64,000 bases of DNA from assembly GCF_000143415.4 (NCBI RefSeq), contig NW_003314262.1:596078-660077 (forward strand). Reading direction: 5' to 3'. Positions 1-64,000 of this stretch are shown piece after piece; position 1 is the first letter of the stretch; each line of letters starts with the position of its first letter. The DNA comes from Selaginella moellendorffii. Lineage: Eukaryota; Plantae; Lycopodiophyta. The notes under the pieces were generated by a model. That model searched no databases and was not told the DNA's origin. It saw nothing but the letters and a program-made list of their open reading frames with translations. Position numbers and translations under genes: made by a program.

Positions 1-208
1 AGAGTTCCGTGTTTGAGGACATTCGCAACTCGCAGCGAGCTTTCAAGGTCTGGAAGAAGTTCGCGCTAAGCAAAACAAACGGTGTCTGCTGAGACTGGTG
101 ACTCTCGAAGTGCACATCCTATATATTTAAACCTGTGGCAAAGAAACCATTGATTGGTATTGAATCAACTATATAGATATAAACACGCACCTGATGGAGG
201 ATGGTCTC

Positions 209-2019
209 TCAGCTCCAATTCTTCTGAGGCTTGTGAAATGGACTTCTTTCCATACTGGTGCGTAGCGGACTATGTTGTGGACTGTGTAGAGGCTTCTGAG
301 CGGGAGAGTGTTTCATCGGACTTGGCAAGGGACTGTGGCGAGTCTCGAACGCAAAAGCCTTCGGGGTGCTTGCCTGAGAGACGGTTGCCTGATACTCCTT
401 TCGTATGTTCCAGAGGATTTCCGCAGCTTCTTTCATACTTGGTCTGTCTCTCCTGCTAGGTGCTGCGCATTTGAAGGCCAGCTCCGCGAGCATCTCCAGT
501 AGAGTCACCAATGGTGGATTCTTCGGAAGGGCAGGGTCCAAAACATCCTGAATATTTCCCTCGACAAACTTCTTGAAGGCCTGTAAGCAAAACTTAAAAT
601 CCAATCATGACCAATCCCGCGTCATTTGCTTACCCATCTAATTGTAATGCGCTCGTCACTTGGTCTGGAAAGCTCGATTGGTCTCCTTGCCGAAAAAATC
701 TCCATGAGCAAAATGCCAAACGAGTAGACGTCACTTTTCGTTGTGAGCTGATATGTTTGAAGGTATTCGGGGTCCAAGTAACCCGCCGTGCCTTTGACCT
801 GTGTTGAGACATGAGTTGCTCCCACATCCGAAGGCCCGACTCTCGAAAATCCAAAATCCGCAACCTTGGCTCTGCAGGTGTCCGTGAGCAGGATGTTAGA
901 CGACTTGACGTCCCTGTGGATGATAGGCTGCTCTGAAACAAGGACACAAAGAGTCATTACAATTGGCAATAAGGGAGTTGAAGAAAGAGATCTTTGAGAC
1001 AAATGGTACCTGCATACTGGTGAAGGTACGTGAGAGCGTGAGCTACGTCGATGGCAATATCCAGCCTCGTCGAGAAATCAAGAATGTTATGAGCATCTTA
1101 AAACCCGAAAAACGTAAGTTCGTGTTTAAACATGAAAACAGGGCTTACCATCGAGGTGCTGGCGTAAATTTCGATTCGGAACGTACTCAACAACAAGTAT
1201 GCGTTCCCGCTCGTCCTCATGATAACCAACGAGTTTCACGAGATTTAAGTGTTCAATGCTGGACAGCATGTTAACCTCGTTTTCAAACTCCTTGGTGTGA
1301 CGAGTCTCAAAGGAGTCCTGAAGTGGCAGAGAATTATATTTGTGAAAATGAATTGGAAATTCTTACCCTTTTTGCTCGCTTGACCGCAACCAAAGTGCCA
1401 TCCCTGAGCTTTCCTTTGTAGATTGTTCCAGAGGAGCCACCTCCAATCTTATGACTGGATGAAAAGCTTCCCGTGATTCGGTTAAGTTCGGCCATTGTGA
1501 ACGTCAATGCCCCCGACCCTGTCGTGCTCATTTTAATGCAAGACGACGCCGGTTGCGAAGATAAAGAAGTTCCCTCCTTTGGAGAAGAAGATTTAGAAAT
1601 GTTCGCTGCAAGAAAAACCAAAATCGAGTAAAAAACATTCGAATTTTTTTCCAAGCTTACATGATTCATCCTTTGGAAAGGTACGAGGCTTGTCGTTCTT
1701 GTGCTTGGCTTGAAGACACGGGCACAGGACCAAGCAAGTCAGAAGAGTACCAGATCCAGCGACTAAGATCATCGAGCCAGCACCTCCTCCTACTTTGGCT
1801 TGCTCAAATCTACCAAACTTCCGACCATAGCCTTCCACTGTTGTAAAAGACTTGGTCAGAAAGTTCTATACGCCAAAAAATTAGTACTCGTTGCAAATCA
1901 CCTTGTCGCTGCTGGAAATCCAAACCATCTGATTCCTGGCAGTGTACGCGCCCGATCCCCAGAAGAAAAACCAGTAGAACGATACCTTCGATCGATATTT
2001 GATCCAGGAACACCGCCAT
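209..2019 (-). CDS. Receptor-like Ser/Thr kinase (CRCK/RLCK-IV-like kinase domain) with N-terminal signal peptide and TM segment; ~7 exons
   Basis: Spliced motifs [50 protein letters not shown]. Exon 1 [27 protein letters not shown] is signal-like; exon 2 has a hydrophobic [16 protein letters not shown] stretch. GT-AG introns. Confidence 0.85.
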
Positions 2020-2274
2020 TTCTTACCGCGTCAAGCTCCCATACAAGCGATTTTCCTGCGCGCGCATTGCAATGGAGTAGCAAAAATTTCGATCAAGTAC
2101 CTCGAGCTGGAGCCGCGATGCCGCTACTACCGCCTTCCTTGACCAGCTCACGAAGAACCCTAAAGGGAAAGCGCTGGGCATTGTGAGTGGACAGAAACGT
2201 ACATAATCGCCACGCTACTTTAAAAACTAATTGTACAACGTGGCACAATTCATTTCTGCCACGTGTACATCAGG

Positions 2275-2736
2275 ATGAGCGCTACTCTTCGTGGCTATGG
2301 CGCTTGTGGCGCGTCCCATGGGGAATTTAGGTCATCGCTCTCGCGGAAGAGCGACAGCGCGAGCGCTAGATTTCTCTACAGCTCTTTCATCAGAGGAGGA
2401 AGGATTAAGTCGGCGAAATCCTCGACGCTAGGTCTAGCTTGTTCTTCCCAGAAAAGATCGCTGTACGAGATTCTAGGAATTGGGTTGGAGGCGTCGGATT
2501 TCGAGATCAAGGAGGCCTACCGGAGGCTCGCCAAGGTCTATCATCCAGATCTGGCACCGCCAGAGCTCTGGCCGCAGCACCAAGGCAAATTTCTCGAGGT
2601 CCAGAGAGCCTACGATGTTCTCAAGGATCGAGCTGCCAGGACCGAGTATGATTCTCAGATGCAAAAGCCTGGGGGATTGGAGGGGCTCGATCGCGAGTGG
2701 AGGGGATTTAACTGGGAGACCGATCAGTGCTGGTAG
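2275..2736 (+). CDS. Chloroplast DnaJ11-type small J-domain protein, intronless
   Basis: Ser/Arg-rich transit-like N-terminus, SLYEILG...EIKEAYRRLAKVYHPD J-domain, C-terminal WETDQCW motif of plant DnaJ11-like proteins. Confidence 0.92.
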   Translation: MSATLRGYGACGASHGEFRSSLSRKSDSASARFLYSSFIRGGRIKSAKSSTLGLACSSQKRSLYEILGIGLEASDFEIKEAYRRLAKVYHPDLAPPELWPQHQGKFLEVQRAYDVLKDRAARTEYDSQMQKPGGLEGLDREWRGFNWETDQCW

Positions 2737-2831
2737 AAAACAGGATCTAGAGATGCTAGAGTTGAGAGTACCTTGTTCGTGCTACAAAAATCTTCTCCTC
2801 CCGGGGTCACCCAAGAAAAAGGAAAACTTCG

Positions 2832-5800
2832 CTAGAGTTGCTGCCTCCTCTTCGACAATAGCTTGCTCAACTTCGTTGCTGCTGATGTCAAGGATGCTTT
2901 CTTCGCGGATTTCTCGTCCTCTAGAATCGCCCGGTGGCTCAATCTAATTTGCCCTCGCGAATTCACCTGGAAAAACACGGTTATGTTTTTAGAGAACCAG
3001 CCGAGAGGGGAAAGAGAAAAAATGCCATCTTTGTTACCTCGATCACTTTGACATCCAAGCGCTCACCCACAGCCACGAACTAGAGTGGAAAAAATAAACA
3101 AAGAACTTAGAACAGTAGGACGTGTGAAACTCTCGACTTACTTCCTCTGGCCTTGACAATCTGTTTGTAGTTAGCTCACTTATGTGACAAAGTCCCTGTA
3201 ACAACCAAGAAAGAAAAAGATCCGCGTGAATTTGCGTGATAACTCTCACCTCTCGACCAGGACTAATCTCCAAGAAACACCCAAACGATGTCAAAGATTT
3301 CACGGGGCAATTCCTACAGAGGGCAAAACAACTGTCAAGCATTGTGATGCACGCCAAAAAAGGTGCGCGTACCTATATACTGTTCCTACAGTAGGATCGG
3401 TCGTAATACTACGAATTTTCTCCATTGCTTTGTCAACCTTGTCTCGGTCTTTTCCAACTATGCGGATCTGTAGCCATACGACTTAGTCACGAGATTTTGT
3501 CGCGGCAAATGTACTGAAATTTACTGACCGAGCCGTCACTGCTGACATCTACTGATTCTACGCCCGAGTCGTCGATAATTTGCCTCACAGTTTTACCGCC
3601 GGTTCCTACAACCATGTTTACTTTCTCGCGACCAACCTGGAAACCAAAAGGCATCGATACGTTGTTCATAGAAGAATGAATAAAATCGCACCTTTACAAA
3701 GTCAATGAGGTCGACATGCTTAGAAAGCTTCGTCGATGGCGGAGGAGAGCACATTGTCATTTCCTCTACAAGAAAATGCGAGTCAGTGGCAGAAATTTTA
3801 TGAAAGAAAAACGAAGGTCTCACTGAGAATATGACATCTTGCAGTTTTAGCCTTTGAAAGGGCTCGCTTCAGGATTGACAAGTTGATTCCTTGGACCTGT
3901 TTAAGTTTTATTTCAGAATGTAAGAAAAGACAATATATCCATTGAATTGTTTTTCACCTTGAGGTCCATCTGAAACGCAGTGATGCCTTCCTTGCTACCT
4001 GCGACCTGATTCCCATAAAGGAATAAACTATTACCAACGAAAGTGAGGCAGCTTGCAAGCAAACCTTCAAGTCCATATCGCCACAGGCGTCCTCGGAGCC
4101 AAGAATGTCCGTCAGTATTACGGGTCCGCCGCTACCACCGTATTCTTTTGGATCCAAAATAAGGCCCATTGCAACACCGGCAATCGGACACTTGACTGGA
4201 ACCCCAGCGTCACACAAAGCAAGATAAGCTCCACACACAGATGCCATGCTGAAAACACAAAGTCGCGGATTATTATGGAACATTAAAGGAGACGAGAGAA
4301 CCTTGAGGAGCCATTGCTTTCGGTGATGGTACTCTCAACGCGGACTGTGTATGGAAATTTGCTCGGAAATATAGGCTCAAGGGACCTCTCGATAAGCCTT
4401 CCATGACCAATTTCTCGTCTGCTAGCAGGGCCGATGCGACCAACTTCCCCGACGCAGGAGTGAGGGAAAACGTACTGCATGCCATGATCTTTCAATGCTT
4501 CGTGTTTTTAAATTTTAAGCAGACTTCTACCTGCACGTAGAAGCGTTTCACTTCATCAGCATCAGTGACACCGTCAATGCGTTGCGCCATATTATCACCA
4601 CCCAGTATAACAGCTACTAAAGCCTACCGGATATGGCTCGTCAGCGTTTCACAAAAATGAAAAATCAGCAAATAGTAACCTGCGTTTCTCCACGAGTAAA
4701 AATCGCACTACCATGAGCTCGAGGAAGCAGATTACACGAACAACTGATGGGCCGAACATCTGATATTCCACGGCCGTCACTACGCACTTTCTCCTACACC
4801 GTCCATGATTTTCTCGTTAAGACTTTAAATGATCTTTACCTTGGCAATTATTGATTTCAAGGTCTTAGAAGTGTACTCTTTGAAGGCAAGCTTAACAGTG
4901 GCAGCATCAAAAAGCTAGATAAAAAGCACCACCTTATTAGCAGCTCAAGTAGATCTCGAGGTACCTTTGTGAAACTGGTTCTCGGAGTAGGCGTTATATG
5001 GACATCGCCTTGGTCAATTTCGCCATCTTTAATCTCATCCTCATCCCATACGTGCGCATACTCAAGCTGCTCTCTAGTCTTGGATAATGCCACGCCTTCC
5101 TCGGTCAGTTTTGACCATACTTTCTTTTCCAAAGCAGTTATCACTGCAGCGCGAGGCTGCTTGCCGCGTATATGAAGAGCCAGGTAAAGGTCATCTCCCA
5201 CGATTTCCTGCAAAGAAATAACTCGTGCGTGAGCAAACAACAAGGCGTAAATTCATTGTAAACCTTGATTCGTTCCTCTAGACCGGAAGTGGAAAACGGT
5301 GCCTTCAGAATGCGTTTTTTCCTTCCAAACTTCTCTCCAAACTCCTCCAGCTCCTTGCAAATTATCTTCACTGCACGCTGCAAAAATGTGCTACGAGTTA
5401 AGTGCCATATCCAAGATTTAAATGCTCCACCTGGCCTGTTTCTACTGCTTTCACCAATTCATCCTCGCTAAGTAAGTTGCAATATCCCTGATGAACAACA
5501 CGGTCATCAATGTCATTACAAAATTGTATACCTCGATCATGAGCAGACCATCGCTTGTCCCTGCCATTATCATATCAAGGCTTGATTTCGTAACCTCGCT
5601 AGCTGTCGGGTTGAGAACATATTTCCCATTGATGTAACCGACTCTTACTCCAGCCACAGGCTTCAAAACAGGAACATCTGAAAGTGCCCTGCAACGCACT
5701 AAGTTAGCAACAGCGCTGTCGCAAAAAAAAGTAGCTTACAGAGCGGCGCCTGCAGCAGTAATAGCCAGCGGTTCAGGCAAATGCGAACCATCATAGCTCA

Positions 5801-7027
5801 AAACCTACAAATGCAGCTGCAATGTATACGTAAATAAGGAACTCCGTTCTTTTCAGAAAAAATATTTACCCAAGAAAGCACTTGTATCTCATGAAAATAC
5901 CCTTTCGGTATCATCGGTCTTAAAGGCCGATCCACAAGTCTGGATATAAAAACCTGGCAACCACAAACTCATTACAACTATCCGCAACAGTATTTTTGCG
6001 CTTTTTACCTCGCTGTCTCGTGGCTTCCCTTCTCTCTTGTTAAATCCACCACTGAAATGACGAGTGGCAAAGTGATTATTTGTAATGCATAGGAAGCACA
6101 AACCTTGTGCGACCAGCAGCAGAGTAGCGCTCGTGATAATGCACGTACAGCGGAACAAAATCAGATGGCTCGCTCGCCTCAGCAGAAGTACAAACAGTCG
6201 TGTACAGGATCTGTTGAAAAGAAAGAACACGTCAGAGAGATGGCAAGACCAAAGAACAGCTTAAAACTCACAGTTTCTCCATCGCTGATTGTAACAGCAC
6301 CACCAGCTTGCCTACCTATCGAACCCGTTTCGAGAACAATCTACACGAGGACCAAAACGTACCACGAATGAGCAGAAAAACGAAAAATGCCAACGCTTAC
6401 CTGTCGATCACCAACTGGAATCCGAACGGAATGCTGCTGCCGGCAAGGACCAATGCAAAAATCACCCAACTCTGGCTGCAGCGCTGGCTCTGCAAAAGAG
6501 GTGGTACTATCGCTGTCCACCACGACCAAATTCTCCTTTGTAGCGCGAGCTTTCTTGATGGAAACCTTCTTCGGGCCAGCCTCTGGATCCCCAGAAGAAA
6601 TGGACGTGGTACTCTCACTGTCTAACACGACCATATCCTCATTTTTAGCACGAGCTTTCTTGATGGAAACTTTCTTGCCGTCAGTGATGGAAACTTTCTT
6701 CTCGCCATCTAACAAAGTCACTGTGTCCTTTCCCTCGGAGGCTGTTTTTAACTCGTTCGGCTCCAAAGGAACTACCTCCTCCTCGTAGGTCTCCTTCTCA
6801 GCCTCTTTTACTTCTCCGACAATCGCTACTTTCTTGCTCCTTTTCTTCACGGCAATCTCTAGTGATGCGGTCTCTTTCGCTTTCCTAGCCGCGGCTATGG
6901 GCTTGGATCGTGCTTCCGATTGAATCCACAAGCGCCTGGCGTCGACGCTACCCCGAAAGGAGTAAATGGGAGGCAATGCGGGTAATCCCAGTGGCGTGAT
7001 CAGCCGCGAAGACTTGCAAGGCCACAT
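2832..7027 (-). CDS. PNP1: Polyribonucleotide nucleotidyltransferase (PNPase), probably plastid; many short exons
   Basis: Exons encode [63 protein letters not shown] ([12 protein letters not shown]) and S1 (GLCHISEL) segments. Last exon [13 protein letters not shown] ends at TAG 2832-2834. Confidence 0.92.
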
Positions 7028-7119
7028 TGGCGCTGCTCCTGCCGTGAATCTCACTCACCTATCTCATCCTCGCGCGCGCCGCGCCGCCCCGGGCATTTCT
7101 CCGCCCTGGAAGAAGAGAA

Positions 7120-7140
7120 TCCCTAAACCCTAAACCCTAG
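7120..7140. promoter_or_regulatory. Telo-box (AAACCCTA repeats) upstream of PNPase
   Basis: atccctaaaccctaaaccctag ~100 nt upstream of the ATG. Similar boxes lie at ~28506 (EMB1703-like), ~31192 (PWWP) and ~41669 (NAT10). Confidence 0.55.
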
Positions 7141-7648
7141 AATGCGGGGATAAGATTAAATCCTCTTTGTGTGGCTCTGGCACGAGTGGATCAACTAACA
7201 AAGGACGCTTCTCTTTCACCTGAACAGCAACTGTCACGGAGATTGTTCTTTGTTTTTTCTCGCGAATTGGGCAGCGAATCCCCTGTTCTTGCGAGAGATT
7301 CCTGTGCGCGCTACCGTTACTTCTCTGGAAGAAATGGCGATGGACGACGCTGTGCATTGTGCTGCTCCAGATCTAGAAAACCAAAAAAGCCCTGTTCTTC
7401 TTCGCCCATTCAACTTTGTCTGCTAGAAGAGAAACGAAGAATGGAATAGAAAACATCCCCGCGCGTCTCGTTCTAGCCTCGAAACGTACCTCGCAACGAA
7501 TCACGGAAGAATCTCTTCCCTCTGCTGGCAGTACTGTATAAAAGGCCACACCTAGCTCGAAAACTTTCGACCTCCATTCGCGACTGTGACTACAAAAAGA
7601 AAGAGAGAAAAGAAATCGGCATCTTTCTCCCACTTCGATCTCGAACCG

Positions 7649-9198
7649 ATGTTCCGGTTCTTGATCGCGGCGCTGCTCGTCGCTGCTGCTACGGGAGCGC
7701 TCGAGAGCGAGAGAAGCGTTGTTCCAGCTCTCTTTGCGTTTGGGGACTCGCTGCTCGATGCCGGAAACAACGTCTACATAGCGAATTCCTCCGCGCGTGT
7801 CGATTTTCCTCCCTATGGAGAGACTTTCTTCCACAGGCCAACTGGAAGGTTTACAAATGGAAGAACCATCGCCGATTTTCTCGGTAAGTTTGCCAAATGT
7901 TGTTCTTTCCCCTTTTTCGTTTTCCAAGTTGCATGCGCAAAGACCGATTGATGTTCTAACTGAAGTTTGCAACTTCAGCTATGCATCTCGGACTACCATT
8001 GCTTCGACCTTCGCTTGATCCGGCTGCGAACTTTTCCAAAGGAGCTAACTTCGCATCTGGAGGGAGTGGATTGCTCGAGTCGACGAGCTTTGATGCTGTA
8101 AGTTCACACCAAAATTCTCTTTTTCATTTCCTTGTTGTTGCAAAAGCTCCATTTTTTCATCGATCCTGAAATCAAGTTCCTCACTTACAAAACGCTCTTT
8201 TTTCCTTTTCCCAGTGCAAGATCATTTGATGTCATATTGTTCCAGAGCTAAAAATCGTCTTTTTTTTTCTTTTCCTTTATCTCTACAGGGTGTTTTCTCG
8301 ATGAGCAGCCAGATCAAACAATTTAGCCAAGTTGCTTCCAAACTGACCAAGGAAATGGGGAATGCCGCTCATGCAAAACAATTCCTTTCCCAAGCTCTCT
8401 ACATCATCACAAGCGGCAGCAACGATATCGGAATCACCTATCTTGAAAACACAACTCTCCAGCAGACTGTAAAGCCACAGGAATTCGTCCAGGGCCTCAT
8501 TCATGAATATAACAAAACCATCCTGGTAAGGAAGAAACCTTGATCTTTTTCTCCAAGAACAAGAAAACAATGTTTTGGCGACAGGCTCTTCACAGACTCG
8601 GTGCGAGGAAAATGGCGATTTTCGAGCTGGGAGTTCTTGGCTGCACGCCATTCTCTCGGCTCGTCGCGAGCACCATGAACGAGACTGGCTGCCTCACACA
8701 AGCCAATCAGATGGGCGTGCTCTTCAATGCAAATCTCGAGCAGCTTGTTCGTGATTTGCGATCCCAGCTTCCGGATATGAAGATCGCTCTCGGCAAAACG
8801 CTCAACATCTTCACTGGGATCCTCAACAACGCAACACATTATGGTAAGTTACGTAGCCACCATCTTCACTTTTCTTTTTTCTTTTTTTTTCTTTTTTTGC
8901 CCTTTTGGAATTAATTAATTGTTATATGTTTCATCATTTCCCGGCAGGTTTTGCGAGCACGACATCTGCTTGCTGTGGAGCGGGGCCTTTTAATGCAGGT
9001 GTCAGCTGTGGGAGAAAAGCTCCACCAAACTATCCATACAAGGTGGCCACCGGAAAGAAACCGTCTAGATTTCTCTTCTGGGACAGAGTACACCCCACCG
9101 AGGTTGCTTACTCTCTCGTCTTCAAGCAGCTGTGGGGTGGAGATTTGGGAGCTATAGAGCCCTTCAATCTCAAGCAATTGTCCACCATGATAGATTGA
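7649..9198 (+). CDS. GDSL esterase/lipase, 5 exons
   Basis: Signal peptide, FAFGDSLLDAGNN, PTGRFTNG, GANFASGGSG, GSND, FWDRVHPTE. Exons ~7649-7883, 7979-8097, 8289-8525, 8585-8843, 8948-9198. Confidence 0.95.
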
Positions 9199-12100
9199 CA
9201 GCTTATTTTTTTCCTAAGGAATGTACTGCGTATTCCTTATATAGATGTCTAATTAAATTTTACTTGTGTTTTCCTCCCTTAATTTCAAATTAACCATAAA
9301 TAATTATTAACAAAAATAAATTAGTAACTTAAAGTTATCAATTTATTAATAAATAGTTAGAAATATTCCAATAAAATGATAAATAGTCAAGCACAATTTA
9401 TACACTGGAGGACTTGCCAGGTTTGTATTGTCTCTTGAATTTGAGTGTTTGTATTGCCAATTGGTTAGCTTTTATCAAGTATCCTTTCATTTATAGTCAA
9501 CTATTTTATTTTAAAACTTTAGGATGTATATGTTGGATCTTAGGATTGAAGATAATAGAGATTTGAAAGAAATTAGCAAAAGAGTCAACCATAAAAAAGA
9601 GGGCAATAACAGGGAAGTTAGGCTAAGTTTCATCCTGTTCTTGGAAAGAATAACAGTGTTTAAAAGTCCTAGTGAGTAAAGAGGAGAGAGATTGTGAATT
9701 TTAGAGTGTTTTGGAAAGCTTTGATTGTAACTTATAGTTAGTCACTAACAACAAAGCATCCTTAAGCAGTTTTGTAAAGTAATCTTTATTTGCTTTTCTT
9801 ACAACTTACTATATTCTCTCTTGATCTCCTAGCATTGATTCTGTTGGATTGAAACAGCCACAAGATAATTATAAACCCAATTGGATTTTGCAAGTTAGAA
9901 ACAGAGTGTCACCTTTTCTTGGTTGGGTAAGTTTTTAGTGAACAAGGTTTCTTGAATCCTCGTGTAAGGAGACTCTTGGATGGGAACTACATGTACATCT
10001 ACCACATTAGGTCCTCATATCTTTGTCTGGAAGCCTTATTCACTTTATGCTTTTGCATTATTAATAGGGCTCACTACCTAGGCAAGAATATTCAGTGGAG
10101 TTTGATTGTAACCTCCATCCTAGGCAGAGGGTACCAAGAAATTAATTGTAGCTAAATATTTTAAATTTTATTTTCTTATAAAGATGGGATATATTGACTA
10201 GAATTTATTCCACTATAGACTTATACTCAAATAAATTGAATGTGGTGCAAGTTTATAGTTGTACACTTTCTTGTTACCTAGAATCACCAACAAAGTTCAT
10301 CTCCTCCTTAATACCGCCAAACACTGAATCTAAAACAGTTAATACATGTACTAGAAGCATAAGTCATATAAGTCATATGTGATTTCACAAAATTTATATG
10401 TGGGGTTTCAGGATTTATAGTTGTATTGGTGGAGTGAGCCATTATATTTGTATTGCAACAATGAACTTTTGAACTGGATAAAGTAGTTAAAACTAATGTG
10501 GTAAAATAATTGTGTTATGTCCCAGTTATTTTAAAACCCAATAAAAATAAGATCATTTAATAATTAGTTGCAAAGATAAAATTCCATTACTATGAAGTGG
10601 GATGGTGTTTACACAATTTGGCAACTGGTTTTGATTTTTCTCTCTTTATAACTCCTAATTATATATGTAGGTAAATTCCAAAAATGCTTGCTGAGAAAGT
10701 TGCTAAAATTTATTAGAAATAGAGATCATTGTGGGTTCCTATTTTTTAAAAACATGGCAAATCATCATCACATTTTCTGAGGTATAGATGGCCTAAATAT
10801 ATTATTTATCTCCCACTATAAATATAACCAACTAGAAATTTTTAAAATGGTTAAATCAGTCTATAATATTTTTATAGTTACAAATAACTGACTTCCACAA
10901 ATTATTAAATAAATAAGTGTTCAAATTTTAGCCTCCTATTAAACCAACTATAATTATGTGAAGGGCAAACATCCATGAAGGACTACTATTTGAAATGGTA
11001 AATTATCTATTTTAGTTGATTTTTATAATATCCAGATGGATTAAGAAAATAGCTTAGATTATTTTTAATAAAACTATTCTTAATTTTAAAAACATATTTA
11101 AAATATAAAGTTATAATAATTTATACTATTGAAAAAACTATAAATTATTAATTAATCATTAGGAAGAATATAGTATCATATATGCTCTTAAAAAATACTT
11201 ATAAAGTATTGAAGAGAATGTGTGAAATGGATAATCCCTTGTATTTTTCCAATGTTTGATGTTAATACCATTTTCTTTATCTCATTAGGACAAATTTGGA
11301 TTAAATTGCAAAGATCAAATCTATTGACCAATTGTTTCTAGTTATTAAACAAGAATTTCAAAGTTATAGAATAAAAGAAACCACCTCCAATATTATACAA
11401 TTGCTTTTCTTGAACTAGATGGAAATAGCTGGAGTTGTAGAAATAAGATTTAAAGTTCTTTTAAACATTCCTTAATGTTTTTAGGAAACATTTCAGTCTA
11501 AAATTAATTCTTAATTAATTGCATAGTGGCAAAATCAACACCATTAATTTATAAATAATATCATGACCCAACACTCATGCCTAGGAGGGGCTAAATCCCC
11601 TCCAAAAAGGTGAGTTAATATATGTACCAAATTAACAAGTTTATATTATACTATACAAAAGACTAACATACTGAATGCATTTCAATTATAATCTATATCT
11701 ACCCTTTTTAAACATGTTCTATTTCATGAATTGTTTTTAATATAAGTTTTAAAGTTTCATTCAAAAAATGAAGAAAATTATAGTTTTCTTTCTAAATTAA
11801 ATATAATAGAAGAAAATATAGAAAATGGAAAAATAACTAAATTTTAAATTAAATTTATTGAAAATTTATTTTAATTGATCATTGGTGATTAAATTAAATT
11901 CTGATTGATATAGAAGAAATAAATTTTTTTAAGTAAACAATTAACCCATATACAAAGTTTAATGTAATATTGGCTAGTTTTTTAAAACAATAAAAATTAA
12001 GAAACAAATTCTATCCTAATTAACATTTTGAACAAGTATTTATATTTAAAGTTTATAAAGTATTGCATATTAGAAACTAGATTTTAATAGATAGTTACAT

Positions 12101-13029
12101 TTAAAAATTGGGCAATAAAATTATTTAGATCTATGTTAAATATTTGTTGTGACTTTTGTTTTCACTTTTTTATAGAATAGAGGTGTTTGGTAAAAATACA
12201 TATTAGTTCTTAAAATATTATTATAGTAATATGAGAATAAAAATAAATATAAAAATTACTCAAGTATTATATATATATAAAGCTCCCTAAAGTGTAAATA
12301 AATATACAAAATCTAAGATTGATTTTTATAATCAGATCAATAATGCAACCATGGCCAGGGACATTGCACCTGTGGCTACAAAACCCTTCTTATAGCCCAT
12401 TGCTATAGCTCTAGGTACACTACTATGGCTCTAATAGGCCCTTATCATGTATAACTCTTTGTTATCTCACCATTGCTACAAAACACAGCTGTAGAGAGCA
12501 AAGAAAATATCTATCACCTATCTCCCAAATAAGTATCCCTCATAAAAGAAAGAAAAATTTCTACCTTATATAATTCTCATACCCTATATAAATGTTATTT
12601 TTATACCCCTGAAATACATGCACGCTTTCCCAAGCCAATACAATGAAGTGACCTCTATGAATTTTAACTATACTAGCTAAGATTTGTGGTTTAAATCTTT
12701 TCTGCAAATACTGAAAGTGTCAATCATGTTAACCTCATATTGGTTTTGATATGAACCATTGGGTTTTAAGAGCTAATTTTATAAAAATATTTCTATTTTC
12801 CATTTCTATATTTTATGCATTCACATTAGTGGAGATGAAGGGTAGCTTTAATTGTCTCTAAGGAGTTTTTAAATTTATACTTTTGTTTAGATTTACCAAT
12901 TAAACTCAACTAATAGTACTATTCACAATGCATAATGCAACTCTTCTTACTCTTATTGTCAATCCATTCCATGGAACTGTAAGCTCACTCCCCGAGAGGT
13001 CACCTAACCTAATACAATTTAAAGCTAAA

Positions 13030-13120
13030 GACACTTAACCCCAAATATCTCAACACCCTTAGCCAATTGGAAAAAGGGGTGCACTTTTATTCATGAGTTC
13101 ATTCTCTCTATATTTGAACT
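13030..13120. repeat. Dispersed AT-rich repeat; reverse-complement copies at ~58775-58865 and ~59110-59180
   Basis: ttaaccccaaatatc...ccttagccaattggaaaaaggggtgcacttttattcatgag matches the reverse complement of ctcatgaataaaagtacatccctttttctaattagttaaggg...ttggggttaa. Confidence 0.65.
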
Positions 13121-15573
13121 TTATAGATTATTTGTTAAGTTTTTTTTTTTTTTGTTTCTTATAAGAATCCTAGGGATGATATATACATTAGTTTGATCAT
13201 TTTACAATGATTATCATTCTTGGGATGATATCTTGCATTTGTGTGAGTTTGTCATATGTCTATAAGGAATAGTATTAGAGTTGTGAGCACAGCCACTCAT
13301 ATGGATTAGAGTCTTCTCTTGAACATTTTCAAATGTATATTTGGACATGTTAATAATAATGATAATGCCTTCCAGTAATTGCATCATCTTTGTTCAAGGC
13401 TATCTAAATCAATTATGCAATTTAAGGTTCATTTTTAAAGTCTCTTATTTCATGTGGAGCCAAATGAAATCTGGTATGTTATAGCCAACACTTTTTCAAA
13501 ACCATATAGAATTTGTCTATACACTTACCCATCCTTGATAATGCTTTTTGACTAACACAACACTATGAGATATCACTTCTTCTACTTATAGCTACACTTT
13601 GGTTCTTATCAAAAATAATTTTGTTCCAATAGAGGTCAACACTATTGCTATCTGTATTCAAGGATATAGACAAAGACATAGTTATGGCTATGATGTTCAT
13701 TGTTAAGTATGTGATGAGGTTGGCCACACATATCAATATTGTCGATATTTCCCAATTGACATCTTCTATTTCATAGATGAAGAGCTTGACATCAATAATG
13801 TCCTATTGATATTGTTATGGTGAAAGGTCTTGATTCTAAGGTTTTTTTAAGAAATAAGATATCACACAAGTAGTGGAGAGATTTTGCACAAATAAGTCAA
13901 TAACCCTTCATCACTTTTTTAGGAATACCATTAAGGGGTTCATTTGACACCAATTTATCCAATGTTTATTTTTTATGTTTTATAATAAAAGGTTTATTAT
14001 TATCCTCTTTATATTGGTTGATACAAGTTTTATTTTATCTTCTATTGCTCAACTTGTTATCATATATTGCCATTTATATTTGTATCGTGTGGCAAAGCCA
14101 ATCTTCATTCTCTATAACAATGACCATATATGTATGTGTGTAGAGTGAAACAAACATGTGCATATGAGTGATTTCAAGCTTGAGTTCTAATTATTGTAAG
14201 TGGTGTCGAATCAAGTTTTTAACCTCATCCTTTGTATAAATTTATTGTGGCACAATCATGCTAAATATGACTTGGAGGCTTCTTCCTTTTGTTTTATACT
14301 CCCTTATATTTATTCTATTCATCTCACTTTTGTTCTATTTCATCTTTTTGTTTTTACCTTACTTTTATAACCATTACTTTTTACTATATTTCCTTCTTGT
14401 TTTTTTATTCCCTCTCCAAATCCCCTAGATAATTTTTGTGTTATACAACTAAAGTATAAGTATGTTGATCTTTTCAACTTTGACATGTCGTTTGGGGGCT
14501 AAGATTGCAATATGAATTTTATTCCAGCTAAAGATGCTCATTTGATTAAGGTTTTTGTTTGGCATTTTTCACCAAAGAATATTAAAATCTCAAGAGCAAA
14601 TATCCAGAAAATGGTGGAGAAAGGTGTTATTCAGAATTATTAGAATCATTGGGCATGTGAACCTCTGTTTTATAACAAATCCTAATTAAAGTATTCATTT
14701 TTACATCAACTATCATCAAATGTATACCCTTTTCCGCACATTGCTAATCTTCTAAATTGTTTGGGGCAAAGTCATTAGTTCACTAAATTAGATTTTGCTT
14801 CTAGGTATTTAACAAATTTTGATAGCTAAGGAAGATGTTCCCAATATTACTTTCTATATACCATTTGGCTTGTACAAATCTTTGGTGATGATGTTTAAAT
14901 TGAATAATGATTTAATGATTTTCAACAGATGATGGATAAAGTTCTTTATGATATGCCTAAGGTGACTACCAGCTTCAATAATAATGCCTTGATCCACTTT
15001 GAAGGGATGTAAGAAGAGCATATCTGTGATATTTACAAAATATTGGATTAACTATGGGAATTTAGTTTGAAGTGGAGGCAATTAAAGTGTGTATTTGGGT
15101 CCAAAGACATAACTTATCTTGGTCACTACATTTTTCACAAAAGTTTGCAAGTTAATCTTGACAAATTTGTGATTTTTCTAAAGTTCCTTACTCTAAAGTG
15201 TGTTAACGATGTGGAATGCTTCCTTAGCAAGGTGTAATATTTTAATAATTTTATTGATTACTTTTTTTATCATACTACACTATTACAAGTATTGTTTAAA
15301 TCATCCACATCATCTTTTAATTAATTTAAGGACTACAAACAAACATTTTTGAATCTCAAAGTGGTGTTGATATCTCTTCTAGTTTTGGTGCATCTTGATT
15401 ACACTTAACATTTCATCTTATATGTAGATGTTTTTGATATTTGTCTCAGAAGTATATTGATGCAAGAAAACACGAGTGTATTAATCACATTGTGTACATC
15501 AATTGTATCTTACCATCAGGAGAAATGAACTACTTTAATATAGAGAAGTGTTTACATTTTGGGGCTTTGAAAA

Positions 15574-15861
15574 ATGCTTTATTTCGTTAAAGTGGGACTT
15601 TTCATTATCCCACTTATGGTGTGTGGCCACATGCCATTTTTATAACAACAATAAAAAATTGAAGTTTTAACTTTATAATTTATAAATTAAAAACTTTTCA
15701 TATGATTTTGTGTTATAATATTGTGAAATATAAAAAAATAAATTAAAAAACTGATAGAAATATTAATAAATATTAATTAAGTACTAGGAAATGGCATGTG
15801 GACACATGCTAATTAATGTCCCACTTTACTGAATAAGTCCCACTTTAACGAAATAAAGCAT
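15574..15861. mobile_element. MITE / non-autonomous DNA transposon, 288 bp, perfect 27-bp TIRs, apparent 4-bp TSD (AAAA)
   Basis: ATGCTTTATTTCGTTAAAGTGGGACTT at 15574-15600 and its exact reverse complement at 15835-15861. Removing it restores tttgaaaagctt (FEKL) of the gypsy RNase H. Confidence 0.88.
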
Positions 15862-16080
15862 AAAAGCTTTATACATACTTATATGGTTTTTGGATGTTGT
15901 TAAAGGGTGATCATGTTGCAATCACTTCATTATTAAAGCAGAAGAATTTAGTTGGTCGAATTGCTTAGTGGGCTCTAAAGTTTCAAATATATAACTTTAA
16001 GTTTTATAGCTAATGCTAATGCCCTTTTTTAAGCTCCTTTCCATTTTTATATTCCTAATAAGCTTATTATTCTAGCATCA

Positions 16081-16224
16081 ATGGAGTTTTTGGACAAGGA
16101 TTTCATGCTATTAGTAATTGTTGTGTTTATGGAGTTTTTGGACAAGGATTTCATGCTATTAGTAATTGTTGTGTTTATGGAGTTTTTGGACAAGGATTTC
16201 ATGCTATTAGTAATTGTTGTGTTT
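16081..16224 (+). repeat. 48-bp tandem triplication within the gypsy relic
   Basis: atggagtttttggacaaggatttcatgctattagtaattgttgtgttt at 16081, 16129 and 16177. Confidence 0.92.
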
Positions 16225-17678
16225 GATGTTTAGTGTCTATAAGATGCAAAGCTAGATTTACCTTCTTTTGATAAAGTTTGTAAGGCTTAAAAGGTTGAAT
16301 TATAGATCTAAATACTTATGATGAGTTTAAGATTCCTACATCATTTGTTAATAATTTGTTGTTTCGGTATTTATATTTTAAATTGCTATGAAGATAATCT
16401 TTTTTATTTTGTGGGGATTAATCATGATGACCATTTGCAATTAATAGTGCCTTCGATTTTGATTTTATATTTTCTACATACTCATCATGACTTTTCTATT
16501 TTAGGTGGGCATATAAAATATCATTGTGTAACTAAGAAACTATATAAGTGTTTTTATTGGCTAGAGATGTGATGTAGAGCTCATGTTTATGATCACAAGT
16601 AAGTGGTTATTCATTTTTTAAGGATTCCATACCAGTTTGGTTTAGATTCAGACAACTTACTCCTATATATAAACTAGGGTTTTTAAGCTAATTGAATATA
16701 CACATTTTTATATCTCATTTCTATATCTATACACATAAAATTTATATGCATCTCATTTCTAATATTATATTAACTATTAATAAAACAATAAAAGTCAATA
16801 AGTAATAGCATTATAGCATTTGTATTTTTATTTTCATGACTAGCAAATATTATAAATAGAAGAAGAATGTCAAGAAAGAAACTCTTAATAATTATATTCT
16901 AAATTTTTTCTGATTAAGAAATACATAATAACCTAAAACTAAATCTGATTTTAAAAAATTAATACAAGCTCAAAATAAAATTTCAATAAATATATTTGCA
17001 AAACAATTGAGAGCATTGATTGGTATTTGAATATTTATCAATTGTCCAAAATCATCTATATGAAATTCCAACTCTATAATATGCCTTATCACAGCTGATG
17101 TGAGGCATCTTTGCCAATTATAATTTTTCTCAAGTTGGCTAAAAACATTATCAAATTCTCAAGGATTTACCCTCATTCTTTATCAAAGGTTGTTGTAAAT
17201 ATCAAGCAGTAAAGTAGCCAAACTTTAAATGTGAGTTTTGATCTTTCTATCATATCTTCTAATCCATTCTAATTGCATATAAAGACAAACTCCTTGGTGA
17301 AAAGAGTCTAAGTATGAATTTTAACTTTAAATCTCAGATTAAAGAATAATCTAAAATATGCTGGATATTTTAGATATATTTTGCACTATAAAGCAAACTA
17401 AAAATGGTAATGAAAAATAAAAAAATTAGAGACCATAGGGAGCTTTAATTGAATTTCAAATTCCCAATTTAATGCACGGCCCATAGACTTTATATTTTTA
17501 AACAAGCCAAAGTTTTTATTCCAGATGCGTTGCAGGGCCGAAGGACAAGGCACCATGATGTTTGTACAAAACAACATCTATGCAGCAGCAATTCCACCAG
17601 TCCCGAGTCCTCCCAAGCAAGCTAAGTTCTCCTAAAATCCTCCACATTTTCTAGCCGCCTTTCAGATTCTTGGTAGCT

Positions 17679-19927
17679 ATGGCGGACAATGTCGACGACG
17701 CCGACAAAAGAAAGGAGAAGTTTCTTTGCGTCCAAAGAGCACAGAGCGTGCCTATGGATTTGGGCGCTTTAAATCCTTCCAATCCTCTCAATCCAAGGCG
17801 CTCGGCAGGATCTCGAACTGGATTGAGTGCTCGCATCAAATTCGCAGGAACTCTGGACAAGATCATGGGCAATTCCAAGCCGCCGCAGCGGCAGCACCGA
17901 AGAACTGATCGAGCCCAGCAGCCAGCTCTTGTCCTTGGCCCCGTGATTGGCAAAGTCACACACAACAGCGCCCGGGTTTTGATCGAGGCGAGTCGCGATT
18001 CCTTCGTTACGGCTGTGCTAGAGGCGGTCGAGGAAGACATGGACCCATCGAAGAAATCCTCGTCCCTCCGCAAAGACCATAGCTGGGCCTCGTCAATCCT
18101 GCGCTGGGGAAGCCACAAGATCACGAGGAAAGCGCAGAGCGTCGCGGAGAATGGAGATTTTCTCACGGCAGTCAAGGAGGAGGAGGATCAAATCCAAGAG
18201 GGCTCGTCGATTACCCAGCTGGAGAAGGAGTTTCGAGCTGGAAGGCCGGGAGTGTTTCACTTTACGAATCTCAAGCCTGGCACGAGATACAAGGTGGAAT
18301 TCAAGGGCTGCCTCTATTCCATCCCGGGAAGTTTCAAGACTTTGAGCACTCCGGGATCTACGAACTATAACGTCAACTTTGGCGTCATCAGCTGCAACAA
18401 TGTCTATATCACACAGAAGGCGATTCCAATCCACTCGGATTTGTGGTCGCATCTCTACAGGAGTGTGAGCGCTGGAAAGATTGACTATCTCATCCATCTT
18501 GGTGATCAAGTAAGCTCTCTTCGCTCTGATTTTTCTTTCTAGAAAAAAAAAAATCTCTTTATCCTGTCCTTTAAAGTTTTCATCGATTTTTCATGCACAA
18601 TCTAGATCTATGCCGATGTGGAGCCAGAAGTTGGCGGACCAGAGCTCGACCGTTTCCAAGTCTCCAAGACAATTCTCGCGGACGTTCCTCCACTCCACCG
18701 CGAGAAAAAGAGAGAAGAGATTTGTGAGCTCTACCGCGAGGCATACCGAGAAACTTGGAGCCATCCACCAACGGCGAAGTGCCTGGCAAATTGTCCAAAC
18801 CTCATGATTCTCGACGATCACGAGATCCGGGATAACTGGGGAGACCTTCCCGAGGATTGGGACGAGAGCAGCGTCGAGTTTTTCATAGCTCGCTGTGGAT
18901 GGATCGTTTATCTCGAGTACCAGCGACAGCTTCACGAGGATGTAGATTTCTCGAGCCTGGAAAGCATTGACAAGGTAACTCCACCTCGATTGATTCATGG
19001 ATAGAAGAGCACTTATGATGTTTTCGTCGATCTAGGAGTATCACTTTCATGTCCTTGGAGGAATCGGACTTATGTTTGTGGATATCAGAGGCTCACGAAC
19101 TTTCCACCGCGAGAGGGATGACGAGAACGCCTACCTTGGAACCAAACAATGGAAGGATATCTCCGACTCTCTCTCGTCTCCGGGAGGAATTTTCAATGGA
19201 GTCTCTGCACTGCTCTTGTGTGCCACTGCTCCACTCGTCTTCCTCGAGCCCGTGATCACCAACGTCGCGGCCAAGAGAGTGAATCGTCTCGAGGATTTCA
19301 AAGGCCACTGGTCGGCCCAGCCTCACACCGAAGAACAGATTCGAATGATCGACGCGCTCGCGAGCTGGAAGGCTGCCCAAGATGGTCGTCAAGTTCTCGT
19401 CCTTGGAGGTACCTTTCCTTCCTGTGAATTGCTCGAGCTCAAACTGTGGATCCAATCCAACTAGGTGATGTTCACTGTGGAGGCCACTCGGAAGTTCTCA
19501 AGGACAACGAGATCGTCTTCCAGCAGCTGACTTCGAGCGCCATAGCCAACACTCCTCTCCCCAAGACGGCCTATTACTTCATGAGACTGGTCGGACGCTT
19601 GGGAGGCTCGCTGAGAACCGGCTACACTTTCAAGCACTATCACTGGACGAGATCACGAAACTATGGTCTCGTGCGGGTGAAGATACTTAAAGTTGACCAG
19701 GTAAGCAATGCAGCACCAAGTTCTTCTCACCATCGCTCTCGACTTTTTGGCAGAGAAAACCAAGTTTTGCCGAGATCACCTCGCAGCTCGTCAAGGGAAA
19801 GTTCATGAGAGGAATCCTGTTGGGAGCAAAAGTCAGCAGCACGAGGATAACAGAGAAGAAAAAGAAAAAGAAAAAGAACAGACCTTTCAACTGTTGTGTG
19901 TCATCGGCTCACAGTACTGCTGCCTGA
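17679..19927 (+). CDS. PhoD-like (alkaline phosphatase D family) metallophosphatase, 5 exons
   Basis: Spliced motifs GVISCN, HLGDQ|IYAD, ILDDHEIRDNWG, DIRGSR, LGG|DVHCG, QLTSSAI, preceded by an FN3-like LKPGTRYKV segment. Last exon ends KKKKKKKNRPFNCCVSSAHSTAA* (TGA 19925-19927). Confidence 0.85.
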
Positions 19928-20039
19928 GTCAAAAAGAAATCAGACACACGACAAAGAGTTGCACGAGACCACGAAAGCTCATCACTTTGGACCACTTGTC
20001 ACTAAATAGTACAAAGATTTCTCAGTGCTTACGCTTGTT

Positions 20040-20460
20040 TTTAGAAATTAGTGCTTCTTTCATCATCGATTTACGTCCATGGATCGTTCCTGGAGATTCT
20101 TCTGTTTGTAAACATCCCGTTATGATCTTCGAATCCACACTGCACATTTACATAAAAAAGGAAAGAATTTTAAAAAAATCCATGCAGCTTACCCCAACAA
20201 ATCGCATTGTGTGCCACCAGAGAGTATCCGGCTTGGAAGGTTTTGAATCGTGATACTTGCTGGCCAGACTTTGTAGTCACTGTGTTTTCCATCTCCTCGT
20301 CCCCAAGAGTTTCACCCCGTTTCCACCTCCACTTCAGTCGAAGGATCCGTCTCCGTCCGCTGGGTCTTGCTACGTACGCTTCACGACGGCACTGCCCGTT
20401 ATGACCGTCTTTTGCGGATTACAATCCGGTGGAAATTGTCGGTAAAGAGTCGTCGGTGAG
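20040..20460 (-). pseudogene. Deleted remnant of the 3' part of the EMB1703-like gene (paralogous to 25921-26985)
   Basis: Collinear blocks such as gccaccagagagtatccg...ggaaggttttgaatcg...ctggccagactttgtagt and gtcttttgcggattacaatccgg, separated by deletions. Confidence 0.85.
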
Positions 20461-20499
20461 AAGCTCAACCGAATAAAGACATGGATGATGGTTTGCAGA

Positions 20500-21835
20500 T
20501 TTTGTTTTCTAATGTTTACTGCCTACATGCATCTCCAGTCTGGTCGTGATCAGCTCGGAAGGCCTTCCTGCCTGTAAGCTAGGTCTTCTGGACATTCGAC
20601 AGAGACAGTGCAAACTTAGAAGAGGCTTGCTTCTAGGAATTGGACGGCGTGAAGGTCCTGCAGCCCCGTACTGGATTCCCACGGCTTGAAAAAATCCGAT
20701 CCCACAGCTTACCAGAATGGTTCTTCGCGTCATTGAGAGATCTGGAATTAAGGTTTTTGGATGATACCCCCATCTCGAGAGATCTCCACATCGTGGAACA
20801 GGATCAACGCTCACGCCTGGGAGAATCAATCCAGCGCCATCGATTGCATCAGGTCCATAAAACTTTTTGGAGGTGCTTCCCATTGGGACGTCCCCATGTC
20901 CTTGGACCACCCTCCATTAAGGTAGACCCAGCTTAGTGAGTTTGAGCAATGCATCCACAAGGAAAGACTTGACGTCACAGTATCCCAAGTCAAGATATGA
21001 CAGATTGGTCAGCTTTCCTAATGAACCAGAGATGCTTTGGAGCCAATTTGAAGACAAATACAAAGTCCCTAAATTCTTGAGCTCCAATGCAACCTAGACA
21101 GAAAACCTGCAAGCATTTGAAAGGAGAGAGGCTTGGCAGTGTAGCATTTTCATCCAGGAGCAGGCAAGTGGTGCTGGAAACTTTGACCCTGTTCTTCTTA
21201 GGATGAGGCACCCCCACCAATTAAATCTTGATGTAGTTGCTCGTGAAGGTGTCCCCGCATCTTGATCTTAAATAACACTTTAGGCCCTCTTGCTCCAAGA
21301 TTAGCCAACAACGCATCGTGAATCTTGTACCTCCTCTTCCCCAGCAAAAGGCATAATCTTCTTCTTCGGTAATAAGTGCGTGATTCTTGAGCCTTTACAG
21401 AACATTCATGCTGTGTTGGCCCCATTAGTCAGCAAAGAAAAAGAAAGTGCTGGATGACAAGAGGTAAATGCATTGTAACCCCAGTTTGATCCGCTGGAAT
21501 ACCTGTTTTTCTCATCTTGTCTCCCTGTCTTCTGCCAATACCTTCAAGAGGCCTCCACATTTATCCACAACTGCCTTGATTATTTGATTTTGAGCATATT
21601 TTTTATTTGATAATGGGTGGACTGAACAATTTCAAGCTGTCTTTCCCATCTTCATTTTAATTGCACCTCTACTGTTGAGCACATCAAGTATTCTGGTGGT
21701 GACAAAGATTTTGCTTCCAACCTCTTGCACCACATCAAACAGATCCAAAAGTTCCAGACATTCCTCAGTGTTTTGTTGCCGATCTGACCTTCTATTTTGA
21801 TTTATTTGTAAAGTTAGCATTTGCATGAAGCTGTA
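20500..21835 (-). pseudogene. NB-ARC-LRR (NLR) pseudogene
   Basis: Frame-broken fragments GSKIFVTTR (RNBS-B), AVVDKCGGLLKV (GLPL-like), YKIHDAL (MHD-like) and LRR segments; homologous to 34944-36975. Confidence 0.8.
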
Positions 21836-21892
21836 AACAGAAATGTACCTGCCATGACTGACCGAATGTTAGCCATCGAAATGTGCCTTGAC

Positions 21893-24800
21893 TGTTAGAG
21901 CCACGTGGCGTACAGCCATCGCATTCCTTCAGTTTAGGGCTTTTTTAGTTCTTTCTCATCCTGTGTGAGATCCATCCCAGGGGATTTTTCTGGGAGTGTT
22001 CTCACTGTGAGGCCTGGCTTCTCTCATCATGGTATTAGAGCAATAGGTTAAAATGTTTTTGGCACAACCAGTGCCATAAGTGCCATAGACTCTAGGACAG
22101 GATGGCGTTGTCTTCTTCCTCTAGAGACATATAAAGCAGTTCGATGGGACGAATTTCCTTGCTTGGAAAGAACGTGTACAGTTCTGGTTTATGAGTTGGG
22201 GACTTTGGCCTATGATATCTAGATCGAGAAAATGCCCGTCTAAGGATGATGATGACACAGATCCATACAACAAGTGGAAAGATCTGGATGCTAGGGCAAA
22301 TGGAGCGTTAGGTGGAGGACTCGGCCCTCTCTACAGTGTCTACGTGAATGTGGAGAAGAGTTCTACTGAGAATTGGAAGTCAATTTGTGAAATTATGGGA
22401 GTGGACTTGCAAGAAGATGTGGACGTGATTCTTCGTTGCAGTGAGCTATACAGCCTAGAGCAGCAGCCACATGAGTGTGTGCAAGATTACATCACCAGGC
22501 TTCAGCACAAAGTGGTGGAGATTCGACTACTAGATCCAGAAGCTGCTGTGACAGATCAAGAGTTTAATGCAGTTCTGTTTAAGGGGCTTGCAACTTGTGC
22601 TATGAAGTTTCATCTTCATTATATCAAGAAGATTCCCGACATTACACAGCAGCAGATTTTTGCTGAGCTCATCCAGTATGAGAAAACCGTTATAGGTGAA
22701 GGCAATGCTGCTGAGCAGGATGGGATTGCCAAGCAAGCACAAGCAGGGTGCTCCTCTATCTTTAATCGACTTGGAAATAAGCACTCCAACAGCACCGAGG
22801 AAAAGCCAGCTACCAAGCAAGAATTCAATTTGAAGTGTGGGATGTGTTCAAAGCGTGGGCACTTGAGCAGGGATTGTCCAGTGAAGAAGCATCATTGTGA
22901 GACAAAATTGAAAGCTGAGCATGGATCTTCCTCTGGTGCAACACCACATTTTAAAAGTTGATGCTGAGATGATGGTGACGATGAAGACTCTTCCGCTATG
23001 GCCAATGGCTTGTCATGGATGACTCAAGGAGTAGAGATGGATGTGTTCTTTGGTTGGATTTGGCAGCAACGAATCACTCAACTTTTGACTGTGAGCTATT
23101 TTTGGAGATGAGGAAATGCACCGGCCACAGATAACAGCTTGTTACCAGTTGAAGGTGTGGGCATGATTGAAGTGCGTCTACCCACAGGCTTGGTGGTTCC
23201 AGTCAAGCACATGTGGTACATCCTGAAGGCTAAACATTCCTTGGTGTCCCTCGGACAAATGATGGAGCAAGGATTCAACTTGGAGTTTTGTGGTGATTGT
23301 GTTAAGATCACACATCCAGAGGTTGGACATGTGGCTTCAGCAAGCAAGATAGGACGACTGTTCCGGATGGATTGCGAGGTTTGTGTTCCAGGGAAGCTGC
23401 TAGCTATGATGACAGTGGCTACTGCGAGTTCATCTTCAGGGGGAGCTGCAGATATTCAAACTTGGCATCGTCAGACGATCCAGCAGTTGCAGCAAGACCA
23501 CGTGGTTGATGGCTTGGCCATCACATCTTTTTCAATGCCATTATGCGAGCCATGCATCATGGGAAAGCAGCATCATGGGGCGTTCAACTCTGGTGGGAGT
23601 GTTCGGGAGTGACACTCCCCCTGACACAAGTGTTCACCAACTGGGACACAAGTTCGGCTTGTGGTATCCACCTCTACTCCTCAAGTCATCCATGACAAGC
23701 CATTGGCCGCAGCAGAAGAGTCTTCCTCATCACCATCATCTCGGCGTCGACTTTTAAAATGTGGTGCTGCATCTATGGAAGATCCACACTCAGCTTTCAA
23801 TTTTGTCTCATGATGATGCTTCTTCACTGGACAATCCCTGCTCAGGTGCCCACGCTTTGAACACGTCCCACACTTCAAATTGAATTCTTGCTTGGTGGCT
23901 GGCTTTTCCTCGGTGCTGTTGGAGTGCTTATTTCCAAGTCGATTAAAGACAGAAGAGCACCCTGCTTGTGCTTGCTTGGCAATCCCATCCTACTCAGCAG
24001 CATTGCCTTCATTTATAACGGTTTTCTCATGCTGGATGAGCTCAATTGCAAGCCCCTTAAACAGAACTGAATTAAACTCTTGATCTATCACAGCAGCTTC
24101 TGGATCCAGCAGTTGAATCTCCACCACTTTGTGCTGAAGCCTAGTGATGTAATCTTGCATGTACTCGTGTGGCTGCTACTCTAGGCTGTATAACTCACTG
24201 CGACGAAGAATCATGTCCACATCTTCTTGCAAGTCCACTCCCATAATTTCACAAATTGACTTCTCAATTCTCCACATTCACGTAGACACTGTAGAGAGGG
24301 CTGAGTCCTCTGCGTAATGCTCCATTTGCCCTAGCATCCAGATCTTTCCAATGGACCTATGTCATCATATGGACATTTTCTCAATCTAGATACCACAGGC
24401 TAGAGTCCCCACCTTATATACCAAAACTGTGCACATTCTTTCCAAGCAAAGAAATTCGCCCCATTGAACTGCTCCATGTCTCTGGAGGAAGAAGACGACG
24501 CCATCCTGTCCTAGAGTCTATGGCACTGGTAGTGCCAAAAAAAATTCTAGATATTGCTCTAATCTCAGATAATCAATCAGTGATTGCTCTTTTAGAGAAT
24601 CCACGATATCACGCCAGGAAGGACAAAGCATATACAAATAAAATACCACACAAGTAACATTTAAGTATGTGGCAATTGAGGACCAAGTTGCTAATATATT
24701 TACTAAGGCTCTTCCACCTATTGTTTTCTGGAAACATCAAGAAGCGACTTGTCCTCACAGGGCTCCAGCTAGGTGGGCGGCAGTGGTCACGCTGGTGATA

Positions 24801-24965
24801 AAGATCCAGGTGTACCATTGAGGGGGAGTGTTAGAGCCTGAGTCGCATTCCTTCAGTTTAGGGCTTTCTTAGTTTTCTTTCTCATCCTGTGTGAGATCCA
24901 TCCCTTCTGGGAGTGTTCTCACTCTCTATAGAGCAGTAGGCCGTGAGGCCTGGCTTCTCTCATCA
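21893..24965 (+). mobile_element. Ty1/copia LTR retrotransposon derivative with internal inverted gag duplication
   Basis: 137-bp TG...CA LTRs at 21893-22029 and 24829-24965, TSD TTGAC, PBS tggtattagagc (22030), PPT gagggggag (24820). gag ORF with CGMCSKRGHLSRDC, protease/GAG-pre-integrase (CEPCIMGKQH), and RNase H tail DNQSVIALLENP / DQVANIFTKAL at 24568-24720. Confidence 0.93.
23612..24567 (-). repeat. Inverted copy of the copia PBS-gag region, ending in a PPT
   Basis: Reverse complement of ~22030-23042 with substitutions and small deletions (ORF 23681-23878 KCGTCSKRGHLSRDC). acactccccct at 23612-23622 is an inverted PPT+TGT. Confidence 0.9.
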
Positions 24966-24974
24966 TTGACTTGG

Positions 24975-25800
24975 TACTCGTTTGGCCAAGAGTGTTTTTC
25001 CAGCTCCTACTCCGTGGACTCCAATCTACTTGCTGCTTACGGGGGGCCTCAGCAAGTCTGATACAACCCGCTCCATGTTCGTAGATGCTCAAGAACTTTC
25101 CACCGCGAACCTTGGAACCGAACAGTGGAAGGACAATGGAACGCATGGTCGTCAAGTTCTTGTCCTAGAACCTTTCAAACTGTGGTACCGGCCTTCCAGC
25201 AGCTAACCAGCCAACACTTGTCATCCAAAGACGGTCTGTTACTTCATGAGGCTCTCATTGAACCAGCTACACTTCCAAGTGGACGAGACCACGGCATTAT
25301 TAATGCTTATACTTGAAAGTCGACCAGGCAAGCAAAGCAGCACCAAGTTCTTCCCATCATCTCCTCTCGATGTTGTGGCAGGAAAGCCAAGTTTTGCCAA
25401 TATCACCTCACAGTTCATCAAGGGAAAATTCATGCCTGTTGGGAGCCAAAGTCAGTAGTGTGCAGCACGCCCTTAATATTCTCCTGGTTAGGAAGGATGA
25501 CACTTCGTTCCACGTCCAATTCCCCCTATCCAACACCAACACTCTTAAGTCCACCAGACGTGACCTCCACAAGCACCCCAATTTCGCCTCCAACTTCCAG
25601 CATGTAAGACTTGTAAATCCCAGCTTCTTGCATACAACAACACTTGGCAGCGTTAATTGCTGCCATATTGTTGATCTCTAGCAGCACTAGCGCACTGTGC
25701 TGCCAGCAGTTGCCAGAGGCAATAGCACAGCAGCATGAGGATAGACAAAGAAAAAGAGAAAGAGCCAACCATTGAATTGTCACAGTACTGCTGCCTGAGT
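24975..25800 (+). pseudogene. Deleted remnant of the PhoD-like gene 3' half
   Basis: Collinear fragments of 19070-19927 (gaactttccaccgcga, tggtcgtcaagttct, tcaagggaaaattcatg, cacagtactgctgcctgag) with many deletions and a ~270-bp insertion at ~25460-25730. Confidence 0.85.
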
Positions 25801-25920
25801 CAAAATAGAAAATCAGACACACAAGAAAGAGTTACACGAGCTCACGAAAGCTCATTATTTTACATTGACCACTTGTCACTAAATAGTACAAAGATCTCTC
25901 AGTAAAAGCTTACATTTGTT

Positions 25921-28505
25921 TTAAAAATCGTCGCTCCAAAGGTCTTTCATCATCGACTTTACGTCAATGGATCGTTCCCGGAGCTTCTCCTGCACGTAAA
26001 CATCCCTCCCAATCTCGAGAATTCTATACTCTACCTCTTCAAGCGGTTTTCCTGCGTAGTTTTCAACATGGCCCTTCTTGAGCACTGTCACCTGGAATCC
26101 AGACTCGCTTGCTTCGCGAAGGAGTTCCTGTACAAGCCATAAAAGCAAATAAATCGAATCGTTCGAACAAAGAAAAGCAAAGAATTCCTTACCTTTGGTT
26201 CGAATGGAATCACTCGAGCACCAGTGGCTCCTCCAAGCTTGTTGATCTCAGGTACAAGAGTGCGGCAAAAGTTGAGTGCCTCGTTATGATCTTCGAATCC
26301 AACCACATGTAGCTTCTCTCTGGAATCGCCTTCCAACGCCATGTTCATAGAATAGAGACCAGGAGAAACTTTCTGCTCCTCATTCTGCAGCAGTATACAC
26401 TGCAAGGGAGAGTATCAGAAACCAAAGGAATAAAAAAATAATCATGCAACTTACCGCAACATATCTCAACTGATGCCACCAGAGAGTATCCGCCTTGGAA
26501 GGTTTTGAATCGCGGTACTTGCTGGCCAGACTTTGTAGTGACTGCGTTTTATACTTCTCTTGCATCTTCTCAAAGCGTTTCATCTCCTCGTCGCCAAGAG
26601 TTTCACCCTGCTTCCTCGCCTCTTCTTTCAGCTCCGCGTGCCAGCGACGTAAGAGCTCACGCTGCCCGTCAGGTCCCTGGAAAAAGAGTCTCAGCGTTTC
26701 TTCCACCTCCTCTTCGGTTAACCATTCGTCCAAGTCCTTTCCAATCTCCTTCAGAAGCTTTCGCACTTTAGGATCCGTCTCCGTGTCATATCTCCGTTGT
26801 ATCTCTTTCGGCCACACTTTCTTCTTGTTACTCTGCTGCTTCGTTTTCTTCAGGTCTGGTTGATCGGTGCTCACTGGCTTACGCTTCACGGCGCCACTAC
26901 TGCTGCCCGTTACGACTGTCTTTTGCGGATTACAATCCGGTTGCCACTCAGCTTTCTTTCTCCCGGGAATCGTCGGTAAAGAATCGTCAGTCTCTTGCTC
27001 CTGAGATTTTTTCTGTTTTTTTTGTGCATCGGAAGCTGTAAAGGACAAGAGGTAAACGTTAGAACACGAAATTCTAGCAAAACATCCGACTTACAAATGC
27101 GCTCCATTATCCAGGCCTTGATCGGTTCAGCTTCGCTCCCCAGCTCCGTTTCCAGTCCATTGAAAAGAATATCTTTCGAGTCAGGAGGCATGCCATGGAA
27201 CAAAGGTTTTCCTCTTCGCTCGTTCTCCTGGGCCTTGAGCAGAATGCACCGCAGCACTTCGTCCTTCTTCCAGATATGTTGTGTAGCAGCAACTTCAGCG
27301 CTCGAAAGATTTTCATTGCTGGCTCTTGTTGGTGGAGTATGTGAGCTCGGCGCACGCTGTGGCGAGGACGAAGTCTGAGAGAGTGACGATGTAGGTGGCG
27401 AGTTTTCCTTCGCGTGCTTATCGGACCGAAGAACTTCGCAAGCTTGTTCATACGTCGTGATAAACCTCGTTCTCTTAGCACTAGCCTCTTGCTTCTCTTC
27501 AGTCCTCCCACTAAGCTCTTTTCCAGTCTCCTGGCCCTTTATCACCACACCATCGCTGCCTGGAAATTCTGCGTGCTTATCAGAACGAAGAACTTCGCGA
27601 GCTTCTTCATACGTCGTGATAAACCTTGTGCTTTCACCACCAGCCCGTTGATTCGTTTCATGTCGCCCACTTAGCTCGTTTCCAGTCCCGTGACCATTGA
27701 TCACCGCTCCATCACTGTCACTCGACCCTGGCTGAGAAGCGTCTGATTCTCGAATGAGCTCGAGTTGCCGAGAAAGATCCATGAAATCTGGCTTCGGCGT
27801 GTTCCTGTCGAGTTCGTCTCCATTCTGCTTCCTCAAAAGCTGTACCCGAGCAGCGGCCGGAAGACGAAGAGGTGGAGGTAAACTCTCTTCAGCGGCAGCA
27901 TCATCACCAATACTCTCATCCATCGTTGCCTGCCTTGCCATGTCTCGAATCTTCGCGATTCTTTCTTCCTCTTCCTCGCTCATCGCAGGAGTAGCAACCG
28001 CTTCTACGTGTAGTAGCTCCTCGTCAAAGTCCAGTTTTTCCATCGTTGTCCCCTGGAAAGCTCGAGCTGGCGCTGGGACTTCCACTCCTCTCTCCCTCTT
28101 CGCCAAGGAAGAGATGATAGTCGAGACAGCCATCGCCAAGCCAGCCACAAACCCGCCGAGAAGAAAAGGCCGAGCTTGCTGGAGTCCAAAACTCCTCGCT
28201 GCTGGAAGCGTCGAGCTCAGCTCCACCTTCGCAAAATTCCACCTTGACAGCATCACTTCCTTGCTGGAATCCATCTCCCTGGCCTTGAAAATCCTCTCCA
28301 ATGCCACGCTCTTGAAAGAAATCGCTGGGAAACCACACCTGGCCTTGGCGGGCGCGTCGCCCACGCCCCATTCTCTGGCAAAACCATCTTTCAATCCCCT
28401 GATTCGTGCTGCCCTGGTGCCGGATCTTCGACGATTGCCGCTGCTGCTGGGGATTGGAAGCGCTGGGCGGTAGAAGGAGCTCCCCAGCAGCAGCCCATTC
28501 GCCAT
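25921..28505 (-). CDS. EMB1703-like plastid protein, 4 exons
   Basis: Transit-like N-terminus and a TM segment. C-terminal LWWHQLRYVA, GLYSMNM, VVGFED and PLEEVEYRILEIG...ERSIDVKSMMK resemble the EMBRYO DEFECTIVE 1703 C-terminus as recalled. Confidence 0.72.
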
Positions 28506-28733
28506 AAACCCTAAACCCCCGCCACCCACATTGCTCCTCTTCTACAAAAAATGTACGTTTGCTCCTTCCACCATAGCTAGAATTTCGCGTCTCTTTCTTT
28601 CCTCTCCATCGTCTCCCTCGACGGACGAGGAGAAGATAAACCCCTCTTTCGTCTCTCTCTCCATCGATGACAAGAACTTTTCTTCTTCATCGCCTTCGTC
28701 TTCCTTGATGTAGAGAATCCCCGTATCGTCTCG

Positions 28734-30789
28734 TCAGGAACACACCACCCCTCGGAGTCGATTCAAAGCCACACTGACGGGAACCAGCGTCGCCACTGGC
28801 CACTTCGGTGGAGCTTTTGAGCTCAAGAACCCAAACCCATTCTCCGGCTGCCTCCTCTTCTCCTCCGAGATCGATGCCAAAGTCCGGATTTTCTTCGAGG
28901 CCAGGACTGCCTTCTTGAGGAGCTTCTTCGACAGTGCCTCCTTGGATCTCTTCTTGCCGGTGCCTGGAACTTTGGTGGTGTAATCGTCGTCGCTCGTCGC
29001 TAGAATCTCCGAGCGTGGAGTTCTCTGCCGGGCCGTTCGCTTTGCCGTCTGCCAAGGCTTTGGAGAGGTTGCGAGCTCGCCACTGTAGTTCTTCAACCTT
29101 TTCTTCCTCGTCCCCAGTATCCCCTCCACAACTTCCACGGACACGGGGTATCCGCAGACTGTCTTTCCAGTAATTGTACTGCTGAGCGAAACCACGGGCA
29201 CGGGTTGCTTCTCATACCGAGTTCGTGGATGTACGAATCCTGCAAGCCAAAGGACCAGGCATAAGAAAAACAAAAAGAAAGAACACAATGTACCTTCTTT
29301 CCAGTTCTCCTTTTGATCATCAGATGGACAGCACGCGGTTACAGTATCCTCGGCCTCCACTTTGAGTTTGCCTTTTCCACTACGACATGCCGATGCTGTG
29401 CCGACGTCAAACCGCGAGACGGAGGCAGTCGGCTGTGAAGAATTCGGCTCCCCTTTCCTCTGCTTTGTCACCTTCTGGACATCTCCAGCACTGTCCACGA
29501 CAAGGGATGCCAACGTCCTTGGTGGCATCGACGCCTTCTTCTTGCTCCCCTTCTCCTTTTTCACAGGAGGCTTTTCCTCCTGTGTAATTCCCGTTGGAGA
29601 AGCAGATGTATGAGACGGCAGCGTCGTTCCCTCGCATGCCACCACTGCTACGTCCTTGCTGTTGTAACTGGCGCTGTGAGCATCGAGAAAATGCGCTGCG
29701 GGTTTATCCTGAGCTGATGACACTAGCTGCAAAGTCTCTTGCGTCGACTCACACTCGTCCGAGAGCTTGTCTTCGCCTTCGCAAACCCCTTCAGCTTTCA
29801 CTGCCGGATCATCCTGATTCTCATTGTCCCGCTCCAGCGTCTCCAAAACCTGTAAAATCGGTCTTTTCCTGTCGCGCCTTTTGGACGGAGCTTCTTCTGC
29901 TCGTCCGGATGACCGCTTTCGCTTTAATGCCTTGACTTGATCTGGGACCGTCTGCTGCATGCTTTCGTCCAAAGGTGGTGCCTCGACCTCGGAAGAGCCA
30001 TCCAGTCCTTCCACAGTTGTGATTTTGGACGAAGTACCGGCGGATACCAAGTCTTGTAATCCACGCATTCTCGGAAGTAATGCCGCTCCATCCTCCAAAT
30101 CCGAGGTTTCCCGGTCCTTGGCAGTTTGTGCCTTTTTCTTGGAGACTTTGCGATTGACCCCGCTCGTATCACCATTTCCCTTCTTTGGTTGATCTCCACC
30201 ACCATCTACGCTCTTCTGCTTGCCTTTGAGTTTTGATTTCTTCCCGCCTGTGCCAACGTACGCGGTCTTCAGCTGCTCGATCTGTTCCTTCTCGAGCTCT
30301 ATAGCATCTACGATTGCGTCTTCCCTGCGAGCATACTTTTCCCTCCTCTTCGACTGTCCCGCCATTGCCTGAGCTTTCTCGATGCAGTCATCAAACTCCC
30401 CGCATCTGAACGGCTTCACTCTCTTCGACTTCTCAATATTGTACCAATCCCTGTAAGAAAAACAAAACCAAACGAGATTTAGAACCCGAGCATCGGAGAA
30501 TCAAAAGAGAGCAAGCAATCGCAAAAAGACTAGCACCAAAAACAAACAAAGAACACGAGAGTGAGAGAGATACAAAAAGAACCAGACAAGGAACTTACAC
30601 ACTTGCATCGTCTCGACCAAGAAGCTTAACCGGAGTTCCAGATCTCGGAGACATAACATTCGATGCTAAGAGCTCCTTCTTACTAATAATTCGTCCAGGC
30701 CACCAGGAGCCATTCCTCCGCCTCACCCACACTATGGTCCCTGGAACAGGCTTCACATTGGTCGGAGGCTTCTTACTCGGGCTTGGCAT
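28734..30789 (-). CDS. PWWP-domain protein, 3 exons
   Basis: GTIVWVRRRNGSWWPGRI...PVKLLGRDDASV|DWYNIEKSKRVKPFRCGEF...KYARREDAIVDAIELE; C-terminal PVSVALNRL. Confidence 0.9.
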
Positions 30790-31236
30790 ACTTTTAGAAG
30801 AATTCTACTCTCTCTTCTCTTCCCGGGGCGCTCTCTCTCTCTCTCTCTCTCTCTCTTCCTCTTTTTTTCCCTTAAACTTTGAGAGAAATCCCACTTCACT
30901 CACCACACAGAGAGAATGCAGGCAAGCCACTTCCCAAGCTGTCCAAACTCGATCGTGTCGTGCTGAATGCGAGAAAAATGTAGCAATCTACTGCTAATGG
31001 AACCAACCTAGAAACCCTGGAGCTCGATGCCACACCCACGGCCGACGAATCTGGCGCCGCCTCAAGCTCGGCAGCAGTGCGACAGCTCTGGCCACAAATC
31101 CACAGCGCCTTCCACAATCCCTGATTGCTGCGACGCCTCCATTCTCATCCAGCCATATCCCCTACCTTTCTTTCTACTACCACTCTCGTGTAAACCCTAA
31201 TGCCCAGTAACTCTGCTCACGCTGTGGATTTCTAAC

Positions 31237-33838
31237 TTAAGCAGCCATTGGAGAGCCCAGCCGGATAGAGCTCTTCTTCTCTCCCCTTTGCTCGTCCAAT
31301 TCCCTGTCTCTGCTTGGAAGATCTCCCACTGCTGGGCTCGCGAATGAGAGCTGCGGCTTTGGGAGACCATTTCTCGTCAGCTCCAGAGTGAAAAACTTCC
31401 TCTCCTTGCACAAATTCTCGGCCTTGGCATTGAGCTCGGCGAGCGGTGGCTTGAAAGTAACTTTGCTCGTGAATCCTGGAATGCTGCTACCACTACCACC
31501 ACCACCACCACCACCATCACCTGTGACTGCCTTTGCTACTGCCGAGCTTGGAGATTTGGAGGTGATGCTCGTCGCTGATATCGATGGCTTGAGCTGGAGG
31601 AGATTGTGGGTGTTGGACGGGAGGAGAGGACCTCTTGGTGATGGAGTCGAGGAGATTGCCGAGGAGAGTGAGAGAGCTCGGCTGGTAGTGCTGTACTTGG
31701 CGTACTTTCCAAGCTGTGCATCAGTGAGTTGCTGATTCAGCCACCTGGAGAAAAAGCACAAGATCAATCCACAGATAGCTCTAGCGAGCAAGCTTACTGG
31801 ATCATCTGCTGGTTCGACTTGAGAGATTCCTGGGAGTCCTCCATTTTCTTCTGGAGATCCGCTTCCTGTGTAGGTACGAAGATCTCACCTCAGCAAAAGA
31901 AAGGAAGCTATAGCTATATTGTAGAGTTACCTTTCTCTTTGATGCTTCAATCTCTAGCTTTAGAGCTGCGATTTCCTGCTTGAGAGCAGCAATCTCGGCG
32001 ACATTCTTCTCGACTGTTGCCTGTCGCTCCTGAAGTAGCGTCTCCTGTTGTGCTGTAACCTGCGTTTTCAGCTTCAACTTTGCCTTGCTCGACTTTATCT
32101 CGGCCTGGAGCTTCTCTATCGTCTGGTTTGCCTTGTTTGCCTCGGCAACGCGGGCCGCGGCCTTCTCCTCGGCTTTCTCCGCGGCAGCCTGTGCATCTTT
32201 CAACGATGACTCTAGCGCCGCCCTGTAGAGCCATCCACAAAAATTTTAGCCTCGCATTCCAAAACACCAGGACACTACGACGAACCTAGTTATAGTGATA
32301 CTCTCGAGCTGGCCCGATATGTTGCCGATCAGCTCGCTTTTGCTTTGGACCTACAACACATCGAGAAACTCAATTCACTGTCTGTTTCGGTAAAAGAGAG
32401 ACACCAGTTCAGCGTACTTCCTGCTCCAAAGCTGCCAGACGAATCAGGTTATCATTCAGCTGCTTTGACGAGACTTGGAGTTCTTTATCCACGCTTTTGT
32501 TCCTCGTACGTAAGGTATCGCACTCCTGCGGCAACAGATTTAAAAAGGAAAGTAGTCATGGATTTGATGTGCTATACCACTTCACAAACCTGTTGCCTTT
32601 CTTGCAACTCCTTGTGCATAAGTTCTAGCTTTGTTTTCAGCTCCGCTATTGTTATTTCCAGGCCATGCCTTGTCGAAGTCAGCTCCCTGACCTGGACATA
32701 CGCACTCACGAAATGAAGACGTCAAAATTCGACAAGATTTGTTGCGTCACCTGTTTATCCAGATCTACAACTTGGTTCTCGTGTTGTCCGGCTTTTTGAA
32801 TCAGTCGGTATTCCATTTCAGCCTTTTCGCGTTCCAGCCGCCCTTTCATTTCCAGGCACTCTTGCAAAGACTACGAGAAAAAGGAAACATTAACAACGAT
32901 AGGCATGCTTTAAACACCTCCAACCTTTTCTCTCTCGCGAGCCAACTCCCTTGCGTGCTTTACTTGGAGCTCACTAATGGAACGTGATTGCATCTCGTTG
33001 GAATCGGCAAGTTCACTGCATGCAAAACGTCACCCTTAACACCCGAGAAAGGAACGATCAAGTGTCTTGCTCACCTGCGGAGCTCTCCAACATCTTGAAG
33101 AGAACTCTCTAACGATTCTAGAGTTCTTCGTAGCTTTTCATGAAGATCAACGTTTGCACCCTGCTCGAAACAACGAGGCCCAGCTAAAATCATACAGAAA
33201 AGGCAGCCTTACCTTGTACTCGGCAAGTCGTCCGGCAAGGTAGCTCTTGATTGTACTATCATTTCCTTGTCTAAAGCACAGGGAGAGATGGCTGAGATGC
33301 TTGAATTGGTTCGTTTCCACCACACTAAACGTCGAGTCCCCGGTGCGAACGTTAAGTATCGCCAAGAACCTGTTTGATGATCCACATTTGACATAGCATA
33401 AAGAAAAAACTGGGGGACGAAAAACCTTGGCGCCTCGCCAGCACCAGCTCTGATACAATGCTCGAGTAGCTCTATGAATTTGTGGGGAAACGTCCCAAAA
33501 TCCACTAGAATGCACTGCTCCACCTTGAGTCCCTGGAAATCGTCCTCATTCACTTCCAGTGAGTACAAGAAGAAGGGATCGAGCTCGTTTGTGATCTGGA
33601 TTTGCAAAACCTACACGACAAATTCCCTCGATGAGCTGCGGACTAGAAATCCAACTCTTACCTTTGTGGATCGGCGATGCTTGCTGAGGCCCATAATAAT
33701 CCGGACCGTGAGCTCCACTAGGCGATCCTCGGAGGGGGACTTGATCCTCACCGGCACGGCCTTCTCGAAGAGCACGGAGCTGCTCTCGATGCCGCCATTG
33801 CTAGCGCTGGGCCGAGAAGCGGCGCAAGGATCTTCCAT
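31237..33838 (-). CDS. SAS6: Spindle assembly abnormal protein 6 (centriole/basal-body cartwheel)
   Basis: N-terminal head with PISA-type motif ITNELDPFFLYSLEVNEDDFQGLKVEQCILVDFGTFPHKFIELL and ETNQFKHLSHLSL, followed by long coiled-coil exons and WLNQQL. Confidence 0.9.
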
Positions 33839-33967
33839 GGGAGCCGATCGATCGAAACCTATTTTCTCGGCGGTAGCGCCCGAAAGAACTAGATTATTGC
33901 GAAGCCGCGAACGCCATTCAAAGACTGGAAGAGCAAAGAATGGGAATATTATAAATCTTGGCCCGCC

Positions 33968-34020
33968 TGCCACGTCACTGCTACCACATTGCCACGTCAT
34001 TAGGACTTCCGCCACGTCAT
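33968..34020. promoter_or_regulatory. Three GCCACGTCA (hex/G-box-like bZIP) motifs in the SAS6-MED30 divergent promoter
   Basis: gccacgtca occurs three times within ~55 bp between head-to-head ATGs 200 bp apart. Confidence 0.6.
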
Positions 34021-34037
34021 CTTTAGGGCTCTTGACG

Positions 34038-34634
34038 ATGGAGGAAACCAAGCTCAAGGCGATGGCGATCGAGGGGCAGAAGCAGCTGGAAATCGCAGTG
34101 CAATCGGCGCACCAGATCCTCAACTCTCTCAATGAGGTTCTTAGCAATCCGGCGCTCTGGGAAGGCGGCGGCAAGGAAGAGGCCGGATGGGCGGCGGTGG
34201 ACGATGCGCGGCAGAAATACAAGGCGGCGACGACTGCCCTGAGAGGAATCGTCGCTGCGATCTTCAACCATCCTCAGGTACCACATTCTTCCCTTCCAAG
34301 CTCAGAGAAACTCCCATTTTGTGCTCTCGAGAACTCTGATCAACATTTATCCTTGGAAGCTCTGACAAATTCTCTTCTTTGCCCTTAGATGATGAGCTTG
34401 GATGTGGATTCCACTGTGGAGAAGGCAGTGGATCAAGCGGAGATTGATAGGCTCCAGAAGCAAACGGTGGAGCTTCGAGAGGTGAGCCAAGCAAAAGCTC
34501 TCTTTTTCTCTTGATGGACTGAGCAGCATTTCCAGGAGATTGTAAGGAAGAACGATGTTCTCAAGCAACTCATCACACAAATGAGGGAACTTGTTAGAGA
34601 CATTTCAATGTGGCAAACACCACCACCCTCCTAA
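34038..34634 (+). CDS. MED30: Mediator subunit 30, 3 exons
   Basis: MAIEGQKQLEIAVQSAHQILNSLNEVLSNPALW...ARQKYKAA...EIVRKNDVLKQLITQMRELVRDISMWQ. Confidence 0.85.
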
Positions 34635-34943
34635 AAAATTCCACACCCGTGGAGAAATCCAGAGGTATTTGACTGTAGCAAACCTTTGTGATTTCTAATG
34701 TACAGACGCAGTGGACATGAGATCAATGAGGCTTTTGGTGCACTTTGGCGTGGATGCTGTGTTTCGCGACTCCTGCTCGCGCCGCAGCCCAGCTCCGAAC
34801 CTCTACAATGTCATCGTCTCGACGCCCTAGAGGGTGACCAGCTAGATACGTTTCCCACCGACGCCGCAACCATCATTTTTCAATCCGAATATTGTAACAC
34901 GTATTGCACGAACGCGCAAACGGGTTGCCTAATCTGCATGAAA

Positions 34944-36975
34944 TTATGGATACAGAAGAGAGGCGGCATGAGCAAAATACAGAGCTTGCAGTTATGTCCA
35001 ATCTCGGTGCGCTTGTCTCTGCAGTTGTCAACGAGGTGATTGGGCTTGCCCAAGTCTGCTCTTCATTGCAGCCTCATGTTAAACACCATCTTGTTTCAAT
35101 CTCTCTGCACTTATGATGATGATGGTAATGATATGATAATGTTTAGATGGCATTTATATTTTTGTATCATGTAAGAACACGCATTTCCAAACCCAAAACA
35201 TGGTCAAGTTCAGGGTCAGTAGTGTAGTAGTGGAGCAGGTGTGTGGGGGCCTTCCACTGGTCTTAAAGGTAATTGGCAGAAGAATGGCAGGCACACAAGA
35301 TTGAGACTATGCTCAAAGCGAACCCAGCGATTAACAACTCTTGATGAGGAACAACAGGTACTGCAGCGACTCAAAATGGGGTACGATGCATTGTTACCTC
35401 TTGGCATCCAGCAGCACTCTCTCTTCTTTGCTGCGTATGCAGAAGACTGGCGAATTGGATTTTGGGATCTATTCAAATGTCGGAAAAACACAGCAGAGGA
35501 GGTGAGGCTCAAGAATCACGCACTTATCACTGAAGAAAATTATTCTTATTCAGGTGCACGGTGTAAGAAGTACAGGATTCATGATGCAGGCCCCAAGTGT
35601 TATTTCAAGGCTGGGTGGTGGCAGAGAGATGCGGGGACGCCTTAATGAGTAATTACAGCAAGATTTCTCTGTTCTTATGTAGCATTTCTAAAGACATCTT
35701 TCTACAGAAGAACAGGATCAGAGTCTCCAACACCACTTGCCCCTGGATCAAAATCCCGCTCTCACTGCATTGCCAAGCCTCTCTCTTTTCAAAAGCTTGA
35801 AGGTACTTTGCCTTAAATTCACTGACCACATAGCATTCAAGAATTTAGAGACCCTGGATTTGTCCTGGGATGAATCACTCGAAAGCATTCCAGGTTCACT
35901 CGGAAAGATGACCAAATCTGGACTTGACAGGTTGTCACAAGCTAGAGCATTTCCCTGTCGATGCATTGCTCAAACTCACCAAGCTGGGATACCTTAATGG
36001 GCTGAACAATTCAGCAATGCTACGCTGCTGCATCATCAACTTTTCAAACATAAGAAATGCTTAAACCGGAAGCTTGAACAAGCATCTCGATGGGATGTTT
36101 CAGGCCTTCACAAAGTTGGAGGTGTTGATTATTGAGACAACGCTGGCCGTGGAGCTACCTGCAAGTATAAGCAAACTCTCACATTTGAAGAAGTGGAAAT
36201 TAACTGGTTACTAACACGGTCTTCAACGGTTGACCAACCTTAAAAGATTGACACTGTGGGACGGGACTGGAGCAGATTTCTGAGGTTATGGAAGTGGGAG
36301 GGTTTGGGGAAAGTGAGTTTAAGGTCACCTCCTGCATGGAGAATTTGGAAAATTTGCTTATAGGTACGTATCACCTTGAGGAGCTTCCTTCTTTAACAGA
36401 AGAAACGTTTCCCATGGTGACAAGGCCTCTCCCTTTGGAATTGCCCAAACTTGATTCGGCTGCCAACCACGGCGGTCCTCAACATCGGTAGCTGTCACTC
36501 CTTGAAGGACCTCTCCACCTCGTTCTTTCCAAAGCTAGAGAAAGTTTCTCTTATCTTACTGCAACGGAGTAACGATATTGGAGTGCCCATCACTGAGAAG
36601 TGTTATCTGGATCGCAGGTTCCTACGACTTGAAAAACTATCGCTTGAGGAATATCAACATCTTCCAGATGTCTCTCTAGATCTAGCTGCCATGCATGCGT
36701 TCCCTGCGAATAAGGATGTTGGGCAGCTACCAGAATGGATGGAAACATAGACAACGTTGAGAGATCTGAAATTATAATTTGGATGTGATACGATGGTGTT
36801 GCAAAGCTTCCTTTGCTAAGGAGGCTTGATCTGACAGGTTGCAAGAAGATCAGCATATTACTATCTGCACATTCCAAGGATAGCTCCTTCTGTCCTCAAA
36901 CTTGACTGGCATATCCGTATTTGAAGAGCACCTCTCGCAACGCCTTCAAAAAGTTCTATGGAGTGAAAGAGATAT
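34944..36975 (+). pseudogene. NB-ARC-LRR (NLR) pseudogene, inverted paralog of 20500-21835
   Basis: gggccttccactggtcttaaaggtaattggc (GLPLVLKVIG), KYRIHDA, LETLDLSWDESLESIPGSLG LRRs; multiple stops and frameshifts; shares aggctcaagaatcacgcacttat with the minus-strand copy. Confidence 0.8.
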
Positions 36976-37178
36976 GAGAATTTGCTGGAGTCTCTTCTCA
37001 GGGAACGTATCGGTTGCATGACGGCTTGCGCTAATAATGCCTGCTCACAGTCAATCTGGCTGGCGACACGGGTACTGGAAACCTGGGAAAGTCACAAGCG
37101 AAGTACCAAATATACGCTTAGCTTTCAGATGTCTATCTGAAGTCGTCGTGTGTCTAGGCAGCGGTACTGTTAGCCCGT

Positions 37179-37250
37179 ATTCTTCTTTGTCTATCCTCGT
37201 GCTGCAAACTTTTGCTCCCAACAGGATTTCCGTCATGAACTTTCCCTTGA
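37179..37250 (-). pseudogene. Third fragment of the PhoD-like last exon
   Basis: Reverse complement reads tcaagggaaagttcatgacggaaatcctgttgggagcaaaagtttgcagcacgaggatagacaaagaagaa, matching 19790-19860 and 25730-25752. Confidence 0.8.
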
Positions 37251-37268
37251 TTTGTGTTCAACTTGCAA

Positions 37269-40200
37269 TCACTGCCTCGACTTCTTGGACGACTTGTTCT
37301 TTAGCTGCTTGTTTTGAGGCGGCCTTTTCTTCGCGTCGCCCTTGTTCTCGCTGCTCTTGACGCTCACAAGGCCACTCTTTGGAACTTTTCCACCCAGCGC
37401 TGCCTCGAAATCAACATCGTTCCCACCGATTGCAAAGTGTTGGAGAGATTCAGGACTCAGCATCGAGCTCACTTTCTCCTTTTGGTCAGCCTGTAACACT
37501 CCACTCGTCAAAAACAGAAGACAGGATTACTATAGAGAACCAAACCTTGACTTTGGCTGCTGCTTCCTCTAGATCTTCGTCCACCGAGACTGCGTGGGGA
37601 TTCATCACCACCTTTGTAAATAACAACGTTAGTAAAGAAACTTTTGGTAATACCTCACGACTACCTCTCTTAACCGAGGTAGTGTCTCCTCGATCTCTTT
37701 TGCAGCGGCTTTGTGTAGCTGGCCGTGCAACTTTCGCACACTCTTATTAAACAAAGCCAAGACTTGATTGCGAGGAAGATCCAATGCGCTCTGGTAAACA
37801 AAATTCTCCATGGCTTAGAGACAGCCTCGGGTTCAAAAGAAAGGAAGAACAAACCTCCACAAAACTTATATCGTGTTGCTGGAGACCCATGCATAGCAAT
37901 ATGGCAGCTTGACAAGCAGATAAAGTTACGGGTATGGTTCTCATAAAATACAGTCGAGAAATCGTTGGAACTAAATCGATTATCTGCAGGGAAACTTAAC
38001 ACCACAACAGGAAGAGATAACAAACACACGTACCAGATGGTAGTCAGCGAGGTTATTTGCATATGACTCTAATCGTTTCATGTCATAGGGTGTTAGGAGT
38101 GCATTTTTGCCTCCCAAGATGCCTTCGGTCGATATTGTCTCCTGAGATTCTTCATCGAAATCAATTTGAGGTTTCAAGACGCTAGTAAGGCGAGAAGTCA
38201 GATAACACGCAGTCATTTGCTGGAAACGTACCTTAGAGCGAGTCCAGGACTGAACGATCGAAAGGATGAGCCCAACAGCGATATAAACCTCCGGGAGAAA
38301 TCTGCAAAACATGCTAGTATCGTGAAAGGTCTGTGCAGTAAAATACTACCTTCATTGAAAGGTCTAACCCAGCTTCCTTGCTCTGCCGTTGCGGTATCCA
38401 CTTCGCCAATTTCTGTTGGCCTTAAGACCACACAGCTATGTTCTCCGGTTATGGCACTCTGCAGTATAAAGGTTCAGTTGGCAGACAGACAGTGCTTCAA
38501 AAGCTCACCGGAATTTGTGAGACATAAACAGGCACAAATTTGAGCTTTTTCCAGAAATTGTGCAGTTGTTGTGTGAGGCCATATGATACACCCACATAAT
38601 GGACTTTTTCCGCGTTTCTTTCATGTAGACCAACTAGCAACGGCGGAAGATTTGCTCTTGGTTTGATTTGTTCCTCCAAAAGTGAGATCTGAAGAGAAAA
38701 CTGTCCGTCCATATTCCAAAACTATGAAACTCAAACCTCAGCAGCAGCTTCAGCAACTTTCACAGGGTGTTTGTGAACCACATCATCTTCATCGTCCTCT
38801 TCTTCCAAATCGGTAAACTGGCCCTCGTAATACCTGCAATCCATATCAGACAAATTTAATTTTCTTCGATTAATCTTTACCGGACTAGAAGGTTGACAGC
38901 CGCAGAACCATAGCCGGCCTAAGTACCATCCAATTTTTAAGCGCCAAAATGAGAAAATAGAGTTACCTTTATCAAGTTTGGATGGACTGCAATTCGCACA
39001 ATCCTAGCACCAGACAGGCTCGGGAACTCCGAGTCTTGAAACTGTTGAGAAACTTTCCAGGGTATTTGATCTCCCGAAGGAGACGAGCCATCGCTTAGGC
39101 TTTTCAAGGCGGATTTTCTCGATATTTTTCCTTCTAAGCAAACCTTAAGTCGCAGTGATGGTTAGAAAAAAACTTACGATATACAACAGTGCTTACCTGA
39201 ATAACGCACAAAATATCAGGAAATGTGTTTTGTGTCTCATCAACAGGCCCTGCAACAAGTGTGAGCTTTGTACAAATCACGGAAGCGTTACCAAGAAGAA
39301 CGAACAGATGATGTGCAGGCGCATCAGACAAGAGCTGCAAGTCATTTGGTGTGTTTTTGTAGTGCGAAGCCACGTATAGGGCCATCATTCTCTGTTACAA
39401 AAAGATTAGACTACTTCTTTAGAACATGATAGCTTACTTGCAAAAAGAGCTCGCTCGCTTTATGATAGGAAAACAAAGTATCCCGGTTGACATAGAAAAG
39501 CCGGCATTCACTAGGAGGCGGCAACCTGTATAAAAAAATAAAAAAATCAGTTATGGCACTTACTGGTTTCTAGCAGTTTTGATCCTACCTTCCTTCGATA
39601 CTTGGAATATGATCGGCAGCATTCAGACAAAGAAGCTCGTGCAGCCACCCTTCAATAGGATCGCCAGCTCCATACCTGATGGGCTCGGCCAGCTCAACCT
39701 CGCGGAAAACTCTACCTGTAAAGGTTCCACGTAAAAAACTGTATGCTTTCGCAGAGAAGAAAGTACTAGTTCACCTGAAGGAGCAGATTCACTCTTTCCT
39801 TGACTACGGAGCTGTTGGATTAATTTTAGTGACAAGGAACGGCCAGTCCCTTCATATCTGCATCAGATATAATCAGGATAAGTCATCTAACAGGACATTT
39901 ACACGGTACCCGTTAACTGTAGAGCACATGAACACCAAGTATGGCCCTAGCAATGCTTTTACCATAGGAAGCGGTATCGCTGCGGCCTCGTCGATAATAA
40001 GTAACTCAGCCTGCGCAAGCTTTGCATGATCTTGAGGTTGGATGTACTGCCAAAGGGATAGCTTGGTTAGCAAGAGAAATAACGAGTAAGAATGTACTTG
40101 TATAGTTTGTCGATGTTGACGAAAGATGTTGACACGGACCACAGCTTTGTTGAATGCTGGATTGGTACTTTGCACGAGATCATAATCTATGTGTTCCTGT

Positions 40201-41654
40201 GAGAGAGGGAAAAATTCCCAGTGTTGAAGACAAACACAAGTACAATGCCAACCAGCAAACCTTGTACTCAAGTGCATCAAAGCCTTTGCATACAAACTCA
40301 AACAAGGTCTTCAAGTTCTCTGGGCTTGGAGCTGTGACAAAAATGTTTGAATACCTTCAAGATAAAGTGACACGAAGTCAAAACAGAAACGTGACGACAA
40401 ACTATAACACGCTTACCCAAAAGCTACTGCACCAGCAATAGCTAAACCAAGAGCTGCAGATTTTCCTCTTCCACGAGAAGCGGTTAAGGCTACGGTACTT
40501 CTGAGAGTTTTCTCAGAAATAGCATCTAGGAAAGTTACGACGGCTTTTCCCTGGAACAGTTCGTTAGGCTAGCAAGATCGAAATAAGAACAATGTGCTCA
40601 CCTGGTCTAACGTTTTGCATTTGCTCACTAACGGCCCTGCAGGTTGTGTGTCGACCAGCGAGTCTTTGAGCTCCTTCAAATCCTTTTCTGACTCGGTAAG
40701 ACCTTCTTCGCCCTGTAGAGACACACGCTGAGAGGCTGATCATTGTGACAGCTAGCAATGTACCTCCAAAACAGGCAGAGAACTTATTGAGCGGACATGG
40801 GAAGATACTTGTAAGATGTTAAGCTCGTCATCCATAAAAATGCAAGCTTTGCAAGACGCAAGGGACAAAATAAAGCGCTCATTGAAGCGGGCGACCACAT
40901 CTTCATGCGACTCGGTCCGAAAACGAGAATGAACGTCCTGAAATACAATCGAAAAGCATGGATGCCACAATTGGATAAGAAATAAAAGATTTTACCATCA
41001 TCATAGTGTACAGGCTAGTCAAAGATGACAAAGAGCTTAGCAGCAGCAGTATAATTCCCCCACCCTCCACAGTCTCTATAGTTCGTGCGAGTAAGTTGGG
41101 AGTCAATGCTTCAAAGTCCTGGAAAAACATCCTCGTAAGAACTGTGAGCAAGGAAAAGCGTAGCGCGCGCTAACCTGAAGGACACACATCCCAAACGTGT
41201 TTCCCAAGATCTTCTCAGTTTCGGCGTAGTAGCAGTACCGAATGCTGGTGCTTGCCACAAAGAGCGAGAAAGGATCGTCTTTCTCCGCGTCCAGCAAACC
41301 CCTCTTCATCATCTTTTTTATCTGCTTCATTCGCTTCTTCTTGTGGCTAGAAAAGATAAAATACAAATTGGTAGGGAACAAAATATCGGAGGAATGCAGT
41401 ACCTGCTGAGGAACAAATCCTTCTTGTAACACCACAGCACCGACGGCCGAGATTTGACAACAGCCTTGGAGAGCATGTAGTGTAAGTTCACAACCTGATC
41501 CAAGAGAAACCTCAGAAAATCTCGCAATCGCTACCGAAATCTCGCAGACCTGATCCCTGTTCTTGTCCCCAACGACGACAAACAGCGATCGATGCCGCGA
41601 CTTGACGCCATTCTCGATCAGCGTCCTGATCCGGCTGTCCACTTTCTTCCTCAT
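37269..41654 (-). CDS. NAT10: RNA cytidine acetyltransferase (NAT10/KRE33), multi-exon
   Basis: MRKKVDSRIRTLIENGV, QDFEALTPNLLARTIETVEGGG, TASRGRGKSAALG, IIDEAAAIPLP, SHYKNTPNDLQLLSDAPAH, RIVRIAVHP, YDMKRLESYANNLADYHL. Confidence 0.96.
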
Positions 41655-42079
41655 TCTCGCCCTCTCGCAAACCCCTAAACCCTAGAAAGCCGGAGGAGCC
41701 CTAATATCCAATCCATCCATTTCTTATTTTGTTTTTCTGGGACGGAATCCATCCATTTGGTTTCGTGCATTCTCCATTCCATCGGGGGAATTTCCAGCGC
41801 ATTCCATCGCCATCGCGGCCTTCGAGTCGGTTGCTTGGCCCTCCACGCAGCGAGCGAGCGCGGCGCCGCCAAATCTAGGCAGCAACCGGTACAATCCGCC
41901 GCGCAATGGCCATGGAGGAGGAGGATTCGCAGCAGAGGTATGTGGATTCGCTCAGCAAATGGCGTCGGAAGGAGGAGCAGTGCTGCGATGGATGCCGGAT
42001 TGCTCGTTGCGCATAGGGTTTTTGGTCAGGATTACGCGAGATTGGGATAGAGATAGATAGCCGAGATCCAATCCAAAAG

Positions 42080-43109
42080 ATGGGGAAGAATCAGGCTTAC
42101 AAGGCAATGCAACGGGCAAAGATGTCTTCCCACACCGGCAGTGTAACGGATGATCTCGACGACGGACTGGTAGGTGTTCTTCCATACACCATTTTTTCCT
42201 CGCATTCTCTTGGATTGGATTCTTCGTTTGTTTCATGTTCTTGCTCGCTAGTTTCTTTCGGGATTTTAGTTTTTCAAGTTTTTCGTGGAAGAATGGGTGC
42301 TAACAAATCTCGTCACAGATGGATGGATCATTTCATTCACCAGAGTGGCATGCTGCGCGTTTGGCAAGTTTGCAAACTTCTCACACCATCACTTGGGAGG
42401 AATTCAAGCGGAAACAAAAGGTTCACTCTCCTCTAGACTTTGAAAAAAGAAAAAAAAAGTTCTTTCCTCCACCTTTATATGCCGGCGAGCTTTGTCCTGA
42501 GATACGCAAATAACTTGATCCTAGGAAGAAGCAAGGAAGCAAAACGAGCTTGAAGACGGTGAAGCCAGAATGATGAGAGAGTACAGAGCTCAACTTGACG
42601 CCGAGCGCGCTGCCAAGCTCTCACGGGGACGGAACCATGTTGATAAGCGAGACACCAGATTTAAGAAAGGTCAGTATAAGCTTTCGCTCCAACTCTTAAG
42701 TTTTCCTCTCATTCATTTCTCCCATGTCGTTCCTTGTTGCATAGGGAAGAAAGACAAAGACAAAGACAAGGACAAGGACAAGAAGAAGCCCAAGCGAAAG
42801 GTAATACTTTCATTCATTTCTCTCCTCGCTTTGCTTCAGTTTCTTACTGCTGGAAATGCTCAGAAATCAGAAAAGAAGCGACGGAAGAACGATCTAGACG
42901 CTGCCGAGGAGGATGGAGCGAGCTCCTCGGCGAGCAGCAGCGACGACACTTCAGAGGCAAAGAAGGACAAGCGGAAAGTCAAGAAGGAGAGGAAAAAGAG
43001 GAGGAAAGCTATGTCCGAGAGCTCGGGCTCGGAGTCATCGTACAGCGACGACAACAAGAAACCAATGCGCTTGTCAACGTTTTTCGACGGCGGCGGCGGC
43101 AATGCGTGA
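42080..43109 (+). CDS. Conserved Lys/Ser-rich nuclear protein (FAM133-like), 5 exons
   Basis: MGKNQAYKAMQR...DGSFHSPEWHAARLASL...TWEEFKRKQK...MMREYRAQLDAER, a poly-basic tail and PMRLSTFF. Confidence 0.75.
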
Positions 43110-43709
43110 CGCGCTCGCTCGCTTGATAGCTCGAAGCAGGGAAGAAATTTTTTTTCTTCCTTTTCGTCCTCACCAAGTTTTTTCCACACAGCCAGCAGCA
43201 GTGTGTGATCATCTCAATCAAAGCAGCAACAGCAGCATCAGCTCGTGCGATTCAGCATAGAATCACTGGGACTCGATAGAACACCTTTTAGATCTCACAC
43301 AAAGGTTCGTTTAACGAGAACGAGACAATATACGAGGGAGCATTCTCCAGTGTATATTAGTGAACATCCAATGAAGAAAAAGAATTTAGAAGTTTCTTCC
43401 ATTTGATGTGACCCAAGACTTTTGGGAAGACCGGAAGTTCTTTAATTGTACGCATAGAACCTCCATTTGCGAATTTTTTTTCCTACGCACCCACAACGCA
43501 ACACTCACACACACACACGCACGCACGCGAAATCACCAAAAGGAGATCCTTTTCCTTTTTTTCCCTCTCCAAATGGCGGCGGCGGAGCTGCGTGGCTTGG
43601 AAAAAACGCAGCAGCACGACGAAAACGATGGCGATCGATCGATGCTTTTTGTCGGTGTGTACAGGCGAATTCGTAACGTATTGTAGCTATACGTGTTGTC
43701 AAATCAATA

Positions 43710-45229
43710 TCAATTCGACGAGGGGAAGATGCAAGATCCATAGCCTGTCAGTCAATCCAAATCGTAAGCTCGAAACTCCAAAAACGAGCAAAGAAACTCC
43801 AAAAGCTTACTTGGATTGATCTTCGTTAGAGCCGCCGTGCTCGAGAAAGAGCACTGATTCTCTCGGATCCAGCGACGATTAAAAGCGTAGGAGGCGTGCG
43901 CGATGATCGTGTTGGGATAGAAGCACGACTGCCCGTCCTGGATCGCAGCGCAGTCACTGGGATTCTGGCTGCAAATCCTGTCCAACTCTCTCTGGAGAGA
44001 GCTCGTATCAGCATCCGGCCTGGCGACGCACCACGAAGAAGAAGACGAGGAAGAATTCACGACCGCAACCGACATGGGCTCTGGCACCGCCTCGTACTGC
44101 GAATCCGAGAGCCTGCCCGTGAGATCGATGCTGTAAACCGGCCGCCCATCCGGGTAGAGCAGCCCCCAATGCCGCTCGGTGCCAGGCCCGGGCTTGAGAT
44201 TCTCGTTGTAGAGTGCGAAGATGAAAGTCGCTATGGCGCTGTTAGGCCTCTTTGGTGTCCCTCTCCCCTCGATCACCTTCCTCACTAGCCGGCGATTGTA
44301 GGTCGCGGCGTTCGATCGCGTAGCGCCCCTCTCGTTCTCATCGCCGGCATTCGGCCACCCCGTCTCGCTGATTCCGAGCTCCACATCGTCAAACCCTAGA
44401 TCCTCCATCGCCGAGAAGGTCGCGTCCGTCATGGCGTCGAGCAGATTCGTGTACCTGAGCTTGCCATCGGGAACGACCGTGGCGGCGGGATCGAAGAGCG
44501 CGTAGCCCAGGGAGATGTTGACCGGATTGCCCGCCCACGCGAAATAGGGGTAGAGATTGATGTAGAATGGCGCCCGCGTTGTCCGCAAGAACCCTAACAA
44601 GGGCTTGAGCACGGTGTCGCGGATGTCCGGGCGAAATCTCCCCACGGATGGGGGGTAGGACGCCGCCAGCACGTCCCCCGCGACCGAGGTAGTGATCTTG
44701 ATGCGATCGTCGAGGTTGTGGCTCTGGAGCGCGCGGTGGAGGTTCTCGATCGCGGGCATGAGCTGCTGCCACGTCTGGGCGAGGGCTGGATAGGAGAAGA
44801 TCTCGTTGCCGACGACGATGACGATGATCTGGGTGCTGGGGTAGTAGGGCAGGACGCTCTGGGCAATCCAGTCGTCGGCGCTGGATTGGGAGGAGGCCAC
44901 GGCGCCGATGATCTCGTTGGGCACCATGATCGTGACGCGAATGGAGCTGTTGGAGAGGGCAGTGAGGACTTGGGGATTGGCATCGAAGAGCTTGACGAGG
45001 CGGACGTTCATGGATTTGAGAAGCGCCACCGTCTGGTTTGGGGAGGGGATGTTGTCCGAGATTCGGCCATAGTTCACACCGATTTGATCAAGCCCACTCC
45101 CGGGAGTGCTGCTGCCTGGGAAAGAAGAAGAAATCAATCGCGTTCTCCCTCGCTCGATCGATCGAATGCTTTACCTGGTGGATTGACGGCGATGCAAATG
45201 TGGAGGAGGACGCACAGAGGAACCACCAT
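43710..45229 (-). CDS. Glucan endo-1,3-beta-glucosidase (GH17) with X8/CBM43 domain, 3 exons
   Basis: Signal exon MVVPLCVLLHIC, IGVNYG, VGNE, INLYPYF, ISETGWP, FALYNENLKPGPGTERHWG, X8 WCVA...HASYAFN; last exon SYGSCIFPSSN*. Confidence 0.93.
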
Positions 45230-46190
45230 GGCCGCGGCGAAGAGAAGAAGAAGAAGAAGAAGAAGAAGGGGGGAATTTCCAGTGGAATCGATGGATGATC
45301 GGCGTGAGAGGTTGTTCCACTTTGGAGTTCCTGGCGGTGGTTTTCACCGACCATGGAAGCTGATATTTTTCTTCTCTCTTATTTTTTCTGATTTTTTTCC
45401 TTGCAGGGCTCGACAAAAATATGGGCTGCGCTCGCTAGAATCCAAATCCAAATGGAAATCGATTCGAGAGGTGGGATTTGAGGAGAGGAAGGGGCCTTTC
45501 TTGACTGCCCGGAATGCCTTCCCACGCTGTGACGTTTGCTCGGGCCCCTCTTACGCGTTTGCCGCTATTTAACTTTCGCGTGTGCCCTAAAGTTTAGGGG
45601 ACCTCTGTTTTAGGGCAGAATCTTGGTGAGTCAAAATCAAGGGGAATCTGTGTGGAAGATGAGGAGGAATATTTCTTTCAAGTTCAACGACGGTACATTC
45701 TTTTTCTTTTTTGCTTTTTTTTTTCCCTTTCTGATTTAATAATTACTTGCAAAATGCCTATGTTGAAGGTGGGGCAATTTACTGGGAAGTGCTTTCAGCA
45801 TCATTTAGCTTTCAACTATACCATAAGCGTAAGAAACACAGCAGCTTTAGGTACCTCAAAAGTTTGGATGATAAGTGTTGCACAAAGTGATGTAATCGTC
45901 CATTCCATCCCCTAGTCATGATCATTCAAGGCAGTTGAGCATTGCTTTGCATCAGTTTTCAGAAGAGCTAAACATGTAATGTGTTCACCTCATGAAAAGC
46001 ATGAACTTATTCACCAAGTGTTCATCGCTTGAAAGAGAAAGATCATCATCTTCAACCTTGTCGTATAAACACAATTTGACAACCAGGCAAGATCAGCTTC
46101 GTGTCAAGATCGTATAAACGTATTGATCGAGAGCTTGTATTATTTACAAAAGGTGGCAACCTGTGGCAATCTGTGGCAATCTGTGACTGG

Positions 46191-47405
46191 TCACTGCGTG
46201 AAGGCCTCGGCCTGCAGCATCCCGTTGCGGATCTGCTCGGCAACGTCACGCACGGCACCGGGTCCATGCGGCAGGAAGACGGTGGACGATTTGGAGGTGG
46301 CACCAATCTCCTTCATGGTGTCGAAGTACTGCGTCAAGAGCACCATGTCCATAACGTCCTTGGCGCTCGTCCCTGGAACGTTGTGCGAGAAGGCCAAGAC
46401 GCTCTCGCGGAGGCCGTCCACAATCGCCTGGCGCTGCCTCGCCACTCCCACGCCGGACAGATACTTGGACTCGGCCTCCGCCTCGGCCCGCTTCACCTGG
46501 AGGATCTTCTCGGCCTCGGCCTTCTCGTTGGCCGCCACTCTCAGCCTCGCAGCTGCCACAAAACAAAAGAGCGCACAGTGTTAACGGGATCCCCAAAGTA
46601 ACGCGCGGACAAAGTCCGGAAGAAAACATAAACAAATGCATAGGAATAGTTGATAAGAATAGAACCTGCGTTGATCTCGTTCATGGCATTTCGAACAGTT
46701 TTGTCCGGCTCAACGTCGACAATCAAGGTCTGGACGATGCGATATCCGTATGCGGCCATTGCCTGCCACGATCGAAAGGAAGGAGTGAAAATCATATAAC
46801 AAGAAAAGAAAGGACCTCTAAGAAAGATCAACTTCGAAGAAGCGCATCTAACAAGACCAAAGCGAAGAAGAAGAGGCTCAGTACCTTTTCGAGCTCGTCC
46901 TCGACAGATTTGGCAACTTCATTCTTCTGCTCAAAAACATCGTCCAGAATCATCTTTGGCACGCAAGCGCGGACGACTGCAAGAAAACGATTTGAAACGA
47001 GCAAAGTCAAACGCAAAAAAAAAAAATACAAACCATCAAAGACATAAGCTTGGATTTGCTCCCGCGGATTAGAGAGCTTGTAGTAAGCATCCATGGCGTC
47101 GGCCTGGACCACCGCATACTGGACCGATGCTACGACCGTCACAAAGACATTGTCCTGGCAGGCAAGAAACCCCCCCAAAATTCAGCCAGAGAAGCCCAGA
47201 AGCCAAGAACCCTAACCTTGGTCTTGGTCTCGCAGCGCACATCCAGCTGCTGGATCCTGAGATTGAGAGATCCAGTGATGTTGCTGCCAAAGATCCAAGG
47301 GACGCAGTGGCATCCGGGATCCAGGACCTCGTCGAATTTGCCCCATCGCTCCTTGATCGCTACCCTCGACTGGGGCACCTGGAAGCAGCAACACATCTGG
47401 CCCAT
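46191..47405 (-). CDS. HIR: Hypersensitive-induced response protein (SPFH/band 7)
   Basis: [20 protein letters not shown]|[48 protein letters not shown]. Confidence 0.95.
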
Positions 47406-49594
47406 GATAGAGTAAAACCCTCCACGCCTAAAAACATTTGAATGGCTTGCGTGGAATTTATTTCCCACGCCTCCTGTCGATCCAACGGTCACCGGTGCAT
47501 CCATCCAACGGCGTCGAGAATCAACGCTTATCTTGTATTGAAAAGTCAGTCGAAAATTCGACTGTCTATTTCTACGCGCCTTTTTGTTGTTTGGTTGCAA
47601 TTGTACTTTGAACTTATGGGAACTCTCAACGAAACAACACTTTTACGAATAAACGAACGTTTGGAGAGTCAACCCGCAAATGTTGCCTGCCTTGGAGTCC
47701 TCTTTTGGGTTAGATCTTAAGCGTTCACGTAAACTCCTAGAACCAGTCGTGATAAAATCACGTAATAGTGGGCATTGAACAAGTGGTCGAACCAAGCAAT
47801 GCCCACTTTCACATCCAAAGAGCTGCAAAACAACCAAAGTTTCCAATGAAGAGCTGTGGTTGTCAAAGAAAAAGCTTGCTTACCTTGACATTAGGAGACA
47901 CCCCAATGTCAAACTCTGTGTGAGGATACTTGAAAGATTTTGTGTGACAATTTTATCTCTGACTTGCAAACTTGTAAGGACAAGCCTCACATACTCCCCT
48001 TCAAAAAATAGAGAAGGCTTATTATGAATATTGTCCTCTTTTTTCAGCTTCATGTGTAAAGCTTTAATGGTAATGTGCTTGCTTTGTAAGCAAGAGGTCA
48101 TGAGTTACTGAAAGCATAATATTCTTTCTTTTCCATGGCTTGGAGATGCAGAGCTGACATGGGTGACATAATATGATGTAGTAAGGGCTGATGCTTAAGC
48201 GATATGATGTGGTCCTGTGGACATTGTTCAAACAGTCAAGGGATTAGACTCAATTGAGAAGCTTAAGTTGATGTTCATATGGTACAAACATTTGAAGTAC
48301 ATATATGATGGATTCCATTATATTCATCTTAGCACTTACTAACCCCTTAAAGGACAATCTTTATTATGATGGTTTATTTAGGCTTATGGCAACAAAAACA
48401 ATTGCCTTTCAATGTATCTTCTTTTGTTAGTGTTGCAAATGTAATTATGAGTATCAAATGTTACTTATTAGCAAGTTTTTTGGATATTCTTTTTTTACTG
48501 TCACAACAGTAGAATGTTAGTTTTGCTGGATCCTTTATCCCAAGTTACTTGAGAAATTGGTCATTATATATGTACTTGTGCTAGATAAACATAAGGTAAA
48601 AACTTTCTATGTGTTTTTTGTTGAGTAAACTCAACTTGGTATGAGAAACTCATATGTTAGCTTGAAGTTATTAGTGTTGAAAATCCCTTTTAAATGACTA
48701 ATTTTTCTATTTTACTTTAGTCACTTTTGATCACTTAATGGAGTTTTATTCACAACCTTCATAAATTTTATTCATAACTTGGGGGTTTATTAACTTTGTG
48801 AATGGCCTTTATGCCACTCTACCTTTACACTAGATTCAAATGCTTCACATTTTTTATCCCACTACAAACACCTAAATGTACTACTAGTATATCAGCTTAT
48901 TATGCTAAAGTCATATCTATTCACCTTTGTTTTATTGGTAGTCCAAGATAATTTATGCCACAGTCTTGTTTCCCAAAGACAAGGCCATCTGTTCATTTGT
49001 GGTCATATTATGATTACAGTTTAGCATCATTATGATGCCTGAAGACATAAAGATCCTCAATATCCTTTCTTTAGTCCTCACCAAACCCCTTTCTGTACAT
49101 GTCTATGCTCGCCAAAACTACCATGGGGTCAGGGTTTAAAGCCTGAACCACTAAGTCCCATTGACCACTTGGACTTCCTCACCACATTCTGAGTTTGAAG
49201 GATTGGGGTGGCTATTGCAAGCCATAAATTCAGTTTGCAGCATTTGCCTCTCTAGAGATGGCCTTTAGATTGCTCACTTGAGGCTTCGGCTAGTTCCTAG
49301 GTTGGACAAGTGCTCTAGGTCCTCCACTAGGCTCGAGAGTTTAAGTAAGTAATTCTCTTATGTGTGAGACACAAAATCCCTAAGCCCCAAAGTGGAGCCG
49401 GAAGGGCGCCACATGGTAGTGGCCGAAGCGAGAGCCAAACGAGCGTAACACGTTTGGACCAAAAGCTCCGACTTGAAAAGTCAAGAGCGGGAGTGGAACT
49501 CCCAACGAAGTGCTCGAGGAACGAGCACGAAGCGAGCAAAAGGCGAGGCTCCAAAAAGGGACCCAAAAGGACCAACACATGACACGTGGGAGTG

Positions 49595-50190
49595 TCCGAG
49601 ATGGACTCGAGTTGGAGTCCGAAGTGGAGTCCGAGATGGACCCGAGATGGAGTCCGAGATGGAGTCCGAGGTGGACCCGAGATGGACCCGAAATGGAGTC
49701 CGAGATGGAGTCCGAGATGGACCCGAGATGGAGTCCGAGGTGGACCCGAGATGGACCCGAAATGGAGTCCGAGATGGACCCGAGATGGAGTCCGAGGTGG
49801 ACCCGAGATGGACCCGAGATGGAGTCCGAGATGGAGTCCGAGATGGACCCGAGATGGAGTCCGAGATGGAGTCCGAGATGGAGTCCGAGGTGGACCCGAG
49901 ATGGACCCGAAATGGAGTCCGAGATGGACCCGAGATGGAGTCCGAGATGGAGTCCGAGATGGACCCGAGATGGACCCGAGATGGAGTCCGAGATGGAGTC
50001 CGAGATGGAGTCCGAGATGGAGTCCGAGATGGAGTCCGAGATGGAGTCCGAGGTGGACCCGAGATGGACCCGAGATGGAGTCCGAGATGGAGTCCGAAGT
50101 CGAGACCGAGACCGGGACCGAGACCGGGACCGAGACCGAGACCGAGGCCGAGGCCAAGACCGAGCCCGAGCCCGAGTCCGAGTCCGAGTC
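49595..50190 (+). repeat. Tandem array of mixed 12-bp (GAGATGGAGTCC) and 11-bp (GAGATGGACCC) units grading into CCGAGN hexamers, in the 5' LTR
   Basis: Directly visible; responsible for repetitive ORFs in all six frames. Confidence 0.95.
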
Positions 50191-53100
50191 CGGAGCCTGA
50201 GAGGGTGAAAGCCCAAAGCGTTCGTCTCCCAGACCCTGGGGGGTTTGGTGAGCTCCAAAAGTATAGTAAGGGGGAGGACTGCAGTGGAGCCAGTTTGGCC
50301 AGGAAAGGCCAGTTTGGCCCAGGAAGGCCGGACCCAGTGTTGGGTGATGAGCTGCCCACTGGGAAGTCCAAGACTAGAGTGAACACGGACCGACAAGCGG
50401 GGTAGCTTGGTGAAGTGTTCAAGAGCCGGCTCTAGTTCCCCCGGGAGATCGACTGGCCGATGCTCCCAGTCCAAGTGTGGGTGGCACTACCTACTTGGAT
50501 ACCAAGCGTGGCTCAATGGAACCTCGCTCTAAGCCCATGGCTAGAGCACCTAAAGGCGATAGGTGGGGAGAGTACCCAGGTGGCTCGCGTAAGGCCACGG
50601 TGTTCCGAAATGTTGTCCCAAAGGCCCAGACTGTGGAAAGGAAGAGGAGCAGCCCTCTGGGGTAGTGACCAAGGACACAGTCATGTGGTGAGGAAGTCCC
50701 AGAGGACCGTGGGACTTAGTGGTCGGGCCTGTGGGCCTCGATCCAGTGGCAGTGTTGGCAAACACGGCCAGGGGCAAAAAGGGACTTGGTAGGAACTGAC
50801 AAAGGGACTTTGGGGAAGGCAATTCCCCAGGTCTGTGGGCATCCTAAGGATGCTAAGGAGTGGATCTAGGATGACCACTCGTGGACACATGGCCAAGTCT
50901 TGGAGAGACGAGGTGGTGATGCAAGTGGTGTTGAACCACTAGTGCAGCAAAGGTGAATGGGCATGGCCTTAGCGTAACGGGCCGAGATGTCAGTGGTACC
51001 TTTGGGTGTCGGTCTCGGGACCGGACACGTGGAGCACTTGGACCAGGTGCAAGTGTGGAGTGGCATGGATGCCATTCTTGGGGCTAGCAAGTCCCAAGTC
51101 CTGAATTGGACTGATGGAGGTTGTGAATGAGACTCCTCGAAGTGGTCAGAGGTGTGGTTAAGTGACTAAAGTAAAATGGAAAATTTAGTCGCTTACAATT
51201 TGGTATCGGAGCTGTTCCTTAGTCTGACTTTTATTGGTGCTCAAGTATATCACCACTAGCGTTGGCATCGGAAGGTCCGAGGAGTGGGCCTATCCTTGAG
51301 GAGTAGCAAGTCGGGAAGACATGGCTCTCCATTACAGTTCATGTGTGAACTTGTAGACGAGGTGGTGGATAGAAAAGGGCCAATAATGGAACGACTTTGG
51401 GATCTTGGGAACAGTGCAAGGTTTTCCTCATTGAGTTGAGGAGGTGATCCAGATGAGCGTTTGACTCAGCAAACGGGCTAATGTAGTTGGGGTAAACAAC
51501 TATAGTTGGGATCACGGGGAAGATAAAGACTCCAAAAACAATAAAGGAGTCACAAGTTTATCCTCATATGGTTGAGGCTGGTGCTCATGAAGGTGAGACT
51601 GGAATGGATGACCGTGAGAGGTCAAGTATGGATGAGGACACGAGTCCTCGAAATGGTAGCCGGGGCTACCTCTAATAAATGCTGGAACAACCCAAGGAGT
51701 TGGGGGTGTATTAAGTGGATGAGTTGGTATTCTCATCACATGGACAAGTAGTCCTAAGGGGCAAAGGTTGCCCCCAGAGAACAAAATCAAGTGTCGGAGT
51801 AACACTTGTGAAAATAGTCCTTTTGAGTAGGACAGGAATGCAAGAAGTGTATTCCAGTGAGCTAGTGCCTCACAAGTAGGACCTTACGGGTCTGTGGATT
51901 AACCAAGTCCAAAACTGCTGGATGACTCAAGTAGAGTCAAGGGATGGTCCTAAAAGGACTGATGGAAGCATTTGGACCGAGGTGTGTTGTACCCCACAAA
52001 GGATGGGGGGGGGGGATCATAGGATCCAAGGATGAGAACAGAGGGTATCTCATCGATGGCAAAATGTGCCATGTTAAAGTCGTGGGAAAGGTGTTCCCAA
52101 AAAAGAAAACAACTTTGACACAAAGTTGTGTGTGACCTCTATGGTGTAGTGCTAACAGATGGTTGGCATGAGAAAGAGTGGCATTGGTCTTGGCAAAGAC
52201 TTAGACACAAAGAAGAAGTGTCATAGAGGTAGGCTCGTGGAGCCGATGGTGTGGAGACACCAAATGTGCCAAGGTGTGATACCTTGAGGCTATGTTGGTG
52301 GGTTCATGAGAACCCTTGCCAAAGGAATCCCAATGGAAATGGGAATAGCATAGCCTAAGCTGCAGAGCATGCAGTTGGAGTGTGGTGACCCAGATAATGA
52401 TGGAGGTGTGAAAGCACCAAGCAATGAGTTGTAGGACTTGACAACTATGAGGCAACTAAGCAAGAGGTGCAAAATAACTGGTTAAACGGGTAGAAGGTAG
52501 CTACCCAAGACTTCTTAATAGCATAGGGAAGTTGGATATACCCTTACGAGGGATAAGTTGCTTGTGTTGCGATATAGTAAGTCAATGTCATAAAAGGAAA
52601 TACTCATTGTCAAGAAAGCCATCATTGGGACACCCGAACACTCTAGAACACCAGAAGGTGGTGTTTGATGTCGCGAGGGCAATGGATAAAGCCCAAGGGA
52701 CTAAGTCCCTAGCGAATGATGGATAGAAGGTGCTATCCAAATGTCCAAGGTTGCGGAGACAGGAGAGGACTGTCTACCCGAGTTGGACAAAGCCAAAAAT
52801 GGAATTTTGGCAAGGCTAGTGATGGGCATGTAAAGGCCCATAAGCAACAATGTAATCCCAATGTGTGGGATTATAAGGTGAGCATACCCGGATTGAGGAA
52901 CCACTCCCTAGGCTATTGGGTAGGTTCATCCCTAAGAATACTTGCTAAAGCATGATAGAAAGTGCAAAGCTATCCTCCTTGTCTGGAGGAGAATGACCGA
53001 AGGAAAGGTGTGAAGCCAAAGGCAAGTAGTATTGGGATGGAACTGAACCATAGAAATCGAAGGGCATAACCAAGGTTGGTTATGCCAGCTGGGGGTGCAG

Positions 53101-55485
53101 AATCAAGTGGGGGCTCGAGGGTGTTGCCGCTAGCAACCGTGATGCCATGGAGAGTCTAAGTTATGGAATTGTCCATGTTAGACTATGTGGCATTTGGAAG
53201 GCTTGCAAAAGGGAGGCCTTAGCAAGCTGAGGGACAGAGTTCCTTCAAGGTTCCCAAAGACGATTCTAGGTAGCTTAGTACCTAGAAAGGCCAAGTGTAA
53301 ATGGTTCATGGAACGCGCGAAATCAGAGTGGCGCAGCAAAAGCGTGGTCTTGAAGCTTGCCATGAGGCAAGGCTATCAAGGTTAGGGAAGTAGTTCCCGA
53401 GTGTTCAAAGAGAGGGCTTTGAACGAAAGTCGATGGTCAAGGACTTTCACGCTTATGCAGGAACCATGTTACAGTGGTCGGAGAACTTGCCAAGCGAGAT
53501 TGGCACGTCGGGGGAACAAATACCCTAGTTGAAGGCGATAACTTCAAAAAGGGTGGGCCATGGGGCCGAGCATGGAGGAGTCCATGCATGATCACAGACA
53601 TGTCAAGTGAGAGGACTTGGCAGTGTGGAGGAACTAGGTTCCTAAGCTGTGATCTGTAGCGCGCTTTAAAAATAAGTTGGTGCACCGGCGTGGGGAGTCA
53701 CGCCAGGCATCTTGTGTGATGCCATCCGTAGATGCATATACGGAGGTTGGGTTCGAGTCCCGACCCTCTAGTGCTTGGGTTCGAGTCCCAAATCACTAGG
53801 GCGTGGTGATGGTTTGAAATATGAGGACACTCATATTTCGGTGGTCATGGACTCTCAGTGGGGAGACTGGTTTGGGCACACCGCCAAGCGAGGGATGCCT
53901 CGGAGTCGTGATGCACGGTTAGATTGCCTAGTGTGAAAGCTCGGCATATCTAACTTGAACGCTTTGGTGCAAGTGGCACCAAGGTCGTGGTGAGTGAGAT
54001 GGGGACACCTAATCTCAGTTGCTATGAACCCTTGGCCGTAAGGGCTAGCTTGGGTGCACCGCCAAGTGTGGGGGATGCCCCCGGGGTTATAGTCAACAAC
54101 TTGGAGGTCTAGAAAACCAAGTACCTCTTGGCAAATCTGTTAAGGTGCCAAGGTGAGATCACTAGGTGATCTTATGGCCAGATAAGGACAAGGTCCTTGG
54201 TTGGCTAAGGAATGAAGTTCCTGGTTCAAAATGTTGAAATTGAACTGTTTAAGGTGGTGTGGCTTGGTCGTGATAACCAAGTGGGAAGAGCACCTAAGGG
54301 AAATAAACTATGTCCGTGCGATGGCATAGTGAGTCCGAGGAAAGTAGTCTCTATAAAAGACCCATGGGAGGGTCACGAAGTTGGGCCGTGGATAGAGCCC
54401 ATAGTAGAAGATGCTAAAGAGACGTACTAGGGGTGAACATCCTCCGGACTTGGCAAAGAAGAGTCTTTGCTATGGAACCGAAACAATACCTCAAGGAGGG
54501 AGGTAGAGATTCGATGTTGCTTGGTGCAACAATCAACGGATAGGAGCAAAAGATGAGTGGCCAAGATAGGGCCGTGGAATCCCTTGGAAGGAATCCAAGT
54601 GACAAAGTTAGGCGAGGAACACTAATGTGTTGGACGCTAACAAGTTGCGGGAAAGGAAGTGTGTTTCCAAGGAAGGATTCCGAAATGCTCCAATTTGGCG
54701 AAAGTGGAAGCTCCAAGGGAGGGAGCGGTAAGGTAGCCAAATGATAGGGCCATGAACAGCCCTAGCACAAAGTATGATAACTGGAACTTTGGCACGAAAT
54801 AGAAGAGAGGATGATGGTGCCCTCGAGTAGAGAACTTCCTAGGATGGGAAGTGGAGTTGCACAAAAGGTGCAAGGCAAGGTGTCGGAGACACCTAAGAAA
54901 TTGACTCCAAGAAGTCAAAATTCAAAGTTCCAAAGTGCAAAGGTTATATCGATGGAAATTGAGACTACTCGAGAAGGAGTAGTGGGATTGACTTAGAGAA
55001 GGGTCTCTAAGAGGTTTAGCGAGAACTAAACCAATAAAAGGAGAGAACCATTACATGTGGTCCAATCAGTCTCTAAGTTGGAGAGACTACGCTCCTTAAA
55101 GGATGGACAAGGCATGGTGAGCCTTTGATGTCAAACCATAGACAAAGATTGGCTAGGTGCCAAAGATGGAAATGGTGACACGTGTGGGTGTCACTTTATG
55201 AAAGGGTTTACCGTTCGATGAGGACATCGAACTTCGTCTATGGGTGGTGGAGTTGTGAGACACAAAATCCCTAGGCCCCAAAGTGGAGCCGGAAGGGCGC
55301 CACATGGTAGTGGCCGAAGCGAGAGCCAAACGAGCATAACACGTTTGGACCAAAAGCTCCGACTTGAAAAGTCAAGAGCGGGAGTGGAACTCCCAACGAA
55401 GTGCTCGAGGAACGAGCACGAAGCGAGCAAAAGGCGAGGCTCCAAAAAGGGACCCAAAAGGACCAACACATGACACGTGGGAGTG

Positions 55486-56081
55486 TCCGAGATGGACTCG
55501 AGTTGGAGTCCGAAGTGGAGTCCGAGATGGACCCGAGATGGAGTCCGAGATGGAGTCCGAGGTGGACCCGAGATGGACCCGAAATGGAGTCCGAGATGGA
55601 GTCCGAGATGGACCCGAGATGGAGTCCGAGGTGGACCCGAGATGGACCCGAAATGGAGTCCGAGATGGACCCGAGATGGAGTCCGAGGTGGACCCGAGAT
55701 GGACCCGAGATGGAGTCCGAGATGGAGTCCGAGATGGACCCGAGATGGAGTCCGAGATGGAGTCCGAGATGGAGTCCGAGGTGGACCCGAGATGGACCCG
55801 AAATGGAGTCCGAGATGGACCCGAGATGGAGTCCGAGATGGAGTCCGAGATGGACCCGAGATGGACCCGAGATGGAGTCCGAGATGGAGTCCGAGATGGA
55901 GTCCGAGATGGAGTCCGAGATGGAGTCCGAGATGGAGTCCGAGGTGGACCCGAGATGGACCCAAGATGGAGTCCGAGATGGAGTCCGAAGTCGAGACCGA
56001 GACCGGGACCGAGACCGGGACCGAGACCGAGACCGAGGCCGAGGCCAAGACCGAGCCCGAGCCCGAGTCCGAGTCCGAGTC
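55486..56081 (+). repeat. Same tandem array in the 3' LTR
   Basis: Same unit order as 49595-50190, offset 5891 bp. Confidence 0.95.
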
Positions 56082-57949
56082 CGGAGCCTGAGAGGGTGAA
56101 AGCCCAAAGCGTTCGTCTCCCAGACCCTGGGGGGTTTGGTGAGCTCCAAAAGTATAGTAAGGGGGAGGACTGCAGTGGAGCCAGTTTGGCCAGGAAAGGC
56201 CAGTTTGGCCCAGGAAGGCCGGACCCAGTGTTGGGTGATGAGCTGCCCACTGGGAAGTCCAAGACTAGAGTGAACACGGACCGACAAGCGGGGTAGCTTG
56301 GTGAAGTGTTCAAGAGCCGGCTCTAGTTCCCCCGGGAGATCGACTGGCCGATGCTCCCAGTCCAAGTGTGGGTGGCACTACCTACTTGGATACCAAGCGT
56401 GGCTCAATGGAACCTCGCTCTAAGCCCATGGCTAGAGCACCTAAAGGCGATAGGTGGGGAGAGTACCCAGGTGGCTCGCGTAAGGCCACGGTGTTCCGAA
56501 ATGTTGTCCCAAAGGCCCAGACTGTGGAAAGGAAGAGGAGCAGCCCTCTGGGGTAGTGACCAAGGACACAGTCATGTGGTGAGGAAGTCCCAGAGGACCG
56601 TGGGACTTAGTGGTCGGGCCTGTGGGCCTCGATCCAGTGGCAGTGTTGGCAAACACGGCCAGGGGCAAAAAGGGACTTGGTAGGAACTGACAAAGGGACT
56701 TTGGGGAAGGCAATTCCCCAGGTCTGTGGGCATCCTAAGGATGCTAAGGAGTGGATCTAGGATGACCACTCGTGGACACATGGCCAAGTCTTGGAGAGAC
56801 GAGGTGGTGATGCAAGTGGTGTTGAACCACTAGTGCAGCAAAGGTGAATGGGCATGGCCTTAGCGTAACGGGCCGAGATGTCAGTGGTACCTTTGGGTGT
56901 CGGTCTCGGGACCGGACACGTGGAGCACTTGGACCAGGTGCAAGTGTGGAGTGGCATGGATGCCATTCTTGGGGCTAGCAAGTCCCAAGTCCTGAATTGG
57001 ACTGATGGAGGTTGTGAATGAGACTCCTCGAAGTGGTCAGAGGTGTGGTTAAGTGACTAAAGTAAAATGGAAAATTTAGTCGCTTACATTATGTTGGCAT
57101 TGTTTTTTATTTTACCTTTATCATGGATCTTTACAAGTTCTCTATTTGGAAGAGAGCATGATTGAGGATGATGTGGCTCCATGAGTTAGTGAGAAGTTCT
57201 CAGTTTCTTCCTCATTGGCTTGGATCTTTCAAGTCTTTCTGACTTGGCACATATTATCGCGAATAGTAAGTCATTGACATCCTTGAAACTTGGCAAGATC
57301 AGCACAAATGTGGTGGATCTTCCAGTGAACATCTTTATCACAGCCATGGTGGAACTCTTGCAATTCTATTCTAATATTTCTTCTAATTTCATCACAGCTC
57401 CTCCAAGATCTCGGCCATCAGATTATGGTCCACAACACTGTGAGAGAGACCGAGACAGGGATTACAGGGACTACTTTTGTAGATCACCCCACTACTCTCT
57501 ATAAAGGGGTGACAGCCATGACAAATCTTAGAAGGTACTACAGGGAGAGATCTCATTTGCCTCACTACTACCATAAGGAATGCTCTTGCTCACGTTACCA
57601 CATGTATTGACGTTGAACACCACAAGGTTTACTTACAAGCTTAATTGTGACTATTTCATTACACCTGCTATAAAGCCTTAGAATTGTCAGAATATATAGC
57701 TGATATTTATGACCTATAGTGGAATATATAAGGTTGCAAACATGTTTGAATAACATTGGGATATGTGACTTATTGGGAAGTTTAAATTTAGGAGCTTACA
57801 TTTGATATTAGAGGGGGTTCAAAAACATTGTATTGAATAAAATACAATAGTATTGTCACTCTAAGCTCTCTACAAACTTTTCAATGGTGTCTCTCAATGC
57901 TATACCATCTTTAGCTGAATGAAGAGACTTTTATGGAAAGTAGCTTGCA

Positions 57950-58740
57950 TTATGTTTAAATTTGTTAGGGTTAAAATCCTCTATGAGGACATCTAGGCAT
58001 CCTCGTGAACAACATCATGGCATGCTGTATGCTATATAACTTGATGATTACAAAGAATGATAGGTTCCAAATCCCTTATGAGCTAGTAATTTTCATTGCC
58101 TTTTCAAAATTTCAAAAGATTGCTTAACAACAATTCTTGTAAAACAATGAAGGAAGTTGTATTGCTCTTTGCCATGAAACCTGTTTGGATATGGGACCAA
58201 AACCAATAAAGCACAATCATATCCTCCATCATCAATGATATATTATAGAATATCCCAAAACTTTGTATGGTATACTAAACCATATAAACACTTGTTCTCA
58301 ATCCATACCTTCTTCAAACCACTAGAATTTCAAACTCGTCTATCTGGAACCATGCCTTGAACTACCATCGAGTAATACTTTTTTGCCTTAGCATACCAAT
58401 CTATTGCATCCTTTGATCTTGGGAGTTCAATTGCAATGTGAGTGCAATCTATTGCACCACAATAATTTAGGAATCCATGCAATCTCTAAAATCTTGTTAT
58501 AACTTTATTCATTTCCTCCTTATCTGGCTAATGGATTAGTAGTCCTTCATGCTCAAGCAATGCATAGCTAAAATAGCATAGACAAGCTTGAGTAGTGCAT
58601 AAAGCCACTCTAAATGCATTATCAATCATTTGCCATATATCCCCAGATGCTTAGTGTTTCAAAGCAATAGCTACTTGCTTTGAAATAGGCAAGTGTTGCC
58701 TTGATATTTCTACTAAACTTGGAGAAGGCTATAAATATTT
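57950..58740 (-). mobile_element. PIF/Harbinger (HARBI1-like) DDE transposase relic
   Basis: Minus strand gives VAIALKH*ASGD...FRV, NYCGAIDCTHIAI, FEILKRQ*KLL and (after undoing a microinversion) MACCMLYN; multiple stops. Confidence 0.8.
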
Positions 58741-59269
58741 AAAAGGAATGATTTAAGAGTCAATTCATAATGGTTTAAATATAGAATAAAATAGCTCATG
58801 AATAAAAGTACATCCCTTTTTCTAATTAGTTAAGGGTCTTAGGATATTTGGGGTTAAATATCATTGGGTTTCGAGTTCAACTTTGTTGGTTGGATAAGGG
58901 AATCACATCACACATTAATTGACATCTAGTAGGTTTAATTTGCTCTAACTGGGTTTGACTTGAGAGGTAAAGTGTCAAGAGAGTGGGGCTCTTAGAAAAG
59001 CTATAGCTTTTAGCTTCCGTTCATGAGGGCATGAACTTGTAAAGAAGCCTGATAGATTATAAACAATCGAAGGGAATGACTTAAAAATAATTCAAATATA
59101 AAGGGAAAGTGCCCATAAACAAAATGCACCCCTTTTCCAAATTCGTTAAGGATCTTGGGATACTTGAGATTTAAACATTTTTAGGTTTGAATAGTACTAG
59201 GATATATGACTTCATGGGAAGTCAAAATTTAGGAGCTTATAGAGGCCTCTTATCCAATTTTGGAGTAAG

Positions 59270-59620
59270 TTCATCACAACGAAAAGTGAATGTAGATATT
59301 GAAACTTGAAAATCTTTATTGTCTAATTTGGAGCTAATTCATCATAACGAAAAGTGAATGTATACTAAACTTGAAATTTTTTAAATCTTTGTGGATTTAT
59401 ATGGAGAACTTTAAGCTATATCTAATACGATCAGTGGAGACTTCTCAACTTGATGTAATATGCACTAATTGATAGCCCTAGAAGCTTCTTTTAGTGATTA
59501 CTCTTTCAACAAATGAATATAGATATTGAAACTTAAAAATCTTTAAATCTTTGTGGATCTATATAGGAACTTTATGAGACTTTTTGACTTGATGTGGTAT
59601 GCACTAATTGATATCTTTAG
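59270..59620. repeat. Degenerate tandem/subterminal repeats
   Basis: gaaaagtgaatgta...aaacttgaaa and tttaaatctttgtggat...gcactaattgata recur at ~59281, 59350, 59380, 59513 and 59540. Confidence 0.6.
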
Positions 59621-60403
59621 TAGCTCCTTTTTAATAATCACTCTCTCAACAAATGAAGTTTTAATGGGATATGGCATAGAAAACACTATAGTAATTACTT
59701 TTGCCACGATTTGAATGAATAAGGGCTTTTTTAAAACTAAAACTAAAATGATGTCCTCCTCTTTTAGAAAAAACAACTTTACCAAATTTAAGTACTTCAT
59801 CACAATCTCTATAGCATATGGGAAATGATCACTAAGGAAATTTTTTTAAGCCATAACATAGTGTGTGCTCAATTTAGGGCAAAAGAAATGGTGCCCTAAT
59901 CCATTATAATGTGGAGAAAAAAAGCTGATGTATAGCCTTATTTAATATATCAAAAACATGATTACACATAATTATTAAAGAAAAGAATGGGTGGGTGAAG
60001 AAATTATAAAGTTTTTTAGTTTTATAATTATCATGACAATGATTGTTTCTTCCCTGAATATGAAGCATTGGTTCACTATATTGATAGTTAAAATTGACTA
60101 TATTGACTAAAAGTTTTAACAAAAGATTAGAGTCTTGTTGATAACATCAGTCAACATCACTAGAAAATCCTTGTTAACTATTTTTTCTATATATCCATTG
60201 AGTTTAATCCTTTACACCTATTATAGATGCTTTTTAAAATACTTAAATAAAATATTTAGTGAATTTAATGGTAAAAACTAATGTATTAAAGCTCTCAAAG
60301 TTTTAGAAATATTGATATTGAAAGTCTTTGCTAATTGCTCAATATTGACTAGGTAATTACTAATTTATATATAGAATTCTTAGTTATTAAATTAAATTCA
60401 TAG

Positions 60404-63400
60404 TGTGAGTGCATGGAATATGGAAAGGGAATAGAGCAATGTGCATCTCAATTAGCCCAAAAACCCTAGCTTATATACAGGAGCGAGTGGTCCGGATTGA
60501 AACCAATCCGACGGCTACCAAAATCCACTACGCTAATATTAGTATACGGCATCGTAGCCGTACACTTGGCCCTCACATCATCCCCTCCTCTTGGAATAAT
60601 GGAAGGCCGTCAGGGTTCTCTTGTAGATGGGCCGAGATCTGGAGGAACATCAGGAGGAGGCATCGGTGGATCTGTAGACGGTATTAACTGCTCTTGATCC
60701 CTTTGTATGAAGCGTTTTAACCGCTGCACATGCACAATCTCCGGAGGATCGGCTTGGTGAACATCATGCCGAACCTCATAAACTTGTGGTCCAACTTGCC
60801 GCAACACCTGATACGGTCCTTTCCACTGCGCAAGGAGCCCCTTAGATAAACCACGTACCGTAAGATGGGGAAAACGGACTAACACCAAATCATCCACTTT
60901 GTACTCCACTGGTGGACGATGATGGGAATTGTAATGCCGTTGTTGTCCCACTTGTATGCGGCCTAAGTGTTCAGCAGACTCTGCTCGGACAAGTGGAAGA
61001 ATGCTTGTCAAATATTGATCCCATGACCTAGCATCAGGGGCTCGTGGCAATCGCGAAGGTAAACCCAGCTCTGTTGGTAATATTGGATCATGACCATATA
61101 GAAGTTTATATGGTGAAGCACCAACAGAACTCTGCACCCCTGTGACATAAGCATACCGAAGAGACAGCAAATAACCATCCCAATCCGAATGTTGAAAGTT
61201 CATATACTTCGCAATCATCCCTTTGAATGTCCGAACGAGCCATTCCACCAGACCATCTGATTGTCGATGATAAGCACTCGTAAAAGTGTGGCGTATCCCC
61301 AACCGAGATGTCAAAACATGAAATACCTCAGCCATAAATGCAGGACCATTATCCGAAAGAATCCGTTCTGGACAAGAATGCTGGAACACCACTCGATTGA
61401 GGAGGAAGTATCCAACAGCAGTTGCAGAGGCACTAGCAAGAGTACCAACTTCCACCCAACGAGTCAAGTAGTCAGAAGTAATAATAACATACTCATTGCC
61501 AGCAGTCGATTGCGGAAAAGGTCCCATAAGATCAAACGCCACCAACTCAAACGGACGAGAAACTACAATTGACTCCAACCGTCCTTCCGCAGCACAAGGG
61601 GGAGTATTACGAGCTTGGCACCAAACGCAGCTACGCACATACCGGAGAATATCACGTCACATCTCTGGCCAATAGAAAGATCTGCGCAGCTTCTCGGTGA
61701 CACGACGGTGTCCCATATGCCCACCTAGAATAGGAGAATCATGGTAGGCATGGAGAAACCGCGGAATAAACACCGAAGGCACCACCAGCCGTAAATGAGC
61801 ATCAAGATCCGTCCCTACAAAATAAAGAAGGCCATCTTCAAGGCGATATTGAGAATGTAAATGCCGAAAAGGCAAGTCATCAGCAAGTGATGCAGGATTC
61901 TCAAACCCATCTCGAAGCCTTCGAATCCACGGCTCAATCTTTTGAGCCTCGCGAACCTCATCCAGAGAAGGTAGATCTTGCTCTACGCCCTGTGGACACT
62001 GAACGTCAAGGACAGCAACTGCCGACGGCATAGAATCTTCATCTAGAAAATCCACAGATGCTAGAACAACAGGTTCGTCAGAAACATGAGAAGTGAGTGG
62101 AGAAGGAAGAGGAGCTCGAGAGAGGGCATCAGCATCAGCCATAGAACTCCCTGGGCGATGAACAACATCGAAATCATATATCTGAAGCTTCAAAGCCCAT
62201 CGAGCCGTACGACCAACCAGGTTCTTCCACTTCAATAATGAAGTAACAGCAGCATGGTCACCTTCAAGTAACGTCCGAGAACCATGTAGATAGGCATGAA
62301 GTTTCTCGAAACCCCAGACCGCTGCTAAACACTCCTTCTCCGTCGTGGAGTAGTTTATCTCCACTGGTTGAATTTACGGCTTATGTATGCAATGGGATGG
62401 CGCTGACCAGGCACACTCGAGCTCTCTTGCATCAACACACCTCCAAGACCAATGTCAGAAGCATCCACGCGCAAAATAAAAGGTCGAGTGTAGTCAGGAT
62501 ATGCCAAAATCGGAGGAGTCGTCAATAGCTCTTTGAGATTCACGAACGCCCGCTCACAATCGGGAGACCAGATGAAAGATGACGTTGATGACTTCAGCAA
62601 CGCTCGCAATGGTATAGTGCGATCGGAAAGATGATCCACAAAACGACCGAGATACTGCACCTTACCCAAAAAGTGCTGCACATCATTCACACACTTCGGA
62701 GTAGGGAACTTTAGAACAGCCACAAGTTTGTCAGGATCAACTTGCAAACCCTCACGAGAAATACGGTACCCAAGATAAGTTGTGTCCTTGGACCCAAACA
62801 CGCACTTCGACCGCTTCAGCTTTAAACCAACGTCGCATAGCCGATCCAACACTTTACAAACATCACGAACATGCTCCTCCCACGTCCCCTCCGAGTGGAT
62901 CAAGACATCATCAATGAAGTCAGCCGTCACCTCCGGCATATCGCAAAGAACCTCGTCCATCATCCGCTGAAAAGTTGCTGGAGCATTGTTCAAACCAAAC
63001 GGCATCACCAAAAACTCGTACAAACCAAATGGTGTACGAAAAGCAGTCTTAGGAATATCATCTTCAGCCATCGGTACTTGCCAATACCCAGAAGCAAGAT
63101 CTAGCTTGGTGAACCAACGACTTCGCCCCAGACGATCCAAGAGATCAGCAGTGTGAGGAAGAGGGTACATGTCCGGGATTGTCACTTCATTTAACGGACG
63201 ATAGTCGATGCAGAAACGAATACTCCCATCAGGCTTCGTCACAAGATGAGGTTCACATGCCCAAGGACTCCGCGACTTCCGAATAACACCCTTCTCCAAC
63301 ATCTCCTTGATGTTTGCACGTAAAATCTTGATCTCCTTGGGTGACCGACGACGAACAGGAACCTTGATTGGACGAGCATCCCCGGTTGGAATGGGATGAT

Positions 63401-64000
63401 GTGTGGCAATCTTGGCCCCAGACGATAGGTCAAATTCAAAGAGATCAGAATACTCCTTCATAAGCTGGTCAACAGCTACAACACAAAGATCATCGAAGGG
63501 ATCGGAAAAGGGAAGAGCAGAACAAGATGGAAACACAAGAGGAAATAATGGGGGAACAAAAGTAATGGAAGCAGAGGTAAAAGTAGAGGGACGAAGAGGT
63601 ACGGAAGTGAGAGGAATGGATGAAACATAAGGAAGTATGAGACAAGGGAGAAAAGCCTCAAAGTCACACTTGGCATGATTGTGCTGCAACCAATCCATAC
63701 CAAGAATGAGGTCAAAAGATTGACTCGGCACCACCCGCAATGACTGCAACTCAAGCTCGAGATCGCCCACACGCACAACCAGGTCCGCCTCATCTCGTGC
63801 ACATGCATGTGTATGGCCGTTGCCATAAAGAATGAAAACTGGATCTGCCGCACGACGCAAGTGTAGACGACAACGTGTGGCAACAGGTCGAGCAATAGAA
63901 GATAAACTCGAACCTGTATCAACCAACATGGAGAGAAGAATAGGAGACCTCTTGTTATAAAAACGAGCTTGGAAAGTAAACACTGGATGAACCGGTGCCG
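60404..64000 (-). mobile_element. Ty3/gypsy LTR retrotransposon (non-chromoviral), 3' part; pol disrupted
   Basis: PR LVDTGS, RT (KLDLASGYWQ, MPFGL, FIDD), RNase H (DASD, YSTTEKECLA), integrase (HH-CC, DLMGP, LSDNG, GPY). PPT AAGAGGAGGGGA at 60581-60592; 3' LTR ~60404-60580. Frameshift at ~62360, in-frame TGA at 61657. Confidence 0.95.

Follow-up and report, generated by a model that had tools for sequence, protein, structure and literature searches.

Introduction

How a genome first recognizes an active retrotransposon is still debated. The best documented trigger is a natural rearrangement that forms a hairpin, known mainly from the DNA transposon case of Mu killer. In maize, Mu killer is an inverted duplication with proven siRNAs that silences MuDR heritably and in trans, according to the account of Slotkin et al. 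2003/2005 given in PMC11624286. For a Copia retrotransposon, antisense self-nested insertion of EVD has been observed experimentally (PMC11624286), and in tomato, inverted viral integrations supply pools of siRNAs (PMC9868043). Aberrant template switching yields complex LTR elements flanked by a target-site duplication (TSD) (PMC1950507) as well as defective proviruses (PMC12657518), and recombination occurs between co-packaged genomes (PMC6894440).

Here we describe a Ty1/copia insertion of about 3 kb in Selaginella moellendorffii in which the integrase (IN) core, the reverse transcriptase (RT) and most of RNase H (RH) are replaced by an inverted copy of the primer-binding site (PBS), leader and gag. 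It lies within a 64-kb stretch of DNA, analyzed as a whole and referred to below as the window. With an LTR element that was already a hairpin when it integrated, a replication error would lead to a silencer in a single step, and here in a lycophyte, with small-RNA machinery unlike that of flowering plants. We present the locus as a well-defined structural example and as a candidate silencer only.

Results

The element occupies positions 21893-24965 of the window as a single insertion, and has the LTR pair with TG...CA ends and the 5-bp TSD of Ty1/copia elements (Table 1). The PBS and the polypurine tract (PPT) are both where they are expected in this class. The usual Ty1/copia PBS, TGGTATCAGAGC, is complementary to the 3′ end of initiator tRNA-Met; the window contains no tRNA gene with which the PBS could be compared. 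Alignment of the two LTRs gave 1 substitution in 116 aligned bases and 4-6 indels, four of which, as read, measure 12, 2, 9 and 19 bp. A TATA motif occurs once in the two LTRs, at 24927 in the 3′ copy, within the 10-nt palindrome CTCTATAGAG, and the 19-bp block that contains it is missing from the 5′ LTR. The original prediction had described intact LTRs with a TSD; the LTR pair and the 5-bp duplication stand, while the word intact, in view of the 4-6 indels, and the coordinates do not. Its statement that the outer element integrated normally agrees with the matching TTGAC repeats and the LTR pair. One LTR pair and one TSD, the arrangement of a complex element born by reverse transcription, suggest that the rearranged element was itself the integrated unit.

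Table 1. Features of the rearranged Ty1/copia element and the evidence for each (positions are those of the window).
Feature	Position	Strand	Evidence
Left target-site duplication, TTGAC	21888..21892	.	Sequence; same 5-mer at 24966-24970
5′ LTR, 137 bp, TG...CA ends, G-box CACGTG at 21902	21893..22029	+	Alignment, motif scan
PBS, TGGTATTAGAGC, directly 3′ of 5′ LTR	22030..22041	+	Sequence; exact match unique within window
Left arm: PBS, leader, gag	22034..23042	+	Inverted-repeat search, alignment, Pfam
Loop, sense, contiguous with left arm: protease remnant, Pol beta-barrel domain, integrase zinc-finger region	23043..23665	+	
Internal PPT-like motif, GGTGGGAG followed by TGTTC; PPT/U3-junction mimic, putative central PPT	23592..23604	+	Repeats D8/D10, motif count
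Right arm: inverted gag-leader-PBS	23666..24563	-	Inverted-repeat search, alignment, Pfam
Sense tail, RNase H C-terminus-like, one frameshift and stops	24564..24819	+	Translation motifs
PPT, GAGGGGGAG, adjoining 3′ LTR	24820..24828	+	Sequence
3′ LTR, 137 bp, TG...CA ends	24829..24965	+	Alignment, motif scan
Right target-site duplication, TTGAC	24966..24970	.	Sequence

The coding remnants are those of a copia-type gag with a CCHC knuckle, followed by fragments of pol. The left-arm gag starts with an ATG at 22103 and suffers a 2-bp frameshift after its first 10 codons; a 256-aa ORF then runs from 22191 to 22961, where a CGA-to-TGA change has created its stop. Pfam recognized Retrotran_gag_2 in this arm (E 1.3e-5) at 25.1 bits, slightly below the 27-bit cut-off, and zf-CCHC over its cut-off (21.4 bits) on the minus strand in the right arm, the coding frame of which is broken by several frameshifts, stops and a 69-bp deletion. 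In the loop, an ORF at 23139-23612 contains matches to Pol_BBD (E 1e-4) and gag_pre-integrs (E 0.011); the protease active site, read by eye, is D-L-A in place of D-S-G, and the sequence reaches approximately to the first catalytic Asp of integrase. The tail at 24564-24819 we take to be the C-terminus of RNase H, from the motifs DNQS...HAR, TKHI.IKYH and Q.A.IFTKAL; it has no match in Pfam, which lacks a model for this region. The order seen is thus protease (PR) remnant, Pol_BBD and IN zinc-finger region, and then the RNase H-like tail followed by the PPT. Neither a Pfam search nor the translations revealed an RT or an integrase core in the element, and the complete PR-IN-RT-RH order is unreadable because these two parts are missing.

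The space they should fill is taken up by an inverted duplication of part of the transposon, as in Mu killer. Six collinear inverted blocks span 22034-23042 and 23666-24563, with 623 nt between their inner ends. Gapped alignment of the arms gave 820 matches and 77 mismatches (91.4% identity, K2P 0.093) and about 8-13 indel events, three of which measure 69, 15 and 9 bp while several are shorter. Repeat search, alignment and Pfam thus confirm the original proposal that an inverted, diverged PBS-gag copy replaces the IN core and RT; the arms it had delimited were correctly placed as an inverted repeat, with ends that we correct to those given above and a loop of 623 bp. The right arm stops 4 nt before the LTR side of the PBS, and a PBS copy with 2 mismatches can be read at 24556-24567. 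The inner end of the inverted segment (junction A) falls 66 nt downstream of the GGTGGGAG/TGTT motif, and the outer end (junction B) lies within the PBS, 4 nt off the LTR boundary. The window holds 5 copies of the 9-mer GGGAGTGTT (0.44 expected), of which the element contains 4, all on the plus strand.

Substitutions were about ten times more frequent between the arms than between the LTRs (77/897 vs. 1/116, Fisher P=0.0012). After correction for CG, CHG and CHH context, 7.8 LTR differences were expected vs. the 1 observed (P=0.0035). Transversions (0/116 vs. 13/897, respectively, in LTRs and arms) are by themselves insufficient to separate the ages of the two pairs. The ten-fold difference would mean that, at the time the LTR pair arose, the gag copies already differed or were older, and a pre-existing difference is as expected for two co-packaged templates. 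Indels were more frequent per base in the LTRs (4-6) than in the arms (P=0.003), which a simple 'young insertion' model leaves unexplained.

Divergence between the arms was highest at CG sites (45%), lower at CHG (20%) and lowest at CHH (8%), with a dN/dS of 0.63 and differences of 25/15/18 by codon position. Judged by this pattern, the arms have diverged neutrally, by decay of the methyl-cytosine type, and the element has the character of a methylated relic under neutral decay. On the dN/dS value and the lack of a third-position excess, we rejected purifying selection between the two copies, as from two functional parents; hypermutation of one arm or strand-biased editing was rejected on the counts of the four transition classes (18/17/15/14). 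Wobble-compatible and disruptive transitions numbered 31 and 33, respectively, a lack of bias on which selection for stem pairing was also rejected. The 256-aa left-arm ORF was considered for a restriction role like that of the truncated Gag p22 of Ty1, and showed no signs of constraint.

Since a backwards gag copy has replaced the enzyme genes, any transcript across the element would fold back on itself. The sense transcript had a predicted minimum free energy (MFE) of -1833 kcal/mol, vs. about -836 kcal/mol for shuffled sequences, and the antisense strand one of -1808 kcal/mol. The predicted fold contains the long intramolecular stem of an hpRNA locus, with 842 arm-arm pairs, a longest uninterrupted helix of 161 bp and 12 helices of at least 21 bp; the arms still have 18% of their 21-mers in common. 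RNA of either polarity is thus predicted to form a stem of about 0.9 kb with 91% identity and a 623-nt loop, which makes it a plausible substrate for Dicer. The earlier expectation that a transcript would fold into long dsRNA therefore holds at the level of prediction.

BLASTN with the element found no further copy in the 64-kb window, the matches being the element itself and its own arms. A search of 1.84 billion protein representatives gave one relative of its gag, a decayed S. moellendorffii fragment of 276 aa that matches over 72 aa at 71-72% identity, and no intact family member; annotations in such collections often omit transposon genes. An inverted paralogue of the left flank lies at 35343-36000; homology ends there before the insertion point, and an empty paralogous site was not found. 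No known RNA family or miRNA precursor was detected in 21000-26000, a single sub-threshold mir-29 match being attributed to chance. A link to a neighboring LARD-like element was rejected, as the two have no PBS or LTR in common, and the 539-aa ORF beside the element gave no homologue. A GH17 gene is also among the neighbors in the window, and its 100% match identifies the host as S. moellendorffii.

Discussion

We consider it probable that the element is a non-autonomous, decaying Ty1/copia derivative, and that its inversion arose by template switching before integration. This reading is favored because both ends of the inverted segment can be read as natural ends of reverse-transcription intermediates. 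The correspondence is suggestive, and for junction A it involves a putative central PPT that was noticed post hoc. We propose that the growing DNA strand would have halted at a natural stop in the integrase region, about 66 nt beyond the internal PPT-like motif, and then continued on a sense-strand template that it entered where gag ends. This template would probably have been a second, diverged, co-packaged RNA, its 5′ end trimmed to the PBS, and would have been copied backwards up to its end there. A second jump, to the RNase H region, would have allowed completion through the PPT and LTR, to give LTR-PBS-gag-PR-IN' / inverted gag-PBS / RH'-PPT-LTR.

Plants commonly acquire nested insertions that later suffer deletions, and assembly of the structure after integration is a rival, if rather unlikely, account. 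A family copy diverged by about 9% would have inserted in reverse into the resident pol, and two deletions would then have removed the nested LTRs and pol and the resident IN core-RT. Such a history could give an identical map. Arms that differ by 9% within outer LTRs that differ by about 1% in substitutions are what two family members would produce, the locus is rich in indels (4-6 in the LTRs, 8-13 in the arms), and the antisense EVD insertion provides an experimental precedent (PMC11624286). However, one deletion endpoint would have to fall no more than 4 nt from the nested LTR/PBS boundary and the other 66 nt after the resident PPT-like motif, both of them apparent reverse-transcription landmarks. 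Moreover, repeat search and BLASTN revealed no trace of inner LTRs or an inner TSD within the 64-kb window, and the insertion and both deletions would all need to have occurred while the outer LTRs acquired a single substitution.

A sub-case of pre-integration origin, which we regard as unlikely, is that the hairpin is older than this insertion: a mobile, non-autonomous inverted-gag family whose arms diverged within the lineage. The neutral divergence of the arms, at ten-fold the LTR value, would follow naturally, and the element retains its LTRs, PBS and PPT, which are required in cis. On the other hand, genomic RNA with a 0.9-kb stem should be harder to package and reverse-transcribe and should draw Dicer, no second copy exists in the 64-kb window, and the gag has a single distant, decayed relative among predicted proteins. 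As the original prediction anticipated, an assembly artefact is barely credible, and so is chance similarity: 77 substitutions and several private indels separate the arms, their similarity is far beyond chance, both junctions lie in unique sequence, and the TSD and LTRs enclose the structure coherently.

A silencer similar to Mu killer is plausible in form. Such a locus would give a transcript, from the LTR or by read-through, that is diced into siRNAs to silence the Copia family in trans; that this element acts, or acted, in this way appears quite unlikely to us. The long predicted dsRNA, with helices of up to 161 bp, is consistent with it, and the 21-mers still common to arms diverged by 9% mean that related copies would be targeted. 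In S. moellendorffii, a 24-nt siRNA peak, CHH methylation and phased secondary siRNAs are all missing (PMC5569507), and primary hairpin siRNAs could therefore matter more there; the tomato integrations show that inverted viral copies can supply siRNA pools (PMC9868043). The arms also show heavy CG- and CHG-type decay, but a CG > CHG > CHH gradient is typical of any silenced transposon. Against the idea, the arms decay neutrally with no bias towards preserved pairing, the 5′ LTR lacks its TATA block, and an intact family member to be silenced was not found in the protein collections. A killer function would be compatible with every origin considered above.

A broader version is very unlikely: that Copia reverse transcription in Selaginella recurrently yields fold-back daughters anchored at the PBS, which integrate already formed as LTR-bounded hairpin genes; that these 'born-silencer' insertions are a main RDR-independent source of siRNAs against transposons in a plant that lacks the 24-nt peak, CHH methylation and secondary phased siRNAs; and that this locus shut down its own family.

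In the Selaginella element, as in Mu killer, the 5′ part of a transposon has been partly duplicated in inverse orientation by a natural event, and a transcript would give a long hairpin with homology to the first gene. Mu killer, in the account available in PMC11624286, arose from a DNA transposon through rearrangement of the chromosome and uses a flanking promoter, whereas the present element is an LTR retrotransposon with the inversion inside one LTR pair and TSD, and is a candidate silencer. The inverted-repeat integrations of a tomato endogenous pararetrovirus are likewise rearranged inverted copies of a reverse-transcribing element (PMC9868043). They are non-LTR and viral, and belong to a locus type that feeds 21-22-nt siRNAs, with both transcripts and siRNAs measured (PMC9868043), whereas the hairpin of the Selaginella element is a prediction. 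In the antisense self-nested EVD of Arabidopsis rdr6 lines, a Copia element also carries its own sequence in reverse and was proposed as a hairpin trigger of silencing (PMC11624286). That insertion is complete, with its own LTRs and LTR hairpins (PMC11624286), while the Selaginella element inverts PBS-gag only, has no inner LTRs and has its junctions at putative reverse-transcription landmarks. Finally, elements and proviruses generated by template switching are, like this one, rearranged daughters that integrated once, with a single TSD (Sabot and Schulman 2007, PMC1950507; PMC12657518). Those described are direct-orientation fusions, such as three-LTR elements, or deletions (PMC1950507, PMC12657518), and are without strand inversion. 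The Selaginella element carries an inversion, which would require that synthesis move to a template of the opposite polarity, and, as read from its structure, its inverted form is thus different from the cases described.

Structure of the rearranged Copia element

The LTR pair, the TTGAC common to both flanks and the placement of the primer-binding site (PBS) and polypurine tract (PPT) show that one LTR-retrotransposon insertion accounts for the full 3073 bp. The original prediction of intact LTRs with a target-site duplication (TSD) thus stands for the LTR pair and the 5-bp TSD, but not for the word intact, since the LTRs show one substitution over 116 aligned bases and also differ by 4-6 indels, four by one reading (12, 2, 9 and 19 bp). 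Indels are more frequent per base in the LTRs than in the arms of the inverted repeat (P=0.003), and each large LTR indel touches a short palindrome. Two palindromes, the G-box CCACGTGG and ATCCC-AG-GGGAT, are confined to the 5′ LTR, and a third, CTCTATAGAG, which contains the LTR's sole TATA motif, to the 3′ LTR. A motif scan found no TATA motif in the 5′ LTR, and the G-box was not found in the 3′ LTR.

Features of the Copia element and occurrences of its recurrent 9-mer (window positions)
Feature	Position	Strand	Description
TSD TTGAC	21888-21892 and 24966-24970		same 5-mer on both flanks
5′ LTR, 137 bp	21893-22029	+	sequence reading and end alignment; starts TGTTAG, ends CATCA
PBS TGGTATTAGAGC	22030-22041		directly after 5′ LTR
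Left arm	22034-23042	+	PBS, 60-nt leader, gag (ATG at 22103)
Loop	23043-23665	sense	continues left arm
Right arm	23666-24563	-	inverted PBS-leader-gag; CCHC knuckle still recognisable
Tail	24564-24819	sense	C-terminus of Copia RNase H by motif
PPT GAGGGGGAG	24820-24828		directly before 3′ LTR
3′ LTR, 137 bp	24829-24965	+	sequence reading and end alignment; starts TGTTAG, ends CATCA
9-mer GGGAGTGTT, in element	21992, 23595, 24824, 24909	+	one per LTR, one at PPT/U3 junction, one in integrase region
9-mer GGGAGTGTT, outside element	18248

A repeat search of 19000-28000 paired the two arms by six collinear inverted blocks, their inner ends lying 623 nt apart. When the left arm was aligned, with gaps, to the reverse-complemented right arm, 820 positions matched and 77 did not (91.4% identity, K2P 0.093), which confirmed the inverted, diverged PBS-gag arms. 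The 8-13 indel events between them, a number that varies with gap penalties, include gaps of 69 and 15 bp and several shorter ones; a 9-bp tandem duplication is private to the left arm. The similarity of the arms is far beyond chance and their difference is beyond assembly collapse, in agreement with the earlier view that an assembly artefact is unlikely.

Left-arm gag has a 2-bp frameshift about ten codons after its ATG. A 256-aa ORF (22191-22961) matches Pfam Retrotran_gag_2 (E 1.3e-5) and terminates at a TGA, the corresponding codon in the right arm being CGA. The loop contains, in order, a protease remnant with the active site D-L-A, Pol_BBD (E 1e-4) and a GAG-pre-integrase/zinc-finger region (E 0.011), and breaks off near the first catalytic Asp of integrase. 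Several frameshifts and stops, together with the 69-bp deletion, disrupt right-arm gag. The tail had no match in Pfam, which has no model for that region; its motifs DNQS.., ..HAR/TKHI.IKYH.. and Q.A.IFTKAL are presumably those of the Copia RNase H C-terminus. Integrase core and RT are absent, as is most of RNase H, and their place between loop and tail is taken by the minus-strand PBS-leader-gag.

A predicted long hairpin RNA

Folded as RNA, 22030-24828 has an MFE of -1833 kcal/mol, compared to about -836 for shuffles, and 842 of the 1151 predicted pairs are arm-to-arm. Twelve uninterrupted helices reach at least 21 bp, the longest 161 bp. The antisense strand folds nearly as well (-1808). 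The physical premise of the dsRNA idea, that a transcript would fold into long dsRNA, therefore holds as a prediction for either transcript direction. Exact 21-mers common to both arms amount to 18%, with a longest exact match of 52 bp.

Origin of the inversion

The outer end of the inverted segment (24563/24564) falls within the PBS, 4 nt from the expected LTR start. The inner end (23665/23666) is 66 nt downstream of GGTGGGAG|TGTTC (23592-23604), which resembles the element's PPT/U3 junction, GAGGGGGAG|TGTTAG. The 9-mer GGGAGTGTT occurs five times in the window (0.44 expected), four of them within the 3-kb element and all four on the plus strand. The second PPT of Ty1 lies in the integrase region, with a short displacement 'flap' past it. 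The existence of this second Ty1 PPT is documented (PMC7969010). Both ends of the inverted segment would thus coincide with natural ends of replication intermediates. The outer one would match genomic RNA whose R-U5 has been removed by RNase H, leaving a 5′ end equivalent to the minus-strand DNA 3′ end, and the inner one would match the point where the upstream plus-strand segment stops at its 3′ end.

Substitutions are far denser in the arms than in the LTRs (77/897 vs. 1/116, Fisher P=0.0012), and only 1 LTR difference was seen vs. 7.8 expected from arm rates at CG, CHG, CHH and A/T sites (P=0.0035), indicating that the two gag copies were already non-identical when the LTR pair was made. 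The excess is carried by transitions (64 vs. 1), transversions alone not separating arms from LTRs (13/897 vs. 0/116), and unequal mutation rates could explain some of this contrast if methylation was confined to the arms.

We consider it probable that the inversion was made in the particle, by template switching between two co-packaged templates that had diverged; such an origin accords with existing knowledge of recombination and aberrant strand transfer (PMC6894440, PMC1950507, PMC12657518). A single TSD encloses the whole element, and neither a repeat search of the element nor BLASTN within the 64-kb window found a trace of inner LTRs. The main rival, a nested insertion in reverse orientation trimmed by two deletions, would explain the diverged arms just as well and fits an indel-rich locus, but leaves both breakpoint positions as coincidences, and we regard it as unlikely. 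Less probable still is a variant where the hairpin element is itself a mobile family.

Decay of the arms and relatives of gag

Arm differences are neutral for coding (dN/dS 0.63; codon positions 25/15/18) and transition classes are symmetric between the two arms (C>T 18, T>C 17, A>G 15, G>A 14). No bias towards changes that keep G:U pairs was found for either transcript polarity (31 keeping vs. 33 not). With transitions assigned to the C/G state, 45% of CG, 20% of CHG and 8% of CHH sites are changed (6.5% for CHH counting transitions only). Such a gradient is typical of decay in CG/CHG-methylated transposons, and its low CHH component accords with the absence of CHH methylation reported for S. 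moellendorffii (PMC5569507).

Among 5.8 billion clustered proteins (1.84 billion representatives), the one close relative of gag is an S. moellendorffii fragment of 276 aa (71-72% identity over 72 residues); all other matches are short and at most about 48% identical. No intact family member was visible in these collections, where transposon genes often go unannotated, and Rfam gave no RNA family in the element region. The neutrality, symmetry, pairing, methylation-type decay, LTR and relative data neither disprove nor support siRNA production, past or present. The element is most likely a fold-back Copia born of reverse transcription and now a decaying relic.

Neighbourhood of the element

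Same-orientation copies of a host segment (19544-20430 and 25209-26941; 76-91% identity in blocks) flank the insertion; they partly duplicate the 3′ portion of minus-strand ORFs at 26380-28529. One such ORF (26910-28529, 539 aa) has no Pfam domain, no homologue in a word search, and a 147-nt direct repeat (27412-27558 and 27571-27717, 80% identity). Just upstream of the element are LRR-like ORF fragments (20917-21087, minus strand), probably pieces of resistance-gene-like or receptor-like pseudogenes, which have an inverted paralogue at a distance of about 14 kb (35343-36000, 70-85% identity). Farther away lie an intact single-exon GH17+X8 beta-1,3-glucanase gene (43755-45137, minus strand), 100% identical to SELMODRAFT_437767 of S. 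moellendorffii, which identifies the host species, and a LARD-like LTR element unrelated to the Copia element, with a PBS-like TGGTATCGGAGC at 51201 and two 99% identical long repeats (49363-50171 and 55254-56062, 5891 bp apart) that carry arrays of 12-bp tandem units. Ty3/gypsy-type ORFs (60610-63983, minus strand; aspartic protease, RVT_1, RNase H, and rve integrase with a Tf2-like SH3) reach the window end.

Comparison with known hairpin triggers

The proposal of a Mu killer-like silencer acting on its own family is partly supported: structure and folding hold, and silencer function stays a candidate role. Primary hairpin siRNAs arise independently of RNA-dependent RNA polymerase. In S. moellendorffii, an obvious 24-nt small-RNA peak and phased secondary siRNAs are lacking and adult tissue shows no CHH methylation (PMC5569507; PMC7111516), and primary hairpin siRNAs could therefore be of greater weight there. 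Our literature search found no account of an internal inverted PBS-gag within an element bounded by LTRs and flanked by a TSD. A hairpin trigger of silencing is established for Mu killer. One has been proposed for the self-nested EVD Copia (PMC11624286) and measured for inverted pararetroviral integrations (PMC9868043).
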